From Candidatus Omnitrophota bacterium (GTDB lineage: Bacteria > Omnitrophota > Gorgyraeia > Gygaellales > Profunditerraquicolaceae): a stretch of 64,000 bases of DNA. The translations under genes and the position numbers were made by a program. The notes under the pieces are model-generated. The model had not been told where the DNA came from. It searched no databases and was given only the letters and a program-made list of their open reading frames with translations. Shown here piece after piece: positions 1 to 64,000 of the stretch. The first letter of the stretch is position 1. Each line of letters starts with the position of its first letter. The stretch spans positions 2,732 to 66,731 of the forward strand of contig CAINQO010000080.1 in the NCBI GenBank assembly GCA_903852325.1. The letters are read 5' to 3'.

Positions 1-169
1 CTACCTGTATGCCGTCGCCGATTACCCGTATCTAAACGGGGTAGTGCCGCAAAGCGATTGCCCGCACGCCCGGGCCCTGGCCCGCAGCGCGATCACCGTA
101 AGCACCAGCAAATTTTTAAAAAAAACCGATATTGATAATGTGGTTAAAGAACTGGAAAGGATTTTATGA
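1..169 (+). CDS. 3' end of an upstream CDS (last ~55 codons, frame 2). The product is unknown, and its C-terminus loosely resembles a DegT/sugar aminotransferase-like tail.
   Basis: An open frame runs from the window edge to the TGA at 167-169. That stop overlaps the ATG at 166 in an ATGA arrangement, which suggests co-transcription. Confidence 0.35.
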   Translation, partial: YLYAVADYPYLNGVVPQSDCPHARALARSAITVSTSKFLKKTDIDNVVKELERIL

Positions 170-1029
170 TAATTTTTTCAACTAAAGAAGACAGGCGGAC
201 CGAGGTCAATATCCCGGATACCGGTTTCTTTTTACCGGGAGATAAAAATTTATGTTTTCTCATTCACGGGCTGACCGGCACGGCCAGAGAAATGGGCTCC
301 ATCGCCCAAAGCTTAAACCGCAAAGGATTCTCAGTGGCCTGCCCTTTAATGGCCAACCACAATAAATCCATTTCCTGTCTTAAGCGTACCAGCTGGGAAG
401 AAATTTACCGGTCTATCCGGGAAGTATTCCTGCAGCATCGGGATAATTACGAAAAAATATTTGTGGCGGGTTTATCTTTCGGCGCCCTGATCGGCATACT
501 GCTGGCGGAGGAATTCCCCGAGAAAGTAAAAGCCGTGAATTGTTTTTCCCCCACCCTTTTTTTTGACGGATGGGCCAATCCGAAATTGAGAATCCTTCTG
601 CCTCTCACCTACGTCACTCCGTTAAAATATTATTTTTACCTGAAAGAAGGATACCCTTACGGGATCAAAAACCAGCGCCTGCGTTCAAGGATAGAAAGTT
701 TTTACGCCAAATCGGATTTATTCGATTACGGTAAGGTGCACCTTTACGGCTACCCGGTGATCCCGGTATCGAATATGTACCAGAATTACCGGCTGGCGAA
801 AAAAGTAATGCGCTTACTTCCCCGGGTCAGGACCCCGATCCAGCTGCTCCAGGCCAAGGAAGATGACGTGACCAGCCCGAAGAATTCTTTTTATATCCGC
901 GACCATATCGGTTCGGAAGATAAAACGGTGGTCCTGTTCGAAAATTCATACCACATCATTATTGCCGACCAGGAAAGAGATAAAGTCGCGGAAAAAACAG
1001 TGGCTTTTTTTGAAAAATATAAGGCTTAA
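166..1029 (+). CDS. alpha/beta-hydrolase fold esterase/lipase (carboxylesterase-like)
   Basis: There is an HGLTG oxyanion-hole-like motif and a GLSFG (GxSxG) nucleophile elbow. The 287-aa length is typical. Confidence 0.7.
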   Translation: MIIFSTKEDRRTEVNIPDTGFFLPGDKNLCFLIHGLTGTAREMGSIAQSLNRKGFSVACPLMANHNKSISCLKRTSWEEIYRSIREVFLQHRDNYEKIFVAGLSFGALIGILLAEEFPEKVKAVNCFSPTLFFDGWANPKLRILLPLTYVTPLKYYFYLKEGYPYGIKNQRLRSRIESFYAKSDLFDYGKVHLYGYPVIPVSNMYQNYRLAKKVMRLLPRVRTPIQLLQAKEDDVTSPKNSFYIRDHIGSEDKTVVLFENSYHIIIADQERDKVAEKTVAFFEKYKA

Positions 1030-1952
1030 GCGAATATTTCTTGAAGGATGTCCAGGTTGGTCTTTTCGTTCACCCGCAGGATCTCTTCTTCGGTAAAACC
1101 CTGTGCCGCCGGATGCCGGGGATGGTCCAGCCGGGAAACCCATCCTTTGATCCTGCCGGAAAAACAAGGGGCGGAATAATCCCCGGTAACATCCAAACCG
1201 ATAATCTCCAGGTTCTCCCGCAGCACCCTGAGCATAGTGAGCAGCTGCTCTAAACGCAGGCACCCTTCCTCCCAGTTGGTCAACGCGAAATCTTTGGTCA
1301 GGCAATCTTTATCGATGGAAATATAAACTCTGCGCTCAGGCAGGCGTTTAATCAATCCCAGGGTAAACTGCGCTAAACCGGTGTTTTCCAGCTGGCTCCA
1401 GGAAATTTGTGTGGAAAAAAAATTCTTTTTTGCGGCAAGGGAATAATTCGAAGCGACCTTGCGCAGATAAACCCGGCTTGGGGAATGGCGGTAAGGATAA
1501 ATCTCCAGGCGGTTATGGGCTAAAGCGCCCAGGCCGGCGGATTGCAGCGCCGGACCGTTTAAGTCCTGCGACCCCATTCCGATCAAAATACATTTAGTGA
1601 TATTTTTATTTTTCAAGGCCTGAGTGACCCAGGAACCGCAGCCAAAACGCGGGGGCAGCCCGTCCCAGTCAGGATGGAAATCGAACACCACCAAAGTCGC
1701 CGGAGAACCGATCCGGCTGGTTAATATTTCGCTGATGTGGTGAAAATCCCCGGAGCCGGTAAAAGTGGGGTGATTTTCCGCGGGGGGAATGAGCGAGGAA
1801 ATTTTATGGCGCAAGGAGGCGGAACAGTAAAGCCGGGCGCTGCCGGAAAACCCGGTCAGGTCGGTAATCCGGGAGGAATAACAAGACAGAAGCTGTTTTT
1901 GCCGGATAACGCTATTATCAAAATTCAAAATACGGATAACCTTATCCAGCAT
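1026..1952 (-). CDS. arginase/agmatinase (ureohydrolase) family protein
   Basis: Motifs GSGDFHH (GGDHS-like), FDFHPD (DAHxD-like) and SIDKDCL (SxDxDxxDP-like) lie in the order seen in binuclear-Mn ureohydrolases. Confidence 0.5.
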   Translation of the reverse strand: MLDKVIRILNFDNSVIRQKQLLSCYSSRITDLTGFSGSARLYCSASLRHKISSLIPPAENHPTFTGSGDFHHISEILTSRIGSPATLVVFDFHPDWDGLPPRFGCGSWVTQALKNKNITKCILIGMGSQDLNGPALQSAGLGALAHNRLEIYPYRHSPSRVYLRKVASNYSLAAKKNFFSTQISWSQLENTGLAQFTLGLIKRLPERRVYISIDKDCLTKDFALTNWEEGCLRLEQLLTMLRVLRENLEIIGLDVTGDYSAPCFSGRIKGWVSRLDHPRHPAAQGFTEEEILRVNEKTNLDILQEIFA

Positions 1953-1960
1953 ATACCGCT

Positions 1961-3373
1961 TTAGGACTTCTTCAATGCTCTAATCAGCGCCTCTTCGAAA
2001 AGCTCCACTCCCAGGTTGATCTCTTCTTCCGTGATATAAAATGACGGGGCAATGGTAAAAACGTTTTTATAATACCCGCCCACGTCCAGGATCAGGCCGC
2101 GGCGCTTTCCGCCGGTATTAAGCGTCCCGCTTAATCCCAGGTTAGTGATCTTATCGGTCAGCTCTTTATTCGGAGTATAGCCGTCCTTTTCGCAAATCTC
2201 GATCCTTAAAGCCAGGCCCAGGCCGTCCACATCCCCGATCTGCGGATATTTTTTCTGCAGTTTTTTAAGCTGGGAGACGAAATACTGGCCTTTACGCGGA
2301 ATGGAGGTCGAAAAATCCGATTCCTCGATCAGCTTCATTACCTCCAGGCCGCAAGCGGTGCCCAGGGGATTACTGGAAAATGTCGCATGGGTAGAGCCCG
2401 GAGGAAAAACAGCGGGAGAAATTAATTTTTCTTTGGCCCAAACCCCGCTGATCGGGTTTAGCCCGTTGGTCAAAGCCTTACCGAAAACCAGGATATCCGG
2501 GGTAATGTTGAAATGCTCAATCGCCCAGAATTTTCCGGTACGATAGAAACCCATCTGAATTTCATCGTCGATAAAAAGGATCCCGTACCGGTCAAGGATC
2601 TCCTTTAGCCCGGCGTAATATTCCTGAGGCGGCACGATGTAGCCGCCGGTTCCCTGGATGGCTTCCGCGTAAAAAGCGGCAAATTCACACTTATTGTTCT
2701 TTTTATTGACTACCGAATAATACTCTGTTTCAAAAAGCCTTTCAAACTGCTTGAGGCAATAAAGGTCGCAAAAATCCCTTTTTTTGTCATAGGGGCAGCG
2801 GAAACAATAAGGATAAGGGACGAACATCGCCCGGTCCCCGAAATGCCCGAAACGCTCCCGGTAACGGAAGCTGGAAGTGATTGCCGAGGCCCCCAGAGTG
2901 CGGCCGTGATAACCGCCCATAAAAGCAAAGACCAGGCTCCGGCCGGAATAATTCCGCACTAATTTCAAGGAATCTTCCAGGGCGCTGGAACCGCCGACAT
3001 TAAAATGGATCCTTCCTTTTTCTTCGAAAGTGCGTTCATTTTTTTGCGCCAATTTTGCGGCCAGCTCGATCTTCTCCCGATGAAGATACTGGCAGGCCAG
3101 CTGGGGCAGGATATCGATCTGGTTCTTTAAAGCGGTATTGAGCCGTTCATTCCGGTAGCCGAAATTTGCCGCCGAATACCACATCTGCAAATCCAGGTAT
3201 TCCGTCCCCTGGCGGTCATAAAGATAGCTGCCTTGGGAGCTTTGGAATATGTTTAATTTATCGGCATAATGCACCGTATCCCCCCAGGAGCAGTATTTTG
3301 CCTCCAGTTCCAGCAGTTCATCCTGGTTAAAAACTTTTTTGTTTTTTTCTTTAGTCATTTGTTTTGGGCTCAC
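1961..3373 (-). CDS. class III (omega) PLP-dependent aminotransferase
   Basis: GGYHGRT is present, and DDEIQMGFYRTGKFWA...FGKAL matches the class-III lysine-PLP region. Confidence 0.8.
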   Translation of the reverse strand: MSPKQMTKEKNKKVFNQDELLELEAKYCSWGDTVHYADKLNIFQSSQGSYLYDRQGTEYLDLQMWYSAANFGYRNERLNTALKNQIDILPQLACQYLHREKIELAAKLAQKNERTFEEKGRIHFNVGGSSALEDSLKLVRNYSGRSLVFAFMGGYHGRTLGASAITSSFRYRERFGHFGDRAMFVPYPYCFRCPYDKKRDFCDLYCLKQFERLFETEYYSVVNKKNNKCEFAAFYAEAIQGTGGYIVPPQEYYAGLKEILDRYGILFIDDEIQMGFYRTGKFWAIEHFNITPDILVFGKALTNGLNPISGVWAKEKLISPAVFPPGSTHATFSSNPLGTACGLEVMKLIEESDFSTSIPRKGQYFVSQLKKLQKKYPQIGDVDGLGLALRIEICEKDGYTPNKELTDKITNLGLSGTLNTGGKRRGLILDVGGYYKNVFTIAPSFYITEEEINLGVELFEEALIRALKKS

Positions 3374-4041
3374 TGTAGTTTCCTTTTTAAATAGGTGTTA
3401 ACATCCCTTAAATTATGAAACCCCATATAATCCAACTTGCTTTCCTTAAGGTGCCGCAGGAGATGGTCCTTGGCAAAGATCACGTGCGCGTGTTTGGCCG
3501 GGCAGATATCCGATTCACCGTCTCCGACATAAATAATTATAGAATCCTTGGGTGATTTTTCCAGCAGATTTTTTGTCTTGCAGTGCGCGCAAATCTGGCA
3601 ATCCTTATTTTTATACGGGTAATCGGTAACGATTTTTTCCCGGGAGAAACTCAGCTTATTGGCGTAAACCTTCAGCTTATTTATGCCGTTCATTTTTAAC
3701 ACCCGGTTAAGGATATAATCGTAATTATCGCTCAATACCAGCATTTTTACTTTTTTAGCCAGCAAAAATTTATAGAGCGGTTTAAAATAAGCATCCAGTT
3801 TTATTTTCGGCAGATAAGCGTCTAAGGTCTTTTTGTTTAAATCCATCCCCCGCAGCTGCCCCTCCAGGCAGGTCTTGGAGCCGATCCTCCCGCTTTTCCA
3901 TCTTTTTTCCAGTTCCACCCATCGGTCATCCCGGGAAAAAAGCAAAAGCATGTTATCAAACACATCGCAGGTAGCGATAGTGTTGTCAAAATCAAAAAAG
4001 ACGATGCATTTTTTAGGATTAAATTTATTTTCCGGTGTCAT
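3370..4041 (-). CDS. HAD-IB phosphatase, MtnX-like (2-hydroxy-3-keto-5-methylthiopentenyl-1-phosphate phosphatase family)
   Basis: It has an FDFDNTI motif I, a YVGDGESD motif, and a CxxCxxCK cysteine cluster like B. subtilis MtnX. Confidence 0.55.
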   Translation of the reverse strand: MTPENKFNPKKCIVFFDFDNTIATCDVFDNMLLLFSRDDRWVELEKRWKSGRIGSKTCLEGQLRGMDLNKKTLDAYLPKIKLDAYFKPLYKFLLAKKVKMLVLSDNYDYILNRVLKMNGINKLKVYANKLSFSREKIVTDYPYKNKDCQICAHCKTKNLLEKSPKDSIIIYVGDGESDICPAKHAHVIFAKDHLLRHLKESKLDYMGFHNLRDVNTYLKRKLQ

Positions 4042-4266
4042 TTTAATAATTCTTAAGCATCCCTGTCTTAATGGGTTAAATTGCTGGCTAAAATCAACTC
4101 TGGCGATAAACCCGGTTTAGCCTGGGGCTTCTGGCGCGACAAGCCTGCTCTCCCTGGAACCTTCCCGAGTGAATCGAGGGCTTTAGGGTGGTGATCCAAG
4201 CGGCGCTTTTGAACCTAAAGCCTGAAGGCCGGGTTTGGCGCCGTTGAACAATCTAGCGGTTTAATT

Positions 4267-4295
4267 ATTTTAAACCTAACCGCAAATGCTGTCAA
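4267..4295 (-). promoter_or_regulatory. sigma70-type promoter (TTGACA-17 nt-TAAAAT) followed by a ~210-nt untranslated leader before the mtnX-like gene
   Basis: The minus strand reads TTGACA (4295-4290), then gcatttgcggttaggtt (17 nt), then TAAAAT (4272-4267). Confidence 0.45.
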
Positions 4296-4348
4296 TACCA
4301 ATTTAACCCCTGAAACCGGAGCCGAAAGCGCAAAAAACGGGTTTTTTC

Positions 4349-5350
4349 TTAAAAAACCCCCGGCAAATAAGTGCGGCAGGAGACGCACTTATTTTTGGCT
4401 AAGTGGGATTCCGAAATATCAAACCCCTCCCGCTTGATCAAAAGCTTGCGGCACCGGGAACAAAAGGTATCCTGCCCCCACGACCCGAAATTGCCCACGT
4501 AAATGTAATGTAACCCCTGGGCAATCCCGATATCATAAGCCAGCTTTAGCGTGCCCTCCGGAGTACTCTGGTAGTTTTGAAATTTGTAATCCGCGTGAAA
4601 ACGCGAAATGTGCCAGGGGATCTCCCGGCTTACTCCGGCAATAAATTTGGCGATTGCCTCCAGCTCCTCGGGGGCATCATTTTCCCCGGGAATAACCAAA
4701 GTGGTGATCTCCACCCAAACCCCGGCAGCATGCAGCATTTTTATTGCCTCAAGCACCGGAGCCAGCCTGGCGGAACATATCTTTTGATAAGAAGCTTCTT
4801 TAAAGAATTTTAGATCGACATTGGCCGCATCCAGATAGGGGCTAACCTCAGCAATTGCCTCCGGGCTCATATATCCGTTGGTGACGAATATATTGCGCAG
4901 ACCGGATTCCTTGGCCAGCTTAGCTGTTTCTAACGCGAACTCAAAATAGATCGTCGGCTCGGTATAGGTATAAGCGATGCTGCGGCAATTATTCCGGCGG
5001 GCCAGCTCCACCACCTGTTTGGCGGTGAAATCCTCTCCCCCGGGCGGCCCGGAGGAAGCGGCCTGGGAAATCTCCCAATTCTGGCAAAAGCCGCAGCGGA
5101 AATTACATCCTGCGCTGGCGATCGAAAAAGCGGTTGTTCCGGGAAGAAAATGATACAACGGTTTCTTTTCCACCGGATCGATATGGGCCGCCGCGATCTT
5201 GCCGTAATTAAGGGTATAAAGTACCCCGGAGATATTCTGCCTTACCCCGCAAAAACCGGATTTACCCTCCGGAATTTTACAGCCGTGCGCGCAAAGCTTA
5301 CAGTGCACCTTAAGATTATCCAGTTTTTCATAAAGCTGGGCTTCTTTCAT
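4349..5350 (-). CDS. radical SAM enzyme of the AmrS/PFL-activase-like family (CNFRCGFCQNWEISQ cluster)
   Basis: It carries a CxxxCxxC motif of the AmmeMemoRadiSam-type rSAM. The start was moved to the internal ATG at 5350, which forms an ATGA overlap with the stop of the upstream gene. Confidence 0.7.
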   Translation of the reverse strand: MKEAQLYEKLDNLKVHCKLCAHGCKIPEGKSGFCGVRQNISGVLYTLNYGKIAAAHIDPVEKKPLYHFLPGTTAFSIASAGCNFRCGFCQNWEISQAASSGPPGGEDFTAKQVVELARRNNCRSIAYTYTEPTIYFEFALETAKLAKESGLRNIFVTNGYMSPEAIAEVSPYLDAANVDLKFFKEASYQKICSARLAPVLEAIKMLHAAGVWVEITTLVIPGENDAPEELEAIAKFIAGVSREIPWHISRFHADYKFQNYQSTPEGTLKLAYDIGIAQGLHYIYVGNFGSWGQDTFCSRCRKLLIKREGFDISESHLAKNKCVSCRTYLPGVF

Positions 5351-6330
5351 ACGAATAAATGCACAAACTTTTCTTTGGGCAGGCAAAGCACTGCTTGCCC
5401 CTGCTCCGCTACGGTTCCCGCTTGGCGGTAAAGCACCTCGATTTTATCTAATCCGCGCGTATCCGTGTAAGCACCGACAATCTGGGAAGATAAAAAAATA
5501 AGTTCCGGATTAACCGCTCCCCTGGCCAGCGCGGTAGGGCCGGCCAGGTCTTTTTGCGGGCTGAATAAATGATCCCCGGTTCCGGCCAGTTGTTCCAGGA
5601 GATTATTTTCCCCCTGGTCCCTGCCGACTACCAGGCGGGTATTCTCGGCGATGCGAAAGTGCCGGCCGATTTTCAAGAGCTCCAGGTTCTCTAAATTCAA
5701 TTCTTTGTGCTTCAGGAGTTCGATCAACCTTTTGGAAAAACACGGGTCAGTCAACAGGCAGCCTCCGGCGGGCTGGGCAGCGTAAGCGCTTAAGCCCCAC
5801 TCTTTAGCCAGCCGCATCTGCGGGGTGCGTAAACGGCCGTTAAAACCCAGCAGCTTCTCCCGGTTGACCCACCCTTCTTTTTCCGCTAAGCTGGGAGGGA
5901 AAAACTGCGCCGAAAGCGGACGCAGCAGCAAATCCTCCAGCCCGCTTCTTTCCCGGATCAGCCGCAAGGCCTGTTTATTCTGGGACATCGGCCGCTGGCC
6001 GAGCACCTCTCCGGTGACGACAAACTTAGCCCCCCACTCCGCCATCAATTCTTTGGCCCGGCCAAACATCAGGATCTTGCAATCGATACAGGGGTTCATA
6101 TTCGAACCAAACCCATAGCGCGGTTCTTCGATAAGCTTGAGGAACTGCCGCCCCAAGTCTTCCTCCATTATTTTTATACCGATATCCGGGAAACTCTCTT
6201 TAAGATTGATCTTACAGAAAGGGATTTTAAAATGCAGCCCGATCACTTCGCATCCCTGGTCGGAAATAAGCTTGGCGGCCAATAAACTATCCAGGCCTCC
6301 GGAAATCAAAGCTAACGCTCTTATCTTCAT
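5347..6330 (-). CDS. PP-loop ATP pyrophosphatase, ThiI/MnmA-like sulfurtransferase domain without THUMP
   Basis: SGGLDS PP-loop at the N-terminus. EVIGLHF resembles ThiI, NPCIDCK resembles the MnmA cysteine motif, and TGEVLGQRPMSQ resembles ThiI. Confidence 0.5.
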   Translation of the reverse strand: MKIRALALISGGLDSLLAAKLISDQGCEVIGLHFKIPFCKINLKESFPDIGIKIMEEDLGRQFLKLIEEPRYGFGSNMNPCIDCKILMFGRAKELMAEWGAKFVVTGEVLGQRPMSQNKQALRLIRERSGLEDLLLRPLSAQFFPPSLAEKEGWVNREKLLGFNGRLRTPQMRLAKEWGLSAYAAQPAGGCLLTDPCFSKRLIELLKHKELNLENLELLKIGRHFRIAENTRLVVGRDQGENNLLEQLAGTGDHLFSPQKDLAGPTALARGAVNPELIFLSSQIVGAYTDTRGLDKIEVLYRQAGTVAEQGQAVLCLPKEKFVHLFV

Positions 6331-6347
6331 CGAATTTATTTAAAAGG

Positions 6348-7088
6348 TTAACAAGGTAAGAATTTTTTGGCGGCAGCCATTAAGATGATGCCCAGCAAGA
6401 AAGCGGCAAAAGCCAAAGTGGCGCGCTGCTGGTCTTTTTCTTTATGTACTTCCGGGATAAGGTCAGACATCGCGATATAGATAAATCCTCCGGCGGTGAG
6501 CGGCATGATAAATTGGGCGAAGTTTACCATAAGATCGGAAATAAAATAACCCGCCAGCGCCCCGACGATCGCCATCAGCGCGCAAACAAAATTATAAAAT
6601 AAGGCTTTTTTACGGCTAAACCCGCCGAAAATAAGCACTCCGAAATTCCCCAGCTCTTTGGGAATCTCATGCAGGATGATCGCCAGTGTGGTGATCATCC
6701 CCAGCTTAATGGAAATAACAAAACTGGCGGCAATGGCGATACCGTCGATAAAATTGTGGAAGGCTTCCCCGAAAAGGTTGAGGTAGGTAAAAGCGTGGAT
6801 ATGGCAGTCCTTATCGTGGCAATGCCTCCAATGCATATACCTTTCCATCAGGAAAAATATAATGATCCCCAGGATCAGGGAATAAAACACGCTGCTACTG
6901 TTTAATTTTTCGAGCGCTTCCGGAAGGAGATGCAAGAACGCGCTGCCCACAAGTGCCCCGGCGGAAAAACCGATCAGGCCGAACAGGATCTTATGCAGCA
7001 GGTTCTCCCTGATCGCCAGGGTAAAAATGCCGACCAGAGAGATAAGGCTGACTAAAAATGTGCTGGCGAGGATCCAGAGTAAGACCAT
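6348..7088 (-). CDS. ZIP family divalent metal transporter (ZupT-like)
   Basis: Multi-TM protein with a His-rich loop and the HEIPKELGNFGVL / HNFIDGIAIA ZIP signatures. Confidence 0.8.
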   Translation of the reverse strand: MVLLWILASTFLVSLISLVGIFTLAIRENLLHKILFGLIGFSAGALVGSAFLHLLPEALEKLNSSSVFYSLILGIIIFFLMERYMHWRHCHDKDCHIHAFTYLNLFGEAFHNFIDGIAIAASFVISIKLGMITTLAIILHEIPKELGNFGVLIFGGFSRKKALFYNFVCALMAIVGALAGYFISDLMVNFAQFIMPLTAGGFIYIAMSDLIPEVHKEKDQQRATLAFAAFLLGIILMAAAKKFLPC

Positions 7089-7231
7089 CTGTAGGAATTT
7101 AGCCTAAATTAGGTTTTCTGCCTTTATTGGCTTTTTTGGAGCGCCAATTAAGTTTGCCTCTACGTTTTCTTTTTCCCATTTTTTCCTTTCTTAAACCTGC
7201 TGTTTATAGTGTCAAACACCTGTCCCCCGAC

Positions 7232-7876
7232 CTAACTCCGGGGGCTGCTGTAATACTTCTGCGGCACATTTTGAGCGGTAAAATTACCGGCTTCGGACAG
7301 GCAGTCGTAGATCACCTTGCCCATCGGGGTGCCGGCATAATCACTCAACCCCTCCTTAAACACTTTATCCTGGGGGAATCTTGTTTTTTTCCCCGGATTT
7401 TCCACCACCTGGCTTTGAATGTCCCGGCTGCTGACCACTTCAGAGCTGGCCCGATCGATAATCCGCAGGGAAAGCTGCATATTCGCCTTATTTTGGACCT
7501 CCCCCAACAATCCCCCCATAAAACTGCTGGCGCTGCTGCCTCCGCCGGCCAGGCCGGATTTACCTCCGGAGTTTTCCGGTACGAACTCAATGATCCCGAC
7601 ACTGATGATCAAGTCCGCATCCTGAGGGGGAACGATCACAAAACGCCTGGTATTGTCCAGGATATTGACAAAATATTCTTTCAGCGCCTGGCTGACCTGC
7701 GCGTCAAGCCCGGAAGTCTTTACTTCAAAATCGCTAACGGCGATCTTCGCCTGGGGCCCCAGGTAAGGGCCCTGCTCCGCGGCGGAATTTTCATCGGGTT
7801 TATGCGGCGTCGAAGAACAACCGTTTAAAGCTAATAAAAGGCCGGCGAAGATTAATAACCGAAATTTTTTTTTCAT
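7232..7876 (-). CDS. CsgG-family lipoprotein (curli-type secretion channel homologue, short form)
   Basis: Signal peptide with an LNGC lipobox. Collinear similarity to E. coli CsgG: KIAVSDFEVKTSG, ALKEYFVNILDNTRRFVIVP, IISVGIIEFVPENSGGKSG and LSLRIIDRASSEV. Confidence 0.55.
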   Translation of the reverse strand: MKKKFRLLIFAGLLLALNGCSSTPHKPDENSAAEQGPYLGPQAKIAVSDFEVKTSGLDAQVSQALKEYFVNILDNTRRFVIVPPQDADLIISVGIIEFVPENSGGKSGLAGGGSSASSFMGGLLGEVQNKANMQLSLRIIDRASSEVVSSRDIQSQVVENPGKKTRFPQDKVFKEGLSDYAGTPMGKVIYDCLSEAGNFTAQNVPQKYYSSPRS

Positions 7877-7925
7877 AACGTTTTTAATATATTACCTATT
7901 TCACGGACTGTCAAGGGAAACTCCT

Positions 7926-8564
7926 TTAAACCAATCTATCCAGGGAGTCGAGGGAAGCGATGATCTTAAAGGGGGCTTCTTTTTTGATCTGCGCCTTGCT
8001 GCTGGAACCTCCGGTGACAATAATGGTGCTGATTCCCGCCCGGCGCCCGGCCTGGGCATCGATCACCATATCCCCCACATAAATGGCTTGCGCTTTCTTC
8101 AATCCAGAACGTTTCACTATTTTATTTAACATTTCCGGGTGAGGTTTACCGTGGGCCGCCTGGTCGGCGCAAAGCACATCATCGAAAAAATGCTCTATCT
8201 TCAGGTGCTTTAAAAGGATATGCGAAAATTTATTGGGACGGTTACTGGCAATCGCCAGCCGGCAACCCTTTGCCTTTAGTTTACGCAAAACCCGGCGCAC
8301 AAACGGAAGCAGGTGAGAGTATTTAAGCAGGCTCTTTTGATGATGCCTCCGGTATAAGTTTAACGCGTTTTTTAGATCCGCGGCGGGGACAAAAGGCTTA
8401 AGCAGGTTGCGGTCCCCCCACCCCACCAAACGCCGCACAGTGCCGGTACTTTTAGTCTTTAAGCCCAGCCGGCGCATCACAAAATTGAAACTCTCACCGA
8501 TCGCCGTGTAGGCATCGACCAGGGTGCCGTCTAAATCAAAAATAATTAATTTAACTTCTTGCAT
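7926..8564 (-). CDS. HAD-IA hydrolase (phosphoglycolate phosphatase-like)
   Basis: IIFDLDGTLVD motif I is present, the C-terminal region contains GDMVIDAQAGRRAG, and the size is 212 aa. Confidence 0.7.
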   Translation of the reverse strand: MQEVKLIIFDLDGTLVDAYTAIGESFNFVMRRLGLKTKSTGTVRRLVGWGDRNLLKPFVPAADLKNALNLYRRHHQKSLLKYSHLLPFVRRVLRKLKAKGCRLAIASNRPNKFSHILLKHLKIEHFFDDVLCADQAAHGKPHPEMLNKIVKRSGLKKAQAIYVGDMVIDAQAGRRAGISTIIVTGGSSSKAQIKKEAPFKIIASLDSLDRLV

Positions 8565-8663
8565 CGTAAATGGGCTTGAAAAATTTAGGCAGGGTTAAGA
8601 ACCCTGCCTAAAAATTGTATTTAATAAATTTATCCCTGAAAATACCCTAAAAAAACCAGCCTT

Positions 8664-9317
8664 TTATTGGGCCTGGGCGGCTGGCGCTGATTCCTGGACC
8701 GGAGCAGAGGTCGCTGCCGATTCCTGTGCCGGGGTAGAAATTGGCGTCGATTCCTGCATTGCAACCGGAGCAGAGGTCGCTGCCGATTCCTGTGCCGGGG
8801 CTGCCGGAGTAGAAACCGCTGCCGGTTCCTGGATTACGGGAGCCTGACTCATGTCGCCCGCAGCACCGGAGGCATTAACCGCCGGGGTTGCCGGAGCCAC
8901 GGCGGTGCTTTCTACCACCGGTGAAGAAGTATCTTCCGGTTTTTCCAAGCTGATATTCTTGGCGAGGTTGCGATTATCCGGGCTGCTGACATAATCGATA
9001 CTTAAAGTATCTTTTAATTTCAGCTCACTGAAATCCTTAACGTTTTCAAAGGTAGTTTTATCATCAACCGCTAAAACCAGGTCTTTTTCCTGGTCAGTTT
9101 CATAATCAAGGTACTTTAAAGTTATGGTTTTGGCTTGCGCGTCCAGGTCCGTCACTTCTCCCCAAGCCCACTGGATCTCCCCTTCTTTTGAGGCAGTTTG
9201 GTTAGTGATCAAAACGGAATCTGGAGTGGCGGCAGAATCCTGGGCAAAGACAATTTGCGCAGCAGTCAGCGTAATTATTGCAATCCCGGCCAAAACAACC
9301 ATTTTTTTCAAACTCAT
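8664..9317 (-). CDS. secreted low-complexity repeat protein (Ala/Pro/Ser/Gln-rich C-terminal repeats)
   Basis: N-terminal signal peptide and a strong RBS (AAGGAGG). The C-terminal half consists of ESAATSAPV-type repeats. Confidence 0.5.
   Translation of the reverse strand: MSLKKMVVLAGIAIITLTAAQIVFAQDSAATPDSVLITNQTASKEGEIQWAWGEVTDLDAQAKTITLKYLDYETDQEKDLVLAVDDKTTFENVKDFSELKLKDTLSIDYVSSPDNRNLAKNISLEKPEDTSSPVVESTAVAPATPAVNASGAAGDMSQAPVIQEPAAVSTPAAPAQESAATSAPVAMQESTPISTPAQESAATSAPVQESAPAAQAQ
8690..8840. repeat. degenerate tandem nucleotide repeat (period ~66 nt) inside the secreted repeat-protein gene
   Basis: The 34-mer ggagcagaggtcgctgccgattcctgtgccgggg occurs at 8701-8734 and again at 8767-8800. 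Partial copies flank both. Confidence 0.6.
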
Positions 9318-9339
9318 CTTATGCCTCCTTTAAAGTTAT

Positions 9340-9372
9340 TTTCAAACTATCACAAGTTGTGCGGCTTGTCAA
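9340..9372 (-). promoter_or_regulatory. candidate sigma70 promoter for the repeat-protein gene (TTGACA-17-TAGTTT)
   Basis: The minus strand has TTGACA at 9372-9367, and the -10 TAGTTT lies 17 nt downstream at 9349-9344. An AAGGAGG RBS sits 6 nt before the ATG. Confidence 0.4.
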
Positions 9373-9394
9373 GCTATCTATAAAACAGGAGATA

Positions 9395-9458
9395 AAGTTG
9401 TTGGCTGGGCTTGTTTTAGCCCAAGAATCAATAAAGCGCCGCTTTAACCCGGGCGCTT
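9395..9458 (-). terminator. putative intrinsic terminator at the end of bioY
   Basis: A GC hairpin (AGCGCC...GGCGCT) overlaps the last codons and is followed by a T-rich tract on the minus strand. A second small hairpin (GGGCTAAAACAAGCCC) follows. Confidence 0.35.
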
Positions 9459-9997
9459 ATCTTGGAATAAACCGCTGTTGCCAGGGAAATCTTCAGGAGA
9501 TCCCCCAGGATAAACGGGGCGAATCCCAGCAAAAATGCCTGCCCCCAGGAAGCGGAGATACTTATTTTAAGCCAAAACGTGCCGCTGAATAAAATTATAC
9601 AATCCGCAACCAATAATTTCAGAAAAACCTCCGGGGCAGCGGCCTTTTCTCTGTTCAGGAGGCTGCCGGCAAAAACAGAAGCCAGGACAAAACCGGCGAT
9701 ATACCCTCCGGTCGGCCCCAAAAGGTAAAGGCTCCCGCTTCCGGACCCGGTAAACACCTGTTGGCCGGTAAAACCCAGGAGCAAATAAGCCGACTGCGTA
9801 ATGGCCCCTAGTTTTCTTCCCAAAAGCGCAGCGCCCAGCAAGACAAAAAAAGTCTGCAGAGTAAGCGGCACAGGAGTAAACGGCAAGGGGATGCGCACGA
9901 AAGCCGATAAGGCAGTTAAAATAATAAAAGCGGTCACCGCCAAAACGCGGCAAAGCTTTTTATCGCTGATTAATTCTCTGGTAACAATGATCTCCAT
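9428..9997 (-). CDS. bioY: biotin transporter BioY (ECF S-component)
   Basis: 189-aa multi-TM protein with the LCRVLAVTAFIILTALSAFVRIPLPFTPVPLTLQTFFVLLGAALLG N-terminal pattern. Confidence 0.8.
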   Translation of the reverse strand: MEIIVTRELISDKKLCRVLAVTAFIILTALSAFVRIPLPFTPVPLTLQTFFVLLGAALLGRKLGAITQSAYLLLGFTGQQVFTGSGSGSLYLLGPTGGYIAGFVLASVFAGSLLNREKAAAPEVFLKLLVADCIILFSGTFWLKISISASWGQAFLLGFAPFILGDLLKISLATAVYSKISARVKAALY

Positions 9998-10054
9998 CTT
10001 AAACTCTCTCCTTATTTGATTTGGAATTCTATATATTATATATGAAAACCGGAT

Positions 10055-10098
10055 AATAGCAAAAAGAAACTGGGGTTAGATCTTTTTAGATCTAACCC
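10055..10098 (-). terminator. rho-independent terminator (perfect 12-bp stem GGGGTTAGATCT/AGATCTAACCCC) downstream of the small Cys-rich protein gene
   Basis: A perfect palindrome at 10071-10098 is followed on the minus strand by AGTTTCTTTTTGC. Confidence 0.55.
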
Positions 10099-10134
10099 CG
10101 TTGTTTTAACGCGGTTATCGAAAGTGGCGGCGGT

Positions 10135-10356
10135 TTATTCCTTGGCGATCGCCAAAGTAATCACTCCGGCTAAAATCAGGAACAAGCCGATACAGCCCTT
10201 AATGATCACTAATAGATCCGCCCAAAAATTCAGGAGCGCCAGGCCTCCTAAGCCTAAAAACACCAATCCCAGGATAACCTTAAGCGCCATCCCGCCGATC
10301 TTTTTAGAACCGCAGCAGCTTGCTTCTGTACCGCAACATTTCTTCTCATCTCCCAT
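10135..10356 (-). CDS. small Cys-rich membrane protein (N-terminal CCGTEASCCG motif plus two TM helices)
   Basis: 73-aa ORF with a strong terminator. The N-terminus has two Cys-Cys pairs, followed by hydrophobic helices. Confidence 0.4.
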   Translation of the reverse strand: MGDEKKCCGTEASCCGSKKIGGMALKVILGLVFLGLGGLALLNFWADLLVIIKGCIGLFLILAGVITLAIAKE

Positions 10357-10419
10357 TTTTGCCTCCTTAAAGATTGTTTTTCTCCTAAACCAACAGGCCT
10401 TTGGCTATGGCTAAGAAGC

Positions 10420-11334
10420 TTACGACGCCGGACGGCTTTTCCACCGGCGGTGGATCCAGCCCCATTCCGCCGGATACTTGCGGATGTAATTCTCGATTAT
10501 ATTCGTAAGCTTCTGGATATTTAAAAGAATGGTTTCCTGCGGATCCTGGGCCTCTTCTATTTTTAATTCCGGCTCGATAATTATCTTGTGCCGGTCACCC
10601 GGTTGGCGCAGAATAAAACAGGGCAGCAAAACCGCTTTTGTCCTTTGCGCCAGGATTACCGGGCCGGTGGCGGTGGCCGCTTTTACGCCGAAGAAATCCA
10701 CGAAAACCCCGCCGGTGCCGAAATTCTGGTCGATCGGTATAAAAATCACCTCATTATTCCGCAACGCGCTGATCGTGGCGTTTACGCAAGCGTTCCGCGG
10801 CTGGCTATAAATAGTTTTAACCCCGAATTTTTCCCTTTTCTTAAAAAATAACCGCTCCATCCTTTCATCGCGCATCGGCTTCATGATCCCGCCGATCTTA
10901 TAACCTTCCGTAGCCAGCCTGCCCAAAAGCAGGGGAAAATTTCCAAAATGCGCGCTGACCAGGATCACCCCCCGCCCCTGCTGCAGTGCTTTATCCAGAT
11001 TATCCCGGCCGCAAATTTCTACCCGGTCTTTTAAAAGCTGGGGCTTGTCGAAAAAAAACATCAGCTCCACCGCGCTTTTGGCGATATAAATAAAACAGTT
11101 TTTAGCGATCTCTTCGATCTCTTGCGCGGATTTTTCCCTGCCAAAAGCGGTGTTCAGGCTGCCCAGAGCGAGCTTTTTCTGTTTTTTGGCAAAAATATAC
11201 GCCATCCCCGCCATGTTTTTGGCAAAGGAATAAAGATAGGCGGTAGGAATTGCCCTGACGATCGAAGAACATATGCTTAAACCGAGCCAGGCCGCTGGCC
11301 GGCTAATACTTTGGCGGATTTTTTTAGCGTCCAT
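10420..11334 (-). CDS. lipid A biosynthesis lauroyl/myristoyl acyltransferase family (LpxL/HtrB-like)
   Basis: The layout is N-terminal TM then acyltransferase domain, as in lysophospholipid/LpxL acyltransferases. The 304-aa length fits and an HRRWK motif lies near the C-terminus. Confidence 0.7.
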   Translation of the reverse strand: MDAKKIRQSISRPAAWLGLSICSSIVRAIPTAYLYSFAKNMAGMAYIFAKKQKKLALGSLNTAFGREKSAQEIEEIAKNCFIYIAKSAVELMFFFDKPQLLKDRVEICGRDNLDKALQQGRGVILVSAHFGNFPLLLGRLATEGYKIGGIMKPMRDERMERLFFKKREKFGVKTIYSQPRNACVNATISALRNNEVIFIPIDQNFGTGGVFVDFFGVKAATATGPVILAQRTKAVLLPCFILRQPGDRHKIIIEPELKIEEAQDPQETILLNIQKLTNIIENYIRKYPAEWGWIHRRWKSRPAS

Positions 11335-11428
11335 ATGAATTTAGGTTAGCAAAATTATAGCAAACTGCCTTTAAATTGCAAGATAAATTGGCCGGGGCGT
11401 ACGCTTCTTTCCCCCCGCCGCCGAGATT

Positions 11429-11914
11429 TTAAAGCTTATAGCCGATTTTACGCAAGAGCTCCTTACGCCAGGCAACATCTGCGCTTTCTTCCAGCCCCTG
11501 GGGAGAGGCCCCGTCAATTACTCCCAATATCCCCCGGCCGCTTTGGCTGCGGGCGACAATTACCTCCACCGAATTAGCCGTAGCGCAATATATGTTGCAC
11601 ACCTCCGGGATATTTTTAATCGCGTTTAGGACATTGAGCGGATAAGCGTTTTTAAGAAAAACAATAAAACTGTGGCCGCAGCCCAGTTCCAGCATATTCT
11701 TGCGCGCCAGATCCAAAAGTTCCGGATCATTGCCTTCGCTTCTTACCCGGCATGCGCCCGAAGCTTCAGCAAAGGCCAGGCCGAATTTTATCCCCGGGAC
11801 GGCGCTGACCAGCGCCTCATAAAGATCCTCCACTGTCTTAATAAAATGGCTCTGCCCTAAAATAAAATTTAAATCCTGGGGTTTATTGATTTTCACGGCT
11901 TCCAGTTCCAGCAT
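11429..11914 (-). CDS. adenosine-specific kinase family protein (PF04008-like)
   Basis: 161 aa. Conserved blocks are [26 protein letters not shown] and [30 protein letters not shown]. Confidence 0.5.
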
Positions 11915-11965
11915 TCCAGCCTCCTTTTTTTCTTAAACGCTTTAAAGCCTAAGGCGTCCGCTCCT

Positions 11966-13378
11966 TTATTTGAGTTTAATTTTCCGGAACACTACCAGGT
12001 CTACGGGCAAGCTTCCGTGATAAGCTTTCAGCGCAGTTAAAGCGTGGTCCGGGTCACCCAAAAGTTTAAGCGGAATTTTTATGGTCAAAGAATCTCCGGA
12101 AATAACCGCGCGCACCAGCGGATCTTTCAGCCGGGCCTTACCGTCGAATATTTTACAGCTTTTGCCGATATTAATAATCCGGACCTTGGGCATCTGGGCA
12201 AAAGGCGTGCCCTGGCGGTAACCGAAAATATACAAGATTACGCCAAAGCGTATCCCGGATCTTTTCGGTTTATCCAGCCGCACAATAAGATTCCCCCCCT
12301 CAACGGCATAGCTGACTGATTCTTTTTCCGGAGCGGTTTCTTTTTTCAAGCCGGACGGGAATGTTTCTTCGCGGGCAAGATCAGAGGCGTCGGAGTAAAC
12401 CAGCTCCCTGCCCGGCACCGCTGTCTGAGGTTTTAATTCCAGTTCGGGATAATCGCTGAAAAGCTCGCTTTTCCTGGCGAAGGAAAGCAGATAAAAAGCG
12501 TGGGAAGCGGTCTGGCTTTTATAAAAGAGGATCGTCCGGTATTTTTTATCCACCTGCGCCGGGTTTAAATCCAGACGCAGCCAGCGGAGAGGGGAATCCT
12601 TGAACTTTTCCGGAGGGTTAAGCTCTAAATCCGGATGGTAAAACCGCGGTTTAGGCCAGCCGACGCAATGCACAAGATAAGGATAAACTTCCGGCCTGGG
12701 TATCCGGCCCTCAAGCTCACTCAACGCTATCTGCAGGAAAAGATAGAGGGTTTTATGGTCTACATTCACATCGGCCGGATGCGAAACAAAAATTTTATCC
12801 GGCTGGTAATCCAGGATCTGCCGGGAGATATCGGTGAGGATATTTTGCCCCACATATTCCACTCCGTAGGAAGGTTCATCTTTATAGGGGACCTTGGAGA
12901 TCCGGGTCAGCCGGTCGCGGAATGGCTTGCCGGCCTGCCAATATTTGGTAAAGATCTCAAAGGTGCCGTAATCCGGGTATCCTAAAAATACCAGGTCTTT
13001 TTCAGATAACCCTAAAAATTTCATCGCTTTGATCGCTTCCTTCTGGCGCACCTCCCCCAGGTGGATAAATTCACCCTGGCGCAGGGTAATCCTTCTTTCA
13101 TACACGATAAAAGCAAACTCATTATGGTCGCCGTTGGTCAAATAAACTATCCTGACCCGGGCCCCGGCTTTAAGCGCATCCTGGATCACTCCGGCGCAGC
13201 AAATCGCTTCATCATCCGGGTGCGGAACAAGAATCATGATCCTTTCATCTTTTTTAAATACCCCGAACTCCGCATGGCGGTCCTGTCCGGACAAGAGCGG
13301 CTTTTTTACGCCGGCACACCCACAGGACAATAAAACAAGCAGCAATATGAATAAGCTTATTTTGCGCATTTTCTTCAT
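11966..13378 (-). CDS. PIG-L/LmbE-family deacetylase lipoprotein with a C-terminal extension domain
   Basis: Lipoprotein signal (LLSCGC). HPDDE motif (VPHPDDEAICCAG) of the N-acetylglucosaminyl deacetylase family. Confidence 0.65.
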   Translation of the reverse strand: MKKMRKISLFILLLVLLSCGCAGVKKPLLSGQDRHAEFGVFKKDERIMILVPHPDDEAICCAGVIQDALKAGARVRIVYLTNGDHNEFAFIVYERRITLRQGEFIHLGEVRQKEAIKAMKFLGLSEKDLVFLGYPDYGTFEIFTKYWQAGKPFRDRLTRISKVPYKDEPSYGVEYVGQNILTDISRQILDYQPDKIFVSHPADVNVDHKTLYLFLQIALSELEGRIPRPEVYPYLVHCVGWPKPRFYHPDLELNPPEKFKDSPLRWLRLDLNPAQVDKKYRTILFYKSQTASHAFYLLSFARKSELFSDYPELELKPQTAVPGRELVYSDASDLAREETFPSGLKKETAPEKESVSYAVEGGNLIVRLDKPKRSGIRFGVILYIFGYRQGTPFAQMPKVRIINIGKSCKIFDGKARLKDPLVRAVISGDSLTIKIPLKLLGDPDHALTALKAYHGSLPVDLVVFRKIKLK

Positions 13379-13441
13379 TTTAGCATTTAACTGAATTTTT
13401 ACAAAGCTAAAACCTTAATTGACATTTACAAACCCTGAGGG

Positions 13442-14398
13442 ATGTTATACAATGCCTTTATGACCGCCAACATAGAAGACCATTACCGCCTGATCAGAAG
13501 GATCCTTCTGGCTGTACTGGCGTTAAACTGGACCGTGGCGCTGGCTAAGATCATCTACGGATTAAGCAGCCGCTGCTCCAGCATGACTGCGGACGGATTC
13601 CATTCTTTAGGCGACGGTACTTCCAATCTCATCGGGTTGATCGGAATCCATTTCGCCTGCCGGCCGGTAGACAAGGACCATCCTTACGGGCACAAAAAAT
13701 ACGAAACCTTATTCTCCCTGGGGATTGCCGCCATGCTCTTCCTGGTCTCCTGGAACCTGCTTAAGACAGGCTGGCTGCGTTTGCACCATCCGGTTGCCTT
13801 TCAGGCCGACTGGCGGAGTTTTACGATAATGCTGGTGACCTTGACGATAAACTTCCTGGTCATGCGCTATGAGTATAAAAAAGGCCGGGCTTTAAAAAGC
13901 GATATCCTGGTTTCGGATTCCCTGCATACCCGGACGGATATTTTTACTTCCTTGGCCGTAATTGTCTCTTTGATCGTAACCAGCCTGGGGTTTCCTTTGA
14001 TCGACCCTATCGTCACAATCATGATCTCCCTGTTTATCGGGTACGCTGCCTTTGAAATCGCCAAACAAAGCTCCGACGTCCTTTGCGATACCGCGGTCTT
14101 CCTGGATGACCAGAAGATTATCGACCTCGTATTAAAAACGGCCGGGGTAACTTCCTGCCATCAGATCCGCAGCCGCGGCCGGATGGACGATATCCATATC
14201 GATTTACATGTGCTGGTTAATCCCGATATGCACATGGATGACGCCCACCGGATAAGCGACAGCATCGAGGAAACGATCAAATCCGGTATTCCCGGGATTA
14301 CCGACGTGGTCGTGCATATGGAGCCCGATGACGAGACAAACATCCCCGGCACCGCGGGGAAAAAACCTGCTTTGCGCAAATCAAAATCTAAAAAATAA
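13442..14398 (+). CDS. cation diffusion facilitator (CDF) family divalent-metal efflux transporter
   Basis: HSLGDG signature, six TM helices and a C-terminal cytoplasmic domain. A divergent promoter (TTGACA at 13419-13424) lies upstream. Confidence 0.8.
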   Translation: MLYNAFMTANIEDHYRLIRRILLAVLALNWTVALAKIIYGLSSRCSSMTADGFHSLGDGTSNLIGLIGIHFACRPVDKDHPYGHKKYETLFSLGIAAMLFLVSWNLLKTGWLRLHHPVAFQADWRSFTIMLVTLTINFLVMRYEYKKGRALKSDILVSDSLHTRTDIFTSLAVIVSLIVTSLGFPLIDPIVTIMISLFIGYAAFEIAKQSSDVLCDTAVFLDDQKIIDLVLKTAGVTSCHQIRSRGRMDDIHIDLHVLVNPDMHMDDAHRISDSIEETIKSGIPGITDVVVHMEPDDETNIPGTAGKKPALRKSKSKK

Positions 14399-14400
14399 CC

Positions 14401-15903
14401 TCACCCTCTTTTCCTGCATAAGTAAAATACCGCAAGACCAATATCAAGCAGAAGGCAAAGCAAAATAAAATAATCTCCGTAACGGTTATAAATAGTGCGC
14501 CTGCCCGCAAACAGGCACACCTCCCCGCTCAAGTATCCCGGGACAAAAATCTCCTTGCCCCGGCGGTCGGCCACCATACCCAGGACCCTGCCTGCCGGAT
14601 CGATTATCCCGGAAATCCCTGTATTGGCTGCCCGGGCCAGGTAAACCCGGTTTTCTACGCAGCGAAAAACCGAAGCGGCAAAATGCTGGTAGGGGGCGCT
14701 GCTTTCTTTATACCAGGCGTCATTGGTGATATTTACCAGGAACCCGGCGCCGTTTTTAACAAACTCCCGGGAAAGCTCCGGAAAAAGATCCTCAAAACAA
14801 ATCAACACCCCGAAATCGGCCGGCCGCTCCGATAAAGCCGGGCGCAGGCGGAAAATGGTATATTCTTTACCCGGCGTGATATCCCCGATCGGAGCAATCG
14901 TCTCTAAAAAAGGGAATACATTCTTAAGCGGGATATACTCGCCGAAAGGGACCAGGTGCAATTTGTCGTAGGAAGCCGCAACCGAACCGGCGGGATTGAT
15001 CAGCAAAGCGCTGTTAAAATAATCTCCCGCGGAAAATGAAACTGCCCCGGTTAAAATCTCCGTCTGCAGCCGGCCGGCCAGGGAAAAAACCCGGTCATAT
15101 TCCTGCTTATCCCTTCCCCACAAACCCGGCACAGAAGCCTCCGGCCAAATGATCAGATCCGGCCTGTCTTTAACGGCGGCAAGGCTCAACTGTTCATAAC
15201 GCTCCTGGATAAAATCTACCTGTTGCCTATCCCACTTCAGCTCCTGGGCGATATTGCCCTGGATCACTGAAATTCTTACCCGGCCCTGCGTATTACGGTC
15301 CGGCGGCTGATTTAATTTAACCCAACCGTAACCGGTAACCAAAAAAAGCAGAAAAAAAGTAATGCCGAATATTTTTTTTCCGGCGGATTTACGCAAAAGT
15401 AAATAAAACGCGGCATTGACTAAAATTACCAGGAAGGAGACCCCCCAGGCCCCGGTAATGTCGGCGACCTGGATAACCGCTAAATTTTTGTATTGGGAAA
15501 AGCCGGTCAAGGCCCAGGGCAGCCCGGTAAATAAATGGCTGCGCAGATATTCCAGTAAAACCCAGCCGGCCGGGAGAAAAAATAAGCGGCCGACCGGCGG
15601 AATGAAACGCGCTAAATAAATAATGCCGCCAAAAAGGGCAAAATAAACGGAAAGATATAAAATTAAAACTATCTGGCCCAGGAGGGTTACATGCACCAGC
15701 CACCAGACGCAGATGCTCCAGAAAACCAAACCGCATAAAAAAGCGATAAACAGGGAGGAACGCATGGATTTATTTTCCAGGGCAATGAAAAGAGGGATAA
15801 AAGCACACCAAGCAAGCGGCCAAAGATTGAAACTGGAAAAGGAAAGGGAGGACAATACTGCCGCGAGGATAGCCAGGCCGGCGGGCATCATTCTCCGCAG
15901 CAC
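14401..15903 (-). CDS. lnt: apolipoprotein N-acyltransferase
   Basis: N-terminal multi-TM region plus a CN-hydrolase domain containing the CFEDLFPE catalytic-Cys motif. 500 aa. Confidence 0.8.
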
Positions 15904-18809
15904 TTCTTATATTTTTTTCCCGAGCCGCAAGGGCAGGGTTCATTGCGCCCCACCTTCTGCTGGGCCTGCGCGGGTTTTGCCGCTTGAGCGGCGGATGGCC
16001 CGGAGGGCAGCGCAGCGCTCTCCTGGGAGGAAGCATTGACGGCAAAATTGGCGGATTCCGGATGGCTTAACTCCGTGGGCAAAGAACTGAATACCCCCTG
16101 AAACCTTTCCGGACGGGCCGCCTCTAATTTATAAACGGTCTGCACGGCATCTTCTTCGATAGCGCCGATCATCTGGGAAAACATTTCAAAAGCCTCGCGC
16201 TTATATTCGATCAACGGGTCCCTTTGCCCGTAAGCGCGCAGGCCGATCCCCTCGCGCAAACTATCCATGGCATAAAGGTGGTCTTTCCATTTGCTGTCGA
16301 TGATCTGCAGAAAAACCATGCGCTCCAGATTCCGCAGCATTTCTGCGCCGATCAATTTTTCTTTATTCTCGTAAGCCTTCAAGAGCTCCGCGGTCAATTT
16401 CTCTTTAGCCTCGGCATCATTTTGCCCGTTAAATGCCTGCGGATCAAGCTGCAGCCCGAAATTCAAGTTCATAAAATTAGTCAAGCCGGCGCTGTCCAAT
16501 TCCGCCGATTCCGCCTGCTTGTAAATTTTTGAATAATCGTCGACCAGGCGGGCAATGATCTCGATAATGTTCTCCCGTAAAGAAAACCCTCCCAGGATCT
16601 GACGGCGCTGGCCGTAAATTATCTCCCGCTGCTTATTCATTACATTGTCGTATTCCAGGAGCTGTTTGCGGATCTCGAAATTATGCTGCTCAACCCGCCT
16701 TTGGGCGATCTCGATGGAACCGCTCACCCAGGGATGTTCGATAACCTGGCCTTCCTCCAACCCCAGCTTTTCCATTAACCCGATGATCCGGTCGCTTCCG
16801 AACAGCCGCATCAGATCATCTTTTAAAGACACATAAAAACGGGAACTGCCCGGGTCCCCCTGCCGGCCGCTCCGGCCGCGCAGCTGGTTGTCGATCCTCC
16901 TGGCTTCATGGCGCTCGGTACCTAAAACATGCAGCCCCCCCAGCTCCACCACCTTATTATGCTCTACCGCGGCAGCCGCTTTATAATGCTCCAGTATTTT
17001 TTTGTATTCAACGGCGTAATTAGGATCCTGGGGATCTAATTTCTGCTTGGCCACGTTCCTGGCGACAAATTCCGGGTTGCCTCCCAAAAGAATGTCCGTG
17101 CCTCGGCCGGCCATGTTCGTGGCGATAGTTACCGCTTTATAGCTTCCGGCCTGGGCGATGATCTGGGCCTCCATTTCATGGTATTTAGCGTTGAGGACCT
17201 GGTGCTTAACCCCCCGGCGCTTAAGCATCTCCGAAAGTTTTTCCGATTTATCAATGGTGACCGTACCCACCAAAACCGGTTTTCCCGAATTACTCAATTC
17301 CACGATCTCTTCGACTACCGCGGCAAATTTCTCTTCTTCTGTTTTAAAGATACGGTCCGGATAATTCTTGCGTACTAAAGCCTGGTTGGTCGGCAAAACG
17401 ACCACATCCAGCTGATAAATACTTTTGAATTCATTGGCCTCGGTAAAAGCGGTCCCGGTCATCCCCGCCAATTTTTCATACATCCGGAAATAGTTCTGGA
17501 AGGTGATCGTCGCCAACGTCTGGTTTTCCCGTTCGATCTTCATCCCTTCTTTGGACTCGACCGCCTGGTGCAGGCCGTCGCTCCAGCGCCGCCCGGGCAT
17601 TAAGCGGCCGGTGAATTCATCGACGATGATCACCTCTCCGTCTTTGACCACATAATCCACATCCCGCTCGAAGAACTCCTTGGCGCGCAGCGCCTGGATC
17701 GTATGATGGCGGTACTCGATCGTCTCCAGCGCGTGCAAAGTATCCACCCCCCAAAGCCTGGAGGCCTTGATCTCTCCGGCCTCGGTGAGGGCGACGGTCT
17801 GGGCCTTTTCATCCGCCACATAATCAAAGCCTTTACCCAGGTCTATCCCCTTGTATTTTGCGTCAATCTCATCCCGCTCGGTCACCCGGCGGCCGGTCAG
17901 CTGTTCCACGATTTTCTTGGCGGTATAATATTTATCCGTGGATTCTTCCGCCGGGCCGGAAATGATCAGCGGGGTGCGCGCTTCATCGATCAAAATGGAA
18001 TCCACCTCGTCCACGATCGCATAATAAAACGGGCGCTGCACCAGGTCCCCGGTAGAATATTTCATATTATCGCGCAGGTAATCAAAGCCGAATTCATTAT
18101 TGGTGCCGTAAGTGATGTCACAGGCATAGGCGATCTTCCTTTGTTCATCCGACATATCGTGCTGGATGGTGCCGACGGTAAGGCCGAGAAACTCATAGAT
18201 CGGCCCCATCCATTCCCGGTCGCGCCGGGCCAGATAATCGTTGACCGTAACCACGTGCACCCCCTTACCCAGCAAAGCGTTAAGGTAGGCAGCCAGGGTC
18301 GCCACCAGGGTCTTACCTTCCCCGGTAGACATTTCGGCGATGCGCCCTTCATGCAGGATCATCCCGCCGATGATCTGGACGTCAAAATGCCTCAGGCCGA
18401 TCGTGCGCCGGCTGGCCTCGCGGACCACCGCAAAAGCCTCCGGAAGGATCCCGGCAAAGATCCGGTTGCGGCTGATCTTTAATTTTTCTTTCAGCTTTTC
18501 TTTTTCTTCGGGCATCGCCACGTTAAGCATCGCCTGCTGCAGTTCTTCCAGTTCAGAATTGATCTTGGCGGATTCTTCCCACAAATGCCGGCGGAATACC
18601 TCGGTCTTGGCGGCCAGTTCGGCGTCGGTCAAAGCGCTGATCCGCGGTTCCAGGGAATTGACCTGGGCGGCCAGCCTGGACAACTCCACCATTTTATCCA
18701 TCGACGGGGAAGGCAGTTCCGCGTGCAAAGTGACCTTTAACCCCGGATACCTTTTACTGATCTGGGCCTGCTTACTCTGGAGCAGGAGTTTTTTAATTAA
18801 ACCTAACAT
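15888..18809 (-). CDS. secA: preprotein translocase ATPase SecA
   Basis: 973 aa with DEAD-like motor motifs and the C-terminal zinc-binding [14 protein letters not shown] tail. Confidence 0.95.
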
Positions 18810-18817
18810 ACTTTCCT

Positions 18818-19916
18818 TTATTTTTGCGCGGCAAATTTAAGATAAGCCTCGATGAAATCATCCAGGCCGCCGTCTAAGATCTTCTGGCTGTCCCCGGTTT
18901 CAAATTCTGTGCGGTGGTCCTTGACTAAATTGTAGGGATGTAAAACATACGAGCGGATCTGACTGCCCCACTCGATCCTCTTTTTGTCGGAATCCTTTTG
19001 CCTGAGCGCTTCGTCTTTTTTAAGCTGCTCGGCTTCGTAAAGGCGGGCTTTAAGTATTTTTAAAGCCGTGGCTTTATTCTGGTGCTGCGAACGCTCATTC
19101 TGGCATTGCGCGACGATTCCGGTAGGTAAATGGGTGATCCTTACCGCTGAATCCGTAGTGTTGACGCTTTGTCCGCCGGCCCCTTTGGAGCGATAGACAT
19201 CGATCCGCAAATCGCTTTCCTTGATCTGGATATCCAGTTCTTCTTCGATCTCCGGGATCACGTCCACCGAAGCGAAAGAAGTGTGCCGGCGCTTATTGGC
19301 GTCAAAAGGCGAGATGCGCACTAACCGGTGTACCCCGCGTTCGGATTTCAGGTAACCGAAAGCATACGGGCCTTCGATGAGCACGGTGACGTTCTTTATC
19401 CCCGCTTCTTCTCCGTCTAACAGGTCGATCGTTTTGACGCTATAGCCGTGGCTTTCGCCGAAACGGCTGTACATCCTTAAAAGCATTCCCGCCCAATCGC
19501 AGGATTCCGTCCCCCCGGCCCCGGAATTAATGCTTAAGATCACGCTGTTCTTGTCGAACGGCCCGCCCAAAAGCACCTGAAATTCTAATTTATCGATCAC
19601 CCCGATAAGGGTGGCGGCGGTGCGTTTTATATCCGCAACCAGCTCCTCATCGCTTTCTTTAACCAGCGGGACCAGCTCGGCCAGCTCCTGATATTTTTTG
19701 TAAGCCGCTTCCCAGGGCTCTACGGTAACTTTAAGATTTTTTAATTCCTTAACGATGCGGGTGGATTTTTCGGAATTATTCCAAAACCCCTCTTCCGACA
19801 TTTCCTGGTTTAAAACATCGATCTTTTGCCTTTTGCGGGCAACGTCAAAGATAACCTCTGAGGTTTTCCATCCGGACGCCGATCTGGGCAATTTGCGTTT
19901 CGATTTCTTCAAGCAT
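18818..19916 (-). CDS. prfB: peptide chain release factor 2, expressed through a programmed +1 frameshift
   Basis: SPF and GGQ motifs are present. The true ATG at 19916 begins a 23-codon frame-0 leader ([23 protein letters not shown]) ending CTT TGA C. The +1 frame then continues DVARKRQ... Confidence 0.9.
19844..19862 (-). promoter_or_regulatory. prfB autoregulatory +1 frameshift site (SD-like AGAGGT, then CUU UGA C)
   Basis: The minus strand reads CTCAGAGGTTATCTTTGAC. It has the canonical slippery CUU-UGA-C with an internal Shine-Dalgarno 3 nt upstream. Confidence 0.85.
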
Positions 19917-19955
19917 GGATTAATCTCCTAAGGTTTTAAAATGTTTGGAATGTCC

Positions 19956-21029
19956 TTACGGCTTTTTGATGCCCCGGTAAGCCAGCATAAACTCCTCGCG
20001 GCTGTCAGCGGCTGCCGCGGCATCCTCCAAAGCCACCTTGCCTTCCTGCACCAGTCTTACCAGGGATTGATTAAACGATTGCATGCCGAACACCGTGCCG
20101 TCGTCGATAAAATGGGGGATCTCCCAAATTTTACCTTCGCGGATCAACCGGCTGATGGTCGAGGTCAAAAGCATCACTTCATAAGCGGGGACCCGGCCCA
20201 CTCCGTCCTTGGCCGGGACCAGACGCAAAGAAATTACCCCTTTTAAAAGCGAGGCCAGCTGGTTGCTTACCTCCTGATGCTGGTGGGGAGGAAAAAGATT
20301 GATCAGCCTTTCCACGGTCTGGGAGGCGTTGATCGTATGCAGGGTACTTAAGACTAAAACCCCGGTTTCCGCGGCCGCCATCGCCGCCGAAACCGTATCA
20401 TAATCGCGGATATTGCCGATAAACATGACGTCAGGGCTTTGCAAAGTAAAAGCGCGCAGCGCTACCGGATAGGTGGACACGTCGATACCCAGCTCACGCT
20501 GGTTAATGATCGACTGCTTATCCTCAAAGGTAAATTCGATCGGCTCTTCGATGGCTAAGATGTGTTTCCTGGCGTTAGCGTTTATATACTCGATCATGCT
20601 GGCAATGGTCGTGGATTTTCCGCTGCCCATGCTTCCGGTCAGCAGCACCAGCCCACGGGTCTCCATGGCAAGTTTCTGCAGAATCTCCGCGGGAAGATTG
20701 AGCTCTTCAAAAGAAGAGATCTTGTTGCGCACGTTGCGGATAACAATCGACGGCCAGTTCCTCTGGGTGAAGATGCTTACACGGAAACGGCGGTTAAATT
20801 CGGCCAGGTATACCGCAAAATCCACATCCATCTTGCTGCGGAAAACCTCAAGCTGTTTACTGTTGGCCAATTGTTCCGTGGCAAACATCACATCTTCAAT
20901 GCTCAACACCCGGGTATCCATCGCCACCACTTTTCCGGCGATGCGTAAACGCGGTGTGCCTCCGGCGCGAAAAAAAAGGTCGGAAGCTTCCCGGGAGACC
21001 ATTTCCTGCATTAATTTTTTAATATCCAT
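19956..21029 (-). CDS. pilT: type IV pilus retraction ATPase PilT/PilU family
   Basis: Walker A (GSMGSGKSTT) and the conserved AIEEPIEF block of PilT-type secretion ATPases. 357 aa. Confidence 0.8.
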   Translation of the reverse strand: MDIKKLMQEMVSREASDLFFRAGGTPRLRIAGKVVAMDTRVLSIEDVMFATEQLANSKQLEVFRSKMDVDFAVYLAEFNRRFRVSIFTQRNWPSIVIRNVRNKISSFEELNLPAEILQKLAMETRGLVLLTGSMGSGKSTTIASMIEYINANARKHILAIEEPIEFTFEDKQSIINQRELGIDVSTYPVALRAFTLQSPDVMFIGNIRDYDTVSAAMAAAETGVLVLSTLHTINASQTVERLINLFPPHQHQEVSNQLASLLKGVISLRLVPAKDGVGRVPAYEVMLLTSTISRLIREGKIWEIPHFIDDGTVFGMQSFNQSLVRLVQEGKVALEDAAAAADSREEFMLAYRGIKKP

Positions 21030-21088
21030 CTTTCCTCCGGAATAATGTAATTGAGGAGACCGTTAACCTGCTAAAATAATTTTTTTTA

Positions 21089-22618
21089 TTATAACACTTT
21101 ATTGCCTTTTAACGTAGGATTAAATTCCATATACCGGGCCAGCATCAGCCTGGTCTGGGCGTCGATTGCCGGAGCGGAACCGACAATCAAAATAATAAAC
21201 GGTACAAAGATCCATTCGATAATTAAAAGCCCCTGCTTTAACCAGCTGGTCCCTTTCGGCCGGGGAGGCAGAATGGTCCAGCTTAAGAATACCCAGGTCA
21301 GGCTGGTCAAAAGGGTAAACCGGAACAATAGGCCGGTGATCTTGGGCAGATTATAAGCGATCGACATCTGGCTGAAGAAAGCCCCTCCGAAAAATATGGG
21401 CAACGGGCCGATAAAGACCAGGATTACCGCCCAAACCGCCCAGGTGACATGGCTTTCCAGCAGATGGAAGGACCGCCTTATTTTACTCACCAGGGGGATT
21501 TTATTGTTTTTTATAAAACCGCTGACGACAAAAGGAAAATTCTCTACCCCCCAGGCCCACCTTCTTTTCTGTTTATACTGCACCGCGATCGTGCGCCAGA
21601 GGTTGCTGGAATAAGCCGCATCCAGGGAAACGGTGACATACAGCGGGACGACCCGGTAATCCCCGTTATAGTGCAAATACCCTTTCCAATAAATAACCGA
21701 ATCATCCGAAATCATATTCGTCGGCCAATAATCGATTGCCACCAGGGTCTTAAAACTCATGCTGTGGCTGGAAAAGGTAACGAACTTTTCCAGGCGCATG
21801 CTTTCGATCATCTGGCAGAATGAGCTGCTCACTTCGATCAGCCTGGCCAGGGAAGGCGCCTGCCAGATATTGTTATTGTAAACCGGCATCGGCTGGTAAC
21901 TGGCCTGGTGCGGCTTGGCGGAAATAAGAAAATGATAACTCAGGCAGCCGAAGTATTCTATTTCCACGCAGGTGTCGGCGTCAAAACAGGAGATGACCAC
22001 CTGCTCATAAGCGATCGCGCGGCTGTCTAATAGTTTCCTGGCTGCTTTTGCTCCCCAGGTAGCATTGGCCCCCTTGGTCCGGCTTTCCCCGGGTAATCCG
22101 TCGGGGTGGAAGGTAGAAAGATAGGCGCCGAACCTGCCGCGGAATTCTTCTTCCAGGATCAGAGCGTTATCGTGCGCCAAAGCATTCCGTTCCTCAAAAG
22201 CCATGATCACGATAATTCTTTCTTTGGGATAATGGCTGGCGGACAAAGCTTCCAGCGAAGGACGCAAGACCTCCAGCCCCTCATTATAAACCGGAAAGAG
22301 CACCACCTGGTATAACCGCGCAAACCCCCGCTCTGAAGGCAACTCCCGGCAAAGCCCCAGCCAATCCTTCCCCTTCTGCCGGAAAAGACGCTGGTGGGCC
22401 ATCACCAAAAGAGTGGTTAAATAAACCGTGCGCACGATCCAGTAAAAGTCAAAAGAAATAATGATCACGGCGCTGGCTACCGGATGCAAAAAAGACAAAA
22501 AGATCAATCCGATAATGATTCCCCAGGATAATCCCCCGGGGATAATTTCAAGGGTGCGCTTTAAAAATATCCCCTTATTCACCGGATCCCTCCTTTTGCG
22601 CCGGCTTCGCCGCGCCAA
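21089..22618 (-). CDS. processive family-2 glycosyltransferase (cellulose/chitin-synthase-like; QxxRW)
   Basis: FPVYNE, DAD (CFDADT) and QYKQKRRWAWG motifs, with N- and C-terminal TM helices. Confidence 0.6.
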   Translation of the reverse strand: MARRSRRKRRDPVNKGIFLKRTLEIIPGGLSWGIIIGLIFLSFLHPVASAVIIISFDFYWIVRTVYLTTLLVMAHQRLFRQKGKDWLGLCRELPSERGFARLYQVVLFPVYNEGLEVLRPSLEALSASHYPKERIIVIMAFEERNALAHDNALILEEEFRGRFGAYLSTFHPDGLPGESRTKGANATWGAKAARKLLDSRAIAYEQVVISCFDADTCVEIEYFGCLSYHFLISAKPHQASYQPMPVYNNNIWQAPSLARLIEVSSSFCQMIESMRLEKFVTFSSHSMSFKTLVAIDYWPTNMISDDSVIYWKGYLHYNGDYRVVPLYVTVSLDAAYSSNLWRTIAVQYKQKRRWAWGVENFPFVVSGFIKNNKIPLVSKIRRSFHLLESHVTWAVWAVILVFIGPLPIFFGGAFFSQMSIAYNLPKITGLLFRFTLLTSLTWVFLSWTILPPRPKGTSWLKQGLLIIEWIFVPFIILIVGSAPAIDAQTRLMLARYMEFNPTLKGNKVL

Positions 22619-23546
22619 AAGGCTGAGTGATCAGCTTTTCCAATAAAAAAAGGTCGCTCCTTAATTCCAGCTTATACAAGTTATTGTAAACACTTCCGTC
22701 GGGGCTTTTCTGGCTGTCGCTGAAATACAGGATATCCTCTTTTATGTCGTAAAACGCCTCCGGACGGCCCCGGACTAAATCCACCAGGTTTACCGGTAAA
22801 GAGCCGCGGCGGCTCTCGATCACCTGCACGTGTTTATCGGTCAACACCACCAAATGGTAACTATCCGAATGCCAGAAAACCTCGCTTATCCTTTCCTGGG
22901 GGTACTCCGTGGCAAACACGGAAGAGGAGAAGTCCGCGTCATTCTGCTGGTCGAAAAGAATTATCGCCAGCCGATGCTGATTATAAACAAAAATTTTACT
23001 TTTATCCGGGGAAACATCCCATCCGGTCACCGGATCGATCTTATCCGGCAGCCCGGCCACATCCTCGAAATTGCTCCCGTCCAGGTTCGACCGGTAGACG
23101 GTTTTCTTATCCTGGTCCAGGTAGTAAATTACTTTTTTCTCATTATCCAGGTGAAAAGAAGAGAATTTTTCCTGGTTTAACTGCTGCAGGCTGGGACGTA
23201 CCGGAAAAAGAATGACCTTATCCACCCGGCTGACCTTGCCCGCTTCCACCTCTATCTCGGCGTTCCAGGGGTAATGCTGTTCCAGCTCCAAGGCAATTTT
23301 ATAGGTGCCGGGAAGCAGTTCCTGCATGCTGGCGGGGCTTTTTTCGGGAAAGAGTCTGCCGTTAAGAAAAATTGTCGCTCCCGGCGGCTGGGTCTTTACC
23401 CAGATGATCCCGGTTTTTACGAATTTAAAGGTGCGGGTATTGAATTTATACCCCAGGGCAAAAGAAAGGATAAACGGAAGCCCGGCGCAGAATAAAAACA
23501 GGCTTAAATAGAATAAGCAGCCTCTTATTTTTTGGAAATTATACAT
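22575..23546 (-). CDS. PEGA-domain membrane protein (partner of the GT2 synthase)
   Basis: N-terminal TM helix, then a PEGA-like segment (PGATIFLNG...LLPGTYKIALE). It overlaps the upstream GT2 gene by 44 nt. Confidence 0.5.
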   Translation of the reverse strand: MYNFQKIRGCLFYLSLFLFCAGLPFILSFALGYKFNTRTFKFVKTGIIWVKTQPPGATIFLNGRLFPEKSPASMQELLPGTYKIALELEQHYPWNAEIEVEAGKVSRVDKVILFPVRPSLQQLNQEKFSSFHLDNEKKVIYYLDQDKKTVYRSNLDGSNFEDVAGLPDKIDPVTGWDVSPDKSKIFVYNQHRLAIILFDQQNDADFSSSVFATEYPQERISEVFWHSDSYHLVVLTDKHVQVIESRRGSLPVNLVDLVRGRPEAFYDIKEDILYFSDSQKSPDGSVYNNLYKLELRSDLFLLEKLITQPFGAAKPAQKEGSGE

Positions 23547-23863
23547 CGGGCTATCTCTTTCTCTAACGCCAACAGGGATTTTTTACGCTGCCGGCCAAAA
23601 ACATATCCTCCCGGTTTTTGATCGCTGTTGATCACCCGGTGGCAGGGGATGATCAGGGGGTAAGGGTTGCGTTTTAAGATCTGGCCGACCGCCCTGCAGG
23701 CGCCCGCAGAACCGGCTTTGGCGGCCACCCACTTATAACTACGCACCTCTCCCAGCGGAATACATAAAGCTGCCCGGTAAACCCTGGCCGCAAAATCCGT
23801 AGGGAACAGCTGCGCCCGGGGTTCTTTTTGTTTTAACTTGCCGCTGCGGATGCGTTTTTTCAT
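23525..23863 (-). CDS. ogt: methylated-DNA-protein-cysteine methyltransferase, single C-terminal domain form
   Basis: PCHRV active-site motif and HTH of the O6-alkylguanine transferase domain. 112 aa. Confidence 0.75.
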   Translation of the reverse strand: MKKRIRSGKLKQKEPRAQLFPTDFAARVYRAALCIPLGEVRSYKWVAAKAGSAGACRAVGQILKRNPYPLIIPCHRVINSDQKPGGYVFGRQRKKSLLALEKEIARCIISKK

Positions 23864-25104
23864 TTATAAATTAAGGATTTCCTGCGCAATAAATGATGGT
23901 AGGCCAAAGCAAACCGGTGCGCTTCATCGCGCACCCGGCGGATCAAATTCAATGCCGGCCCGTCAGACAGCGGGATCAAGCGCGCCTTTGCTTCCCGCAA
24001 ACAATAAATATTCTCTTTTTCTTTGGCGATGCTGACCAGGGGGATGGACACCTCAAGAGAAGCCAATTCCCCTGCCGCGGTCAAAAGGTGGCCTTTGCCT
24101 CCGTCGATCAAAACAAGGTCCGGCAGGCCGGTTTTCTCCCGCAATAGTCGAGTATAGCGCCGGCGGATAACTTCGGCAAGCATTTTATAATCGTCGATCC
24201 CGGCAAAAGTTTTGATCCGAAACCTGCGATAATTATTCTTATCCGGCTGGCCGTTATAGAAACTGACCATGGAACCCACCGCCTGTTTACCCGACAGATT
24301 GGAGATGTCAAAACCTTCGATCCGGGCGGGAAGTTTCTTTAAATTCAGGGAGTCTTTTAAATCGTTTAACGCATCCTTATAGCTGGAATCATCCGGGCGG
24401 GCGGATATTCCGGAGAGGGCGGTAATCTGGTCCCGCTTCCTGGCGGCCGCCTCAAAATCCCCCTGCGCGGCGCTTTCCTGCATGGACCGGGTCAGCTTCT
24501 TAATCAATAAATCCGCTTTGCCCTCGAGGATCAGCGTAATATCACCGATATTGCGCTGGTACTCGGCAGCGCTGATCTTTCCGGCGCAGGGCCCCGGGCA
24601 AAGATCGATCCGGTAATAGATACAGCTTTGTTTGGGCAGCTTCCGGCAGGAACGGTAGGCAAAATTAAGCCGGATTATTTTAAGCACATTTTTTAAAAGC
24701 TTGGCGTTGGTGTATGGCCCCAAATAGCGGCTCAACGGGTTATCTTTTTTCCGGGTGATGCGCACCGCCGGGAACTCTTCCCCGGAAATCTCCACTAACG
24801 GAAAGCTTTTGTCGTCTTTGAGCGAAATATTATATTTCGGCTTAAGTTCGTGGATAAGCTGGCTCTCCAATAATAAGGCCATCATTTCATTGGGAGTCAA
24901 CCTGAATTCCACCCCGGCCGCCTTAAGCATTAAAGCCATGGTTTTAGTGGCTAAATCCTTGCCCAAATAACTGGCCAGCCGCTTTTTCAGGGAGTTAGCT
25001 TTACCCACATAAAGCACCTCCCCCGCCCGGTCGCGCATCAGGTAAACCCCCGGGGAATCCGGAGCCGCTAAGATCTTTTCTTTTAGTTTATGCTGTTGCT
25101 CCAT
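23860..25104 (-). CDS. uvrC: excinuclease ABC subunit C, short form lacking the C-terminal HhH region
   Basis: GIY-YIG N-terminus (GVYLMRDRAGEVLYVGKANSLKKR), a UvrBC region and an RDEAHRFAL RNaseH-like endonuclease motif. The protein ends at 414 aa. Confidence 0.7.
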   Translation of the reverse strand: MEQQHKLKEKILAAPDSPGVYLMRDRAGEVLYVGKANSLKKRLASYLGKDLATKTMALMLKAAGVEFRLTPNEMMALLLESQLIHELKPKYNISLKDDKSFPLVEISGEEFPAVRITRKKDNPLSRYLGPYTNAKLLKNVLKIIRLNFAYRSCRKLPKQSCIYYRIDLCPGPCAGKISAAEYQRNIGDITLILEGKADLLIKKLTRSMQESAAQGDFEAAARKRDQITALSGISARPDDSSYKDALNDLKDSLNLKKLPARIEGFDISNLSGKQAVGSMVSFYNGQPDKNNYRRFRIKTFAGIDDYKMLAEVIRRRYTRLLREKTGLPDLVLIDGGKGHLLTAAGELASLEVSIPLVSIAKEKENIYCLREAKARLIPLSDGPALNLIRRVRDEAHRFALAYHHLLRRKSLIYK

Positions 25105-26657
25105 GGCTTAGGTTTTAATCTTCCTGCGGTCAACCAATGTAGAATTTCGGCAAGCTCCGCCACTTTAAAAAGAAAACAGAAAAGAATGTAGGACAACCCG
25201 GCACAGAATACCGCCCAGGCGAAATTCAGCTCCCGGTTCACCAGAAAACATGCCGCGGCCATGCATAAAGAAGCGGCCAGGATCCGTAAAAATGAGCTCA
25301 CTATCCTGCGCCCTCCAAAACCACCCAGGCGCGCGCGCAGTTTTAAAAATAAAAACAGAAAGGAGATTATGCCCGATAAGGAAGTAGCCAAAGCCAATCC
25401 TCCGATCTTTAAGGGGAACATCAATGCCGCGCAAAAAACTATATTCATTAATAAGGCCAGTCCGGCCATTTTTGTGGGGGTGACCGTATCTTTAAGGGCA
25501 AAAAAACAGGATTGGAGGATCTTCGTCCCTCCGTAAGCGGTTAAACCGATGCTGTAGAAAAAAAGCGCGTTGCTGGTCAATAAGCTCGAGCTGGAATCAA
25601 ACTTGCCGCCGCCGAAAAGGGAAGAAACCAGCGGACCGGCTAAAACCATGAACAAAGCCGTGGCCGGCAGCATCACAAAAAATACGGCGCGCAATCCCCA
25701 GGAAAGGGTAGCTTTAAGATTATCCCGGTTTTCTTCAAGTACCTGGGTAGAAAATGTCGGCAGGATCGCCTGGGCAACGGCATTGCTGAAGATCCCGATC
25801 GGAAACTGGATGAGCCGGTAAGAAAAATAAAGCACCGCTACCCCGCCGTCTCCGACGATCGCCGCCAGGGAACCGAAAATGGAATCCACAAAATTATTCA
25901 ATTGGTAAATACTGGAGCTGACCAGGCGCGGCAGGAGCAGATTTTTAACCTGGATCACCCCCGGGTGGTTAAACATCAGCTTAAATTTCGGGCGGAAGCC
26001 TTTTTTGGATAAAGCCGGCAGCTGCACCGCCAACTGTAAGACCCCTCCCAATAAAACTCCGGTAGCCAGGCCGGCGGTGCCTTCCCCCAAAAGCAAGGCT
26101 CCGATAATGATGGAAATATTCAACAAGCAGGGGGAGAACGCGGAAACCGCGAAACTTTTCAGAGAGTTGAGCACGGCCATCGCGTAAGCCGCCAAACCAA
26201 CCAGCAGGATATAAGGAAAAATTATCCGGTTCAGGTTGATCGTTTCCCTCAGTTTATCCGGAGAAGCGATGAACCCCGGAGCGATCAAGCGCACGATCAG
26301 GGGAGAAAAAATAATGCCCAGGATAGTGATCGCGCTTAAGACCACCGCCAAAAGGTTAAGCAAAACATTGGCCAGCTCCCAAAATTCTTCTTTGGAGCGT
26401 TTATGGCTGTATTCGCTTAAAACCGGCACAATCGCCGCGTTAGAAGCCCCCTCTCCGACTATATCGCGGAAAAGGTTGGGGATGCGGAAAGCGATGACAA
26501 AAGCCTGGGCATGGACATACACCCCGAACAGGCGGGCAATGATCACATCCCGGATAAAACCCAAAATGCGGGAAACCAGGGTCGCCAGGCTGATGATCGT
26601 GGCGGAGCGGGCGACCGACTTATTATGGCTTACCGGGGAATATTTGTTTATTGACAT
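25083..26657 (-). CDS. murJ: lipid II flippase MurJ (MviN)
   Basis: 524 aa and about 14 TM helices. N-terminal TIISLATLVSRILGFIRDVIIARLFG signature. Confidence 0.85.
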   Translation of the reverse strand: MSINKYSPVSHNKSVARSATIISLATLVSRILGFIRDVIIARLFGVYVHAQAFVIAFRIPNLFRDIVGEGASNAAIVPVLSEYSHKRSKEEFWELANVLLNLLAVVLSAITILGIIFSPLIVRLIAPGFIASPDKLRETINLNRIIFPYILLVGLAAYAMAVLNSLKSFAVSAFSPCLLNISIIIGALLLGEGTAGLATGVLLGGVLQLAVQLPALSKKGFRPKFKLMFNHPGVIQVKNLLLPRLVSSSIYQLNNFVDSIFGSLAAIVGDGGVAVLYFSYRLIQFPIGIFSNAVAQAILPTFSTQVLEENRDNLKATLSWGLRAVFFVMLPATALFMVLAGPLVSSLFGGGKFDSSSSLLTSNALFFYSIGLTAYGGTKILQSCFFALKDTVTPTKMAGLALLMNIVFCAALMFPLKIGGLALATSLSGIISFLFLFLKLRARLGGFGGRRIVSSFLRILAASLCMAAACFLVNRELNFAWAVFCAGLSYILFCFLFKVAELAEILHWLTAGRLKPKPWSNSIN

Positions 26658-26784
26658 AGGGTATTAATTATGCTAATAATAATAACTCATTAAGCCTCTT
26701 TTAAGGGCGGTGCGCGCTTGCGCTCCTTTAAAGAAGCAAATTAAACCAAAAATCGCAAAACCGCTACACCCTAAGGAGAAATAA

Positions 26785-27051
26785 ATGCCTAGACGCAGAA
26801 CATCGTTAAAAAGCAACCGCGTAAATAAAAGAAAACATACCCGCAATCTTAAGGTAAAAGGACAGCTCAAAAAAACGATCAAAAAATTCCAGGAATTGCT
26901 GGTTAAAGATACCGCCGAAGCAAAAACATTCATTACCAAGGTTTTTTCCCAGCTGGATAAAGCCGCCAAGAAGAATATTATCCATCCGGCTACCGCTAAC
27001 CGCAGGAAATCACGCTTGATGCGCCGTTTAAATTCACCCGCCAAAAAATAA
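26785..27051 (+). CDS. rpsT: 30S ribosomal protein S20
   Basis: 88-aa basic protein with the IHPATANRRKSRLMRRLN C-terminal pattern. The RBS is AAGGAGAAATAAATG. Confidence 0.85.
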   Translation: MPRRRTSLKSNRVNKRKHTRNLKVKGQLKKTIKKFQELLVKDTAEAKTFITKVFSQLDKAAKKNIIHPATANRRKSRLMRRLNSPAKK

Positions 27052-27074
27052 AACCGCTTTAGCCGGGGATCTTT

Positions 27075-27785
27075 CTAACCGGCCATACCGCATAAACTCA
27101 CGATCAATTTTTCCAAAGCAAAGGCAGGCTTCAGCCTGCCTGTTTTTATTTCCAGATCACAGGATAAAAGCAGCCTGAGCTTCTTCTGGGCGCTTAACCC
27201 CTGGACCCCCTGCCTTTCCCAGGCATAACGCAACCCGCCTAAAATACGCTCCGGAGCCTCTCCGTTACGCAACAGTTGATTCAGCAGCTGCAAAGCCTGG
27301 TCTGCTTTTTTCAGCTCAATCTGCCGGTTTAAGGTAAAGGTATCCGGATCAACCGTTTCCTTAAAACGCAGGATCTGGGCAAAAGCTGAGATTTTTTTCA
27401 AAAATTCGTCTTTATGGTCATACTGCGCAAAATCCAGGACCAGGACCAGCTGCGGGGAAGGCTTTTTGGCAAAAGCCAAAAGAAACTCCCGGCAGCTTTC
27501 CTCAAGCAGCTGCGCTTCCTTGATCACGATAATGCGCTTGGCGTTTTTTAACGGCAGGCAGAGAAATTTTTCCTGGATGTCCTTTAATTTTATTTCTTTG
27601 GCGTACAGGGTATCCTGGTTAAAATCCTGCAGCGATTGGGAGAGGAACTCCTGTTTTATCTTTTTAAGCTGGGCTTCTTTGGCGGAAAAATCCTGTCCGG
27701 CAAAAAGGTAAACTCCGGGGGAAGCGGCCTGCTGCGCTGCGGTTTTTGTATTTGCGGAGGGGTAAACCATTCTACCATTGTTCAA
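27075..27785 (-). CDS. holA: DNA polymerase III delta subunit (short HolA)
   Basis: Collinear similarity to HolA (GVYLFAGQD...; RLLLSCDLEIKTG...). It has the conserved position convergent with rpsT and downstream of an LptE-like gene. Confidence 0.55.
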   Translation of the reverse strand: MNNGRMVYPSANTKTAAQQAASPGVYLFAGQDFSAKEAQLKKIKQEFLSQSLQDFNQDTLYAKEIKLKDIQEKFLCLPLKNAKRIIVIKEAQLLEESCREFLLAFAKKPSPQLVLVLDFAQYDHKDEFLKKISAFAQILRFKETVDPDTFTLNRQIELKKADQALQLLNQLLRNGEAPERILGGLRYAWERQGVQGLSAQKKLRLLLSCDLEIKTGRLKPAFALEKLIVSLCGMAG

Positions 27786-28338
27786 CCGTGCGTTCCACGA
27801 TCCGGCGGGCCAGATCCTCTACGGCGTTATTCACCGCGGTAGCCTCGGGAACTTTGACATTGGCGCTATTGACAGTTTCAGCGGTAAAAAAAGAGTAGTT
27901 ACCGTTAAAGTTATTTTCCTGCCAAAGCATTTTATTGGTCTTGGTGTCCCAAAGGCTTAGATTCACATAAATATTGATCCGGTATTCCGTGACATTATCC
28001 GTATTGGCGGTATAACTTAAAGGATCTTTGCGGTATTCGATCAATTCCCCCTTCAGGATCAGGTCTGCGTCCGTCTGCTTAGCCGGCCTAAGATTGCCGT
28101 CGAAAAGATACCGGTTAATCACTTTTTTGGTGATATCGGTTTCCAGCATCGGCCGGTAAATCCGGTACTTATTCGCCGAAAAAGTTTCCTGGGTGATATC
28201 TACTTTATTGACAAAAGGTTCCACATAAATCGTGTTGTAATTTCCGTAAAGCATCGAACGGGTGGTATAATTGCAGCCGGACAGCCCGGCGGATAATAAA
28301 CATAAACTTAAGAATAAAATCAGCTTATTTTTTTTCAT
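27772..28338 (-). CDS. LptE-like lipopolysaccharide-assembly lipoprotein
   Basis: Lipoprotein signal (LSAGLSGC) and a size of 188 aa. Its position immediately upstream of holA matches the leuS-lptE-holA arrangement. Confidence 0.45.
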   Translation of the reverse strand: MKKNKLILFLSLCLLSAGLSGCNYTTRSMLYGNYNTIYVEPFVNKVDITQETFSANKYRIYRPMLETDITKKVINRYLFDGNLRPAKQTDADLILKGELIEYRKDPLSYTANTDNVTEYRINIYVNLSLWDTKTNKMLWQENNFNGNYSFFTAETVNSANVKVPEATAVNNAVEDLARRIVERTVEQW

Positions 28339-29275
28339 TTGTCTGCTCCATCATCTGCAATTTAGCCGCGGCTTTCGGCGCCCAGGCGGTGTGGGGGTAA
28401 TCGCTGATTATAGTATTATAGTAAATTTTGGCCGCATCCCAAGCCTTCTGTTTTTCGTAAAAAACCGCGATATTGTAGCTGGCCTCCGCCTCTTTATCCT
28501 GGATTTGCCCGATATTTTTTTCCGCATCCAGGGAAAGCACGGCATCCGGATGCTCCTTCACGAATTGTTCGAACTTTTCTTTGGCCTCCTGCGCCGAACC
28601 CTGGTCATAAGCAAACCCTTTGGATAAACCTGCCCGGCAGGAAGCGATCTGGAATTTGGCGGCGGCCGCCCATTCGCTGTCCGGATAGCGGGAAACCACC
28701 TTATTGAATTCTTCTTCCGCCTCGTAATAGCGCATCAATCCTTTTAAAACCAGCCCCAACTTATACTGCGCCTTCGGGGCCAGGGGGCCGTAAGTAGAGT
28801 TCTCCACCACCTTGCCGAATATTTCGATCGCCGGATTTTCTACCGGTAAGGCTACCCCCATGGTTTTGCGTTTTTCTCCTCCCATGAACTTTTCCGCGAT
28901 TTTATATTCCAGCTCGATGATCTCCTGGATGCGTTCGCTGAAAGGATACTTGTCCACCACCTTCTGGTAGGCCTGAAAAGCCTCATATAACTTACCCTGC
29001 CTTTCTTCGATCTGCCCCAGGTAATACTGGCTTTCGGCCGCCTCGGCGGATTTAGGGTAAGTTTTAAGCAGTTTCTGGAATTCCTTTTTGGCGTCTTCGT
29101 ATTTGCCGTTATCTAAAATAACTTTGGCATAAGCAAACTGATCCTTGGGGTTATCTTTGGGCAGGGTCTTGGGATTCACCCATTTTCCTGTTTTAGGGGT
29201 CCAGATCCAATAAGCGTGGGCCGGGGTAACAGACAGGGAGAAAATTATTAACAAACTTAAGATTATGCGCTTCAT
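28325..29275 (-). CDS. secreted TPR-repeat protein (BamD/CpoB-like)
   Basis: Signal peptide and several TPR-like helices (YYLGQIEERQGKLYEAFQAYQKVVDKYP...). Confidence 0.45.
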   Translation of the reverse strand: MKRIILSLLIIFSLSVTPAHAYWIWTPKTGKWVNPKTLPKDNPKDQFAYAKVILDNGKYEDAKKEFQKLLKTYPKSAEAAESQYYLGQIEERQGKLYEAFQAYQKVVDKYPFSERIQEIIELEYKIAEKFMGGEKRKTMGVALPVENPAIEIFGKVVENSTYGPLAPKAQYKLGLVLKGLMRYYEAEEEFNKVVSRYPDSEWAAAAKFQIASCRAGLSKGFAYDQGSAQEAKEKFEQFVKEHPDAVLSLDAEKNIGQIQDKEAEASYNIAVFYEKQKAWDAAKIYYNTIISDYPHTAWAPKAAAKLQMMEQTNEKK

Positions 29276-29381
29276 AATATTATAAATCTACCATAGCCGG
29301 CTTAATTTGTCAAAGGCAGTTTTTTGCAAAGCGTTGGGAAGCAAAACTTAAAAAGGCTTGATTGAGGGGGATAAGCTGGAT

Positions 29382-30251
29382 TTATGCCGGTGGGAATGAT
29401 CCCGCGTTTTTCTTCAACGGACGCTTGCCGGGGCTGGAGATCAATGAAGCGCCCGGAGAACTGATCCCGGAAAAAAGTTCGCGTTTTATTTTATTTTGCC
29501 AGCCCGCCCCTATCGGAGAAGTCTGGCCGAAACCCAGCCCCATACCATAAAGCCGGGCAAAGGTCATTTCCGGGACCATCCACTCCTCATCACTGACCCC
29601 CGATGGCCCGTCTAAAGGCGTCGAGACGATGTTTGAGCGCAGGAAGGGGATAAATTTACCGTCCTTTTTTATTCCCAGCTCTACGCACCAGCTCCGCCCC
29701 GGTTGGCGGGTATCGATATACCAACTGTCCGCTTCCGCAGGTATCTCCAGATCAAAAAATGAATGGGCGTTGCTGCCGTCAAAAGCAATTTCACTCACAT
29801 CATATACGCGCAGTATTCTGGGGGCCTCGCTTAAATTTCCGGCAAGCTGCCCGCTTAATTCCCAATAAGCGTAAAGCCAGCGGGGGTCGCGGGTTAAAAT
29901 CACTATCCGGTCCTTGCCGTAATCCCGCGGCAATTCCTCATTAAGATTAAACAGGCCGGCAGGAATCATTTTGTTTTCAAAAGATGCTTCTTCTTGCTTG
30001 ATCTTGGGCTCCGGGATCTCCACCTGCTCTTTTGGTAACGGAATACTTCCGGATCTCCTTCTTAAAACCTTCTTTGGCTTTCCGGCGGTAAGTTTAGGCG
30101 TTCTTTTTTTTAGCTTTTTCAGCTTGAGCCGAACCTTTGGTAAAGATTTTTTTAAACCCTGTTTCTTTGTTTTTCTGACCCGTTTCATAAAACCCCCATG
30201 ACTTTTTTCGCACCCTTCTATGTTGTCTCCATGCCCAGGCGATTCCTTCAA
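29382..30251 (-). CDS. DUF4912 domain protein with a lysine-rich N-terminus
   Basis: ILTRDPRWLYAYWEL signature of DUF4912. The likely start is the internal ATG at 30188 (MKRVRKTKK). Confidence 0.45.
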   Translation of the reverse strand: MKESPGHGDNIEGCEKSHGGFMKRVRKTKKQGLKKSLPKVRLKLKKLKKRTPKLTAGKPKKVLRRRSGSIPLPKEQVEIPEPKIKQEEASFENKMIPAGLFNLNEELPRDYGKDRIVILTRDPRWLYAYWELSGQLAGNLSEAPRILRVYDVSEIAFDGSNAHSFFDLEIPAEADSWYIDTRQPGRSWCVELGIKKDGKFIPFLRSNIVSTPLDGPSGVSDEEWMVPEMTFARLYGMGLGFGQTSPIGAGWQNKIKRELFSGISSPGASLISSPGKRPLKKNAGSFPPA

Positions 30252-30330
30252 CCAGATATATTTTAGCGGGATCAGGGGAAATGTAAATTGTCGAGTTACG
30301 CTTTTAATTGACTTATTTCTACTTCAGGAG

Positions 30331-30366
30331 GAAGTACACCCGCGCCCTCCTCTAGGCGCGGGGTGC
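30331..30366. repeat. GC-rich hairpin between the DUF4912 and comEC genes
   Basis: GTACACCCGCGCC-ctcctcta-GGCGCGGGGTGCATAC forms an imperfect 13-bp stem. No flanking U-tract. Confidence 0.4.
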
Positions 30367-30404
30367 ATACCTGACTAGGTGACGCTGGCCTTATTACCCT
30401 CCGG

Positions 30405-31919
30405 TTAAAACAAAGGATGCGCCTCCCGGTTTAGAATAAATCCCCTTATTGCAGAAAAATTAGTGATCAATATCAACAGGACATAATAAAAATAAACATA
30501 AATGAGCGGTACCTCGGGTAATTTAAAATAAGCTCCGGGAATAATAATAAACAATGAATGGATCTTAAACAAAACCCGGATAAGCAACTCATTGGCCGAG
30601 GCCAGTACCGGAGCCGATTGGGGAAAGAAAGCCCCGATGAGCGCAAAACTAAAACCCGTAGCCGTGACCAGCGCCGAATAAGGAACAATGATCATATTGG
30701 CCATTACGGTAAGCGCGGAAAAAGTATTAAAATAATAAGCCACCAGAGGCAAAAGCCCGATCCAGGCCGCCCCCGAGGCAGAGAAGGTCAAAATCAGGAA
30801 ATTCGTCCGGGGGTTTTTAACCAGTCTTTCCGGGAATACCGCCTGAATTTTAGGAGCCAGACAGACAATGGAAAGCAGGCTTAAAAATGAAAGCTGGAAA
30901 CTGATCTCAAAAATCTGCCAGGGATTAAAAGCCAGGATAAAGATTACGGCGATAGAAAGAGAATGGCCGATATCCACTTGCCTGCGGCAAAAATAAGCTC
31001 CGAGAAAAATGGCCGCCATCAGGGTTGCCCGCACGACCGGGGCGCTGGAACCGGTAAGCAGGCAATAAACGATCAAAAGAAGCAGCGTAAAAATGTACCG
31101 CGGCTTGCGGCGCAGTTTCATTATTTTTAAAAAAAGCAAAATTACAAAAGCCACGATGCCCACGTTAAAACCGGAGATGGCGATAATATGAATGGTCCCC
31201 AGCTTCATCAGCATCTCCGTAAAATAAGGAGGCAGATCCTGCCGGTCACCCAAGATAAGGGCATTCATCACTCCTGCCGAAAAGACGGATAAATTACCCT
31301 TGATCACTGCGCTTAACCGGTGTTTTGCCGCCAGGGAGAACGCTTTTAAAGGATTGCCGGCATTTTTCGCCAGCAGTTTGATTATCCCGCTTTTTTCTCC
31401 CGCCCGAAAAATAAAATAAATGTCCTGGTGCTTCAAATAACTTTGGTAATCAAACCCTCCGGGAAAAGAAAGCGGGAGAGACAATTTTCCTTGCAATAAA
31501 AGCCTGTCCCCGTAAGCAAAACTTCCTTTTCCGTTGATCCTGACCAGGATTTTCCCGCACCCCCGCTGCCAAAAAGAACCCAGGGAAACCTGCTCGATCC
31601 GGAAAATGAAAGCTGTTTTTAAGCCCCGGCAGGCAGGGTCATTATCCACCACCCCCCTCAGGGAAACATTAGCGCCCCGATCGCCGGTTAAATGGGTGAT
31701 ATGATCAGGCGGCAAGAATTGAGAGTTCCTGATCAGGCATACCCCCAGGAAAAATCCGAGGCAGAGAACAAAAAAGCTGAATTTTATATTTTGCTTTATA
31801 AAAAGAGCCGGAAGCAGGAACAAAAGCGTTCCCAGGCAAAAAACGGGAAAGGGTATCGCGGTCTTGGCCGCGGTAATGATCCCCGCACAAAAAACCGCGC
31901 ATAAACCGGCCAATTTCAT
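30405..31919 (-). CDS. comEC: ComEC/Rec2 DNA-uptake channel, membrane competence domain only (no metallo-beta-lactamase domain)
   Basis: Polytopic 504-aa protein with DUF4131 and Competence-domain topology. It lies immediately downstream of comEA. Confidence 0.65.
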   Translation of the reverse strand: MKLAGLCAVFCAGIITAAKTAIPFPVFCLGTLLFLLPALFIKQNIKFSFFVLCLGFFLGVCLIRNSQFLPPDHITHLTGDRGANVSLRGVVDNDPACRGLKTAFIFRIEQVSLGSFWQRGCGKILVRINGKGSFAYGDRLLLQGKLSLPLSFPGGFDYQSYLKHQDIYFIFRAGEKSGIIKLLAKNAGNPLKAFSLAAKHRLSAVIKGNLSVFSAGVMNALILGDRQDLPPYFTEMLMKLGTIHIIAISGFNVGIVAFVILLFLKIMKLRRKPRYIFTLLLLIVYCLLTGSSAPVVRATLMAAIFLGAYFCRRQVDIGHSLSIAVIFILAFNPWQIFEISFQLSFLSLLSIVCLAPKIQAVFPERLVKNPRTNFLILTFSASGAAWIGLLPLVAYYFNTFSALTVMANMIIVPYSALVTATGFSFALIGAFFPQSAPVLASANELLIRVLFKIHSLFIIIPGAYFKLPEVPLIYVYFYYVLLILITNFSAIRGFILNREAHPLF

Positions 31920-32248
31920 TACTCAATAAAGAAAAATTCTTTAAGCTTCTCGAGCCGCTTCTCTTTGATCCCTTTAATTTCCTTCAACTCCTCTAAACTG
32001 CTGAAACTTCCGCGCAAACCGCGCTGCTCTAAAATACGCCGCGCCAGCTCCGTGGAGAGCTGCCCGCAGGAAACCAATTGGGAGAAGTCCGCTTTATTCA
32101 GCTCCAACTTAACCGGCCCTACCTCCGGGTACACTATTTTTTCTATCCGGCTGTTGATCTTGGCCAGGCTGTTCAAAAGCAGGCCGCAAAAACTCAAAGC
32201 CAAAAGAAACAAAATAACCCTTTTCTCTTCCGGTGTAAAATTAAACAA
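31919..32248 (-). CDS. comEA: ComEA-like helix-hairpin-helix DNA-binding protein
   Basis: N-terminal TM helix plus tandem HhH motifs (LNKADFSQL...LEELKEIKGIKEKRLEKL). Confidence 0.65.
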   Translation of the reverse strand: MFNFTPEEKRVILFLLALSFCGLLLNSLAKINSRIEKIVYPEVGPVKLELNKADFSQLVSCGQLSTELARRILEQRGLRGSFSSLEELKEIKGIKEKRLEKLKEFFFIE

Positions 32249-32319
32249 TCTTGCCCCCTCACTTAAATAGACGCACAGTAAGGATAAATCTAACTTAAAA
32301 AAGTCCCTTCCCCCTTAAA

Positions 32320-32348
32320 TTGTAATCACCGGGGTTTTAGTGTATACT
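32320..32348 (+). promoter_or_regulatory. sigma70 promoter with an extended -10 (TTGTAA-17-gTGTATACT) predicted to give a leaderless transcript
   Basis: -35 at 32320-32325 and -10 at 32343-32348. The response-regulator ATG at 32355 sits at the expected +1. Confidence 0.45.
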
Positions 32349-32354
32349 TTCTTT

Positions 32355-32732
32355 ATGGGCAAAAAAATCCTGGTAATCGATGACGACTACAATATCGCCA
32401 AGAAAAGCAAGGAAGAACTGCTGGCGGCGGGTTATACGGTAGTGGTTGCCTATTGCGCTAAAGAAGGAATGGAAAAGTTAAAAGCGGAAAAACCGGATTG
32501 CGTGCTGCTGGACCTGGTTTTACCGGATGAAAGCGGATTTAAAGTCGCCCAGGAGATCAAGGCGCTGCCTGAATTCGCGGATACGCCGATCATCGCCGCC
32601 TCCCTGAAACACGAAGAGGTGGACAAACATATCGCCGCCAAAAGCGGGATTACCGTCTACGTCGAAAAACCTATCGATTATACCAGACTGCTTTTTGATA
32701 TTAAGGATGTTCTGGGCGGCGGGATTAAATAA
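32355..32732 (+). CDS. single-domain response regulator (CheY-like receiver)
   Basis: The acidic-pocket sequence ILVIDDD lies at the N-terminus, with the phospho-acceptor Asp in VLLDLVLPD and the conserved Lys in EKP. The start was trimmed from the GTG at 32340 to the ATG at 32355. Confidence 0.75.
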   Translation: MGKKILVIDDDYNIAKKSKEELLAAGYTVVVAYCAKEGMEKLKAEKPDCVLLDLVLPDESGFKVAQEIKALPEFADTPIIAASLKHEEVDKHIAAKSGITVYVEKPIDYTRLLFDIKDVLGGGIK

Positions 32733-35130
32733 CGATATTCACCAGTTTCTGCGGGACAATAATAAATTTCTTCGGGGTTTTTCCTTCCAACCAGGGAACC
32801 ACTTTCTGATCGGCCAATACCAGCGCTTTTAATTTTTCCTCGGAAATATCCCGGGCAACCGCGATCTTGCTGCGTAACTTACCGTTAACCTGGATCGGCA
32901 GTTCTATCGTCTCTTCGACCAGCAGCTGCGGGTCATATTGCGGCCAGGAAGCCTTAAACACGCTTCCCTGGTTCCCCAAAATCTGCCAAAGCTCCTCGGA
33001 AAAATGCGGGACGATCGGGCTAAGCATGACCACTAATTTGGAAAACACCTCTTTATCGGCGCCCAGCTGGTAAATGGCATTGGTCAATTCCATGAAAGAG
33101 GCGATCGCGGTATTAAATTTAAATTCCCCGAAATCCTGGCTTACTTTTTTGATCGTTCGATGCAAATGCTTTAAAACCTGCGGGTCGGCCTTATCTTTAA
33201 GGTTATCCTGGATCCTCCATACCCGGTTTAAAAATTTAAAAGCCCCTTCCAGCCCGCGCTCATCCCACTCCAGCTCCGTTTCCGGAGGAGCGGCAAACAG
33301 GATAAACAGCCGCAGGGAATCCGCCCCGTAATTTTTGATCATCGAATCCGGATCAACGATGTTTCCCCGGGATTTAGACATTACCTCCCCGTCTTTAAGC
33401 ACCATCCCCTGCGTCAGCAGCCTTTCGAAGGGCTCGTTAAAATCCACCATTTCTAAATCCTGAAAAAATTTGGTAAAAAACCGGGAATACAAAAGATGCA
33501 AAATCGCGTGCTCGATCCCTCCGATATACTGATCTACCGGCATCCAGTATTTTGCTTCTTTAAGATCAAAAGGCGCCGCGTTAAATTGCGGGGAGCAGAA
33601 CCTTAAAAAATACCAGGAAGAATCGAAGAAAGTAGCCATGGTATCGGTCTCCCGCCTGGCATTTTTACCGCATTTAGGGCAGGCTGCTTCGACAAACTCC
33701 TTGACCTTGGCCAGCGGGCTGCCCCCCTCCCCGGTAAAAGGCGCGTCTTTGGGTAACTCCACCGGCAGATCTTTCTCGTTTACCGGCACCGGGCCGCACT
33801 CCGGGCAATAAATTATGGGGATTGGCGTCCCCCAGTAGCGCTGCCGGGAGATCAACCAATCCCGCAGCCGCCAATGTTCCTGGATCTTGCCGATACCTTT
33901 TACTTCCATCCAGAGGGCGATCTCTTCTTTAGCCGGAGAGTTTTTTTTCCCGTTAAACTGTCCGGAATTTTCCAAATAACCGTCCCCTTCATATGCTTCC
34001 GCCATTTCATAAGCGGAAAGCCTGGAATTATCATCCAACCCGGGCTGGATCACCACGCGCAGAGATAAATTATGTTCTTTGGCGAAAAGGAAGTCGCGTT
34101 GGTCATGGGTGGGCACGGCCATGATCGCTCCGGTGCCGTATTCCATTAACACGTAATCGGCGATCCAAATGGGAAGTTCTTCATTGTTCACCGGATTGAC
34201 CGCGAAACTTCCGGTAAACACCCCCTCTTTGTTAACCTCCGAGGAAGAACGAATGGTTTTACTTTCCTGCGCAACCTTAGCGATAAATTCTAAAGCCGCC
34301 GGCTCCTGCGGTTTTCCCTTGATCAACTCTTTGACCAGGGGATGTTCCGGAGCCAAAACAATGTAAGTAGCGCCGAAAATAGTATCTGCCCGCGTCGTAA
34401 AAACGGGGATGACCCGGCCGTTATCCTTTAATTTAAAATAAATCTCCACTCCTTTGCTCTTGCCAATCCAATTCTGCTGCATAAAAATTACCCGCTCCGG
34501 CCAATATTTAAGCTGCTCCAAATTATAAAGCAGTTTTTCTTTATAGTCGGTAATCTTTAAATACCACTGCTCTAAATCTTTTTGTTCTACTTTGGCGTGG
34601 CATCTCCAGCAGCCCCCCTCGATCACTTCTTCGTTGGCTAAAGTGGTTGAGCAGCTGGGGCACCAGTTGACATTGGAAGCCTTTTTGTAAGCCAGCCCCC
34701 TTTCAAACATCTTTAAGAATATCCACTGGTTCCATTTATAATAACTGCTGTCGCAGGTAGAGACCTCCCTCTCCCAATCATAAGAAAAACCCATTTTCTT
34801 TAACTCGGTTTCCATTTCCCGGATGCACTTATGCGTCCAGTCATCGGGCTTGGTGTTATTCTTGATCGCGGCGTTCTCGGCGGGCTGCCCGAAGGCGTCA
34901 AACCCCATCGGGTGCATTACATTGTAACCTTGAAGGGTCTTAAAACGCGCGGCGACATCCCCGATCGTATAATTGCGCACATGCCCCATATGGATTTTAC
35001 CGGAGGGATAGGGGAACATTTCCAGTAAATAGTATTTTTTCTTTTGCGGATCAGGCTGCGCGCGGAAGGCGCGGGTATCCTGCCAGATCTTTTGCCATTT
35101 TTCTTCGGTTTCTTTAAAATTATAAAGCAT
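32725..35130 (-). CDS. leuS: leucyl-tRNA synthetase
   Basis: 801 aa with HMGHVRNYTIGD (HIGH) and KMSKS-region motifs. It also has a CP1 editing domain and zinc Cys clusters. Confidence 0.95.
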   Translation of the reverse strand: MLYNFKETEEKWQKIWQDTRAFRAQPDPQKKKYYLLEMFPYPSGKIHMGHVRNYTIGDVAARFKTLQGYNVMHPMGFDAFGQPAENAAIKNNTKPDDWTHKCIREMETELKKMGFSYDWEREVSTCDSSYYKWNQWIFLKMFERGLAYKKASNVNWCPSCSTTLANEEVIEGGCWRCHAKVEQKDLEQWYLKITDYKEKLLYNLEQLKYWPERVIFMQQNWIGKSKGVEIYFKLKDNGRVIPVFTTRADTIFGATYIVLAPEHPLVKELIKGKPQEPAALEFIAKVAQESKTIRSSSEVNKEGVFTGSFAVNPVNNEELPIWIADYVLMEYGTGAIMAVPTHDQRDFLFAKEHNLSLRVVIQPGLDDNSRLSAYEMAEAYEGDGYLENSGQFNGKKNSPAKEEIALWMEVKGIGKIQEHWRLRDWLISRQRYWGTPIPIIYCPECGPVPVNEKDLPVELPKDAPFTGEGGSPLAKVKEFVEAACPKCGKNARRETDTMATFFDSSWYFLRFCSPQFNAAPFDLKEAKYWMPVDQYIGGIEHAILHLLYSRFFTKFFQDLEMVDFNEPFERLLTQGMVLKDGEVMSKSRGNIVDPDSMIKNYGADSLRLFILFAAPPETELEWDERGLEGAFKFLNRVWRIQDNLKDKADPQVLKHLHRTIKKVSQDFGEFKFNTAIASFMELTNAIYQLGADKEVFSKLVVMLSPIVPHFSEELWQILGNQGSVFKASWPQYDPQLLVEETIELPIQVNGKLRSKIAVARDISEEKLKALVLADQKVVPWLEGKTPKKFIIVPQKLVNIVI

Positions 35131-35131
35131 T

Positions 35132-35983
35132 TTATTCTCTGCGTAATTTCCTGACCAAGGCCAGGTTCTCTTTATCGCTCTGCGGGGTGGTTTTCGGTGT
35201 CTCTAAAACCATGGGAATATTCTTAAATCCGGGATGGTTAATGATCCTTTTCATCCCGGCCAGGCCGATATAGCCTTTGCCGATATGTTCATGCCGGTCA
35301 TAATGACAGCCCAGCTTCCCGGCGGCGTCATTAAGGTGGATCAGCTTAAACAGCTTAAGCCCCACCATTTCCTCGATCTCCTCCACCATTTTATCCAGCC
35401 CGGCTTTAGCCGCCAGGTCGTAACCGGCTAAAAAAGCGTGCGCGGTATCTAAACAGAACCCGACCCGCGCCTTATCCTTTAAGCCCTTAAGCACCTTTTG
35501 CTGGTGGTAAAACCGGTAACCTAACCAGGAGCCGGAACCGGAAGTATTTTCCAGCAGAATCCCGACTTTGCCCCCCCGGGTTTTCTCCAGGATGATATCC
35601 AGCGCCGCGACCAGCCGCTTGATCCCCGCGTCTTCCGAGGTTTCTTTATGACTGCCCATGTGCGAAACGACAAAATCCGCCCCCAGCGCCTCCGCTTCAC
35701 GCAGGTCCTCGATAAAAGCCTGGATCGAACCGTGGTAAAGCCGGGGGTCCGGAGAAGCCAGGTTAAGCAAATAGGAAAGATGGATAAAAACCGGGCTGAT
35801 TTTGGTTTTTTTATGCCTTAAGATAAACTCCTGGAGATCTTCGGGGGCGATTTTACCCTCTGCTTTGCGCCAGGACTGCGGTGAACGGCTGAATATTTGC
35901 ATCGTATCGCAGCCCAGCCCCTTGGCGACATCCAGAGTCTGGTAGATCTTGCCTGCGCCGGAAACATGTACTCCCAGGATCAT
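35132..35983 (-). CDS. nfo: endonuclease IV (AP endonuclease family 2)
   Basis: MILGVHVSGAG start, with HMGSH, LLENTSG, HLNDA and DRHEHIGKG metal-ligand blocks. The 43-codon upstream extension in the ORF track is read-through of the intergenic region. Confidence 0.85.
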   Translation of the reverse strand: MILGVHVSGAGKIYQTLDVAKGLGCDTMQIFSRSPQSWRKAEGKIAPEDLQEFILRHKKTKISPVFIHLSYLLNLASPDPRLYHGSIQAFIEDLREAEALGADFVVSHMGSHKETSEDAGIKRLVAALDIILEKTRGGKVGILLENTSGSGSWLGYRFYHQQKVLKGLKDKARVGFCLDTAHAFLAGYDLAAKAGLDKMVEEIEEMVGLKLFKLIHLNDAAGKLGCHYDRHEHIGKGYIGLAGMKRIINHPGFKNIPMVLETPKTTPQSDKENLALVRKLRRE

Positions 35984-36065
35984 AGTTTTAAAATAGTGCG
36001 TTAAAAAGGTTATAAAATATTTCCTTTTTATCTTAGCATGATTTATAACCGGGTCAAGGTTATAG

Positions 36066-36094
36066 TTGACAATGCTTTTTGGGGATGATATATT
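36066..36094 (+). promoter_or_regulatory. sigma70 promoter (TTGACA-17-TATATT) upstream of tRNA-Ala
   Basis: -35 at 36066-36071 and -10 at 36089-36094. The tRNA starts about 110 nt downstream. Confidence 0.5.
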
Positions 36095-36211
36095 TAAAGC
36101 ACTAAATTGCAATTTTAAGTAGCTTTAAACCTTAATTATACGTACTTACCGCACCGGAGACAAGTTCTCCGGGGAAGTGGCAAGTACAAAAATTTTCGTA
36201 AAAAATTTTTT

Positions 36212-36287
36212 GGGGCTGTAGCTCAGCTGGGAGAGCACTTGCATGGCATGCAAGGGGTCAGGAGTTCAATCCTCCTCAGCTCCACCA
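36212..36287 (+). tRNA. tRNA-Ala (anticodon GGC), CCA encoded
   Basis: The cloverleaf folds by hand. The G3:U70 alanine identity pair is present, the anticodon loop is AT-GGC-AT and the 3' end is CCA. Confidence 0.9.
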
Positions 36288-36579
36288 AATTTTTGCGACA
36301 AGCAAAAAATTTGGTGATGCCGCAACGAACGTAGCGCGGCGACAAGCCGAGCAGTGAGTGCGGCGCCACCACCACAATTTTCCGAACAACGCCCCAAACC
36401 GGCGTAATTAACAAGACACATTAGAGGGTTAATTAAGGAAAAATTTAAGTGCACTCAAGCGAGCGTTAAACGCCGCGGCAAGCGGCGTAGCGAGCGGAGT
36501 GCATGAAAGTTATTTACGGCACTCTCTCCTTCCGCTTCTGCGCACAAAAACTTCACTGGGAACATATTTAGGAAAAAAA

Positions 36580-38694
36580 ATGCCGGACTTTAACAGAATC
36601 AGCCGTTTTTTCGAATTTTTTATGGGAGCCGGAGCGCTCATCGGCGTATTCATCTTCCTTCAGCTAAGCATGAGCGCCGAGCTGATCGACCCGGATATCT
36701 GGCTGCACCTAAAAACGGGAGAATATATTGTCCAACACAAATCCGTCCCCCACGCAGATCTTTATTCAGCCTCTACCCATGGCATTGCCTGGATCGACCA
36801 CTCACCGCTGACCCAGGCAATTTTTTATCAGGGATTTAAATCCGGAGGCCCGGACCGGCTGATCTCTATCTCCTGCCTGGTAATGTTTTTGGCCTTTTTT
36901 TTACTGTGGCTCTGTGTTTACAAGGATAGAGAGACATTTTCCTTAAGCATAATTGTTCTGGCCCTGGCCGTCTTTGCCTCACGGACAAGGTTTAATATCC
37001 GCCCGGAAAATTTTTCCGTCCTTTTTTTCTGCGCCTATCTTTTTATCCTGAGCAGGCGCAAAAATAATAAATGGGTATTTATTCTTCCGCTTCTCCAGCT
37101 GGCCTGGGTAAACTGTCACGGATTTTTTATGCTCGGGCTTTTTTTGATCGTTTTATTCATTATCGCCGAATGGCTAAAGCGGCGCGGCGGGCTCCCCTGG
37201 GAATGGTCTAACGGGGAACCAGAGGGAAAAAATGCTCTCCGCAATTTAATCGCCGCATTCGGCCTATCCGCGCTGGCCTGCCTGCTCAATCCCAATGGTT
37301 TAGCGGGGGCGCTTTATCCGCTGAAAATAATTTTAAACCGGGTCCACCCCAACATTCTCAATAACTATATTTTCGAACTCCTCCCTCCCTGGAAATTAGG
37401 GTATAACCGGGTCTTCGTTTATTATCTGCTTTTGGCCCTATCCTCTTTTTCTTTCCTCCTTAATCTTAAAAAAATCAACCTCGCCTATTTGCTTTGCTGG
37501 CTGGCGCTTTTAGGCATCTCCTTCAATATTTCGCGCAACATTATCTTTTTTAACTGTATCGCCTGCCTGGCGTGCGTGGATAACTTTTCGCGGATAAGTT
37601 ACCGGCAATTCACCGGAAGAGACTTCCCCCGAAACCTTTTTTTTATCCTTAAATGCACCGGAATTTCCTTGGTGCTCCTGTGCGCTGCGGGAGCGAGCAA
37701 AAATATCCTTGATGAGCAGTATTATCTTTTTGACCAACACCGCTTTAAAAGCAGATTGCTGGGCATCTCTTCTATCTATCCGGAAAAAGCGGCAGATTTT
37801 ATAAAGTTGAATAAATTGCCCGATAATCTATTCAACTTTTTTAACCATGGTTCTTATCTTATTTACCGGCTTTACCCGGAGCATCATGTTTTTATCGACG
37901 GGCGCTCGGAACTTTACAGCCGGGAGTTTTCCGAAGACTATTACCGGATCATTTATACCGATCCGTCCACGATCGAAAAACTCCTCAAAAAATACCAGAT
38001 TAATACGTTATTATTAAGCGAGAGATTAACCGTTCTGGAAGAGCTGGCCACTTACCTTTACCAAAGCAAAAAATGGGTATTGGTCTACCTGAATGAGGAC
38101 GGTTTGATCTTTGTCCGGGACACTCCGGAAAACAAGGAACTTACCGGGCGTTTAAAAATCGACCTGGATAAGTGGGAGATTAAAAAAGCGGATTTGGGGA
38201 AAGTCCCTCTGGGGAAAGTTCTGCCCGGCGTCCACGTCCGTCTGGCACAGCTGCTCTTTGCCCTGGGTAACGACCAGAAAGCTCGGCTTCAGGCCGAGGA
38301 AGCTTTGAAGTTATTGCCCAGCTCTCCTGAGGCCAACGCTATAATGGGCAAGATTTATTTACGTCAAAACGATATGGGAACGGCTTATCAATATTTGCGC
38401 CTGGCCTTTATTTACGACCAGGAAAGTGCCACCACCCTTACTGCCCTGGCAGATTACTTTTTGAAGTCCGGCGACCGGAAAACGACTTTGGAGATATACA
38501 AAAAAATAATCCGGCTTTTCCCGGAATACGCGCGGGGATATTACCTGGCGGGCAGTTATTACGAAAATGCGGGGGATTTAAAAGCAGCGGCTGTATTTTT
38601 GAATAAAGCGGTCAAATTGGCCCCGTATTCGCAGGAGTTCCTGAATAAATACAATGCGCTCCTGGCCAAAATCCAAGCGGTGAAGCCCCGTTAA
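36580..38694 (+). CDS. polytopic membrane protein with C-terminal TPR repeats (possible GT-C-type glycosyltransferase)
   Basis: About 12 TM helices are followed by at least 4 TPR units. The start is set at the ATG at 36580, which has an AGGAAAAAAAATG RBS. Confidence 0.4.
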   Translation: MPDFNRISRFFEFFMGAGALIGVFIFLQLSMSAELIDPDIWLHLKTGEYIVQHKSVPHADLYSASTHGIAWIDHSPLTQAIFYQGFKSGGPDRLISISCLVMFLAFFLLWLCVYKDRETFSLSIIVLALAVFASRTRFNIRPENFSVLFFCAYLFILSRRKNNKWVFILPLLQLAWVNCHGFFMLGLFLIVLFIIAEWLKRRGGLPWEWSNGEPEGKNALRNLIAAFGLSALACLLNPNGLAGALYPLKIILNRVHPNILNNYIFELLPPWKLGYNRVFVYYLLLALSSFSFLLNLKKINLAYLLCWLALLGISFNISRNIIFFNCIACLACVDNFSRISYRQFTGRDFPRNLFFILKCTGISLVLLCAAGASKNILDEQYYLFDQHRFKSRLLGISSIYPEKAADFIKLNKLPDNLFNFFNHGSYLIYRLYPEHHVFIDGRSELYSREFSEDYYRIIYTDPSTIEKLLKKYQINTLLLSERLTVLEELATYLYQSKKWVLVYLNEDGLIFVRDTPENKELTGRLKIDLDKWEIKKADLGKVPLGKVLPGVHVRLAQLLFALGNDQKARLQAEEALKLLPSSPEANAIMGKIYLRQNDMGTAYQYLRLAFIYDQESATTLTALADYFLKSGDRKTTLEIYKKIIRLFPEYARGYYLAGSYYENAGDLKAAAVFLNKAVKLAPYSQEFLNKYNALLAKIQAVKPR

Positions 38695-38700
38695 CCTGCG

Positions 38701-38729
38701 TTGACAAACGGAAAGTGAAATGTTATATT
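38701..38729 (+). promoter_or_regulatory. sigma70 promoter (TTGACA-17-TATATT) for the tRNA-Leu locus
   Basis: -35 at 38701-38706 and -10 at 38724-38729, about 45 nt before the first tRNA-Leu sequence. Confidence 0.55.
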
Positions 38730-38841
38730 AACTTTCCCGCTCTTAAAGCCGGGGCCGGGCAATAAACGATCGATTTGCCGAAGTGGTGGAATGGCATACA
38801 CGTCGGTCTCAAAAACCGATGAGGGCAACCTCGTAAGGGTT

Positions 38842-38864
38842 TCCGCCACAAACATTGGCGGACC
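38842..38864. repeat. left terminal hairpin of the tRNA-interrupting insertion (TCCGCCAC-aaacat-TGGCGGA)
   Basis: Palindromic. It is an inverted partner of 38984-39006. Confidence 0.5.
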
Positions 38865-38885
38865 TCGCCGGAACAATTAAATTTC

Positions 38886-38968
38886 GCTGGAGTGGTGGAA
38901 TGGCATACACGTCGGTCTCAAAAACCGATGGGGGCAACTCCGTGAGGGTTCAACTCCCTCCTCCAGCA
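38886..38968 (+). tRNA. tRNA-Leu (anticodon CAA), class II with long variable arm, intact
   Basis: The acceptor pairs GCTGGAG with CTCCAGC. The 3-bp D stem flanks a GG-containing loop. The anticodon loop is CT-CAA-AA and the T arm is GAGGG-TTCAACT-CCCTC. The discriminator is A and no CCA is encoded. Confidence 0.85.
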
Positions 38969-38983
38969 CAAAATTCTAAAGGA

Positions 38984-39006
38984 CCCGCCAACGTTTTAGT
39001 GGCGGG
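38984..39006. repeat. right terminal hairpin of the insertion (CCCGCCA-acgttttag-TGGCGGG)
   Basis: Its reverse complement aligns with the left hairpin (CCGCCAC..AAAC..TTGGCGG). Confidence 0.5.
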
Positions 39007-39035
39007 CAACTCCCTTCTTCGGCACTAAATTAAAA

Positions 39036-39072
39036 ATCGCCTTATCTTTTAAGTTAAGGCGATTTTTATTTG
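39036..39072 (+). terminator. rho-independent terminator after the tRNA-Leu locus
   Basis: 9-bp stem ATCGCCTTA/TAAGGCGAT, a 10-nt loop, then TTTTTATTTG. Confidence 0.7.
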
Positions 39073-39220
39073 CTCCCCAGCGATACCAATCTTGCGTCTC
39101 CTTCAATGTATAATCCGGCCTGAGCAAGGAGAAAACCCCGCCATTTAATCTCAATTAACCAACAAAAACCTGCGGCAAGACTCCCGTTGAATAATCTTAA
39201 AATTTAAAAACCGGAAAGAT

Positions 39221-39829
39221 TTATTTAAGGTAAGGAGAGACCCCGCTGTAAATACGCTGGGAGATGATTTGATATCCCCGGGCGTTGGGATGGAAAAAAT
39301 CGCTTTTCATTCCCGGGTTAGTGATAATATTCTTTAAAATCTGAGGGATAAACACCGTCTTTTTCTCCTCGGCCAATTTTCTATATTTATCCCGGTAGGA
39401 CTGCATAAAAAATCCCGAGCTGATGTCGACCAGGACCACGATCGCTCCCTTTTGTTGGATCCGGTCGATGATCTGTTCTAAATTTTTAAGGGTGTCGGAT
39501 TCCGGGACCTTCTGCAGAAAATCATTGCCGCCAAACTCCACGATCACCATCCGCGGGTCCTTATCCAGGACATCCGCCTCTATCCTGGCCAGGGCGTCAA
39601 AAGTAGTATCCCCGTCCACCCCGGCGTTGATCACCTCACGGCTCAAAAGCTTGCTTAAACCCGTAGGATAATCCTCCCCTTCATTGGCTCCGTAACCGAA
39701 GGTAATGCTATCCCCGAAACAGATTATATTTGCCCCCTTAGAATGCAAATTGCGGATCTCCGGCTTAGCGCAGCCGCAGAAGATGAGCAAGGGTAAAATG
39801 AATATTAAACTTAATTTAATTTTTTTCAT
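39221..39829 (-). CDS. SGNH/GDSL hydrolase lipoprotein (TesA/arylesterase-like)
   Basis: Lipobox (IFCGC). GDSIT block I and a GGNDF block. Confidence 0.75.
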   Translation of the reverse strand: MKKIKLSLIFILPLLIFCGCAKPEIRNLHSKGANIICFGDSITFGYGANEGEDYPTGLSKLLSREVINAGVDGDTTFDALARIEADVLDKDPRMVIVEFGGNDFLQKVPESDTLKNLEQIIDRIQQKGAIVVLVDISSGFFMQSYRDKYRKLAEEKKTVFIPQILKNIITNPGMKSDFFHPNARGYQIISQRIYSGVSPYLK

Positions 39830-40844
39830 ATTTTAAACGCAGCTGCCCGCAGGCAGCGCTGATATCCTGCCCGCGCTCCCGCCTTAAGGTCACGGTTAAA
39901 CCCGCTTTGGACAAATAGGTTTTAAATGTGTTTATCTGCGCCCTGCCCGGCGGGCTGATTTTTAGCTCCGCCACGGCATTGGCTGGAATTAAATTAATTT
40001 TGGCTAATTTTAGATCTTTAAGCCAGGCGGCTAAACTTTGCGCCGCCGCCAAGTCGGCATTTAAGTCCCGGATCAGAATATATTCAAAGGTGATCTGCCG
40101 GTTGGTTTTAGCGGTATATTCCCGGCAGCATTTCATCAACTCCCCCAGAGGGTATTTATTGTTCACCGGCATCAGCCGGCTGCGCACCTTATCTTGCGCC
40201 GAATGCAGGGAAATAGAAAGCTCGATCTGCAAATCCTCATCCTGCAGCCTTTTAATCCCCGGAATTATCCCGCAGGTGGAAATAGTGATCCTGCGGGCCC
40301 CGATATTAAAACCTTGCGGAGAATTGATCAGCCGCACCGCCTTGAGCACATTGTCGTAATTATCCAGCGGCTCCCCCGTGCCCATGAACACGATATGAGT
40401 CAATTTTCCGCCGGAAGCATTCTTTAAATAGAGCACCTGCTCTAAAATTTCTCCCGCGCTTAAATTACGCTTAAATCCTTTCAGGCCGCTGGCGCAAAAA
40501 TTACAGGCAAACTTGCAGCCCGCCTGAGAGGAAATGCATCCGGTAACTCTGCCCGGCGCCGGAATAATCACCGCTTCCACCCGGTTCTTATCCACCAGCT
40601 CAAAAAGGAATTTGACGGTGCGGTCGGAAGAAACCTGCTTATCCGCCAGGGTTAAACCGGTGATCCTGAATTCCGCGGATAATTTTTCCCGTAAAGTTGC
40701 CGGCAAACTGCTTATCCGGTTAAAATCAAGGGCGCCTTTCTGATAGATCCAGCGGAAGATATCCCGGGCATAATATTTCGGGTTGCCCAGAGAAAACAAT
40801 TTATCCTCCAGCTCCTTTAAACTTAATTCTTTAATATCCTGCAT
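39816..40844 (-). CDS. rlmN: 23S rRNA A2503 / tRNA A37 C2-methyltransferase RlmN (radical SAM)
   Basis: CKFACNFCASG radical-SAM cluster at the typical RlmN position. 342 aa, with RlmN-like N- and C-terminal blocks. Confidence 0.8.
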   Translation of the reverse strand: MQDIKELSLKELEDKLFSLGNPKYYARDIFRWIYQKGALDFNRISSLPATLREKLSAEFRITGLTLADKQVSSDRTVKFLFELVDKNRVEAVIIPAPGRVTGCISSQAGCKFACNFCASGLKGFKRNLSAGEILEQVLYLKNASGGKLTHIVFMGTGEPLDNYDNVLKAVRLINSPQGFNIGARRITISTCGIIPGIKRLQDEDLQIELSISLHSAQDKVRSRLMPVNNKYPLGELMKCCREYTAKTNRQITFEYILIRDLNADLAAAQSLAAWLKDLKLAKINLIPANAVAELKISPPGRAQINTFKTYLSKAGLTVTLRRERGQDISAACGQLRLKYEKN

Positions 40845-40873
40845 GAAGGTCGAGGAACTGTTTATAGCGTAAG

Positions 40874-42394
40874 TTAAGAAGCGCTTAAAGAACTTTCCCT
40901 GAGTTTTTCTTTATCGATCTTGCCGACCCGGTTCTTCGGAAGGGCGGAACAGAATTCAAACTGGTGCGGGATCTTAAAATGCGCCAGGTGCTGGCGGAGA
41001 AAATAACGCAGGTCTTCGGTAGAAACAGTTTTCCCTTCTTTGGTGACGACAAAGGCCTTGGGCACTTCCCCGCGCAATTTATCCGCGATCCCGATCACCG
41101 CGGCCTCGGCGATATCCGGATGTTTTTGCAAGCTCGCCTCCACCTCCGGCTCAAAAACGATCTCCCCGCCGACCTTGATCATCTCTTTTTTCCTGCCCAC
41201 GATATAAAGGAAACCCTCGGCGTCAAAGCGGCCTAAATCCCCGGTGTAAAACCAGCCGTCACGGATGGTCGAGCGGGTCAGCGGCTCATCCTTAAAATAC
41301 CCCGCCGTAACTACCCAGCTTTTTACCGCCACTTCCCCCACTCCTCCTGCGGCTAGCTCCCCGCCGTCATCCGCAAGCACCTTCACCTGGATCCAGGGAG
41401 CCGGACGGCCCACGCTTTCGATATTTTTTGACCCCATCGGCAAGACTACCGTCGGGGCATTAGTCTCGGTAAGCCCCCAGCCGTTTAACAGAAAGGTTTT
41501 CGGGCAGAACTGCTGGAACCGGCGCAAAGCTTCCGGGGAATTTGAGGCGCCGAAAGTGACGATCCAGCGCAAACTGGACAGGTCAAAGGTCTCAAATTCC
41601 TTTAATTGCAGCAGCGCGTAATACATCGAGGGCACAATCCAGAAAAAATTAACTTTGTAGTTCTGGACATTCTTCAAAAAATCCAGCGGCATAAACCGCT
41701 CCATCAAAACCAGGGTCAGGCCGAAGGTAATCGTATTCTGGATATAAATCAATCCCCCTAAATGCGAGAAAGGCAAAGCGCATAAAGCGGTATCCTTGGG
41801 CCCCAGGTCGGAATTGACAAAAAAAGCCATGGATTTGGGAGGAGCATCCAGCTGGGCGTAATTAATTAAAACCCCCTTAGGCTTCCCGGTAGTCCCGGAG
41901 GTATAAAAGATTATCGCCAGATCATCATCCTTGGTCTGCGTTTTCGGGGCCGCGGCAGTTTCAGTGCCGAGCAATTTTTCAAAACTTAAAGCGCTTTCAT
42001 CTTCCGACTGGCAGGCGATAATCTTTTCCAGTAAAGGCAGCCGGGTTTTGAGTGCCGCCAGAGAAAGATTAGCCTTATGTTTAGTAACCAGGATTTTAGC
42101 TTCGCAGTGACCGAGGCAGGAAACGATCTCATCTTCAGTGAGCATAAAATCCAGAGGCACGCTGCAGGCCCCGATCGACCAGGCGGCCAAATAACTGTAA
42201 ATATATTCCGGCCAGTTGGGAAGAAAGATCGCCACTTTATCGCCGGGCTTTACTCCCAGCTTGAGCAGCGCCTGAGCAAAAGCGAAAACTTTATCTTTTA
42301 GCTGCGGAAAAGAAATCTGCTCCTGGCGAAAAATAATCGCCGGCTTAACCGGATAATCCCGGGCACATTTTTCTAATACTTCGACAATGTTCAT
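40874..42394 (-). CDS. AMP-forming acyl-CoA synthetase / fatty-acid-CoA ligase
   Basis: YTSGTTGKPKGV AMP-binding motif and a C-terminal GEIV...GRKK-type block. 506 aa. Confidence 0.8.
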   Translation of the reverse strand: MNIVEVLEKCARDYPVKPAIIFRQEQISFPQLKDKVFAFAQALLKLGVKPGDKVAIFLPNWPEYIYSYLAAWSIGACSVPLDFMLTEDEIVSCLGHCEAKILVTKHKANLSLAALKTRLPLLEKIIACQSEDESALSFEKLLGTETAAAPKTQTKDDDLAIIFYTSGTTGKPKGVLINYAQLDAPPKSMAFFVNSDLGPKDTALCALPFSHLGGLIYIQNTITFGLTLVLMERFMPLDFLKNVQNYKVNFFWIVPSMYYALLQLKEFETFDLSSLRWIVTFGASNSPEALRRFQQFCPKTFLLNGWGLTETNAPTVVLPMGSKNIESVGRPAPWIQVKVLADDGGELAAGGVGEVAVKSWVVTAGYFKDEPLTRSTIRDGWFYTGDLGRFDAEGFLYIVGRKKEMIKVGGEIVFEPEVEASLQKHPDIAEAAVIGIADKLRGEVPKAFVVTKEGKTVSTEDLRYFLRQHLAHFKIPHQFEFCSALPKNRVGKIDKEKLRESSLSAS

Positions 42395-42415
42395 TCCGCC
42401 ATCTCCTTTTACAAA

Positions 42416-43900
42416 TTAAAATCCATACCAGTAATTCACCAGCGGTTTGCCTTCGGCAGACTGGTCCACAATTATATTCTTCAGGCGCGTATATTCTAAG
42501 AAGCCTTCCTTGCCCAACTCTTTGCCGAAACCGCTTTGTTTAAATCCTCCGTAAGGAAGCTGGTGGAAGAACATCCCGTAAGTGTTGATCCAAACCGTGC
42601 CGGCGTTCAACTTCCCGGCCAGCTCCCGGGCCAGGTCAAGGTCCTTGCTCCAAATGCAGGCGGCCAAACCGAAATCCACGCTATTGGCCAGGGTCGCCGC
42701 TTCATCGGAACCGGAGAATTTATGGATCAAAACCACCGGCCCGAAAACTTCCTCTCTGAATATATGAGAATGCGCCCCCACATCCACCAAGACCGTGGGT
42801 TCGAAGAAATAACCGTTCTTTAATTCCGCGCTTTCCGGTATCTTCCCGCCGCAAACTATCTGGCCGCCCTCAGTTCTTGCTTTTTCAATGTAGGCGATCA
42901 CTTTTTTACGCTGCGCGTCGCTGATCAAGGGGCCCATCTGGGTCTCCGGGTTATCCGCCAAACCCAATTTTATGCGTTTGGATTTTTCGACGAAACTTTT
43001 CAAGAAGCTGTCGTAAATTGCCTCCTGCACAAAGATCCGGGACATCGCCGTGCACATTTGCCCCTGGTTCAGGAAAATAGCGGTCAGGGAACTGTTCACC
43101 GCGGTTTCTAAATCAGCGTCATTAAACACGATGCTGGCGGATTTACCGCCCAGCTCCATAGTCAACTTCTTCACATTCTTGGCGGAATATTGCAGGATCT
43201 GCCGGCCGACCTCATTGCTGCCGGTAAAAGAGATCATGTCCACCCGCTTATCTTCGCACAATGCCTGGCCGATCTTTGCCCCGCTGCCGTTAATGATGTT
43301 CACCGCTCCGGCAGGTAATCCTGCCTGATGGATGATCTTTCCTAGCTCTAACACCGTGAGCGGGGTCAAGCTGGAAGGTTTTAAAATCACCGTGTTGCCC
43401 GCGGCCAGGGCAAAGGCCAATTTCCAGCAGGCGATCAAAAGCGGATAATTCCAGGGGACAATTAAAACCACCACCCCCGCCGGCTCGCGCAGCAATTCCG
43501 CTTTGGCGTTGGGCACGCTGATCTCCTGGCCTTCAAGGTAGTCAATAAAGTTGTTGGCGATAAAATCGAAGGTTTCCGCTCCGGAAGGAATATCCATAAA
43601 GGTGGTTTCTTTGATCGGCTTACCCGTATTTTGCGTTTCCAGTTCCGCTAACTGCCCGGCGTTATCCAAAATCCCCTGGGCGATCTTGCGGATAAATGCT
43701 TTGCGTTCGGCTAAAGAAAACTGCGGCCAGGGCCCCTGGTCAAAAGCTTCCCGGGCGCTGGAGATCGCCAGCTCCGCGTCTTTTAAGGAAGCCATCGAGA
43801 CTTCGGCGATCACTTTGCCGGTAGAAGGATTGATAATATTCTGTTTTTCCACGCCTTCAATAAATTGCCCGTTTATGTAAAAAGGACATTTGGGAATCAT
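42416..43900 (-). CDS. NAD(P)-dependent aldehyde dehydrogenase
   Basis: ELGGKSA and FTGS motifs, the catalytic Cys region (GQMCTA) and a length of 494 aa. Confidence 0.85.
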   Translation of the reverse strand: MIPKCPFYINGQFIEGVEKQNIINPSTGKVIAEVSMASLKDAELAISSAREAFDQGPWPQFSLAERKAFIRKIAQGILDNAGQLAELETQNTGKPIKETTFMDIPSGAETFDFIANNFIDYLEGQEISVPNAKAELLREPAGVVVLIVPWNYPLLIACWKLAFALAAGNTVILKPSSLTPLTVLELGKIIHQAGLPAGAVNIINGSGAKIGQALCEDKRVDMISFTGSNEVGRQILQYSAKNVKKLTMELGGKSASIVFNDADLETAVNSSLTAIFLNQGQMCTAMSRIFVQEAIYDSFLKSFVEKSKRIKLGLADNPETQMGPLISDAQRKKVIAYIEKARTEGGQIVCGGKIPESAELKNGYFFEPTVLVDVGAHSHIFREEVFGPVVLIHKFSGSDEAATLANSVDFGLAACIWSKDLDLARELAGKLNAGTVWINTYGMFFHQLPYGGFKQSGFGKELGKEGFLEYTRLKNIIVDQSAEGKPLVNYWYGF

Positions 43901-43977
43901 TTCCTCTCCTTAATGAGCAGACAACTTACGAACGCGAAAGCGTGAGTAAGTTGTAGGCCGCCAGGCCGTCTGCGAAT

Positions 43978-44036
43978 TAATTTCGCCGAATGCCTCAAAA
44001 TTCCAGAGAATTTTGAGGCAGCTGCTGAGGCGAAAC
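43978..44036. promoter_or_regulatory. nested hairpin in the ALDH upstream region (12-bp perfect inner stem GCCTCAAAATTC/GAATTTTGAGGC inside ATTTCGCC/GGCGAAA)
   Basis: The sequence was read directly. There is no U-tract on either strand, so it is not a canonical terminator. Confidence 0.35.
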
Positions 44037-44047
44037 TCACATAGAAC

Positions 44048-45046
44048 TTAAACCTTGATTTTTACTTCTCTAAATAAAGCGAACAGCCGAGTAAACGGCA
44101 CATACCATTTGGAAAGCTGTCCTAATTGACCGCTTAATTTCATTTTTCCCTGGGTCACCGCCACAAAAGAATCGAGTTTACCCAAAAATACCTGCTCCCA
44201 AACTGCAGGCGGCGCGCTGATCACAAAAGGGGCATCGGCGTCAAAATCAAGGCTGGCGATCCTGCCTTCTTCGAAATTAAATTTAAAAACGTTGACGCTT
44301 CCATCCAGCTTGATCGCCAGTTTTACGGTCAGCCCCAACGCTTTGCCTTTTTCGGCGATAAATGCATCCCGGTTCACTATATCCACGATCGCCTGGATAT
44401 GCTCCCGGCTGAACATCGTATAAACCGGTTCATCGCGTTTTAAATCATTTTTTAAAGCCGCGTCCAATTCATCCAAAACCTCTTTATCCCACAGCCGGGC
44501 GATGGCCGCGCTTTTGACCGCTTCCTCCAACGCTTCGGTGACCGCTAAAGCGTCTTTAAATTTATCCGCGATCGCCACCGTCCCGTGATTCTTCAACACC
44601 ACCAGGTTATTGGTTTTTAAAGCGGCGATCACCGGCGCGGGGTCGGTTACCGTCGGAGTTTCCTGGGGGATCACCGGGATCTCCCCCAGGTAAAACTTAG
44701 TCTCGAAACTCATCGCTTTAAGGTTTTTAGCTACCGCAAAATATCCGTTAATTAACGGCGGATGGCAGTGCACGACAACTTTGGCGCCGGAGTTTTTATA
44801 AACCAGGCTGTGCAAAGGCAGCTCCGAACTGGGCTTAGTTTCCCCGGAAAATTTACTGTCGGATAAATTTACTTTAACCAGATCGCCTTCCTTTAATTGC
44901 CCTAAAGCCGTGCCGGTAGCGGTGATCAGGATATTTTCCGCATCCAGGCGGCCGCTCAAATTCCCGGAGTTAGCTACCGCCAACCCTGTTTCATAAAGCC
45001 TTTTACCTACCTGAATAATTTCTAACCCCAATTCTTTTTCCGTCAT
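44048..45046 (-). CDS. class II aldolase/adducin-fold protein (MtnB-like dehydratase) fused to a C-terminal SCP2 sterol-carrier-like domain
   Basis: N-terminal GNLSGR...HCHPP metal-ligand pattern of class II aldolases. The C-terminal ~110 aa have an SCP2-like pattern (GKLDSFVAVTQGKMKLSGQL). Confidence 0.55.
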   Translation of the reverse strand: MTEKELGLEIIQVGKRLYETGLAVANSGNLSGRLDAENILITATGTALGQLKEGDLVKVNLSDSKFSGETKPSSELPLHSLVYKNSGAKVVVHCHPPLINGYFAVAKNLKAMSFETKFYLGEIPVIPQETPTVTDPAPVIAALKTNNLVVLKNHGTVAIADKFKDALAVTEALEEAVKSAAIARLWDKEVLDELDAALKNDLKRDEPVYTMFSREHIQAIVDIVNRDAFIAEKGKALGLTVKLAIKLDGSVNVFKFNFEEGRIASLDFDADAPFVISAPPAVWEQVFLGKLDSFVAVTQGKMKLSGQLGQLSKWYVPFTRLFALFREVKIKV

Positions 45047-45961
45047 TTACACTCCCAAATGAATATGCTTGGTAATTAAACACGCCGGCGTAACATCAAA
45101 AGCCGGGTAATAAGCTTTTACTTCTTTAGGGGCTAACCGCACGCCCTGATAAATTTTTAGCTCATCATCCGGCCGGATCTCGATTTGAATCTCCTGGCCG
45201 GTTTTCAATCTGGAAGGCGGAGGGCAAATCACAAAAAACGGGATTTTAAAATATTTCGCCACTACCGCGATCTGATAAGTCCCGATCTTATTGGCAATAT
45301 CCCCGTTTAAAGTCAAATGGTCGGCCCCGACAATGATTTTAGTCACTTTCCCCAGGGAAAGTAAATACGCCACCATATTGTCCGTAATGATCGTTACCTC
45401 AAATCCGGCGCGCATCAATTCCCAGGCAGTCAGCCGGGAACCCTGCAGATAAGGCCGGGTCTCAGTAGCGTAAAAGCTGACTGTCTTACCCTGCTCTTTG
45501 GCAATCTGAGCGATCAAGGGCAACAGGCCGCTGATATTACAGTGAGTAAGGATCACATCCCCGTCGCTAAGCAGCCCGGCGGTTTCTTTGGCCTGCTCAA
45601 TGCGTTTGGCCTTGAGCATCTCTAAAAATCCCAGAATGCTTTTCTCCAGGGGCGCCCCGCTCTTCTCCCATCCCAAAACCATATCGGTAAGGAACTTAAA
45701 GGAAAGGGTCGGCCGGGTAGCGTTGATCGCCGCGGCGACCTGGCTTAAATCTTTCTTCTGCCGCTTGCTCAACAGAAAGGTGTACATCACCAAAAGCACC
45801 TGCCCTACCGCGCGAGTCTTCATTTCTTTGATCGCCCGGCAGGCTTGCAAATAATTCCTGGCCTTTATATAGGTAAGTTTCTGCGGCAATTTCGTTTCAT
45901 CTAAAATATAAAGCGTATTGCCTTTTAACTGTATCGGCCAAAATAAGGGAGAGAATTTCAT
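45047..45961 (-). CDS. eIF-2B-family sugar-phosphate isomerase (methylthioribose-1-phosphate isomerase MtnA-like)
   Basis: GADHLTLNGDIANKIGTY...IPFFVICP signature of the MtnA/eIF2B family. Confidence 0.6.
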   Translation of the reverse strand: MKFSPLFWPIQLKGNTLYILDETKLPQKLTYIKARNYLQACRAIKEMKTRAVGQVLLVMYTFLLSKRQKKDLSQVAAAINATRPTLSFKFLTDMVLGWEKSGAPLEKSILGFLEMLKAKRIEQAKETAGLLSDGDVILTHCNISGLLPLIAQIAKEQGKTVSFYATETRPYLQGSRLTAWELMRAGFEVTIITDNMVAYLLSLGKVTKIIVGADHLTLNGDIANKIGTYQIAVVAKYFKIPFFVICPPPSRLKTGQEIQIEIRPDDELKIYQGVRLAPKEVKAYYPAFDVTPACLITKHIHLGV

Positions 45962-45983
45962 AGTTTTTATATTCCCAATTGTG

Positions 45984-46733
45984 TCACTTTCCTTCTAATT
46001 TTTTAACTAAATCCAGGGCAATTTTAATTAAATTGCCTTCCGCCATATAATACAGCGGATTCATAAAACCCATTTCACCGGTAATCACATTATCACTTAC
46101 CGCTAATATCGAGCCGGCTTTGATATTGTAGGTCTGGCAAATGGTCAGCATCGTGGAAGAGACCATATCCACGGCCAGGGCGCCTTCCTTACGTTTGCCT
46201 TCCACCAGTTCCCGGGTCTCCCGCAATAAAGCGTCCGTAGTCCAGGCCTTACCGCGGTGCACATTTAAACCCATATCTTTAGCAATCTGGAAGAGAAGAT
46301 CAGAAATCTTCTTGTCGCTGATCGTCTTAAAATCCTTATCCACATAATACGGGGTCACTCCGTCGCCGCGGATCACTTCATCGACGACAAATAAATCCCC
46401 CACCTTAATATTTTCATCCATTGCCCCGCAGGTGCCCACGCGGATAATGTTCTGGATCCCCGCGTTGCACATGACTTCGGTGGTGATCGAGGTGTCAGTG
46501 GAAAATCTCCCGCCGTTAATCCCGGTGACCTTAATCCCCTCAAAGGTGCCAGTGTACATGGTGTATTCCATAAAAGAAAAATTCTTGATCGGGTTTTCCA
46601 GCTTTTTCATCAAAACATCCAGCCGGTCCCGGGGGCCGGGCACGATCGCGTACTTACCTACATCCTGAGGCCTTAACTGCACCATCGCGGTTAAATCTTT
46701 TCCCGTTAAATGAACATCTTTCTGCATTTGCAT
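45984..46733 (-). CDS. PNP/UDP family-1 nucleoside phosphorylase (purine/MTA phosphorylase-like)
   Basis: RVGTCGAM phosphate-binding block and the C-terminal AVDMVSSTML block of the DeoD/Udp/MtnP fold. 249 aa. Confidence 0.6.
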   Translation of the reverse strand: MQMQKDVHLTGKDLTAMVQLRPQDVGKYAIVPGPRDRLDVLMKKLENPIKNFSFMEYTMYTGTFEGIKVTGINGGRFSTDTSITTEVMCNAGIQNIIRVGTCGAMDENIKVGDLFVVDEVIRGDGVTPYYVDKDFKTISDKKISDLLFQIAKDMGLNVHRGKAWTTDALLRETRELVEGKRKEGALAVDMVSSTMLTICQTYNIKAGSILAVSDNVITGEMGFMNPLYYMAEGNLIKIALDLVKKLEGK

Positions 46734-46750
46734 GTGAATTCTCCCTTAAG

Positions 46751-47080
46751 TTACGCCCGGTACATAATGACGTTTGCTTTTTCCAATGTGATCAACCCCT
46801 CTTTAACCATACTGTCTAACTGCGGCAGGAACTGATTGATCTTCTCTTCGCTGTCCACAATCTCAATGATGATCGGCAGGTCTTCAGAAAGCCGCAATAA
46901 ATTAGCGGTGTGCATATGGCTTTTGCAGCCAAACCCCATAAACCCTTTGATCGCGGTTGCCCCGGCTAACCCGGTTTTTTTGGCCAAAAGAATGATTTCC
47001 TCATAAAGCGGCTTGCCGTTCCATTTATCAGCCTCCCCGATAAAAATCCTTAAAAGCTTGCCGTCCGCGGGTATCTTCAT
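46751..47080 (-). CDS. DUF190 (PII-like fold) protein, the usual partner of CrcB
   Basis: 109 aa with a LLRIFIGEADKW...GATAIKGFMGFG pattern. Its start overlaps the crcB stop. Confidence 0.7.
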   Translation of the reverse strand: MKIPADGKLLRIFIGEADKWNGKPLYEEIILLAKKTGLAGATAIKGFMGFGCKSHMHTANLLRLSEDLPIIIEIVDSEEKINQFLPQLDSMVKEGLITLEKANVIMYRA

Positions 47081-47451
47081 ATTATTTCTCCTAATAAACC
47101 ACCAATCCTGAATAATATAAGGCCCAAAACCACACTCACAAAAACATTGCTGAACGCGCGCATCGCCTGGCCGTTTTTCAGCAGGTTATCCGACTCAAAG
47201 ATCAAGGTCGAGAATGTCGTGAACGCACCGCAAAACCCGATCATTAATAGAATTTTAGCGTCCGGCCCAAGAATAAACTTTTTATCCGCTAAAGTAGCTA
47301 AAAACCCCAGGATAAAACATCCGCTGACATTGACCACCAGGGTTCCGTAGGGAAAACTTGTGCCGGCCAACCGATAAACAAAACCCCCTAATAAATACCG
47401 GGCAATTGTGCCGATCGAACCTCCGATAATTAAATTTAATAGTTTTATCAT
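47077..47451 (-). CDS. crcB: fluoride channel CrcB/Fluc
   Basis: 124 aa with four TM helices and the IGGSIGTIARY...GTLVVNVSGCFILG signature. Confidence 0.85.
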   Translation of the reverse strand: MIKLLNLIIGGSIGTIARYLLGGFVYRLAGTSFPYGTLVVNVSGCFILGFLATLADKKFILGPDAKILLMIGFCGAFTTFSTLIFESDNLLKNGQAMRAFSNVFVSVVLGLILFRIGGLLGEII

Positions 47452-47846
47452 ACTTTTTTAGCTAATTGCTTTTTTTCGAGTTTCTTAATTTGATCCCAAT
47501 TCCTGACGATCTGGCGTGCTGAGCTTACTTTAACCTTCCCAAAAACATGCGGGTGACGGCGTTTCAATTTCTTCACTAACCCATCAATCACATCCTCCAC
47601 ATCAAATCTGCCTGTTTTACTGGCGATCTGCGCATGAAACATTACCTGTAACAGAATATCGCCCAGCTCCTCCTGCATATTCGCCAGGTCGTTTTGCTTA
47701 ACGGCAAAGATAAATTCATCTACTTCTTCCCGCAGGTACTTTAGCAGTGTCTTGTGCGTTTGCTGCTTATCCCAAAGACAGCCATTGGGACCGTGTAGCG
47801 TTTGGAATAATTCTTTTAGCTCAATAAACTTAGTAGGCTTACTCAT
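47448..47846 (-). CDS. mazG: MazG-type nucleoside-triphosphate pyrophosphohydrolase (single-domain)
   Basis: Typical MazG EExxE/D acidic helices (LREEVDEFIFA...ELGDILLQV), the RRHPHVFG block and a length of 132 aa. Confidence 0.7.
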   Translation of the reverse strand: MSKPTKFIELKELFQTLHGPNGCLWDKQQTHKTLLKYLREEVDEFIFAVKQNDLANMQEELGDILLQVMFHAQIASKTGRFDVEDVIDGLVKKLKRRHPHVFGKVKVSSARQIVRNWDQIKKLEKKQLAKKV

Positions 47847-47976
47847 TAAAACAGTAGACAGTGTATGTAACTATATGCAATAACTAATTTTTTGAAACAA
47901 ATACGAGTAGTTGCTCCGTGAATATTTGTTATGAAACAAGACTGCTTACAATAGGTTACATAAACTGTCTACCTTA

Positions 47977-48888
47977 CTAAAGAGCAAATAACTTTCCCGC
48001 ATTCCCACCCAGGATGTTCTGTTTATCTTCCTGGGATAAATCTAAATCGTTAACCGCTTTGATCCCCGCGGCCACATCCTGCTTTGCCGGCCAGTCGCTT
48101 CCCCAAAGGATGCGTTTTGGCCCCATCAAATCTAAACTTAGCAAAAAATTGGCTTTAGTGGTATCTCCGCTGGTATCGACATAAATATTCTTGAAGTAAT
48201 CCGAGGGCAGTCCCTGCAGATCCTTAACAAAATTCATTTTGCGCAGCATCTGATAAGTTGCGTCGAAACGCTGTTTAAGATAGCAGATCGCCCCGCCGAA
48301 ATGGGCAAAAACAAATTTAACTTTCGGGTAGGTGCGGAAAATATCCGACATTAACAGCCTGCCTGCCGAAATCGTCGTATCGAAAACATATTCGATCACC
48401 GGGGTAAGCAGCGGGTCTTTTACTCGCTCATAGCCGATCGGGTTAACGATCTGGGAGTGCACGAAAACCGGCAGGTTCTTGCCTTGCGCTTCCTCATAAA
48501 CCGGCAGAAACATCTTATCGTCCAGGTAAATCCCGTTATAACTGGAAGCCAGAGACACCGCCTTAAATCCCAGCTCATCCGTCGCCCGATTCAATTCCTC
48601 CAACATATCGATGGAATTATCTACCGGCAGGACCGCCGCGCCGATAAACCGGTCCGGATATTTCTTTAAAATTTGGCCGACATTATCATTATAAAGATGG
48701 GCGACCTGGCTGATGCTCCCTAATTTTAAATGCGCGTCTGAGGTCGGATAGCTTAAGACCGCCCGCTGGATGCCGCTGGCATCCATGATCTTAAGCTGGG
48801 CTTCGATATCCCCCCAGCCCTTATGGAAAAAATGAGCGTTGGAGATTATCTCCTCCGGTAGCCAGTGGCTATGCGCGTCGATCAACAT
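47977..48888 (-). CDS. amidohydrolase-2 (TIM-barrel metal-dependent hydrolase/decarboxylase) family protein
   Basis: N-terminal IDAHSHW metal-ligand motif and conserved H/D positions of the ACMSD/LigI-type family. 303 aa. Confidence 0.6.
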   Translation of the reverse strand: MLIDAHSHWLPEEIISNAHFFHKGWGDIEAQLKIMDASGIQRAVLSYPTSDAHLKLGSISQVAHLYNDNVGQILKKYPDRFIGAAVLPVDNSIDMLEELNRATDELGFKAVSLASSYNGIYLDDKMFLPVYEEAQGKNLPVFVHSQIVNPIGYERVKDPLLTPVIEYVFDTTISAGRLLMSDIFRTYPKVKFVFAHFGGAICYLKQRFDATYQMLRKMNFVKDLQGLPSDYFKNIYVDTSGDTTKANFLLSLDLMGPKRILWGSDWPAKQDVAAGIKAVNDLDLSQEDKQNILGGNAGKLFAL

Positions 48889-49302
48889 TTAGTGGTCGGT
48901 GCTCCGTAAAATGCGCTTGGTCATTTCCTTTTCATAAAGCGCCTTGATCTGCGCCAGGAACCGGCGGCCGAATTCTTTAGCGATCAATTTTTCTATGGCA
49001 TTAAGCTTTACATCCAGGAAAATAAACTCGGTGTTGGTTTTTTGCCCCTTATATTTTAACTCCAGGCAGGCTTTTTCCTTGGCGGCGATATACTCCTGGA
49101 AATTATTCACGTGCTTTTCCAGCTCCGCTTTTTCATGCGGCAGATAAGCGCCCATAAGCGTATTTTCGATCTCCTGCAAAAGATCCTTATCGATATCCGT
49201 CTGGGTAAATTTGCGCTCGAATTTATCAAAAGCTTCTTTGGTAGTCTTGTACAACCAGATAAAGTAACGCTTCTTTAAATTCTTGGTGTCCTGATTATCC
49301 AT
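48889..49302 (-). CDS. hypothetical cytoplasmic protein (137 aa, helical)
   Basis: The ORF abuts the flanking genes with no gap. No recognisable motif. Confidence 0.35.
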   Translation of the reverse strand: MDNQDTKNLKKRYFIWLYKTTKEAFDKFERKFTQTDIDKDLLQEIENTLMGAYLPHEKAELEKHVNNFQEYIAAKEKACLELKYKGQKTNTEFIFLDVKLNAIEKLIAKEFGRRFLAQIKALYEKEMTKRILRSTDH

Positions 49303-49329
49303 CGTCTCTCCGCCTTTCCTAAAACTGCC

Positions 49330-49935
49330 TTACTTCTTGATCAACTCCACCGTATCAAAATAAAGGGTGCCCTTGGAAACGGGAAGCGGCTCAAACTGAA
49401 AGCTCTTGACCGGGAAATCGATCACCCCGTTTTTATCCGCATCCTGCGGCTGCCAATCGTCGCGGGCGATAAATTTATCAAAGCTCACTACGACCTTTTT
49501 CCATCCGGCAGTATCATCCTCGGTAATAAAACGGAACAGCTCTCCGCCGCTATCCTTAACGTCAAAAGCGATTTTAGCCTTGGAGTTGGTCCCGTAAACA
49601 TAAAAAGATATCCCGCTGTAATCCGTCCACTTGATCTCGGAGGGCTTCACCGTCCAGGTAGCATTTTTAGCATCCAGCCCTGAACCGCGGGCAATATACA
49701 TATAACCGCCACTCACCGCGTCATAAGCCGCCTTTAAGGACTGCTTGCCGGTATTTTTGATATCGGTAGCCGCGGTCACCTGCAAGCTGGAACCGTTGCC
49801 GGAACCAAAATCCACCGTGCCTTCGGCGCCGCCGGAAACCGCCATCTCAAAATCATCGAGTAAAAAATTATCCGCAAAACAAATCCCGCTTACCGCTAAA
49901 ATTAAAACTGCCGCGAGTAATCCTATCTTTTTCAT
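49330..49935 (-). CDS. secreted CIA30/CBM11-like beta-sandwich protein
   Basis: Signal peptide and strong RBS (TTAAGGAGAATAAAG). DDFE...W...ISFYVYG...WKKVVVSFDKF pattern of CIA30/CBM-like domains. Confidence 0.4.
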   Translation of the reverse strand: MKKIGLLAAVLILAVSGICFADNFLLDDFEMAVSGGAEGTVDFGSGNGSSLQVTAATDIKNTGKQSLKAAYDAVSGGYMYIARGSGLDAKNATWTVKPSEIKWTDYSGISFYVYGTNSKAKIAFDVKDSGGELFRFITEDDTAGWKKVVVSFDKFIARDDWQPQDADKNGVIDFPVKSFQFEPLPVSKGTLYFDTVELIKK

Positions 49936-49979
49936 CTTTATTCTCCTTAACTGATATTTTGTTTTTCTACCTACTGTTA

Positions 49980-50016
49980 CTTGCCCGGGTGCCGCGCAGA
50001 GGCGCGCACCGGGTAA
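49980..50016. repeat. pair of GC-rich hairpins sharing ACCCGGG cores between the SDR gene and the secreted-protein gene
   Basis: The stretch cccgggtgccgcgcagaggcgcgcaccgggtaatcctatttacccgggtg folds into two adjacent imperfect stems. No U-tract. Confidence 0.35.
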
Positions 50017-50018
50017 TC

Positions 50019-50795
50019 CTATTTACCCGGGTGTTGCTGTTTAAACGGAATTACCGGCGCAGTCCAGGGGGTTTGCTGATTGATCACGGAAATCTCCAGA
50101 GGGCAGACATTGGCCGGCACGGTTAAAGCAAAACGCATCGCGTCTTCTATCGCCTCTGTCCCCATTAAACGGGAAGTATCGCTGGTAATGTCTTTAAGTT
50201 TACCGGTTAAATCCGTATCCGTCACTCCCGGCAGGATCGAAGTGACCTTGATCCCGTGGTCGCGCAGCTCCCAAAACAATCCTTTGGAAAAAGCGCGCAA
50301 CCCCACTTTCAGAGAGCTGTAAACAATAAAGTTTCTCGGGACCGGGTCGACCAGGGTGGAACCGGAAACGATATTAATGATTGCCCCGTATTTTTGCTCC
50401 ATCATATCATTGATCACCAGGCGGATCAGGCGCACATAACCCAGGTAATTGGTGTGCGCCAGCTTCTCAAAATCCTCGATCGGCTGCTGGTTAAAAGGAT
50501 ACTGGGAAGAAACTCCGGCACAGTTGATCAGAATATCCACCTTGCCGAACTTTGCCTTGGCTTTATTCACCAGGTTCTCTAAGTCTTCAAGCTTGGTCAC
50601 GTCGCAGGGAACCGGCAATACCTGGACTTTATATTTAGCGGCAATCTCCTCCGCTGTTTCTTTTAACGGGCCTTCACCGCGGGCGCCGACAACCAGGTTT
50701 ATTCCCAGTCCTGCCGCGGTGCAAGCCAAGGCTTTGCCGATACCGCGGCTGGCTCCGGTAACAATCGCTACACGTCCTTTTAAATCCGTGCTCAT
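50019..50795 (-). CDS. short-chain dehydrogenase/reductase, putative ketoreductase of the PKS-like cluster
   Basis: TGASRGIG Rossmann motif, catalytic YSSLK, and an AAGGAGGA RBS before the ATG at 50795 (the ORF-track start 50837 was trimmed). Confidence 0.8.
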   Translation of the reverse strand: MSTDLKGRVAIVTGASRGIGKALACTAAGLGINLVVGARGEGPLKETAEEIAAKYKVQVLPVPCDVTKLEDLENLVNKAKAKFGKVDILINCAGVSSQYPFNQQPIEDFEKLAHTNYLGYVRLIRLVINDMMEQKYGAIINIVSGSTLVDPVPRNFIVYSSLKVGLRAFSKGLFWELRDHGIKVTSILPGVTDTDLTGKLKDITSDTSRLMGTEAIEDAMRFALTVPANVCPLEISVINQQTPWTAPVIPFKQQHPGK

Positions 50796-50860
50796 TGAAT
50801 CCTCCTTGCGTAGAGACACACACCGGCGTAATTCCACTAAACGCCGGGTGTTGTAGAATA

Positions 50861-51295
50861 TTATTTAGCTGCTTCAATTACTTTCTTAAAGATCAGCAAG
50901 TTGTCCTTGGAATGCTTATTGATGAAACCCTCCACCTGCTCATCGGAAAACTTGGCTTTGCTGTCCATTTTAAAATGCTGGATCCAGGTTAATTCTATCC
51001 CGTCGGCCTTGGGAGTATAAAGCCAGATGATCTTCATGTATTCAAAGGGGAATTTCGGGTCGAAGCGTTCCGAATAAGTAAAATAATTCTCCTTGAATAA
51101 CAGCCTCCAGGAAATCCAGGATTTATCCTCATCGTCGGTAAGCCGGAAGGTGATTTTATTGTCTTCTTTTTTTACAATCTCGGCTTTCTTGTATTCAGCG
51201 CCGAATAACTCTGTCCAGCGCGGGATGTCATTGGAAATATTGAACACTAAATCGTACGGCGCGTTGATAATGATTGAATTACAGGTATGTCCCAA
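50861..51295 (-). CDS. SRPBCC-fold protein (polyketide aromatase/cyclase-dehydrase-like, polyketide_cyc2 type)
   Basis: IIINAPYDLVFNISNDIPRW start typical of SRPBCC cyclases. The start was reassigned to the TTG at 51295, preceded by a perfect AAGGAGG, which removes the 67-nt overlap with the upstream gene. Confidence 0.6.
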   Translation of the reverse strand: MGHTCNSIIINAPYDLVFNISNDIPRWTELFGAEYKKAEIVKKEDNKITFRLTDDEDKSWISWRLLFKENYFTYSERFDPKFPFEYMKIIWLYTPKADGIELTWIQHFKMDSKAKFSDEQVEGFINKHSKDNLLIFKKVIEAAK

Positions 51296-51309
51296 TTTAA
51301 CCTCCTTTA

Positions 51310-52110
51310 TTAATCCAACAAAGCCACTACCCTCGCCCAGGCAGCACCGGTATTTTTGATGCGAATGGGAAAACATTGGATCTTAAATCCGTAATCCGGA
51401 AGCTTTTCCAGGTTAGCCAGCCTCTCGATATGGATAAATTCTTTTTTGCGTCCAAAAAAATGCGCCGGGTAAAAAGTCTTCGGGTCCCTGGTTTTGAGGA
51501 ATTCGGCGAGCATAAAACGGTAGGGCCGGTCGATCCCCATCGTGTCCACGCCGAAGATTTTTATCCCCTGCTCCAAAAGATATTCTATCGCCGAAGGATC
51601 TACTCCGGGGTAATCCGAGAAATATTTCGGTTTGCCGTACAGCTTATCGGCGCCGGTATGCAGTAAAACAATATCTAAAGGTTTAAGCCGGTAATTTATT
51701 TTGGTTAAAGCTTCCCGGATATCCTGCTCTTTAATTACTTCATTGGGTTTTTTATGCCGCATATCCAACTTAACCCCCGGTTGGAAACAATATTCCAGGG
51801 GGATTTCGTCGGCGGTTTTAGAAGGGCGGTTCTCCGATTGGGAACCGTAATGAAAGGAATAATCCAGGTGCGTGCCGACATGCACCGGGGCGTGCACAAT
51901 TTCCAGGGAGAGGAATTCTTCGTCGGGCAGCTCTTCCTTTTTAATGATCCGCTTTCCCAGCGCGTATTTGATCTTACCGGAAAGGGTCTTGCCCATGATC
52001 ACCCGGTTAAACTTTTCCACCCCGGCTTTATGGGTTACCCTTTCGATCGCCACTTTATGCACTTCAAAGGCGGTCTCATCAATGGGTAAGCTCAAATCGA
52101 TTATGGTCAC
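51310..52110 (-). CDS. cyclase-family protein (PF04199; kynurenine-formamidase-like metal hydrolase / putative polyketide cyclase)
   Basis: HVGTHLDYSFHYG matches the HxGTHxDxPxH signature of the family. Confidence 0.7.
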   Translation of the reverse strand: MTIIDLSLPIDETAFEVHKVAIERVTHKAGVEKFNRVIMGKTLSGKIKYALGKRIIKKEELPDEEFLSLEIVHAPVHVGTHLDYSFHYGSQSENRPSKTADEIPLEYCFQPGVKLDMRHKKPNEVIKEQDIREALTKINYRLKPLDIVLLHTGADKLYGKPKYFSDYPGVDPSAIEYLLEQGIKIFGVDTMGIDRPYRFMLAEFLKTRDPKTFYPAHFFGRKKEFIHIERLANLEKLPDYGFKIQCFPIRIKNTGAAWARVVALLD

Positions 52111-52163
52111 CCGGCCTTCTCCTTATTTATCCAGCCTAGCTTCTTCTTAGGTTACAGGAAAAC

Positions 52164-52400
52164 TTACTTAGTTAATTTTTGGTCGATATTGCTGACAATA
52201 TCGTTGATCGTGCAGTTTTTGGTGATCTCTTTGGGGCTAAGCTTGACCCCGAAAGATTTTTCCAAAGCGATAACCGACTCCACCATTTCCGTAGAATCCA
52301 CCCCGATGCTGTCGATTAAAGTAGAGGCGTCTTTTAATTCCTCGATTTTTACTTTTAATAAATTGGCCAGCACTTCTTTTACTTTGTTTTTAGTGTCCAT
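52164..52400 (-). CDS. acyl carrier protein
   Basis: 78-aa acidic four-helix protein with a GVDSTE phosphopantetheine-attachment motif (GxDS). Confidence 0.7.
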   Translation of the reverse strand: MDTKNKVKEVLANLLKVKIEELKDASTLIDSIGVDSTEMVESVIALEKSFGVKLSPKEITKNCTINDIVSNIDQKLTK

Positions 52401-52443
52401 TAATCCTCCCTACCTACTCACTGCTATCTACCCGCTACTGTTG

Positions 52444-53904
52444 TTATATTTGCACTTCCCCCTTGGTCGCGGCGGCTTCCCATTTGCCTACCCCGGCCAT
52501 GACATCCTGGAAACAGAGCTTGGCCAAAGGATCGAAGTTGCTTTCCATGATCCGGTTGATCCTTCCGGGCTTGGAGAAAAACTCGCGCATGCACCAGGAA
52601 CCCAACCTGCCCAGGTCCTCGGTAGTCAGGTGGTCCGTGGGGATTACCGGATGCAGAAAATCCCACTGGCTGAAATCCACCTTTTTCGGGTCGATCCAGT
52701 GTTTCTTTAAAGCGATCCTCCACATCGGAGAATTCGGGGCGGGGGTCACGTAGCCGACCCACAACACATCCGGATCCACCTGGTCGGTAAATTCAAAACG
52801 CTGCTTAACGATCTCTTCGGTATCATAGTCAAACCCCATCATGATGTCAGCGACGATGGCGATGTCATTTCTCCTAAACATGGCGATGGTCTGCTTGATC
52901 TGGTCGATGGTAATACCTTTAGCGATCCTCTTTAACTCCGACTGCGTGGTGACTTCGATACCGAAAACCCCCATAAATAAACCCTGCTCCTTCATCAACG
53001 GCAGGATGGATTCGCAATTGACCCAGTCGATTGCCCGGCCCAAAGAAACCCATTTGATCGGGTTATTCGAAGCTTTTTTCAACTCGCAAAACTTTTGCAC
53101 TCTTTTGGGATCGACATTAAAATTATCATCCTGGATGACAACCACCTTAACCCCGTATTTGCGGTGCAGCAGGTTAAGTTCTTCCATTACCCTTTCCGGG
53201 GATTTAGCGCGCCATTTCAAAAAATCCGAAGGAGAGCGCGGGTCAAACTGGTCCCACTCATAACAAAAAGTACAGGCGGAAGGGCAGCCGCGGGAAGTAA
53301 CCATATCCACGAACGGCTTCCAATAAGTATGCCCGACATATTTATCCATCGGGAAAAGATCGTAGGCCGGAAGAGGAAGCTTGTCCAAATCTTCCATCAA
53401 CGGCTTATGCGGCCCCATGACGATCTGCCCGTCGATGCGGCTGGTGACCCCGCCCACATCTTTCAGTGGCGTATTTTTATCGATCGCCTCGATCAGGTCT
53501 CCGAATGATTCCTCTTCCCCCATGACCACAAAATCAACCGCGGGAATTTCTTCCAGGGTCGGCACCGGCATCGCCGAATACCATAAACCGCCCAGGATGA
53601 TCTTTGTCCTCGGCAGCGCTTTTTTGATCCCGATCGCCGCGTCCTTAAAATGCCGCAGCACCCCGTATCCGCCGTAACCGTGGAGCTGTTCACCCATCAC
53701 GACAATATCTGGGTTTTTCTCTTTGACCTGCTCGATCAACTGCTCCATAGGAATCTGGTCGGCTTTACCGTCGATAACCGCGACATCCTCATACCCTCTT
53801 TCCCGCACATAAGCCGCCCAATGGGCGTACAGCTGGTTTGGAGAACGGTGGATTCCATGGGTCGCCCAGGCACCTACTTTCGGCATTACAAATAAGATTT
53901 TCAT
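52444..53904 (-). CDS. cobalamin-binding (class B) radical SAM enzyme
   Basis: N-terminal B12-binding-like Rossmann region (MKILFVMPKVG...) and an SRGCPSACTFC CxxxCxxC cluster. 486 aa. Confidence 0.75.
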   Translation of the reverse strand: MKILFVMPKVGAWATHGIHRSPNQLYAHWAAYVRERGYEDVAVIDGKADQIPMEQLIEQVKEKNPDIVVMGEQLHGYGGYGVLRHFKDAAIGIKKALPRTKIILGGLWYSAMPVPTLEEIPAVDFVVMGEEESFGDLIEAIDKNTPLKDVGGVTSRIDGQIVMGPHKPLMEDLDKLPLPAYDLFPMDKYVGHTYWKPFVDMVTSRGCPSACTFCYEWDQFDPRSPSDFLKWRAKSPERVMEELNLLHRKYGVKVVVIQDDNFNVDPKRVQKFCELKKASNNPIKWVSLGRAIDWVNCESILPLMKEQGLFMGVFGIEVTTQSELKRIAKGITIDQIKQTIAMFRRNDIAIVADIMMGFDYDTEEIVKQRFEFTDQVDPDVLWVGYVTPAPNSPMWRIALKKHWIDPKKVDFSQWDFLHPVIPTDHLTTEDLGRLGSWCMREFFSKPGRINRIMESNFDPLAKLCFQDVMAGVGKWEAAATKGEVQI

Positions 53905-53917
53905 TTAATTCCTCCCT

Positions 53918-55147
53918 TTATACTTTCTCAACCACCAGCACTGAATTAATTCCTCCTCTACCGCGGGAAATAATCAAGGATTTGTTTACCTTATATTCTT
54001 TTGCTTCTTTAGCCACAAAATTCAGCCCGCTTGAAACCGGCTGGTCTAAATTCAATGTCGGCGGGACCAGGCCATACTCCATCACCTTTAAGGCAATGAT
54101 CATATCAACGGCTCCGGATGCCCCTAATAAATTACCGAACATGGATTTAGGGCAGCTGACGGGTATTTTCTTTAGGTTGTTTCCAAAAACCGATTCCAGC
54201 GCTTTGATCTCGGAATTATCCCAAAGCTCGACCGCTAATCCGTCCAAACTGATATAACCGATCTCTTCAGGATTGGCGGCGGCGTCATTCAGCGCCATCC
54301 TGATCGCCCGCGCCAGCTCTTTTCCGTCGGCAGCGCAGTTGATCCGGTCCACCCCGTCGCAGGAAGTGCCGTAACCGCTGATCAGCCCCAAGATCTTGGC
54401 GTTGCGGGATTGCACCCGCGCAATGTTCTCCATCACCACGATCCCGGCTCCCTCCCCGATAACAAAACCGCTGCGTTTAGAGTCAAAAGGCCGGTAAGCC
54501 CCCTGCGGATCCTGATTATTCTTCGAGAGGGTTCCATAAGTATTGCAGCACAACAGCGCGTAAGGAGTAACCGGGGCTTCCATTCCTCCGCCTAAGATCA
54601 TATTTAATTTATTTTTGGCTAAGACTTTCCTGGCATAACCTAAAGCCATCAGGGAGCTGGCCCGGTCACTGACCACGGTCTTACTAAATCCTTTAATTCC
54701 GTAATAAATAGAGACCTGCCCCTGGGGAGCCGCCGGAAACCAGGCGCTGGCCATGTAAGGAGAAACCCCCTCCCGGCCTTCCAGATAAAGGTCCCTTAAT
54801 TCGGTTTCGGCGTAAAGCCAGCCGCCGATGGCGTTTCCTAAAAATATTCCCACCAGATTGGGGTCTTCGTTCTTAATATCGATCCCGGCATCCTGCAACG
54901 CCGACTCGGCAGCGACTAAAGCCATGTGCGAAAAGGCGTCGATCTTTTTAAGCAGGCGCTCGGAGATATGGCTGTATTTTTCCAGGTCATCGATCTGCCC
55001 GGCGATATGCGAAGGGTAAAGGCTGGCGTCAAAACGGGTGATTTCTTTAATAAAGGAGCGGCCGCTTTTAATATTCGCCCAGAATTGCCGTTTTCCTATT
55101 CCTGAAGGGGTGACTACCCCGATCCCGGTTATAGCTATTTTTTCCAC
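53918..55147 (-). CDS. ketosynthase-fold protein lacking all three catalytic residues (chain-length-factor / KS-beta-like)
   Basis: KS fold throughout. The active-site Cys is replaced (VVSDRASSL instead of TACSS). The first His is Tyr (GYGTS) and the second His is Asn (KSMFGNLLGASGA). Confidence 0.7.
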   Translation of the reverse strand: MEKIAITGIGVVTPSGIGKRQFWANIKSGRSFIKEITRFDASLYPSHIAGQIDDLEKYSHISERLLKKIDAFSHMALVAAESALQDAGIDIKNEDPNLVGIFLGNAIGGWLYAETELRDLYLEGREGVSPYMASAWFPAAPQGQVSIYYGIKGFSKTVVSDRASSLMALGYARKVLAKNKLNMILGGGMEAPVTPYALLCCNTYGTLSKNNQDPQGAYRPFDSKRSGFVIGEGAGIVVMENIARVQSRNAKILGLISGYGTSCDGVDRINCAADGKELARAIRMALNDAAANPEEIGYISLDGLAVELWDNSEIKALESVFGNNLKKIPVSCPKSMFGNLLGASGAVDMIIALKVMEYGLVPPTLNLDQPVSSGLNFVAKEAKEYKVNKSLIISRGRGGINSVLVVEKV

Positions 55148-55217
55148 CCAGCTCTTCCTTTCTATACCTTATATCTATCTATTATACCCGCCCCCCAAAG
55201 GAAGGGCTGGGTCCAGC

Positions 55218-56480
55218 TTATCCACCGTACCTTTTGAAAACGATCGAAGAATGTATCCCGGAAAAACCGCTTGAGGTTTTCATGATCATATTCACTTTTT
55301 TGGCGATCGCCTGGTTCGGAATATAATACAAATCGCACTGCGGGTCTTTTTCCTCCTGGTTTATCGTCGGAGGCAGGATGTTTTTCTCAAAAATCATCGA
55401 AACAATGGTCATCTCCACGGCATTGGCCGCCGCCAGGGGATGGCCGATCATCGATTTCAGGGAGCTGATCGGCAGTTTGTAAGCGTAATCCCCGAAAATC
55501 GCCTTGTAAGCATTGGTTTCGAAAATATCGTTCATCCGGGTGCTGGATCCGTGGGCATTGATATAATCGATCTCCGTGGGCTTGACCCCGGAATCTTTTA
55601 GGGCCAAAGCAATGCAGGTTTCCATTGCCCGTCCGTCCGAAGGAAGGTCGGTCATATGAAAAGCGTTGCAGCTGGTGCCGAAACCTAAAATTTCACAATA
55701 GATCGGAGCGTTGCGTTTTAAGGCGTGGCTTAATTCTTCCAGGACTAAAATCCCCGCCCCTTCTCCGAGCACAAACCCGTCCCGCTTATTATCGAAAGGC
55801 CGGGAAGCTTTCTGCGGTTCATCATTATGTACGGAAAGGACATTGACCACATCAAAAGCCCCGAAGGTGATCGGGGTAAGCGGAGCTTCTGCCGCGCCGC
55901 AGATCATCACATCCTGCTCCCCGTCCTGGATACTCTCCAGGCCGAACCCCAATGAATCCGTGCCGGCGGTGCAGCCGGTAGAAATAGTATTGCAGCTTCC
56001 TTTTAAACCGAAACGCGCGCTTAACTCTATCGAGGGGGTATTAAACATCGCCGCATCATATAAATCCGGGCGGACCATCGCCGGATTGATCGGTTTTTTC
56101 CCGTCGTCGGTGACCAAAGCGAACTCTTCTTCCATGTATTTGGTGCCACAGATGGCATTAGCCAGGCAAACCCCGATCCGCTCGGGATCCTCTTTAGAGA
56201 AATCCAATTTGCTGTCTTCAACCGCCATTTTTCCGGCGGCCACCCCGAATTGCACGTAACGGTCCATGCGCATCGCCTCTTCATGGCTCAATCCCAGTTT
56301 AAAAGGATCGAAATCCCTGACCTCGGCGGCGATTTTAGTATTAAAAACCGAGACGTCAAAGCCGTCCACCCGGCGTATACCAGATTTTCCTCCGGAAAAA
56401 CCCTCCCAGGCGTTTTTCTTTCCGATGCCGTTGGGGGAGATCACCCCGATCCCCGTAACTACCACGCGTCTTTTTTCCAT
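55218..56480 (-). CDS. beta-ketoacyl synthase with an intact Cys-His-His triad (KS-alpha / FabF-like)
   Basis: TGCTAGTDS active-site Cys. The two catalytic His are in AHGSST and SMIGHPLAAA. 420 aa. Confidence 0.85.
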   Translation of the reverse strand: MEKRRVVVTGIGVISPNGIGKKNAWEGFSGGKSGIRRVDGFDVSVFNTKIAAEVRDFDPFKLGLSHEEAMRMDRYVQFGVAAGKMAVEDSKLDFSKEDPERIGVCLANAICGTKYMEEEFALVTDDGKKPINPAMVRPDLYDAAMFNTPSIELSARFGLKGSCNTISTGCTAGTDSLGFGLESIQDGEQDVMICGAAEAPLTPITFGAFDVVNVLSVHNDEPQKASRPFDNKRDGFVLGEGAGILVLEELSHALKRNAPIYCEILGFGTSCNAFHMTDLPSDGRAMETCIALALKDSGVKPTEIDYINAHGSSTRMNDIFETNAYKAIFGDYAYKLPISSLKSMIGHPLAAANAVEMTIVSMIFEKNILPPTINQEEKDPQCDLYYIPNQAIAKKVNMIMKTSSGFSGIHSSIVFKRYGG

Positions 56481-56496
56481 ATTTATTTAAACTCAA

Positions 56497-56622
56497 AATC
56501 CTAAATTCTAAATCCTAAACAAATCCAAAATCCAAAACTCAAATTTTCTAAACCGCCGTTTTGGGTTTTAAATTTAGAGTTTTGGGTTTGTTTAGAGTTT
56601 CGTGTTTAGAGTTTAGGGTTTT
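56497..56622. repeat. long AT-rich imperfect inverted repeat (~50-nt arms built from TCCTAAA/TCCAAAA-like units) between the tandem-domain gene and KS-alpha
   Basis: Left arm: ctaaattctaaatcctaaacaaatccaaaatccaaaactcaaattt. Right arm: aaatttagagttttgggtttgtttagagtttcgtgtttagagtttagg. The central loop contains ccgccg. Confidence 0.5.
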
Positions 56623-57218
56623 GTTTTATCCTCCTCTACTCTTTTGACTTTAAAAATAATATTGCCACCATCAGGGCAGGTCACCGTATCGATGGAATTC
56701 GGATCAGGCATGAAGAAAAACTTTGCCCCGAAATTCAGGGCGAACAGCGCCGGGAAAGCGGTGTGAAAAGCCGCCCCGCAGAATCCCGGGATGCATTTTA
56801 ACCCCTGGGTTTCCCATTTGTCCCCGACTTTATAGCCAAAAGCGCATTTGCCTTTGGCCTGGACCACCTCTAAAACCATTTTTTTAGGGTTAGGCCCCTT
56901 ATGATTGGGGTCGCGCGGCAATGCTTCCACTTTGCCTTGCTTATCCAGGATTTCGGCTTTAAATTCCAGCTTTCCTCCGTCCGGGCAGGTCACCAAAAGC
57001 GAACGCTGGTTGTCCCGGAACCCGAATTTTGCGCCGAAGCTTAAGGCGTAGGCAACCGGAAAAAGCGCGTGCGCCAGGCCGAGGCAAAAATGCTTGGGCC
57101 CGTGGGTGAAGTCTTCTAAAATGATCTCGTCCCCGATCTTGTAACCGTGGTAACATTCACCCATTACCTGGGTCACCGTAAGTTTTAGCCGCGGGAAGGG
57201 GGTTTTTACTTCATCCAT
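56613..57218 (-). CDS. protein made of two tandem ~95-aa Cys/His-containing domains (TIGR04076-like)
   Basis: The blocks G(E/K)C..GYK.GD, F(C/H)..A(F/L)..(AL)F.L.FGAKF and VTCPDGG..F recur in both halves. Confidence 0.4.
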   Translation of the reverse strand: MDEVKTPFPRLKLTVTQVMGECYHGYKIGDEIILEDFTHGPKHFCLGLAHALFPVAYALSFGAKFGFRDNQRSLLVTCPDGGKLEFKAEILDKQGKVEALPRDPNHKGPNPKKMVLEVVQAKGKCAFGYKVGDKWETQGLKCIPGFCGAAFHTAFPALFALNFGAKFFFMPDPNSIDTVTCPDGGNIIFKVKRVEEDKTKP

Positions 57219-57220
57219 TT

Positions 57221-58225
57221 TTACACCAGCTCCTTAGTCCTCTGGATCAATTCTTCTTTACTAAAAAACCGGTGCCCGGTTTCTACCTGGTGCACCATTT
57301 CCACCAAAACTTTATTTAAAGGCGCTTGCAGTTTGTTCTCCTCTGCCAGCCGCACGAACTCGCCGTTTAAGTAATCTATCTCGGTAACTTTACCGCGCAT
57401 AATGCTCTGCAGGATCGAGCCGTACAAGGGATCCTTGCTTAAATTATGCATCATCCCAGAGAAAATTTCCGCCGCGTGCTCGCTGGGCATGGTCGTAAAC
57501 TTGGTCAGGTTTTCGACCGGAAATCCGGGAAGGGAGACCAGATCAATACCGAGCTTATCGAAAATTTCAAAAGCCTCTTTCCAGATCGCGATGCTGATCC
57601 GGGCAATCGCAATATCCGCGAACACTTCCTGCATGCTCTTGCCAATGATCGCCGGCAAACAGTTGTTAGCGTTCACGAAGATCTTTAAATACTTCATCCC
57701 TTTAAGCTCCTGGGTGACCTGCGTGGAAAAAGCTTTATCCAGGAGCAGTCCGACGGAAAACATCTCCGGGGTGGGATGAGGGTTGAAAATGCTGCCCAAT
57801 ATCCAGTCCCCTTCGAAATTATGCACCACTTTGCCGCTTTCCAGGTTGGTGGCGCCGAACATCACAATACTGGAAATAATTTTTTCCGCCGGTAAATATT
57901 TAGCCGCCAGCTTGTCCGCCTGCACCCCGTTTTGCGTGGTCAGCAGCAGGGAGTTCTGGATCAGGTGCGCGCAATCGGAAAGCGCCCCCTCGATATCCTG
58001 GGTTTTCACGGTTAAAATTACCAGCTCCGGAAGATAGTTCAGGGTCTCGGAAATGCTTACCCGCACCAGATGGTTTCCGCGGACCCCGGAAATAGAGATC
58101 CCATGGTCATGGATGGCGTTCACGGTCGAGCCGCGGCCGACCAAAGTGACCTCTTCCCCTTTTTCCTTAAGATAACCGGCGACCAGGCAACCGATCGCTC
58201 CGCTTCCGATAACCGCGATGCGCAT
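57221..58225 (-). CDS. ketopantoate reductase (ApbA/PanE) family NAD(P)H oxidoreductase
   Basis: N-terminal MRIAVIGSGAIGCLVAGYL Rossmann motif and a C-terminal ApbA_C-like helical domain. 334 aa. Confidence 0.7.
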   Translation of the reverse strand: MRIAVIGSGAIGCLVAGYLKEKGEEVTLVGRGSTVNAIHDHGISISGVRGNHLVRVSISETLNYLPELVILTVKTQDIEGALSDCAHLIQNSLLLTTQNGVQADKLAAKYLPAEKIISSIVMFGATNLESGKVVHNFEGDWILGSIFNPHPTPEMFSVGLLLDKAFSTQVTQELKGMKYLKIFVNANNCLPAIIGKSMQEVFADIAIARISIAIWKEAFEIFDKLGIDLVSLPGFPVENLTKFTTMPSEHAAEIFSGMMHNLSKDPLYGSILQSIMRGKVTEIDYLNGEFVRLAEENKLQAPLNKVLVEMVHQVETGHRFFSKEELIQRTKELV

Positions 58226-58494
58226 TATTGTTTACCGTTTTTAGGATAACCGTATTTTTTGTAATCAAACCCGTTTTGCTCTAAGAGGCGCAGCATCATG
58301 CTGTAAAACGGGGAAGGGACATCCGAAAAAAAAGCCGCCACGACATCCTGTTCTCCCACCTCAGTGGCGCTGCGTTTGGCGGCCAGCTCGGCGGCCTTTT
58401 GCCGGACCACCGATTCAGTGATATGGCGGTGGAATACGGGAATTTTGGAGATCAATACCTTGAATTTATTTTCGGTTCCGGTTTCCCAGTTCAT
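58225..58494 (-). CDS. small PCP_red-like domain protein (resembles the C-terminal domain of protochlorophyllide reductase subunit B)
   Basis: W..KFKVLISKIPVFHRHITESVVRQKAAELAAKRSATEV..QDVVAAFF resembles the PF08369 pattern (KIPFFVR...E..AR..G...VT). Confidence 0.35.
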   Translation of the reverse strand: MNWETGTENKFKVLISKIPVFHRHITESVVRQKAAELAAKRSATEVGEQDVVAAFFSDVPSPFYSMMLRLLEQNGFDYKKYGYPKNGKQ

Positions 58495-58515
58495 TTTCGC
58501 AATTGCCTCTTTTAA

Positions 58516-58546
58516 TATAGTAAAATTTTACTATAATTTTAGTCAA
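58516..58546 (-). promoter_or_regulatory. sigma70 promoter (TTGACT-18-TACTAT) for the biosynthetic operon, overlapped by a perfect 20-bp palindrome (TATAGTAAAATTTTACTATA, 58516-58535) that is a candidate PadR operator
   Basis: -35 at 58546-58541 and -10 at 58522-58517 on the minus strand. An AAGAGG RBS lies upstream of the ATG at 58494. The palindrome covers the -10 and spacer. Confidence 0.55.
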
Positions 58547-58596
58547 GATAAACTCCTTTGTCAAGCAAATTATCCTGGAATTTGCCTATGGAAAAT

Positions 58597-59112
58597 TCAG
58601 ATTTTTTTAAGCAGGGAGCTCAAGAATGCGGACTCGGCGCGCAAAAGGCAAAGGTTATGCTCCATGATCCGCTGCAGGGGCAGCGAATTTTTTAATTCCC
58701 CGGTGGTAAACATCCGCTTGATCCCGGAAGATATCTTCGCCAGGATCTCCAGCCGTTTTTCCAGCCTGCGGCGGGCAAGCGCCGGCTGCAGAAAGCCCAG
58801 AAAATACAGGCTTAAATCGAGAGTAAACTGCGGGCGCTTAAAATCCAGGAGGTTCTTGTTCAGCAATACCTCAAACCGCTCCTTGCCTTTGGCGGTTAAA
58901 CAATAAACCAGCCGCGGCGGCCTTTTGCCTTTTTTCTCGACGCGCTTGGCAAGCAAACCTTTTTTTTCTAAGATTCTTAAGGGATAATATATCGATTTGA
59001 GCTGGACACCGGCGAACAGGGAAAGGATCTCCCGGACTTTAACTTTGATCTCGTAACCGTGTTTGGGGCTTTGACGCAAGAGGCCTAGAAGGATCAGCTC
59101 CTGATCGATCAT
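58597..59112 (-). CDS. PadR-family transcriptional regulator
   Basis: N-terminal winged-HTH [24 protein letters not shown]...[12 protein letters not shown] signature. Its start overlaps the accA stop by 4 nt. Confidence 0.75.
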
Positions 59113-60056
59113 GCGGTAACACCCATTGCCCTGAATTTCTTATACCTTGATTCCAACAGTTCTTTTTTGTCCAGGGACTCCAGTTCTTTAAGCATCCTTA
59201 AAACCGTTTCTTTGACGCTGGAAGCGGTTTTCTTCACGTCCCGGTGCGCCCCGCCCAAAGGTTCCGAAACCACTTCGTCGATCAGCCCCATCTTCAGCAG
59301 GTCCGGAGCGGTAAGTTTTAAAACCTCGGCGGCCTTGGGGGCCTTGGCCCCGTCCTTCCAGAGGATCGCCGCGCATCCCTCCGGGGAGATCACCGAATAA
59401 TATGAATTTTCTAAAACCGCCAGCCGGTCCGCCACCCCTACCCCCAGCGCTCCGCCGGAGCCGCCTTCGCCGATAACCACCGCGACGATCGGCACGGTAA
59501 AACTCATCATTTCCCTTAAATTAAGGGCGATCGCATGGGACTGCCCGCGCTCCTCCGCACCGATGCCCGGGTATGCCCCGGGGGTATCGATAAAAACCAC
59601 GACCGGGATATCAAACTCTTCCGCCATTTGCATTAAGCGCAAAGCTTTACGGTAACCCTCCGGGTGCGCGCAGCCGAAATTACGTTTCAAATTTTCTTTG
59701 GTATCCCGGCCTTTTTGGTGGCCGATCACCATCACCTTCCTTTTATCCAGCTTGGCCAGCCCGCAGATCATCGCTTTATCGTCGCTAAATAACCGGTCCC
59801 CGTGCAGTTCCACAAAATCCGTCATGATCATGCTGATATAATCCAGGGTATACGGGCGCAGCGGATGGCGGGCAATCTGCACTCTTTGCCAGGGGGAAAG
59901 GTTGACGTAGGTATCCTTCTTCAGGGATTCCAATTTATCGTCGAGCTTTTTGACCTCGGAAGAGAGATCGATCTTTTTCTCCGCCATAAAGGTCTTGAGC
60001 TCTTGAATTTTTTTCTCTAGCTCGACGATCGGTTTTTCAAAATCCAGTCCGGCCAT
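59109..60056 (-). CDS. accA: acetyl-CoA carboxylase carboxyltransferase alpha subunit
   Basis: 315 aa with the [13 protein letters not shown] oxyanion region and an ACCase CT-alpha fold. Confidence 0.9.
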
Positions 60057-60061
60057 AGGAA

Positions 60062-60886
60062 TTAATCGATAATGGTTACTTCAGTGCCCACGGGAATAAT
60101 AGTATAAAGCTCCTCAACATCGGGATTGCTCATCCGCACGCACCCCTGGGTCACCTGTTTGCCCAGCTCCTTGGGCTCAACGGTTCCGTGAATGCCGAAA
60201 CCGGCCAGGTCAAAACCCATCCAGCGGGTGCCTAAAACATTTTCCGGGCTTTCCGCCGGAACGACCGCCCCGGCCTTGAACCAGGTGGGATTAGGAAGCT
60301 TGTTTACGATCTTAAAGGTACCGACGGGAGAACAGTTGTTTTTCCCCGTAGAAACGGTGTAAGTCTTAACGATCTCCTCGTTATTCTTCAGCATTAAAAT
60401 GTTTTCGGATTTATCAACCAGGATGTTAAAAGGGGCGCTCCACACCTTGATCTTGCGGCCGGGAATAATCAAGGAGTCATTAAGATTATTGCTTCTTTTG
60501 ATCAGCTCGGTAGTGGTTTTAAATTCGCGGGCAATTTTGGTCAGGGTATCCCCCGGCTTGATCTCATAAATAATGCTCTTGGGGGTCAGCACGGGAGAGA
60601 AAAGCAGCTTAATATTGATCTCCTCCGTCCTCTTTTGCCAATCCATTACCTCCGAAGACTGCGGGAAATCATTGATCAGTTTCTGGTATAACAATTTTGC
60701 CTCAAGCAAACTGCCTTTGGCCTCAAGCTGATGCGCCTGGTTGGACAGGGAGCGCGCCGAAACCGCGGCCTGCGGTCGGGGGGCCCGGGCAACCCTTTTG
60801 CCTGTTTTTTTTCTGCCAAAAATAAACACTATCCCCGTAATGACCATTGCCGCTATAATTATAGTGACGATTATTTTTTTCACCAA
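60062..60886 (-). CDS. LysM-domain L,D-transpeptidase (YkuD family)
   Basis: N-terminal TM helix and a LysM motif ([16 protein letters not shown]). Catalytic HGT...GCVRM motif. Confidence 0.8.
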
Positions 60887-60895
60887 AAACCTCCC

Positions 60896-61348
60896 TTATC
60901 TAAATCCGGAGACCAAAGCGATCGTAATCCCTAACAATAATCCCATGATCACTTCTACCGGAGTATGCCCGATGAGTTCCCGCAAACGCTTCTGCTGGAT
61001 CTTCCCTTTCCAGTAAATATCTTCCATAATCGTGTTCAAAATACCGGCTTGTTTGCCGGTGGAACGGCGTACCCCTTGGGCGTCAAACATGACCACGATC
61101 GCAAAAGCGAATGCCAGGGCAAAATAAACGCTATCGAAGCCATACACCAACCCGACGCTCGTACCTAAACAGGCGGCGCCGGCGGCATGCGCCGAAGGCA
61201 TCCCCCCGCTTCCGATAAACAAGCGGAAATCGAATTTTTTCTTCCGGAAAACCCCGATAATCACTTTGATCGTCTGGGCGATAAGCCAGGCCGAGATCGT
61301 GGTCATCAGAATCTTATTTCTATATACCTGAACAAAAAAATCTTGCAT
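60896..61348 (-). CDS. divergent PAP2 (DUF212) family membrane protein
   Basis: GGMPSAHAA signature of the DUF212/acid-phosphatase-related family. 150 aa. Confidence 0.7.
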   Translation of the reverse strand: MQDFFVQVYRNKILMTTISAWLIAQTIKVIIGVFRKKKFDFRLFIGSGGMPSAHAAGAACLGTSVGLVYGFDSVYFALAFAFAIVVMFDAQGVRRSTGKQAGILNTIMEDIYWKGKIQQKRLRELIGHTPVEVIMGLLLGITIALVSGFR

Positions 61349-61353
61349 TTTAG

Positions 61354-61947
61354 TTAATTAACCGGCTTGGCCTGCTCCACGGGCGGGGCGGGAATTACTT
61401 CAATCTTGATCTTGTCGGAAGTCGAACGGCCGTCTTTAATCAGGAACCCCTGGTTACCCGGCATTTCTAAACCCAGGTCTTTACGTTTATGGGTCCTTAA
61501 TTCTCTTATGGCCTTGCGCAGTTCGAGTATCGATCCCAATTTAAACTTATACTGCTCGTTTTCCGTATAAATACGCTCATGGGCCCTGATCAGCGCTTTA
61601 TTTTCCGCTTTTAACACGGAAAATTTGGCGTTTACTTTATCCAGGTCATCCTTGGCCTTGGTGTTATCCCGGAAAAGACGGCTCATCCTTTCCTTGCTTG
61701 CCTTTAGGTTAGCTTTCAGGTAAGTATTTTTATCCGTCAATTGATCATTCAGTTCTTGTTCTTTCCCCAACTCCTGCAATAAGTTTTGTTTCTCCTGAAC
61801 CAAAGAAGTCACCTGGTCCTGAGATTGCGTCAGATTGTCCTGCAGGCGCAGTCTTTCCTTTACTTCCGCCACATACCTGACCATGCTGAAAACAGCGATC
61901 CCCAGCAGTAAAACCAGCCCCAAATTCTTAATCCTGTCTTTAGCCAT
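61354..61947 (-). CDS. membrane-anchored coiled-coil protein (hypothetical)
   Basis: N-terminal TM helix followed by heptad-rich Q/E/K/L sequence. Confidence 0.35.
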   Translation of the reverse strand: MAKDRIKNLGLVLLLGIAVFSMVRYVAEVKERLRLQDNLTQSQDQVTSLVQEKQNLLQELGKEQELNDQLTDKNTYLKANLKASKERMSRLFRDNTKAKDDLDKVNAKFSVLKAENKALIRAHERIYTENEQYKFKLGSILELRKAIRELRTHKRKDLGLEMPGNQGFLIKDGRSTSDKIKIEVIPAPPVEQAKPVN

Positions 61948-62103
61948 AAGGTTATATTATATAACCCCGCGGCTAAAAATCAAGGATTTTAATCTCTTTA
62001 GCTGCCCCCATGAGTTCACCCGGGCATCCGCTAAGCGGGCCGATTTTAAAAACCGGGTTAGATTCTCCTTATTATTACGTCTATTGGCTTAAGGAGAAGA
62101 CAA

Positions 62104-63648
62104 ATGCTCTCAAAAACATATAGTTTCGGCATTTTGGGGCTGGAAGCTTACCCGGTGGAGATTGAAATCGATGTTGCCGGCGGCCTGCCGAGAGTCAATC
62201 TGGTGGGGCTGGCGGACGCGGCCATAAAGGAAAGCAAGGAACGGGTGCGCGCGGCAATCAAGAATTCCGGATTCACCTGGCCGGCGCAAAGAATCACGGT
62301 AAATCTTGCCCCTTCGGATATCAAGAAAGAGGGGGCTTGCTTTGACCTGGCGATTGCCATCGGGATCCTGGCGGCAACCGGGCAAATAAGCAATGCCCCC
62401 CTTAATCATTACTCTTTCCTGGGAGAACTGTCTCTGGACGGACAATTGCGCCCGGTTCACGGTGTGCTGACCATAAGCCTGACTTTAGCGAAACTGCCCG
62501 AAAAAAACCTTATTTTACCGCGGGAAAACGCCAGAGAAGCGGCAATCGTCCCGGAAATATCCGCCTGGCCCTTTAAAAGCTTAAAAGAAGTGGCGCAATT
62601 CTTAACTGACCCGGACGCTCATCCACCGCTTAAATTGGACGCTAACCAGGCACTCGGCAGCAGCCCGAATTATGCGCTGGATTTTTCCGAGATCAAGGGG
62701 CAGTATTTTGCCAAAAGAGCGCTGGAGGTCGCTGTTTCCGGCGGACACAATATTATCCTGGTCGGCCCGCCGGGAAGCGGAAAAACCATGCTGGCCAAAA
62801 GGATCCCCACGATCATGCCCGGACTTTCCCTGAAAGAAACCCTGGAAATAACCAAGATCCATTCGGTGGCCGGCACATTAATGAATAATGACGGCTTGAT
62901 CACCGCGCGGCCTTTCCGCTCGCCACACCACAGTATTTCCGATATCGCTTTGATCGGCGGAGGCAGTACCCCTAAGCCCGGGGAGATAAGCTTGGCGCAT
63001 TACGGGGTCCTTTTCCTTGATGAGCTGCCGGAATTCAACCGTAAAGCCCTGGAGGCACTGCGCCAGCCCCTGGAAGACAACCTTATCTGTATCAGCCGCG
63101 TAAAAAAGACCCTGGTCTTCCCGGCCTGTTTTATTTTAGCCGCGGCGCTTAACCCCTGCCCCTGCGGTAATTATTTTAATCCCCGTAAAATTTGCCGCTG
63201 TAATCCGGCAAAGATCAGGAATTATTTAGGCCGGATTTCCGCGCCCCTGCTGGACAGGATCGACCTGCATATTGAGGTCCCGGCGGTAAAATATCAGGAA
63301 TTAACCGATACTCAGGACGCGGAATCTTCCGCCGCGATCAGGCAGCGGGTAGAAAATGCCCGCGCTATCCAGCGGGACAGGTTTTGCGCCGGCGGAGGGA
63401 ATCCTAAAATATTTTGTAACGCGCAAATGCCGAATAAAATGGTCAGGGAATTTTGTATTTTGGACAAGGAGGCCGGGGAACTGGTGCGCCTGGCGATAGC
63501 AGAGCTGGCTTTATCCGCGCGGGCGTATGATAAGATCCTCAAAGTCAGCCGCACCATAAGCGATCTGGCGCAAAGCCCGATTATCCGTTCCGAGCATGTT
63601 GCCGAAGCGATCCAATACCGCTCCCTTGACCGTTCACTTTTGGATTAA
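62104..63648 (+). CDS. comM: YifB/ComM-family Mg-chelatase-like AAA+ ATPase
   Basis: Lon-like N-domain, Walker A (GPPGSGKTM), a zinc-ribbon-like CPCG...CRC segment and a C-terminal ChlI-like domain. 514 aa. Confidence 0.85.
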   Translation: MLSKTYSFGILGLEAYPVEIEIDVAGGLPRVNLVGLADAAIKESKERVRAAIKNSGFTWPAQRITVNLAPSDIKKEGACFDLAIAIGILAATGQISNAPLNHYSFLGELSLDGQLRPVHGVLTISLTLAKLPEKNLILPRENAREAAIVPEISAWPFKSLKEVAQFLTDPDAHPPLKLDANQALGSSPNYALDFSEIKGQYFAKRALEVAVSGGHNIILVGPPGSGKTMLAKRIPTIMPGLSLKETLEITKIHSVAGTLMNNDGLITARPFRSPHHSISDIALIGGGSTPKPGEISLAHYGVLFLDELPEFNRKALEALRQPLEDNLICISRVKKTLVFPACFILAAALNPCPCGNYFNPRKICRCNPAKIRNYLGRISAPLLDRIDLHIEVPAVKYQELTDTQDAESSAAIRQRVENARAIQRDRFCAGGGNPKIFCNAQMPNKMVREFCILDKEAGELVRLAIAELALSARAYDKILKVSRTISDLAQSPIIRSEHVAEAIQYRSLDRSLLD

Positions 63649-63753
63649 TGACTTCGTAAACAACTGCGATCACCGGGATCTCCCCTAATGAAGCTTTATA
63701 TAACTCCCGCCCAACCCCGAAACTTATTTGCCTCCAGCCATATTCAGATCCCT

Positions 63754-64000
63754 TTATCCGCAGAGGATCAGTTTGATTATATTTATAGCGTTTTTTACGT
63801 TCAGCTTTAAACGATTATAACTTTTAATGCGCCTTATCTGCTTAAGAATTTTTAACGGCCTGAAATAAAACTCACGGTATGCTTTTTTTTGTAAGCGCAG
63901 TAAATCCTTTTCTGACAGCCCCTCCAAATGATGCACTGGCCGGGAATGAATTCCATAATCATCAAAGTTACGGCTGCTTAACAATTGGTGATTAACGATG
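63754..64000 (-). CDS. 3' end of a gene continuing beyond the window, possibly a class-B radical SAM protein
   Basis: The C-terminal AYREFYFRPLKILKQIRRIKS resembles the conserved tail of B12-binding radical SAM enzymes. The frame is open to the window edge. Confidence 0.3.
   Translation of the reverse strand, partial: IVNHQLLSSRNFDDYGIHSRPVHHLEGLSEKDLLRLQKKAYREFYFRPLKILKQIRRIKSYNRLKLNVKNAINIIKLILCG

Follow-up and report, generated by a model that had tools for sequence, protein, structure and literature searches.

What a cobalamin-type radical SAM enzyme might do in the midst of a type II polyketide synthase-like gene cluster is the question raised by a 64,000-nucleotide stretch of Candidatus Omnitrophota DNA, referred to here as the window. 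The Omnitrophota are a large, uncultured phylum, anaerobic for the most part, of whose specialised metabolism little is known. [quoted passage not shown] A sequence-only reading of the window had recognised the gene at 52444-53904 by its CPSACTFC cluster and an N-terminal B12-like domain, placed it between the CLF and acyl carrier protein (ACP) genes, and proposed methylation or another radical modification as its function.

The radical SAM enzyme and its operon

The open reading frame starts with an ATG, and its AGGGAGG Shine-Dalgarno sequence lies immediately past the CLF stop codon. Pfam places a B12-binding domain (PF02310) at residues 30-133 of the enzyme (E 2.2e-10; 40.8 bits against a cut-off of 32.1) and a Radical_SAM domain (PF04055) at residues 201-371 (E 1.3e-19). 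The CPSACTFC motif (C207-x3-C211-x2-C214) is invariant across a 60-sequence alignment in which identities fall to 26%. An AlphaFold2 model (mean pLDDT 92.8) has the class-B fold; its best PDB fold matches, AprD4, TsrM, TokK, MgmA, CysS and OxsB, are all of class-B architecture, and its N-terminal domain superposes on TsrM, TokK, OxsB and CysS. Judged from its sequence, the product is a radical SAM enzyme of cobalamin type and class-B architecture, with cobalamin binding predicted from the domain match. The sequence-only reading, which had staked its assignment on the B12-binding domain being recognisable by HMM, is borne out on this point, since the domain is present above the Pfam gathering score.

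The gene is an integral member of a collinear operon of about 17.6 kb (40874-58494, minus strand; Table 1), with the KS and CLF-like genes upstream and the ACP gene downstream, as the earlier reading had it.

Table 1. Genes of the operon and other features of the window, by coordinate.
Feature	Position	Strand	Basis
AMP-forming acyl-CoA/ACP ligase, long-chain-fatty-acid type; last operon gene	40874..42394	-	AMP-binding E 6e-85
NAD(P)-dependent aldehyde dehydrogenase	42416..43900	-	Aldedh E 3.5e-168
Class II aldolase fused to C-terminal SCP2-like domain	44048..45046	-	Aldolase_II E 1.2e-35, SCP2 E 1.7e-5
MtnA-like (IF-2B family) sugar-1-phosphate isomerase	45047..45961	-	TIGR00524 202 bits, above cut-off 186; MtnA profiles 222-238 bits
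Nucleoside phosphorylase, PNP_UDP_1, hexameric UP/DeoD type	45984..46733	-	Pfam E 1.2e-32
Variable inserts: DUF190, CrcB fluoride channel, MazG	46751..47846	-	Pfam
Amidohydro_2 protein, like non-oxidative hydroxy-aromatic acid decarboxylases	47977..48888	-	PDB LigW E 6e-29
Conserved 137-aa protein	48889..49302	-	Pfam and NCBIfam without match; collinear in 55/80 genome loci
Variable insert: secreted CBM11-like protein	49330..49935	-	CBM_11 E 2.8e-18; in 39/80 loci
SDR, ketoreductase-like	50019..50837	-	adh_short E 9e-51, KR domain; 3-ketoacyl-ACP reductase profiles best
SRPBCC aromatase/cyclase (ARO/CYC), TcmN/WhiE type	50861..51376	-	PDB matches all aromatic polyketide ARO/CYCs
PF04199 'putative cyclase', metal-dependent cyclase/hydrolase fold (Zn cyclase)	51310..52110	-	Pfam Cyclase E 9e-32
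Acyl carrier protein, 78 aa, GVDS motif	52164..52400	-	PP-binding E 1.9e-9
B12-binding-domain radical SAM enzyme, 486 aa	52444..53904	-	Pfam B12-binding and Radical_SAM
CLF-like inactive KS partner (Cys to Arg, His to Asp, His to Asn)	53918..55147	-	Pfam ketoacyl-synt
Active ketosynthase (KS), FabF-like	55218..56480	-	Pfam ketoacyl-synt N and C; FabF profile 462 bits
Tandem TIGR04076 repeat protein, six invariant Cys	56613..57218	-	
Ketopantoate-reductase-family (ApbA/PanE) NAD(P)H oxidoreductase	57221..58225	-	ApbA and ApbA_C; TIGR00745 173 bits, above cut-off 141
First operon gene, 89-aa protein, weakly DUF2621/PCP_red-like	58225..58494	-	Pfam E 2.3e-5 and 1.1e-3, both below cut-off
Candidate sigma-70-like promoter TTGACA-17-TAAAAT, 11/12 positions	58536..58564	-	Consensus match; top-scoring site in scan
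PadR-family regulator, directly upstream of operon	58597..59112	-	PadR E 3.9e-14
Second B12-binding radical SAM gene, C-terminal 81 codons, outside operon	63754..64000	-	Contig L004

The comparisons show the operon to encode a predicted aromatic type II PKS set, made up of a KS, a CLF-like partner, a dedicated ACP, an ARO/CYC of the TcmN/WhiE type, a cyclase, an SDR and a LigW-type decarboxylase. The KS triad (Cys170/His310/His347) is kept in 99 orthologues, and beside it stands the triad-less CLF, in whose orthologues the three positions are occupied by Arg (106) or Lys (4), Asp (110) and Asn (106). The CLF-like protein scores 258 bits against the actinorhodin CLF (1tqy_B) and 222 bits against the act KS, while the FabF model gives 462 and 364 bits for the pair, both of which are still FabF-like. 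Its Arg lies at the position where classical CLFs have the Gln that is used for decarboxylative priming. A GGGAGG Shine-Dalgarno sequence precedes the ATG of the ACP gene. The ARO/CYC matches WhiE (3tvr, E 2.6e-24) and TcmN (2rez, E 7e-23) in the PDB; because its reading frame overlaps the cyclase gene, the true start is probably downstream of 51376. By sequence, the top PDB match of the PF04199 cyclase is isatin hydrolase, and the Amidohydro_2 protein matches 5-carboxyvanillate decarboxylase (LigW) and gamma-resorcylate decarboxylase (E 5e-23).

The actinobacterial aromatic type II PKSs (act, tcm, whiE) share with this operon the Cys-His-His KS, the triad-less CLF that is nearer the act CLF than the act KS, the ACP and the mono-domain TcmN/WhiE-like ARO/CYC. 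The Omnitrophota operon differs from them in its FabF-like KS genes, its CLF Arg in place of Gln, its uncultured anaerobic host, its additional acyl ligase and nucleoside series, and its predicted radical SAM tailoring where the actinobacterial systems have oxygenases. In the biosynthesis of cispentacin, the KS/CLF-like heterodimer AmcF/AmcG acts, with AmcH and AmcB, on a starter acid loaded onto an ACP by an adenylating enzyme. Partial matches to the AmcF (169 bits against 325) and AmcB (28 against 80) profiles, both below cut-off, link the two systems, but the cispentacin system has neither an aromatase nor a radical SAM enzyme and yields a five-membered-ring product.

The gene for the 89-aa protein is always paired with the ApbA-like gene, and it adjoins the radical SAM gene in other gene orders. 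For TIGR04076, we found no functional literature. The sigma-70-like site lies in the stretch that separates the first gene of the operon from PadR, which is kept upstream of the operon in 27 Omnitrophota loci. CrcB and DUF190 inserts occur in 10 of the 80 best-matching loci, and MazG in one. At Rfam gathering scores, the window matched two tRNAs only, with no riboswitch for cobalamin, SAM or fluoride.

The operon is present in about 230 species-level genomes, the best 80 of which are all Candidatus Omnitrophota, and on one Thermodesulfobacteriota contig. It is collinear on that contig and in all 80 best-matching genome loci, over which the radical SAM protein has a median identity of 91%. In 71 of 76 loci the radical SAM gene exceeds all other core genes in conservation, a statistic inflated by the choice of the 80 loci for similarity to the radical SAM protein, and it is more strongly conserved than the neighbouring gene for an acetyl-CoA carboxylase subunit. 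Genes for SecA, RF, UvrC, MurJ, LeuRS and RlmN surround the operon and the GC content is uniform, which argues for a core-genome locus and leaves a horizontally acquired island unsupported. We found no paper that describes the operon: Omnitrophica KS-CLF pairs are listed, with no function given, in a catalogue of CLFs (PMC10132072), and these lineages are absent from a 2026 preprint on the evolution of aromatic KSs. The sequence-only reading had called such an enzyme an uncommon partner of type II PKS-like clusters and had asked how often it occurs with KS/CLF genes in other genomes. The description is fair as far as characterised systems go; within this lineage, by contrast, the combination is standard, with about 230 genome loci.

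A second class-B-like gene had been seen to enter the window at 63754, and this too holds: a contig (L004) that shares 11,897 bases with the window at 100% identity supplies a full 466-aa B12-binding and Radical_SAM protein with a CFGECVFC motif. It scores 223 bits with HpnJ and 188 bits with BchE, both below cut-off. The protein is only 28% identical to the first enzyme, and five unrelated genes (AccA, LysM/YkuD, DUF212, hypothetical and ComM-like) separate it from the operon, so we see no tie to the PKS; its own neighbours are TPR proteins, and on all these grounds we reject it as a member of the cluster.

Placement among class-B subfamilies

Among curated profiles (the output held no Fom3 or GenK model), the enzyme scores highest with BchE (TIGR02026; 208.3 bits against a cut-off of 481.35, over residues 3-431), then with HpnJ (TIGR03471; 148.3 against 577.6) and ApyD (114 against 750). 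The ladderane-type lipid B12 radical SAM model TIGR04072 gives 70.9 bits (cut-off 360). Scores with methyltransferase profiles, in bits/cut-off, are 68/700 for KedN5, 97/600 for PhpK, 102/575 for Sden_1168, 85/650 for HpnR, 15/500 for the TsrM type, 62/360 for the MCR Gln methylase and 80/282 for RiPP C-methylases. All curated subfamily cut-offs are missed, and membership in the BchE, HpnJ, ladderane-type or methylase families is ruled out by them. The housekeeping class of MiaB and HemN, which the sequence-only reading had named as the assignment that would count against it, is excluded as well, with RimO at 23/357, MiaB/RimO at 18.6/251 and MtaB at 17.6/357 bits, that is, at most 23 bits against cut-offs above 250, and no match to HemN. 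More than 120 clusters at 72-95% identity are followed by relatives at 46, 44, 38, 38 and 35% and then by generic matches near 30%. On these sequence comparisons, the enzyme appears to define a sharply bounded class-B subfamily outside the curated ones, which could receive its own model.

The two best-scoring profiles offer partial likenesses. BchE, the anaerobic Mg-protoporphyrin IX monomethyl ester cyclase, has the same layout of B12 domain and radical SAM core, and it carries out an O2-independent oxidative ring closure beside a beta-keto ester, a setting close to a poly-beta-keto thioester. The score of our enzyme is, however, under half of the cut-off, and no chlorophyll genes were found among the annotated ORFs of the window. 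The hopanoid side-chain pathway, with HpnJ/HpnG/HpnN as B12 radical SAM enzyme, phosphorylase and MMPL-type exporter, sets a precedent for a lipid bearing a SAM-derived ribosyl unit; here, the enzyme matches HpnJ (148 bits), the phosphorylase weakly matches HpnG (47 bits), and MMPL proteins are found in related operons. Yet these scores are far below the cut-offs (578 for HpnJ and 187 for HpnG), and no hopanoid genes, squalene-hopene cyclase and HpnH included, were seen among the annotated neighbours. In addition, hopanoid pathways have no isomerase and aldolase, which in the Omnitrophota operon would cut the ribose away.

The nucleoside-processing series and relatives in other gene orders

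Orthologues at 72-74% identity are located after the SDR or after the cyclase gene in other lineages. The position between CLF and ACP therefore carries no meaning, and, as more distant relatives are also placed elsewhere, with the radical SAM gene first or last in the operon, we rejected it as a sign of action on an ACP-bound substrate. Relatives at 36-61% identity keep the same partners in different gene orders, sometimes with no PKS. The most informative context of the enzyme is instead the nucleoside-processing series, which travels with the family even where there is no PKS and adjoins radical SAM relatives of four clades in differing arrangements. Among these are compact operons of overlapping genes that read MMPL-rSAM-PNP-IF2B-155aa-aldolase_SCP2-ALDH-DUF1329-DUF1302-ligase and in which up to 21 kb are free of any PKS gene; such PKS-free operons contain essentially only the radical SAM gene, the nucleoside series and genes for transport of hydrophobic compounds. 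Neither module, however, is nearby in 15 of 48 longer loci with relatives (about a third). Some related operons include a separate UbiE-type methyltransferase gene.

The phosphorylase has PDB matches to uridine phosphorylase, DeoD PNP and the MTA phosphorylase of S. solfataricus (1jds), and the aldolase to FucA-type aldolases, with 6btd at 58 bits similar to the others. The SCP2-like domain at the C-terminus of the aldolase is kept in 58 of 61 loci, across all cluster types, and a homologue search with the aldolase-SCP2 protein returned close Omnitrophota orthologues only. The aldehyde dehydrogenase gene follows that of the aldolase in the PKS-free operons and at 24 genome loci. The profile scores of the ligase are 438 bits for PRK06187 (cut-off 476) against 251 bits for acetate-CoA ligase (cut-off 729).

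Disposal of 5-deoxyribose requires a phosphorylase or kinase, an MtnA paralogue and a class II aldolase (PMC6079011). The genes of this DHAP shunt (MtnP or DrdK, MtnA/DrdI, Ald2/DrdA) have counterparts encoded together in the operon, where PNP_UDP_1, the MtnA paralogue (TIGR00524) and Aldolase_II are adjacent. In the fluoroacetate pathway, 5'-fluorodeoxyadenosine is converted by phosphorylase, isomerase and aldolase to fluoroacetaldehyde, and the next enzyme after this set is, as in the window, an aldehyde dehydrogenase (PMC6079011). The Omnitrophota series differs from the DHAP shunt in the conserved SCP2-like domain on its aldolase, in a phosphorylase of UP/DeoD rather than MTAP type, and in being set within a PKS/radical SAM operon that ends in a long-chain-type ligase.

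Proposed role and implications

We suggest, with a probability of roughly 45%, that the enzyme carries out an O2-independent radical tailoring of an aromatic polyketide and that its by-product, 5'-deoxyadenosine, is cleared by a co-encoded shunt. We infer that the enzyme would cleave SAM to the 5'-deoxyadenosyl radical and would use this radical to functionalise C-H bonds of the polyketide without O2, either while the chain is ACP-bound or once it has cyclised; aerobes would leave such a step to oxygenases or ordinary methyltransferases. The 5'-deoxyadenosine, formed stoichiometrically, would pass through phosphorylase, isomerase and aldolase to DHAP and acetaldehyde, as in the DHAP shunt, and the aldehyde dehydrogenase and ligase would recover the C2 unit. 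Support for the O2-independent theme comes from a variant Omnitrophota cluster to which a further B12 radical SAM gene and a molybdoenzyme of the xanthine-dehydrogenase type are added, and the MMPL (with sterol-sensing-domain matches), DUF1329, DUF1302 and MFS transport genes of related operons suggest that the product is probably a hydrophobic phenolic compound. Because the alpha-carbons of polyketides are nucleophiles that ordinary SAM methyltransferases normally methylate, the need for radical chemistry is not self-evident. The nucleoside trio matches the logic of 5-deoxyribose disposal (PMC6079011), which counts for by-product clearance. Pure salvage, however, fails to explain the SCP2 domain on the aldolase, the long-chain-type ligase and the compact PKS-free operons, and, with no fewer than three other radical SAM genes in the window, a shunt dedicated to one of these enzymes needs a reason, for example high flux.

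As to the chemistry, we tentatively consider oxidative or C-C bond chemistry of the BchE/HpnJ kind, which we rate slightly above cobalamin-mediated C-methylation because BchE, HpnJ and ApyD, the three top profiles, and AprD4, the nearest solved structure, are all presumably non-methylating. That the enzyme is a cobalamin-dependent radical SAM C-methyltransferase acting on the ACP-bound chain or the aromatic product, in line with one of the options of the sequence-only reading, seems to us doubtful. Characterised class-B enzymes are mostly methyltransferases; TsrM, TokK, MgmA and CysS among the structural neighbours are methylases, and CysS and TokK, by the titles of their PDB entries, have carrier-tethered or pantetheinylated substrates, which would suit a gene between CLF and ACP. 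On the other hand, no methyltransferase model is approached, that gene position has no meaning given the 72-74% orthologues elsewhere in the operon, and the UbiE-type gene of some related operons would provide a separate methyltransferase. Of the earlier proposal, a class-B-architecture radical SAM gene within the KS/CLF/ACP block stands, with methylation as one possible activity. The enzyme could also be independent of cobalamin, its N-terminal domain a structural relic as in AprD4, and catalyse dehydratase or other 1,2-shift chemistry. AprD4, a radical SAM 1,2-diol dehydratase whose B12-like domain is not known to bind cobalamin, is the nearest solved structure (PDB 6fd2), with E 7e-15 in the sequence comparison and TM 0.70-0.75 in the fold comparison, and the His of the GGxH consensus is replaced by Trp in our enzyme (GGLWYS). 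Identity to AprD4, which belongs to aminoglycoside biosynthesis, is 19%, and the AprD4 family model gives 73 bits against a cut-off of 500. That model spans the core only (residues 164-434), whereas in our enzyme the B12-binding domain scores above its Pfam threshold and is conserved as much as the core across the family; we hold this reading to be improbable.

A different arrangement would make the nucleoside series biosynthetic, in one linear pathway. The radical SAM enzyme would make or modify a 5'-substituted 5'-deoxyadenosine, through addition of the 5'-deoxyadenosyl radical to an sp2 carbon of a hydrophobic substrate (cf. HpnH, MqnE) or through cobalamin-dependent C5' methylation; the phosphorylase would then remove adenine, the isomerase and aldolase-SCP2 would give DHAP and X-CH2-CHO, the dehydrogenase would give X-CH2-COOH, and the long-chain-type ligase would activate this acid as the starter for KS/CLF or, in PKS-free operons, for a pathway end or other uses. 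5'-Substituted adenosines are also used in the futalosine pathway, in adenosylhopane formation (HpnH/HpnG) and in the salinosporamide chloroethylmalonyl route. The gene order PNP-IF2B-aldolase-ALDH-ligase in the window is the proposed reaction order, and the occurrence of the series beside four clades of relatives, compact PKS-free operons included, is in keeping with it, as are the conserved SCP2-like domain, the long-chain type of the ligase, the CLF Arg in place of Gln, and the matches of the enzyme to HpnJ and, weakly, of the phosphorylase to HpnG. We know of no B12-domain radical SAM enzyme that forms adenosyl adducts, however, and HpnH and MqnE are without a B12 domain. If X is H, the series amounts to the known DHAP shunt; the generic UP/DeoD type of the phosphorylase and the 15 longer loci noted above with neither module also count against the route, and the argument is one of gene neighbourhood alone. 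In spite of the fluoroacetate precedent (PMC6079011), we regard this building-block route as rather unlikely. Far less probable still is a ladderane-like or other unusual fatty-acid pathway instead of an aromatic polyketide, which would follow by analogy from the anammox 'Cluster I' (KustE3603-3608), a candidate ladderane cluster and a published precedent for a KS/CLF-like pair with a B12 radical SAM gene (bioRxiv 10.64898/2026.05.19.726425). That cluster, in another anaerobic host of the PVC superphylum, likewise combines a FabF-like KS and a triad-less paralogue as a KS/CLF-like heterodimer with a dedicated ACP and a cobalamin radical SAM gene, and both KS genes of our operon are FabF-like. 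But the anammox cluster has FabZ and a phytoene-dehydrogenase homologue, both missing from the Omnitrophota operon, and is without the aromatase, cyclase and aromatic-acid decarboxylase found there; its inactive partner has Val or Thr rather than Arg at the Cys position, and our enzyme is not of the ladderane type (TIGR04072, 71 against 360 bits).

The collinearity in 80 of 80 loci, the housekeeping surroundings and the stronger conservation of the radical SAM gene than of the neighbouring acetyl-CoA carboxylase subunit gene suggest a core physiological molecule, for example a membrane, envelope or redox-active phenolic lipid, over an occasional antibiotic. The recurrent link between this subfamily and the 5'-deoxynucleoside series could be read in two ways, as the first clear instance of by-product disposal that serves a single radical SAM pathway or as a novel biosynthetic role for SAM's adenosyl moiety. 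If the building-block route were true, it would be a new O2-free route to PKS starter units or to the functionalisation of hydrophobic molecules, and the enzyme would be the first B12-domain radical SAM enzyme to act via a nucleoside intermediate.

The radical SAM enzyme and its family

The 486-residue radical SAM enzyme (rSAM) starts at an ATG 13 bases after the stop codon of the upstream gene, with AGGGAGG within those bases. Pfam recognises two domains, B12-binding over residues 30-133 (E 2.2e-10, passing the gathering score) and Radical_SAM over residues 201-371 (E 1.3e-19). The motif CPSACTFC corresponds to C207-x3-C211-x2-C214, and these cysteines are invariant in a 60-sequence alignment with identities down to 26%. 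The AlphaFold2 model built from this alignment (mean pLDDT 92.8, pTM 0.92) has AprD4, TsrM, TokK, MgmA, CysS and OxsB as its top PDB matches, with query-normalised TM-scores of 0.63-0.71, and the predicted fold is the class-B architecture. Domains, motif and fold, with a ketosynthase pair upstream and an ACP downstream, confirm the sequence-only reading of a B12-type radical SAM gene inside a ketosynthase/ACP block.

In a profile search of NCBIfam, rSAM reaches no curated cut-off: BchE scores 208 bits (cut-off 481), HpnJ 148 (578), ApyD 114 (750), P-methyltransferases 97-102 (575-600), BzaD 86 (450), HpnR 85 (650), AprD4 73 (500), the ladderane type 71 (360), KedN5 68 (700) and the TsrM type 15 (500). 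A housekeeping identity of the MiaB or HemN type, which the earlier reading had raised against itself, is rejected on the NCBIfam scores, with RimO and MiaB at about 20 bits (cut-offs 250-357). Among solved structures, AprD4 is nearest by sequence (E 7e-15), with TokK and CysS next. Among 1.8 billion representatives the family has a sharp edge, with identities of 46, 44, 38, 38 and 35% before a generic level near 30%; a 90%-clustered database holds more than 120 clusters 72-95% identical to rSAM, almost all Candidatus Omnitrophota where named. We classify rSAM as an unassigned class-B subfamily that sits in an operon for an aromatic type II PKS and is linked there with putative processing of 5'-deoxynucleosides.

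The window contains four radical SAM genes, including RlmN. The class-B-like tail noticed at its edge proves to be the C-terminal 81 codons of a second B12-binding radical SAM gene, complete in contig L004, which matches the window at 100% identity over 11,897 bases. Its product is 28% identical to rSAM and scores 223 bits with HpnJ and 188 with BchE, both under cut-off. Next after it come genes for large TPR proteins of 641 and 707 aa.

Organization of the operon

Features of the operon, in transcription order, and other genes in the window (KS, active ketosynthase; CLF-like, triad-less KS paralogue).
Feature	Position	Strand	Remarks
89-aa protein, weakly DUF2621/PCP_red-like	58225-58494	-	first operon gene
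ApbA/PanE-family reductase	57221-58225	-
Tandem TIGR04076 protein	56613-57218	-	six invariant Cys
KS	55218-56480	-	Cys170/His310/His347 retained
CLF-like partner	53918-55147	-	Arg, Asp, Asn at triad positions
rSAM, 486 aa	52444-53904	-	ORF and Pfam
ACP, 78 aa	52164-52400	-	downstream of rSAM
PF04199 cyclase	51310-52110	-
SRPBCC protein	50861-51376	-	PDB matches solely aromatase/cyclases (WhiE, TcmN), E about 1e-24
SDR	50019-50837	-
CBM11-like secreted protein, variable insert	49330-49935	-	signal-peptide-like N-terminus
137-aa protein, no family	48889-49302	-
Amidohydro_2 protein	47977-48888	-	nearest: 5-carboxyvanillate and gamma-resorcylate decarboxylases
MazG, CrcB, DUF190, variable inserts	46751-47846	-	between decarboxylase and nucleoside phosphorylase
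UP/DeoD-type nucleoside phosphorylase (PNP)	45984-46733	-
MtnA-like isomerase	45047-45961	-	exceeds TIGR00524 cut-off
Class II aldolase, C-terminal SCP2-like domain	44048-45046	-
Aldehyde dehydrogenase (ALDH)	42416-43900	-
AMP-forming ligase	40874-42394	-	nearest long-chain-fatty-acid-CoA ligases, 438 bits (cut-off 476)
RlmN	39816-40844
Second B12-binding radical SAM gene	63754-64000; L004:11651-13051	-	466 aa, CFGECVFC motif
AmmeMemoRadiSam-system radical SAM enzyme	4349-5386	-	344 bits (cut-off 220)
MtnX-like HAD-IB phosphatase	3370-4041	-	104 bits (cut-off 82)
Class III aminotransferase	1961-3373	-	adjoins MtnX-like phosphatase gene

The operon is a single minus-strand gene series, preceded by a PadR gene and a sigma-70-like site matching 11/12 positions and followed by RlmN, a GDSL lipase and tRNAs; elsewhere the window carries housekeeping genes (SecA, RF, UvrC, MurJ, Lnt, LeuRS, ComEC), and GC content is even. 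The PKS set that the operon encodes is a genuine aromatic type II one, here in a lineage of anaerobes. The triad replacement in the CLF-like partner is conserved in 106-110 orthologues, with Arg or, in a few cases, Lys replacing the catalytic Cys. In classical CLFs this residue is Gln, used for decarboxylative priming, and the Arg may affect priming of the synthase. Against the acetate-CoA ligase model the AMP-forming ligase scores 251 bits (cut-off 729).

The 89-aa protein resembles, below threshold, DUF2621 and the PCP_red domain found C-terminally in protochlorophyllide reductase subunit B; its gene always accompanies the ApbA-like reductase and directly follows the rSAM gene in three rSAM-first loci (L086, L093, L108). 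CrcB and DUF190 recur at the window's insert site in 10 of 80 Omnitrophota loci. The fluoride exporter CrcB beside phosphorylase, isomerase, aldolase and ALDH is reminiscent of the fluoroacetate pathway; the annotated genes include no fluorinase homologue, Rfam finds no fluoride riboswitch in the window, and the proximity is probably coincidence.

Conservation and rearrangement

A search across GTDB species, one genome each, gave 230 loci with an rSAM relative. The top 80 all come from Omnitrophota MAGs, some of which bear the deposit label 'uncultured Planctomycetales', and in each the gene order is that of the window to the contig limits (tblastn with window proteins). Median identity is 91% for rSAM, 86% for TIGR04076, 84% for KS and 80% for the neighbouring AccA, and rSAM ranks first in conservation among the core genes of 71 of 76 loci, a margin inflated because loci were picked by similarity to rSAM itself; it is still among the most conserved genes in two loci picked with a different query (L165, L167). 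A Thermodesulfobacteriota contig retains the whole operon order, with extra MarR, MMPL and MFS genes; its rSAM is 77% identical and among the most conserved. The CBM11-like gene lies within the operon in 39/80 genomes and is absent from the Thermodesulfobacteriota version.

In a wider set, comprising eighty metagenome loci found with the more distant query P0122 and contigs of the nearest representatives, four rSAM clades average 73%, 54%, 44% and 39% identity to the window clade, and the partner genes recur around them in different orders. The rSAM gene may come first (rSAM-89aa-ApbA-TIGR04076-KS-CLF-ACP onward), last behind the decarboxylase, behind the SDR (orthologues, 72-74% identity), or after ligase-PNP-isomerase-aldolase-ALDH. 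Compact operons (MMPL-rSAM-PNP-isomerase-155aa-aldolase_SCP2-ALDH-DUF1329-DUF1302-ligase) lack PKS genes across as much as 21 kb. Those in L110, L112, L114, L128, L088 and L095 have overlapping genes and sometimes a UbiE-type methyltransferase, and the DNA fetched for them holds no KS, CLF or ACP; L089 adjoins CODH/ACS genes. Of the 48 loci that span 8 kb or more, 26 have KS/CLF, 18 have the nucleoside series (phosphorylase to ligase), 11 both and 15 neither, the majority of the last being an rSAM gene plus a TetR regulator. Lone rSAM genes 58-61% identical to the window's, with a TetR-family regulator upstream (L130, L131, L134, L141, L142, L145-L148, L150), have none of the usual partners within 10 kb. 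Since the rSAM gene is placed in several ways, its location between CLF and ACP is uninformative on the rSAM substrate; the constant feature is the association of the family with the PKS set, the nucleoside series, or both. The aldolase retains its SCP2-like domain in 58 of 61 loci, across all cluster types.

One locus, L093 (Ca. Omnitrophota, GCA_040753015.1, 1-21446), carries a pair of B12 radical SAM genes, the first ahead of the 89-aa gene and the other behind the decarboxylase. The locus further encodes a 440-aa protein of no family, then a xanthine-dehydrogenase-type molybdoenzyme with FAD, 2Fe-2S and Mo subunits, accompanied by XdhC and Moco biosynthesis genes. This combination fits O2-independent oxidative tailoring.

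Proposed chemistry and its implications

We tentatively infer, with a probability of roughly 0.45, that rSAM performs C-H activation on the polyketide and that the nucleoside series salvages the 5'-deoxyadenosine. The polyketide would be ACP-bound or already cyclised when attacked; the 5'-deoxyadenosine released would yield DHAP and acetaldehyde, with subsequent recovery of the C2 unit. The first three steps of the nucleoside series match published 5-deoxyribose/DHAP-shunt logic (PMC6079011). As to the reaction of rSAM, we lean, and only slightly, towards BchE/HpnJ-like oxidation or C-C chemistry over methyl transfer, because the nearest curated families and structure are enzymes that we take to be non-methylating, because polyketide alpha-carbons need no radical methylation, and because an anaerobe has no oxygenases to form quinones or hydroxyls.

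The main rival, that the nucleoside series is biosynthetic, strikes us as rather unlikely. It is favoured by the match of reaction order to gene order, the lipid-binding-type domain on the aldolase, the long-chain type of the ligase, and PKS-free operons that consist almost solely of the rSAM gene, the nucleoside series and genes for transport of hydrophobic compounds; the CLF also lacks the Gln for decarboxylative priming, which makes it plausible that a starter acid is supplied. Futalosine, adenosylhopane and chloroethylmalonyl-CoA are precedents. The fluoroacetate pathway is another (PMC6079011). With hydrogen at C5', however, the nucleoside series is merely the known shunt. Nor do we know of any B12-domain enzyme that works via a nucleoside adduct, a further point against this rival.

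The nearest published system is Cluster I, the candidate ladderane cluster of anammox bacteria, which combines a KS/inactive-KS heterodimer, ACP, FabZ, a phytoene-dehydrogenase homologue and a cobalamin radical SAM enzyme (bioRxiv 10.64898/2026.05.19.726425). In contrast, the window rSAM fails the ladderane-type model, the operon has aromatic PKS cyclases where Cluster I has FabZ and the desaturase homologue, and the Cys position of the inactive KS is Val or Thr in the anammox partner but Arg in the CLF-like protein. A CLF catalogue includes Omnitrophica KS-CLF pairs, with no function given (PMC10132072), and we found no description of the operon in the literature searched. An anaerobic aromatic PKS conserved phylum-wide with a radical SAM enzyme and a nucleoside series would surprise a specialist, and the chemistry that we infer for it is directly testable.

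What the first reader, a model, noticed from the sequence alone, without database searches (positions are those of the whole stretch)
53918..55147. Ketosynthase paralogue with Cys, His and His all substituted (CLF-like), paired with an intact KS
The KS-fold protein at 53918-55147 aligns throughout with FabF-type enzymes. The nucleophile position reads SDRASSL instead of TACSS. The first catalytic His is Tyr (GYGTS) and the second is Asn (GNLLGASGA). The upstream KS retains TGCTAG, AHGSST and GHPLAAA. This is the KS-alpha/KS-beta relationship of type II PKSs and aryl-polyene systems. In those systems the inactive partner sets chain length or primes by decarboxylation. Arg/Ser at the nucleophile position instead of the usual Gln would be a variant CLF.
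Basis: seen in the sequence. Interest (0 to 1): 0.55.

Follow-up and report, generated by a model that had tools for sequence, protein, structure and literature searches.

The report
Arginine-type chain-length factor, Omnitrophota PKS
The gene encodes the catalytically dead partner subunit (chain-length factor) of an aromatic polyketide synthase that is conserved like a housekeeping operon in uncultured Omnitrophota bacteria; its odd active-site arginine is normal for the non-actinomycete branch of this family.

Summary
The ORF at 53918-55147 (minus strand, 409 aa) is a full-length FabF-like ketosynthase in which all three catalytic residues are replaced. Cys is Arg162 and the second His is Asn339. 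These three residues are invariant in 120 homologues, so this is not a sequencing or frame error.

The upstream KS (55218-56480) keeps Cys170/His310/His347 and is closest to actinorhodin KS and AntD. The pair sits in an operon with an ACP, a TcmN/WhiE-type aromatase/cyclase, a PF04199 cyclase and an SDR. In a tree the protein groups with actinorhodin CLF and other Cys-less partners (100% bootstrap).

It is therefore a genuine chain-length factor. The Asp-Arg motif at the nucleophile position is not unique. It occurs in Clostridium (probable clostrubin ClrB), Ktedonobacter, Archangium and Paenibacillus CLFs, and in 15 of 23 CLF-type sequence clusters sampled. This makes it a new member of a known kind.

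The context is more interesting. The collinear operon occurs in at least 80 Omnitrophota species. It contains a BchE-like B12-radical SAM enzyme and a TIGR04076 domain protein, and is as conserved as AccA. Its product is unknown.

The parts
53918..55147 (-). KS-beta / chain-length factor, 409 aa, GTG start. Cys->Arg162, His->Asp302, His->Asn339; Lys334 retained.
54662..54667 (-). Codons for Asp161-Arg162 (GAC CGG), at the position of FabF Ala-Cys (the nucleophile)
54242..54244 (-). Codon for Asp302, at the position of the first catalytic His. Actinorhodin CLF has Asp here too.
54131..54133 (-). Codon for Asn339, at the position of the second catalytic His
54371..54373 (-). Codon for Tyr259 of GYGTS. 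It aligns with the conserved Tyr of FabF GYG and is not a triad residue.
55218..56480 (-). KS-alpha, 420 aa, intact Cys170/His310/Lys342/His347. Best solved relatives are actinorhodin KS and AntD.
52444..53904 (-). B12-binding radical SAM enzyme, BchE-like (TIGR02026 2e-61, below cut-off), lying between CLF and ACP. Most conserved gene of the operon (mean 90% identity).
52164..52400 (-). Acyl carrier protein, 78 aa, GVDS motif
51310..52110 (-). PF04199 'putative cyclase' family protein
50861..51376 (-). SRPBCC aromatase/cyclase of the TcmN/WhiE type. The listed ORF overlaps the cyclase gene by 67 nt, and homologues are about 144 aa, so the true start is probably internal.
50019..50837 (-). Short-chain dehydrogenase, FabG-like (candidate ketoreductase)
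56613..57218 (-). Tandem TIGR04076-family domain protein, 201 aa, with 3 invariant Cys per repeat, directly upstream of KS-alpha
57221..58225 (-). ApbA/PanE-type (ketopantoate reductase-like) oxidoreductase
58225..58494 (-). Small DUF2621/PCP_red-like protein, first gene of the conserved block
58536..58564 (-). Promoter-like site (TTGACA-17-TAAAAT, 11 of 12 matches) in the gap between padR and the first operon gene. This is a consensus match only.
47977..48888 (-). Amidohydro_2 (PF04909) protein, syntenic with the PKS in Omnitrophota, in the MAG loci L001 and L003, and in the Clostridium locus

Best explanation
The gene encodes the KS-beta subunit (chain-length factor) of a minimal aromatic type II polyketide synthase.

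Proposed mechanism (inferred from the family):
- It folds like FabF and pairs with the intact KS-alpha encoded 70 nt upstream.
- KS-alpha performs all acyl transfer and decarboxylative Claisen condensations on the dedicated ACP.
- KS-beta contributes the other half of the dimer, much of the ACP docking surface and the far wall of the poly-beta-keto tunnel, and so sets chain length.

State of its own active site:
- The site is abolished. It has Arg162 for Cys, Asp302 and Asn339 for the two His, and Arg395/Arg397 where FabF has the Phe-Gly-Phe gating motif.
- These charged residues most likely fill and rigidify the vestigial pocket.
- Without Gln and without the His pair, decarboxylative priming by this subunit is unlikely. 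The starter is then made by KS-alpha or supplied otherwise.

Downstream steps: the chain is folded by the TcmN/WhiE-type aromatase/cyclase and the PF04199 cyclase. It is then tailored by the SDR, the B12-radical SAM enzyme, the ApbA-type reductase and the Amidohydro_2 enzyme.

Shown here: fold, substitutions, conservation, clade membership and operon composition. Inferred: heterodimer formation, tunnel role, lack of decarboxylase activity and the nature of the product.
For: - Full-length KS fold. Pfam PF00109 and PF02801 both match. FabF structures match at 2e-82 and actinorhodin CLF 1tqy_B at 8e-76. The AF2 model has pLDDT 88.5 and pTM 0.91, with TM about 0.9 to FabF and to 1tqy chains A and B.
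- Triad replaced by R162/D302/N339, invariant in 120 of 120 homologues.
- Actinorhodin CLF has Gln/Asp/Arg at the same three positions. It also shares the AWF motif (W136/F137) and the RGR motif in place of FabF's F-G-F.
- NJ tree. All Cys-less partners, including act CLF, the Clostridium and Ktedonobacter CLFs and this protein, form one clade (100% of 300 bootstraps). The upstream KS groups with act KS and AntD (98%).
- The upstream KS has an intact triad. Its best solved relatives are act KS (1.5e-111) and AntD (2.2e-110).
- The operon has an ACP, an SRPBCC protein matching WhiE (2.6e-24) and TcmN (7e-23) ARO/CYC, and a PF04199 cyclase and SDR.
- The same KS-CLF-[ACP]-cyclase-SRPBCC...Amidohydro_2 order occurs in the Clostridium beijerinckii locus.
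- KS-beta is under strong purifying selection: mean 82.6% identity over 80 species, versus KS-alpha 85.9% and AccA 79.9%.
- The monomer model is disordered only at residues 109-136. This segment includes the positions aligned with the act CLF gate residues F109/T112/F116 (PMC9006962), as expected for a surface that orders against a partner.
Against: - No direct evidence of heterodimer formation or of a tunnel. AlphaFold-Multimer was not available and model coordinates could not be inspected.
- By sequence score and by fold the protein is slightly closer to FabF than to act CLF, so the CLF assignment rests on the tree, shared motifs and context.
- Absolute conservation of Arg162/Asp302/Asn339 is stronger than a purely space-filling role requires, and could hide a function.
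- A salt-bridge idea (Arg162 paired with Asp/Glu at the His1 position) got no support from co-occurrence. Asp/Glu is present in 10 of 15 Arg-type clusters and 5 of 8 non-Arg clusters.
- The SDR is generic FabG-like, not specifically actKR-like.
Confidence: 0.8

Rival explanations
1. KS-beta is not inert. The conserved Arg162/Asn339/Lys334 pocket binds malonyl-ACP and decarboxylates it to the acetyl primer, a functional analogue of the Gln of actinomycete CLFs and KSQ domains. Alternatively it has another catalytic or ligand-binding role.
For: - Arg162, Asp302 and Asn339 are invariant in 120 of 120 homologues.
- The Asp-Arg pair at the nucleophile position recurs across phyla, which suggests selection on the pocket itself.
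- Lys334 of the KS active site is retained.
- From general knowledge, Asn replaces the second His in the Cys-His-Asn triad of KAS III enzymes, where it still supports decarboxylation.
Against: - Decarboxylation in KS enzymes depends on the His pair. The first His is Asp here, and the gating Phe is replaced by Arg.
- The Cys->Gln mimicry that creates decarboxylase activity (PMC9006962) has no counterpart in a charged Arg.
- The His positions vary between Arg-type CLF lineages (H/H, D/H, E/H, D/N, A/N), which argues against a single conserved chemistry.
Confidence: 0.1
2. The KS pair belongs to a fatty-acid-like or lipid pathway, for example what genome-mining tools call 'ladderane-type' clusters (KS plus B12-radical SAM), and not to an aromatic polyketide synthase.
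For: - A B12-radical SAM gene lies between KS-beta and the ACP, and accA lies about 2.6 kb upstream.
- Operon conservation is housekeeping-like.
- A metagenome survey reports 'ladderane' BGC calls in Omnitrophota (PMC9902471).
- KS-beta scores slightly better against FabF than against act CLF.
Against: - The SRPBCC protein matches WhiE/TcmN aromatase/cyclases at 1e-23 to 1e-24, and a PF04199 cyclase follows the ACP.
- No dehydratase or enoyl reductase is present in the operon.
- KS-alpha groups with act KS and AntD at 98% bootstrap.
- The radical SAM enzyme scores only 70.9 bits against the ladderane-type model TIGR04072 (cut-off 360) and is BchE-like instead.
- The core gene order matches the Clostridium aromatic PKS locus.
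Confidence: 0.07
3. The substitutions are artefacts of a frameshift, a sequencing error or a decaying pseudogene.
For: None found.
Against: - The ORF is uninterrupted and aligns full length.
- The three residues are identical in 120 independent homologue clusters, and the gene recurs in 80 species genomes.
- Mean identity is 82.6%, comparable to AccA.
Confidence: 0.01

Closest known systems
Actinorhodin chain-length factor (ActI-ORF2, PDB 1TQY chain B)
   Same: - Same fold and length.
- Encoded downstream of a KS-alpha with an intact triad.
- Catalytic Cys lost.
- Asp at the first-His position (FADGAG versus SLDGLA).
- Lys retained.
- AWF motif and RGR in place of the gating F-G-F.
- Same 100%-bootstrap clade.
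   Different: - Gln at the nucleophile position in act CLF versus Arg162 (preceded by Asp161) here.
- Arg versus Asn at the second-His position.
- About 35% identity only.
- The residues aligned with the act gate F109/T112/F116 are W110/A113/L117.
Clostridium beijerinckii / C. puniceum CLF (P0132/P0290). Very probably ClrB of the clostrubin PKS; the identification is inferred from organism and locus.
   Same: - Asp-Arg at the nucleophile position (ADRASG).
- An acidic residue at the first-His position.
- 42% identity.
- Same local gene order: KS, CLF, then PF04199 cyclase, SRPBCC and later Amidohydro_2.
- A TIGR04076 domain is present in the cluster.
- Anaerobic host.
   Different: - The second His is retained in the Clostridium protein (Asn here).
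- TIGR04076 is fused to the ACP there, but is a separate tandem protein upstream of KS-alpha here.
- The Clostridium locus has no B12-radical SAM gene within 10 kb.
Ktedonobacter racemifer CLF-like protein (P0293; a K. racemifer KS-CLF was expressed in E. coli, bioRxiv 10.1101/2020.05.18.102780)
   Same: SDRASG motif at the nucleophile position, same CLF clade, 40% identity.
   Different: Keeps both His residues (R/H/H). Aerobic Chloroflexota host.
AntE, CLF of the Photorhabdus anthraquinone PKS (PDB 6SMO/6SMP)
   Same: A non-actinomycete CLF that also lacks the Gln; Asp is reported at that position (PMC6638757). Its partner AntD is the second-best solved relative of the KS-alpha here.
   Different: AntE itself did not appear among the 60 listed PDB sequence hits of KS-beta. 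It has a different residue at the nucleophile position.
FabF (KAS II), e.g. Bacillus subtilis 4LS5, Listeria 5SXO
   Same: Highest-scoring solved sequences and indistinguishable fold.
   Different: FabF is a homodimer with a Cys-His-His triad and gating Phe. All of these residues are replaced here.

Membership tests
Type II PKS chain-length factor (KS-beta) | Full-length thiolase/KAS II fold | tested here: met
   Pfam PF00109 and PF02801; FabF 2e-82 and act CLF 8e-76; AF2 pTM 0.91 with TM about 0.9 to FabF and 1TQY.
Type II PKS chain-length factor (KS-beta) | Catalytic Cys absent, so no condensation activity is expected | tested here: met
   Arg162 at the Cys position, invariant in 120 of 120 homologues. 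Loss of activity itself was not assayed.
Type II PKS chain-length factor (KS-beta) | Encoded next to, and downstream of, a KS-alpha with an intact Cys-His-His triad | tested here: met
   KS-alpha at 55218-56480 has C170/H310/H347 and lies 70 nt upstream on the same strand. The order KSa>KSb holds in all 80 Omnitrophota loci where both genes are on the contig.
Type II PKS chain-length factor (KS-beta) | Phylogenetic placement with established CLFs rather than with FabF or KS-alpha | tested here: met
   In the NJ tree with 300 bootstraps, all Cys-less partners including act CLF form one clade at 100%. Only a distance method was used, on 34 sequences.
Type II PKS chain-length factor (KS-beta) | Conserved Gln at the nucleophile position (hallmark of actinomycete CLFs) | tested here: not met
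   Arg162. This feature is not universal in the family. Arg occurs in the Clostridium, Ktedonobacter, Archangium and Paenibacillus CLFs, and Asp is reported in AntE (PMC6638757). In this sample 15 of 23 CLF-type clusters carry Arg.
Type II PKS chain-length factor (KS-beta) | Minimal-PKS context: dedicated ACP plus aromatase/cyclases | tested here: met
   ACP at 52164-52400; SRPBCC matches WhiE and TcmN ARO/CYC at 1e-23 to 1e-24; PF04199 cyclase.
Type II PKS chain-length factor (KS-beta) | Forms a heterodimer with KS-alpha and determines chain length | not testable with these tools
   No multimer modelling and no coordinates were available. The only hint is that residues 109-136 of the monomer model have pLDDT below 50.
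Highly reducing / aryl-polyene type II PKS CLF (ApeC, Iga12) | Cluster contains dehydratases and KRs for polyene formation, and the KS partner is closest to polyene KSs | tested here: not met
   No dehydratase was found in the operon. KS-alpha matches the ishigamide KS 6kxd_A at 4e-71, against 1.5e-111 for act KS.
Decarboxylating KSQ-type / Gln-CLF priming subunit | Gln in place of Cys, with a His pair able to stabilise the enolate | tested here: not met
   Arg, Asp and Asn occupy the three positions.
Housekeeping FabF (TIGR03150) | Score above the equivalog cut-off and a Cys-His-His triad | tested here: not met
   363.6 bits against a cut-off of 493.75, and the triad is replaced.

The most novel reading that the evidence does not exclude
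The KS-beta may be one component of a previously uncharacterised, vertically inherited anaerobic aromatic-polyketide pathway with a physiological role, for example a redox-active polyphenol or quinone-like metabolite made without O2, rather than a sporadic antibiotic cluster.

Observations that leave this open:
- The operon (DUF2621-like, ApbA reductase, tandem TIGR04076, KS-alpha, Arg-type KS-beta, BchE-like B12-radical SAM, ACP, two cyclases, SDR, Amidohydro_2) is collinear in at least 80 Omnitrophota species and as conserved as AccA.
- Simpler versions occur in Nitrospirota and deltaproteobacterial MAGs.
- A 5'-deoxyadenosine/MTA-salvage-like trio lies beside it.
- It contains a TIGR04076 domain that is fused to the ACP in the Clostridium PKS locus. 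That domain would then be a new PKS accessory component.
Probability: 0.3. Interest if true: 0.7.

Novelty: new member of a known kind. Interest (0 to 1): 0.35.

Why it matters
For the finding itself the value is mainly corrective. The textbook rule 'CLF = Gln at the Cys position' does not hold for the FabF-proximal, non-actinomycete branch, where Asp-Arg is the usual state. Genome-mining rules and mechanistic models of chain initiation based on Gln therefore do not transfer to that branch.

The larger point is the context. This type II PKS is not patchy. It is a deeply conserved operon of an uncultured phylum of anaerobes, with an embedded B12-radical SAM enzyme and an uncharacterised Cys-rich domain that recurs with this kind of KS/CLF pair. 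If the product has a core physiological role, it would be an unusual example of an aromatic polyketide acting as near-primary metabolism. It would also give a tractable entry point, by heterologous expression, into Omnitrophota biochemistry.

Tried and rejected
1. Sequence or frame error: rejected. The three residues are invariant in 120 homologues.
2. Tyr259 (GYGTS) as the first-His position: rejected by alignment to FabF and to act KS/CLF. Asp302 is the true position.
3. An Arg162 to Asp/Glu302 salt bridge supported by co-occurrence: not supported. Asp/Glu at that position occurs in 10 of 15 Arg-type clusters and 5 of 8 non-Arg CLF clusters. Coordinates of the AF2 model were not available to measure distances.
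4. Fold search to separate CLF from FabF: uninformative. FabF, act KS and act CLF all give TM 0.87-0.90.
5. Predicting chain length from the act CLF gate positions (W110/A113/L117): rejected as unreliable. The Clostridium CLF, placed in a C20 clade (PMC7693217), also has Trp at the first gate position.
6. Literature search for a described 'Arg-type' CLF, for PDB entry 9S5H and for TIGR04076: nothing relevant found. A catalogue paper lists Candidatus Omnitrophica among phyla with KS-CLF pairs but does not characterise them (PMC10132072), and its held supplements do not mention them.
7. Ladderane-type radical SAM: rejected. TIGR04072 scores 70.9 bits against a cut-off of 360.
9. Riboswitch or other RNA elements near the operon: none. 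Only two tRNAs were found elsewhere in the window.
10. SDR as a specific actKR homologue: not supported. The best hits are generic FabG and gluconate dehydrogenase.
Full report
OBSERVATION.

The window has a long run of minus-strand genes between about 44 kb and 62 kb. The ORF at 53918-55147 (minus strand, GTG start preceded by GGAAGAG, 409 aa) matches both ketosynthase Pfam domains over their whole length. It aligns end to end with FabF structures (5sxo 2e-82, 1j3n 5e-81) and with actinorhodin CLF 1tqy_B (8e-76).

Reading the HMMER alignments gives the triad positions:
- The FabF nucleophile motif V-T-A-C-A-T aligns with V-S-D-R-A-S, so Cys is replaced by Arg162.
- The first catalytic His (Y-I-N-A-H-G-T-S) aligns with Y-I-S-L-D-G-L-A, so it is replaced by Asp302.
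- The second His (K-S-M-T-G-H-T-L-G) aligns with K-S-M-F-G-N-L-L-G, so it is replaced by Asn339.
- The active-site Lys is kept as Lys334.

That Tyr (Tyr259) aligns with the conserved Tyr of FabF's GYG motif and is not a triad position. Codon coordinates were checked.

The upstream gene (55218-56480, 420 aa) keeps Cys170, His310, Lys342 and His347, aligned with actinorhodin KS.

NOT AN ARTEFACT.

A search of 5.8 billion proteins returned more than 120 clusters at 82-100% identity. All that carry a name are from Candidatus Omnitrophota/Omnitrophica MAGs. In an alignment of these 120, Asp161, Arg162, Asp302 and Asn339 are invariant, and 54% of all columns are invariant. A scan of one genome per GTDB species found 124 stretches that encode a relative of the protein. 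The 80 loci retrieved are 76-90% identical to it.

WHAT IT IS.

Actinorhodin CLF has Gln/Asp/Arg at the three triad positions (VAEQAGG, FADGAG, TGRLYSG). The Asp at the first-His position is therefore shared with the textbook CLF.

Two further motifs are shared with act CLF and the other Cys-less partners but not with FabF or KS-alpha:
- A-W-F (Trp136/Phe137).
- R-G-R (Arg395-Gly-Arg397), where FabF has the F-G-F that includes the gating Phe.

I built a neighbour-joining tree of 34 sequences: this pair, the pairs from related loci, FabFs, act KS/CLF, AntD and stand-alone relatives from a 1.8-billion-protein representative search. All Cys-less partners, including act CLF and this protein, form one clade in 100% of 300 bootstraps. 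The upstream KS groups with act KS and AntD in 98%. The upstream KS also scores best against act KS (1.5e-111) and AntD (2.2e-110), ahead of any FabF.

The operon supplies the rest of an aromatic type II PKS:
- A 78-aa ACP with a GVDS motif.
- An SRPBCC protein matching WhiE (2.6e-24) and TcmN (7e-23) aromatase/cyclases.
- A PF04199 cyclase.
- A FabG-like SDR.

No dehydratase or enoyl reductase is present. This argues against an aryl-polyene or fatty-acid-like system. The protein is therefore a genuine KS-beta/CLF.

IS THE ARGININE SPECIAL?

No. Among the closest stand-alone relatives outside Omnitrophota, the Asp-Arg pair at the nucleophile position is the rule. Named examples include:
- The CLF of Clostridium beijerinckii/C. 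puniceum (ADRASG). This is very probably ClrB of the clostrubin PKS, which a published tree places in the 'ancestral' non-actinomycete CLF group (PMC7693217).
- Ktedonobacter racemifer (SDRASG).
- Archangium (CDRASG).
- Paenibacillus.
- A deltaproteobacterial MAG.

I clustered 176 stand-alone sequences at 60% identity. Arg is present in 15 of the 23 CLF-type clusters. The residues at the two His positions vary (D/N, D/H, E/H, H/H, A/N and others). AntE is reported to have Asp at this position (PMC6638757).

The Gln hallmark therefore belongs to the actinomycete branch, not to the family as a whole. I found no paper that discusses the Arg state. A catalogue of type II PKS clusters already lists Candidatus Omnitrophica among phyla with KS-CLF pairs, without further analysis (PMC10132072).

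HOW IT MOST LIKELY WORKS.

By analogy with solved KS-CLF heterodimers (review PMC9006962), KS-alpha carries out loading and condensation. KS-beta provides the second half of the dimer, most of the ACP contacts and the end of the substrate tunnel. These points are inferred here, not shown.

The AF2 monomer model is confident (pLDDT 88.5, pTM 0.91) except for residues 109-136. This segment aligns with the act CLF gate residues F109/T112/F116 (here W110/A113/L117). The pattern is what one expects of a surface that orders only against a partner, but it is only suggestive.

KS-beta has no Gln, neither His and no gating Phe. It is therefore unlikely to decarboxylate malonyl-ACP for priming, and the charged residues probably fill the vestigial pocket. 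I tested whether Arg at the Cys position co-occurs with Asp/Glu at the first-His position, as a salt bridge would predict. It does not do so preferentially: 10 of 15 against 5 of 8 clusters. The strict invariance of the three residues leaves room for a minority view that the pocket still binds or does something. I rate that at about 0.1.

Chain length cannot be read from the gate positions, because the Clostridium CLF (placed in a C20 clade) also has Trp at the first one.

CONTEXT.

tblastn of the window's proteins against the 80 species loci shows one collinear block wherever the contig is long enough. The order is: DUF2621/PCP_red-like, ApbA-type reductase, tandem TIGR04076, KS-alpha, KS-beta, B12-radical SAM, ACP, PF04199 cyclase, SRPBCC, SDR, a CBM11-like secreted protein, a 137-aa protein, Amidohydro_2. 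Further on come PNP_UDP_1, IF-2B-family and class II aldolase/SCP2 genes.

Mean identities across these loci are: radical SAM 90%, KS-alpha 86%, TIGR04076 85%, SDR 84%, KS-beta 83%, AccA 80%. This PKS is thus conserved like a housekeeping function.

Related loci share the core ApbA, TIGR04076, KS-alpha, KS-beta, ACP, cyclase and SRPBCC. They often add aldehyde:ferredoxin oxidoreductase, and some also carry Amidohydro_2, amine-oxidase-like genes and the same PNP/IF-2B/aldolase trio:
- L001/L002, whose CLF cluster includes members named Deltaproteobacteria.
- L003/L004, from unnamed MAGs.
- L086, from a Nitrospirota MAG.

The Clostridium locus has KS, CLF, cyclase, SRPBCC and Amidohydro_2 in the same order.

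The radical SAM enzyme is BchE-like (TIGR02026 2e-61, below cut-off). It is not the ladderane type (TIGR04072 70.9 bits against a cut-off of 360).

A promoter-like site with 11 of 12 matches lies between padR and the first gene of the block. The rest of the window is ordinary chromosomal context, including SecA, PrfB-like, LeuRS and Lnt, with two tRNAs and no riboswitch.

VERDICT.

The protein is a new member of a known kind: a chain-length factor of the non-actinomycete, Arg-type branch. As a single-gene finding it is of modest interest (0.35).

The most novel reading not excluded is that the whole operon is an uncharacterised, near-core anaerobic aromatic-polyketide pathway, with a B12-radical SAM tailoring step and a new ACP-associated domain. 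I give that about 0.3 probability, and an interest of about 0.7 if true.

Noticed in passing
[not shown]
   Followed up: partly
window 52444-53904 (-): A BchE-like B12-binding radical SAM enzyme is inserted between the CLF and the ACP of the minimal PKS. It is the most conserved gene of the operon (mean 90%, up to 97% identity across 65 species loci). Its reaction is unknown; O2-independent oxidation/cyclisation or C-methylation are possibilities.
   Followed up: partly
window 44048-46733 (-): PNP_UDP_1, IF-2B-family and class II aldolase/SCP2 genes sit downstream of the PKS, and are syntenic with it also in the MAG locus L001. From general knowledge the trio resembles a 5'-deoxyadenosine/methylthioadenosine salvage ('DHAP shunt') set. 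That would fit heavy use of a radical SAM enzyme.
   Followed up: no
window 44048-58494 (-) and loci L005-L084: The whole PKS operon is collinear in 80 Omnitrophota species genomes. KS-alpha (86%) and KS-beta (83%) are as conserved as the housekeeping AccA (80%). This is unusual for a secondary-metabolite cluster.
   Followed up: partly
window 46751-47846 (-): A DUF190/CrcB (fluoride channel) pair lies inside the conserved block and is found in only 11 of the 80 loci; it looks like a variable insertion between Amidohydro_2 and PNP. The adjacent MazG gene was not detected in any locus.
   Followed up: no
window 49330-49935 (-) and 48889-49302 (-): A signal-peptide-bearing CBM11-like protein (201 aa) and a 137-aa protein with no family lie between the SDR and Amidohydro_2. 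They are conserved in many but not all loci, and their role is unknown.
   Followed up: no
window 40874-43900 (-): An AMP-binding acyl-activating enzyme and an aldehyde dehydrogenase directly follow the block. ALDH is syntenic in several loci. Related non-Omnitrophota loci carry aldehyde:ferredoxin oxidoreductases instead. This hints at an aldehyde intermediate or a starter-unit activation step.
   Followed up: no
window 50861-51376 (-): The mechanical ORF for the SRPBCC cyclase overlaps the preceding cyclase gene by 67 nt. Homologues are about 144 aa and PDB matches start at residue 28-30, so the real start codon is probably internal.
   Followed up: no
homologue set (Omnitrophota-related cluster): A subgroup of 12 related KS-beta sequences has Asp-Ser / Asn / Asn instead of Asp-Arg / Asp / Asn at the three positions. 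The Arg is therefore not absolutely fixed even among close relatives.
   Followed up: no

Follow-up and report, generated by a model that had tools for sequence, protein, structure and literature searches.

The window, the whole 64-kb stretch of DNA analysed here, carries a conserved ten-gene operon on the minus strand. Its first gene (58225..58494, minus strand) encodes an 89-aa helical protein, DUF2621/PCP_red-like by domain match, and the remainder (50019..58225, minus strand) encodes a PanE/ApbA-like reductase, a TIGR04076 protein, two KS proteins, a B12-radical SAM protein, an ACP, a cyclase, an SRPBCC cyclase and an SDR. Profile matches agreed with the preliminary description of this operon as a PCP_red-like/PanE/KS operon, and the gene order was matched in two other loci (L199 and L201). 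From the sequences of its products the cluster looks like a type II FAS/PKS-like system of lipid or polyketide type. Upstream lie padR (58597..59112, minus strand), which encodes a 171-aa PadR subfamily-1 regulator identified by Pfam, a structure model and signature residues, and accA (59109..60056, minus strand), which encodes the acetyl-CoA carboxylase carboxyltransferase alpha subunit (ACCA match, 504 bits). The padR start codon overlaps the accA stop codon (ATGA). padR is the sole regulator gene adjoining the operon, and Pfam scans of all genes between 32.7 and 62 kb found no transcription factor inside the cluster. The product of the first operon gene was considered as a DNA-binding autoregulator and was rejected, as its AlphaFold model is a helical bundle (pLDDT 86) with no significant PDB match (best E-value 0.39, to insignificant histone-like helices).

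Between padR and the operon lies the proposed operator, a perfect 20-bp palindrome, TATAGTAAAATTTTACTATA (58516..58535, no strand assigned), supported by its sequence and by its conservation in relatives. The end of padR is 61 nt away, in keeping with the adjacency noted before. The palindrome has two 10-nt arms with no spacer, exactly as had been claimed, and is the longest perfect palindrome in the window. By itself it stands only marginally above chance, since an arm of at least 10 nt arises in 9 of 200 shuffles of local composition; it is the conservation in relatives that places it far above chance. The site can be read as ATAGT-AAAATTTT-ACTAT, a 5-N8-5 arrangement in which AAAATTTT forms a central A-tract, and the form of the box proposed for genome scans is ATAGTAAAATTTTACTAT. 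TATAGTAAAATTTTACTATA has a single match in the window at up to three mismatches (shuffles expect 0), and searching with the core TAGT-N8-ACTA or by best Hamming match returned the same one site. In related Omnitrophota loci the 20-mer was found solely at promoters of this kind. This indicates that it is not a generic repeat. The exact 20-mer is also present in approximately 27 unrelated metagenome contigs.

Twenty-six related Omnitrophota genomes were picked solely by their PadR protein, and all of them carried the same operon downstream of padR. The 20-mer was identical in 21 of these genomes, and the other five had one or two edge mismatches, confined to palindrome positions 1, 16, 19 or 20. 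Positions 2–15, 17 and 18 were invariant, and the 16-bp core TAGT-N8-ACTA (58518-58533) was intact in 25 of the 26. Mean pairwise identity was 0.97 for the palindrome versus 0.33–0.41 for the adjacent non-coding flanks, among genomes whose PadR identity falls to approximately 56 %. Judged from these alignments, the palindrome sequence is under selection and the flanks have diverged.

The palindrome is preceded by a strong promoter match consisting of a −35 hexamer, TTGACA (58559..58564, minus strand), a 17-nt spacer and a −10 hexamer, TAAAAT (58536..58541, minus strand), which abuts the palindrome with a gap of 0 nt in the window. Both hexamers are conserved, and TTGACA-17-TAAAAT (58564-58536) scores 11 of 12. 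The pattern TTGACA-16/17-TAnnnT was detected in 26 of 27 sequences examined, with TTGACA and TAnnnT in all 26 detected promoters, TAAAAT in 23, and spacers of 17 nt (24 promoters) or 16 nt (two). TTGACA-17-TAAAAT is a conserved sigma-70-type promoter consensus in this group. The preliminary description had instead placed the promoter at TTGACT (58541..58546, minus strand), 18 nt from TACTAT (58522..58517). This pair is present and scores 9 of 12, but its TTGACT runs into the real −10 box and lacks conservation, with TTGATT, TTAACT, TTTACT or nothing at that place in relatives. The second TTGACA, previously offered as an alternative −35, proved to be the conserved −35 paired with TAAAAT, and lies 18 nt upstream, start to start. 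The location of the palindrome also had to be revised, from within the spacer and −10 region to after the conserved −10 box, over or past the predicted start site. By promoter geometry, transcription in the window is predicted to start approximately 6–8 nt past the −10 box (58528..58531, minus strand), inside the upstream arm of the palindrome. A GAGG read from the sequence (58506..58509, minus strand), 11 nt upstream of the first operon gene's ATG, may be a ribosome-binding site; its spacing and sequence vary in relatives.

The same promoter and palindrome module precedes a second type of operon, encoding an acyl-AMP ligase, an MMPL-like exporter and a LolA-like protein, in seven related contigs, and it also precedes copies of the cluster at other genomic positions. 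A trans-acting factor is therefore implied. The gene contents of the two target operons together look like synthesis and export of an unusual lipid or polyketide. Across the window, the 26 relatives and the ligase promoters, the palindrome begins 0–15 nt past the −10 box, with two classes of promoter having gaps of 0–3 nt or 11–15 nt, and in one genome (L005) the −10 box overlaps it by 1 nt. It was never upstream of the −35 hexamer in the compared promoters. Because of this placement, we infer a repressor rather than an activator position. Conservation and promoter position bear out the earlier proposal that the biosynthetic operon has a true cis-regulatory element at its promoter. The element is placed as repressor operators typically are, and the palindrome is very probably such an operator.

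A site so close to the −10 box might instead be an intrinsic promoter or DNA-structure element (a discriminator, a signal in the initial transcribed region, an A-tract bend or a cruciform) that tunes RNA polymerase with no dedicated repressor. The palindrome abuts the −10 box in the window, contains −10-like hexamers (TATAGT, TAAAAT and TACTAT) as well as the central AAAATTTT A-tract, and in two unrelated AT-rich contigs (L105 and L152) the internal TAAAAT could itself be a −10 box, 17 nt after TTGACA. However, an element in contact with the polymerase would hold a fixed register, whereas the distance to the −10 box varies over 0–15 nt with an invariant sequence, and a perfect dyad conserved base for base marks a site for a dimeric protein. 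An intrinsic element is thus very unlikely. The palindrome could also act as RNA, through a 5′-UTR hairpin that influences how stable the mRNA is or how the first gene is translated. Promoters with an 11–15 nt gap would transcribe the whole palindrome near the 5′ end, and an 8-bp hairpin is possible with a z-score of −4.4 against shuffles. This hairpin is nevertheless weak (−4.6 kcal/mol), and nearly all of its pairs are A-U. In the window and the other promoters with a 0–3 nt gap the full hairpin cannot form, because the predicted start lies inside the upstream arm, and the 5′ UTR lacking that arm folds at only −0.9 kcal/mol. Covariation is absent, the conserved feature being sequence rather than pairing, loop and flanking positions included, and the start codon lies anywhere from 11 to 55 nt away. 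The palindrome region had no Rfam family match. A role as an RNA hairpin is highly improbable, and the palindrome acts as DNA.

To relate the palindrome to padR, 64 cluster promoters were counted that had been sampled independently of padR and that carried the exact 20-mer with at least 700 nt of upstream sequence. padR was immediately upstream in 44 of these promoters and was not nearby in the other 20 (~30 %), which follow T2SS pseudopilins, a HisKA kinase with a receiver-only protein, or AcrB with a P-II-like protein. A nearby padR was also missing at all seven ligase promoters. accA was paired with padR in 80 of 80 loci, with and without the cluster, and was immediately upstream of padR in every locus with upstream sequence. 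For 54 of these 80 loci there was no cluster downstream and no palindrome within 4 kb on either side. The coupling to accA in all 80 loci, 54 of them with no palindrome, indicates that padR is not dedicated to the cluster, and the idea of a cluster-specific regulator gene had to be given up. The palindrome travels with the cluster and not with padR. Adjacency of padR is spread over the whole PanE-based cluster tree and looks like an ancestral arrangement with repeated losses, not one with repeated gains; it could thus be inherited synteny. No autoregulatory palindrome was found within 4 kb upstream of accA-padR in the 80 loci, so these loci show no sign of the autoregulation that is frequent among PadR proteins. 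A degenerate pattern and a de novo screen for 5-Nk-5 palindromes were used to look for an alternative PadR site near accA-padR in these loci; apart from the known palindrome they brought up just a MarR box, which is unrelated, and the promoter region of the accA operon in the window (61930-62120) contained no similar dyad by eye. Two further ideas about these loci were rejected. Genes of ~150 and ~430 aa downstream of padR in cluster-less loci were considered as accB and accC and proved to encode MarR and TolC-like proteins. Insertion of a T2SS block between padR and the cluster was also considered, and T2SS-adjacent copies and padR-MerR-ExeA loci showed no overlap in either direction in the available sequence.

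This distribution is consistent with an operator that is bound by another dimeric transcription factor encoded elsewhere (MarR, XRE, TetR or similar), in which case the position of padR would merely reflect an ancestral accA-padR-cluster order. The palindrome tracks the cluster and the ligase operon, is missing at most accA-padR loci and lacks a padR neighbour at many of its promoters, while accA-padR itself has no autoregulatory site. In addition, an identical 20-mer precedes small XRE-family genes in unrelated CPR-like contigs, so that other HTH families plausibly use such a site. Nevertheless, no other regulator gene was consistently linked to the palindrome in any context, and neither the window nor the 80 Omnitrophota loci contained a homologue of the XRE protein associated with the 20-mer, which led to the rejection of an XRE binder in Omnitrophota. 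The geometry of the site, 5-N8-5 over 18 bp with a GT/AC core, is that of a PadR-dimer target (PMC3506622, PMC5728393), and the reading head of PadR is as invariant as the site. Another factor is a real possibility but, on this evidence, a less likely one.

The PadR protein itself matches Pfam PF03551 (PadR) with 52.8 bits (cutoff 27) over residues 8–81, covering profile positions 1–74 of 75. The signature residues of the family are present (HGY20E, SIY42Y and R64/R67), with Y20, Y42 and Y43 invariant and R67 at least 90 % conserved among 27 orthologues. The wHTH reading head hardly varies across 80 PadR orthologues, which fits a protein that would read an invariant site. The AlphaFold model (mean pLDDT 74) has helices at residues 4–12, 20–34 and 44–50, a wing at 54–72 and C-terminal helices at 100–107, 110–137 and 144–170. 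According to this model, the candidate repressor is a two-domain PadR subfamily-1 protein with an N-terminal wHTH and a helical C-terminal dimerisation domain. Its best PDB matches are all PadR-s1 proteins (Rv0047c, smu.1604c, B. subtilis PadR-DNA, BC1756, VanR and AphA), with low TM-scores (0.3–0.4) that are probably due to domain orientation in the monomer model.

The predicted domain organization is shared with B. subtilis PadR, which acts on padC (PDB 5X11; PMC5728393). The B. subtilis PadR dimer reads an 18-bp palindrome via Tyr20, Tyr42 and Lys67 (PMC5728393); both tyrosines and a basic wing residue are kept in the Omnitrophota protein, while the base-contacting residues H38, S39 and Q40 are replaced by L38, K39 and S40. 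As in known PadR operators, the site at 58516-58535 is an 18–20 bp dyad with half-sites of 4–5 bp, a spacer of 8 bp and a GT...AC core, and it overlaps the target promoter, where a repressor role is expected. Canonical PadR operators, that of LmrR among them, have ATGT/ACAT approximately 8–10 nt apart, with degenerate variants known in the family (PMC3506622). The TAGT/ACTA of the palindrome shares only GT/AC with this half-site, and the extended half-site is ATAGT here compared with CATGT in B. subtilis. Since degenerate PadR operators are known, the non-canonical half-site lowers the strength of the operator assignment without excluding it. Gene arrangement and targets differ as well. The Omnitrophota padR is co-transcribed with accA, whereas known PadR genes are standalone or divergent from their target, and a FAS/PKS-like cluster and a ligase/exporter operon take the place of the detoxification enzyme or efflux pump of known PadR systems. 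By analogy with these systems, a PadR-family repressor is a reasonable candidate binder. In the set of operator, regulator and target proposed in the preliminary description, operator and target are supported by conservation, and the pairing of regulator with operator is what we infer from adjacency and geometry.

Taken together, the palindrome would be the operator of a dimeric winged-helix repressor, placed just past the −10 box of TTGACA-17-TAAAAT, a strong promoter of sigma-70 type that would drive the conserved type II FAS/PKS-like operon. The most likely binder would be the PadR subfamily-1 protein whose gene lies 61 nt upstream, in translational coupling with accA, and each of its monomers may read one ATAGT half-site across the 8-bp A-tract spacer, as Bacillus PadR does on CATGT-N8-ACATG. 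A bound dimer would cover the region from just past the −10 box to approximately +14 in the window, and approximately +6 to +25 in the second promoter class, where it would block open-complex formation or promoter escape. A small-molecule effector, perhaps an acyl thioester, a lipid or a pathway product, may bind between the two domains of PadR and release the DNA. Because the module also precedes the ligase/MMPL-like/LolA-like operon, the box may mark a small lipid-related regulon. This whole explanation, including PadR as the candidate binder of the operator, carries moderate confidence.

The Omnitrophota are uncultivated, and full-text literature searches found no paper on their transcriptional regulation. 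The locus provides a concrete and experimentally tractable regulatory unit for the phylum, with a promoter consensus, an operator conserved across deep divergence, a candidate regulator and at least two target operons. If the link to PadR is true, it adds a PadR-family member to the short list of bacterial regulators of lipid synthesis, and the box becomes a handle for regulon prediction in any Omnitrophota genome. If the link fails, the box remains a specific bait for the real regulator.

A wider and decidedly speculative suggestion is that the accA-coupled PadR is a phylum-wide regulator of lipid homeostasis in Omnitrophota, a PadR-family functional analogue of FapR or FabT that would sense malonyl-CoA, an acyl thioester or a pathway lipid. 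The 20-bp box would then mark a regulon of the KS/B12-radical-SAM and ligase/MMPL/LolA-like operons, and translational coupling with accA would link the amount of repressor to the supply of malonyl-CoA. The half-sites of FapR, TAGTA/TACTA, resemble those of the palindrome, and FapR too is genomically tied to fatty-acid synthesis genes. However, it has a DeoR-type HTH and a hotdog domain and belongs to a family other than PadR, its site is 17 bp with a different spacing compared with 20 bp here, and it autoregulates, whereas no autoregulatory site was found here. The likeness to FapR is one of functional analogy only and not of membership. FapR is a malonyl-CoA-responsive repressor of lipid synthesis in Bacillus and Staphylococcus, and fapR has been reported only in some Gram-positive genera (PMC5052256). 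PhaQ, a PadR-like PHB-responsive repressor (TIGR02719), and VanR, the vanillate repressor (PDB 5Z7B), gave weak sequence or fold matches to the Omnitrophota PadR (for PhaQ, 21 bits versus a cutoff of 139). Their operators, targets and gene arrangement are all unlike those described here, but both are sensors of lipophilic or aromatic metabolites that control small metabolic operons.

The 20-mer at 58516-58535, TATAGTAAAATTTTACTATA, is a perfect palindrome (10+10), as stated in the preliminary description, and is the longest one in the window. Arms of at least 10 nt were reached in 9 of 200 shuffles in which local composition was kept, so the palindrome alone is only marginally significant. A search for further copies, proposed earlier as a way to other regulon members, gave a single match in the 64-kb window with up to three mismatches allowed, and the core TAGT-N8-ACTA also occurred once. 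All surrounding genes lie on the minus strand. accA (59109-60056) is followed by padR (58597-59112), whose start overlaps the accA stop (ATGA), and then by a 102-nt intergenic region containing the palindrome (58495-58596). The ten-gene cluster comes next, encoding an 89-aa DUF2621/PCP_red-like small helical protein (58225-58494), a PanE/ApbA-like reductase (57221-58225), a tandem-domain TIGR04076 protein (56613-57218), two ketosynthases (55218-56480 and 53918-55147), a BchE/HpnJ-like B12-binding radical SAM enzyme (52444-53904), an ACP (52164-52400), a cyclase (51310-52110), an SRPBCC cyclase (50861-51376) and an SDR (50019-50837). This order (50019-58494; also L199 and L201) is kept across Omnitrophota. 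The radical SAM enzyme weakly matched a 'ladderane-type lipid' model (71 bits, cutoff 360).

The promoter first proposed, TTGACT-18-TACTAT with the palindrome over its -10 box and spacer, is present with a score of 9/12. However, TTGACA (58564..58559)-17-TAAAAT (58541..58536) scored 11/12, TTGACT is not conserved in relatives, and the conserved -10 box TAAAAT precedes the palindrome rather than lying within it. Two promoter classes differ in the distance from the -10 box to the start of the palindrome: 0-3 nt in the class to which the window belongs (gap 0), and 11-15 nt in the second. No terminator-like hairpin was found between padR and the TTGACA-17-TAAAAT promoter. The gap of 0 nt in the window (58536/58535 junction) compares with 2 nt (TA) in most of the closest relatives (L001-L013 compared); a 2-bp deletion between -10 box and palindrome has apparently occurred in the window, which would have shifted the operator relative to the promoter.

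Conservation was investigated through PadR, which has more than 1,600 relatives; among the best 120, all organism-named ones were from Candidatus Omnitrophota. Scanning a genome collection with an alignment of PadR proteins provided 80 loci (53-87 % identity). The small gene and PanE-like gene followed padR in only 26 of the 80, and the palindrome was located between padR and the small gene in all 26. The 20-mer was identical in 21 of these, with one mismatch in two and two mismatches in three, confined to positions 1, 16, 19 or 20. In the remaining 54 loci, the best match in about 8.5 kb had at least four mismatches, and TAGT-N8-ACTA occurred once outside known sites across the padR loci. Phylogenetic footprinting of intergenic regions anchored on the palindrome gave mean pairwise identities of 1.00 for the -35 box TTGACA, 0.96 for the -10 box TAAAAT and 0.97 for the palindrome, against 0.41 for the spacer, 0.39 for the 20 nt upstream of the -35 box and 0.33 for the 20 nt downstream of the palindrome.

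An exact scan of metagenome contigs identified at least 118 loci with the 20-mer, and the following counts apply among the matches listed. The largest group (77 loci) had the small gene beside the palindrome, or padR adjoining at a contig end; padR was directly upstream in 44, absent from at least 700 nt of upstream sequence in 20, and could not be assessed in 13 with too short an upstream sequence. Promoter and palindrome were intact at the padR-less cluster loci, where the upstream genes encoded T2SS pseudopilins and a GspK-like protein, a HisKA kinase and a receiver-only protein, or AcrB and a P-II-like protein; no DNA-binding regulator was found among them. In promoters of the 0-3 nt gap class, a conserved (G/T)ATTAATT element is set 2-4 nt ahead of the -35 box irrespective of the upstream gene, and may serve as an UP-like element or as another protein-binding site. 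The element was seen in most of the cluster loci without padR (e.g. L199 at 9925-9935) and in L001, L003, L004, L007 and L013, is degenerate in the window (58567-58574), and includes the stop codon of the GspK-like gene in T2SS-adjacent copies.

A TTGACA-(16-18)-TAnnnT-palindrome module with neither small gene nor padR detected was found at 14 loci, six of them cut by a contig end. Seven (L089, 3153-4695; L121, minus orientation; L092; L140; L186; L187; L191) preceded a different operon encoding a 501-aa AMP-binding ligase, a 775-aa MMPL/RND-like membrane protein and a 293-aa LolA-like protein, the last two labels being our own sequence reading rather than database matches. This operon is probably a second regulon member, and its predicted products suggest lipid activation and export. 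Ligase locus L121 and cluster locus L107 have a common upstream AcrB and P-II-like context, indicating the same lineage. An AMP-binding ligase in the window (40874-42394, minus), 61 % identical to the putatively palindrome-controlled ligase of other genomes, had no detectable palindrome upstream; it directly follows an aldehyde dehydrogenase gene, and the window contains no MMPL gene. In the fourteenth locus (L097, about 2350-2431), a 10-bp inverted repeat, ACAACTTACG...CGTAAGTTGT, comes after the module, with no ORF within 150 nt; the locus may be degraded, or it may encode a small RNA or a leader.

In six further loci (L091, L134, L148 at 9219-9467, L181, L188 and L192), the 20-mer separates a TATAAT-like box from the start codon of a 72-aa XRE-family gene. 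These contigs, with genes for sortase and large surface proteins, resemble Patescibacteria; no XRE protein homologues were found in the window or the 80 Omnitrophota loci. The arrangement resembles an autoregulatory operator of the same sequence in an unrelated lineage and protein family. About 21 miscellaneous loci, mostly on very AT-rich contigs, are probably unrelated to the operator. Contig L132 (27 % GC) has the exact 20-mer at 137-156 and a near copy, TATAGTAAAACTTACTATA, about 60 nt downstream with similar flanks, suggesting a repeated element unrelated to the operator of Omnitrophota.

The perfect dyad is kept base for base against neutral flanks, always lies downstream of the -10 box, varies in register relative to it and precedes at least two operons at several genomic locations. 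This indicates that the palindrome is very probably the operator of a dimeric repressor acting in trans. Action at the RNA level is unlikely: the hairpin is weak (-4.6 kcal/mol), the predicted start in the 0-3 nt gap class falls inside the upstream arm, leaving a 5' UTR of only -0.9 kcal/mol without that arm, and there was no covariation and no Rfam match.

It is moderately probable that PadR binds this operator. padR is the sole regulator gene near the cluster, no other transcription factor being found within or beside it. Its product matches Pfam PadR, is modelled as a wHTH with a helical C-terminal domain, and has as closest solved structures two-domain PadR proteins throughout, including the Bacillus subtilis PadR-operator complex. 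The family's DNA-binding hot spots are Tyr20, Tyr42 and a basic wing residue (PMC5728393); in the orthologue alignment Y20 and Y42 are invariant and R67 nearly so. The reading head is nearly invariant in 80 of 80 orthologues, matching the invariant site and thereby supporting PadR. Canonical operators consist of ATGT/ACAT repeats with about 8-10 nt between them (PMC3506622), and symmetric reading of 18 bp is described for the B. subtilis dimer (PMC5728393). The site here, ATAGT-N8-ACTAT, is alike in geometry and GT/AC core; however, its half-site is not ATGT, which counts against PadR. padR adjoins 44 of 64 cluster promoters sampled independently of padR (among the matches listed), and in a PanE-based tree the clusters next to padR are distributed over the entire phylogeny. 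On the same tree, adjacency looks ancestral, lost at least seven times rather than gained repeatedly, and could thus be a case of inherited synteny. The constant partner of padR is accA rather than the cluster, 54 of 80 padR loci are without the palindrome, 20 of the 64 cluster promoters are without a nearby padR, no palindrome copy for autoregulation was found at accA-padR loci, and an XRE protein of an unrelated HTH family apparently uses the identical 20-mer elsewhere. The first operon gene was rejected as an autoregulator, its product having no recognisable DNA-binding fold.

With PadR as the repressor, we infer a mechanism in which RNA polymerase would use TTGACA-17-TAAAAT and a PadR dimer bound to the dyad would mask the discriminator, the start site and the initial transcribed region, with read-through from accA-padR possibly blocked as well. 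The DNA would be released when an effector enters the interdomain pocket and opens the dimer, the mode described for B. subtilis PadR (PMC5728393). Through the translational coupling of padR to accA, the supply of repressor would follow acetyl-CoA carboxylase expression, and precursor supply could be linked to a malonyl-CoA-consuming specialised pathway and the ligase/exporter operon. Judged from sequence, the system is a putative PadR-type repressor-operator arrangement in an unusual context, with its regulator inside an accA operon, a lipid/polyketide regulon as targets and a non-canonical half-site. In function it is comparable to the FapR system, whose conserved inverted repeat is situated inside lipid-gene promoters or immediately downstream of them (PMC5052256), but it does not belong to the FapR family. 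No publication on PadR or on this regulation in Omnitrophota emerged from full-text literature searches, and the model offers a ready-to-test regulon and promoter for an uncultivated phylum.

In every locus of the 80 with upstream sequence, accA lay immediately upstream of padR, overlapping (ATGA) or abutting it, a coupled pair (window 58597-60056; L001-L080) counted in 80 of 80 Omnitrophota loci. To our knowledge, no PadR regulator with such a permanent link to acetyl-CoA carboxylase has been described. The MAG STB_134 has accA-padR on two contigs, L003 and L033 (PadR 87 % and 75 % identical to that of the window), with cluster and palindrome on one and absent from the other, reflecting a genuine duplication or a bin of mixed origin. 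The genes after padR vary and include the ketosynthase cluster, a MerR-like gene with an ExeA-like ATPase, and others. In more distant Omnitrophota (L043, L044, L047, L048, L054, L056, L057, L063, L072, L074 and L075), a MarR regulator and a TolC-like protein follow, with TTGACA and a conserved dyad of another sequence, TTAATAnnnTTAACnATTAA, ahead of them. This dyad, presumably the MarR operator, lies 60-130 nt past the padR stop in most, and about 570 nt (L048) and 1070 nt (L056) past it in two.
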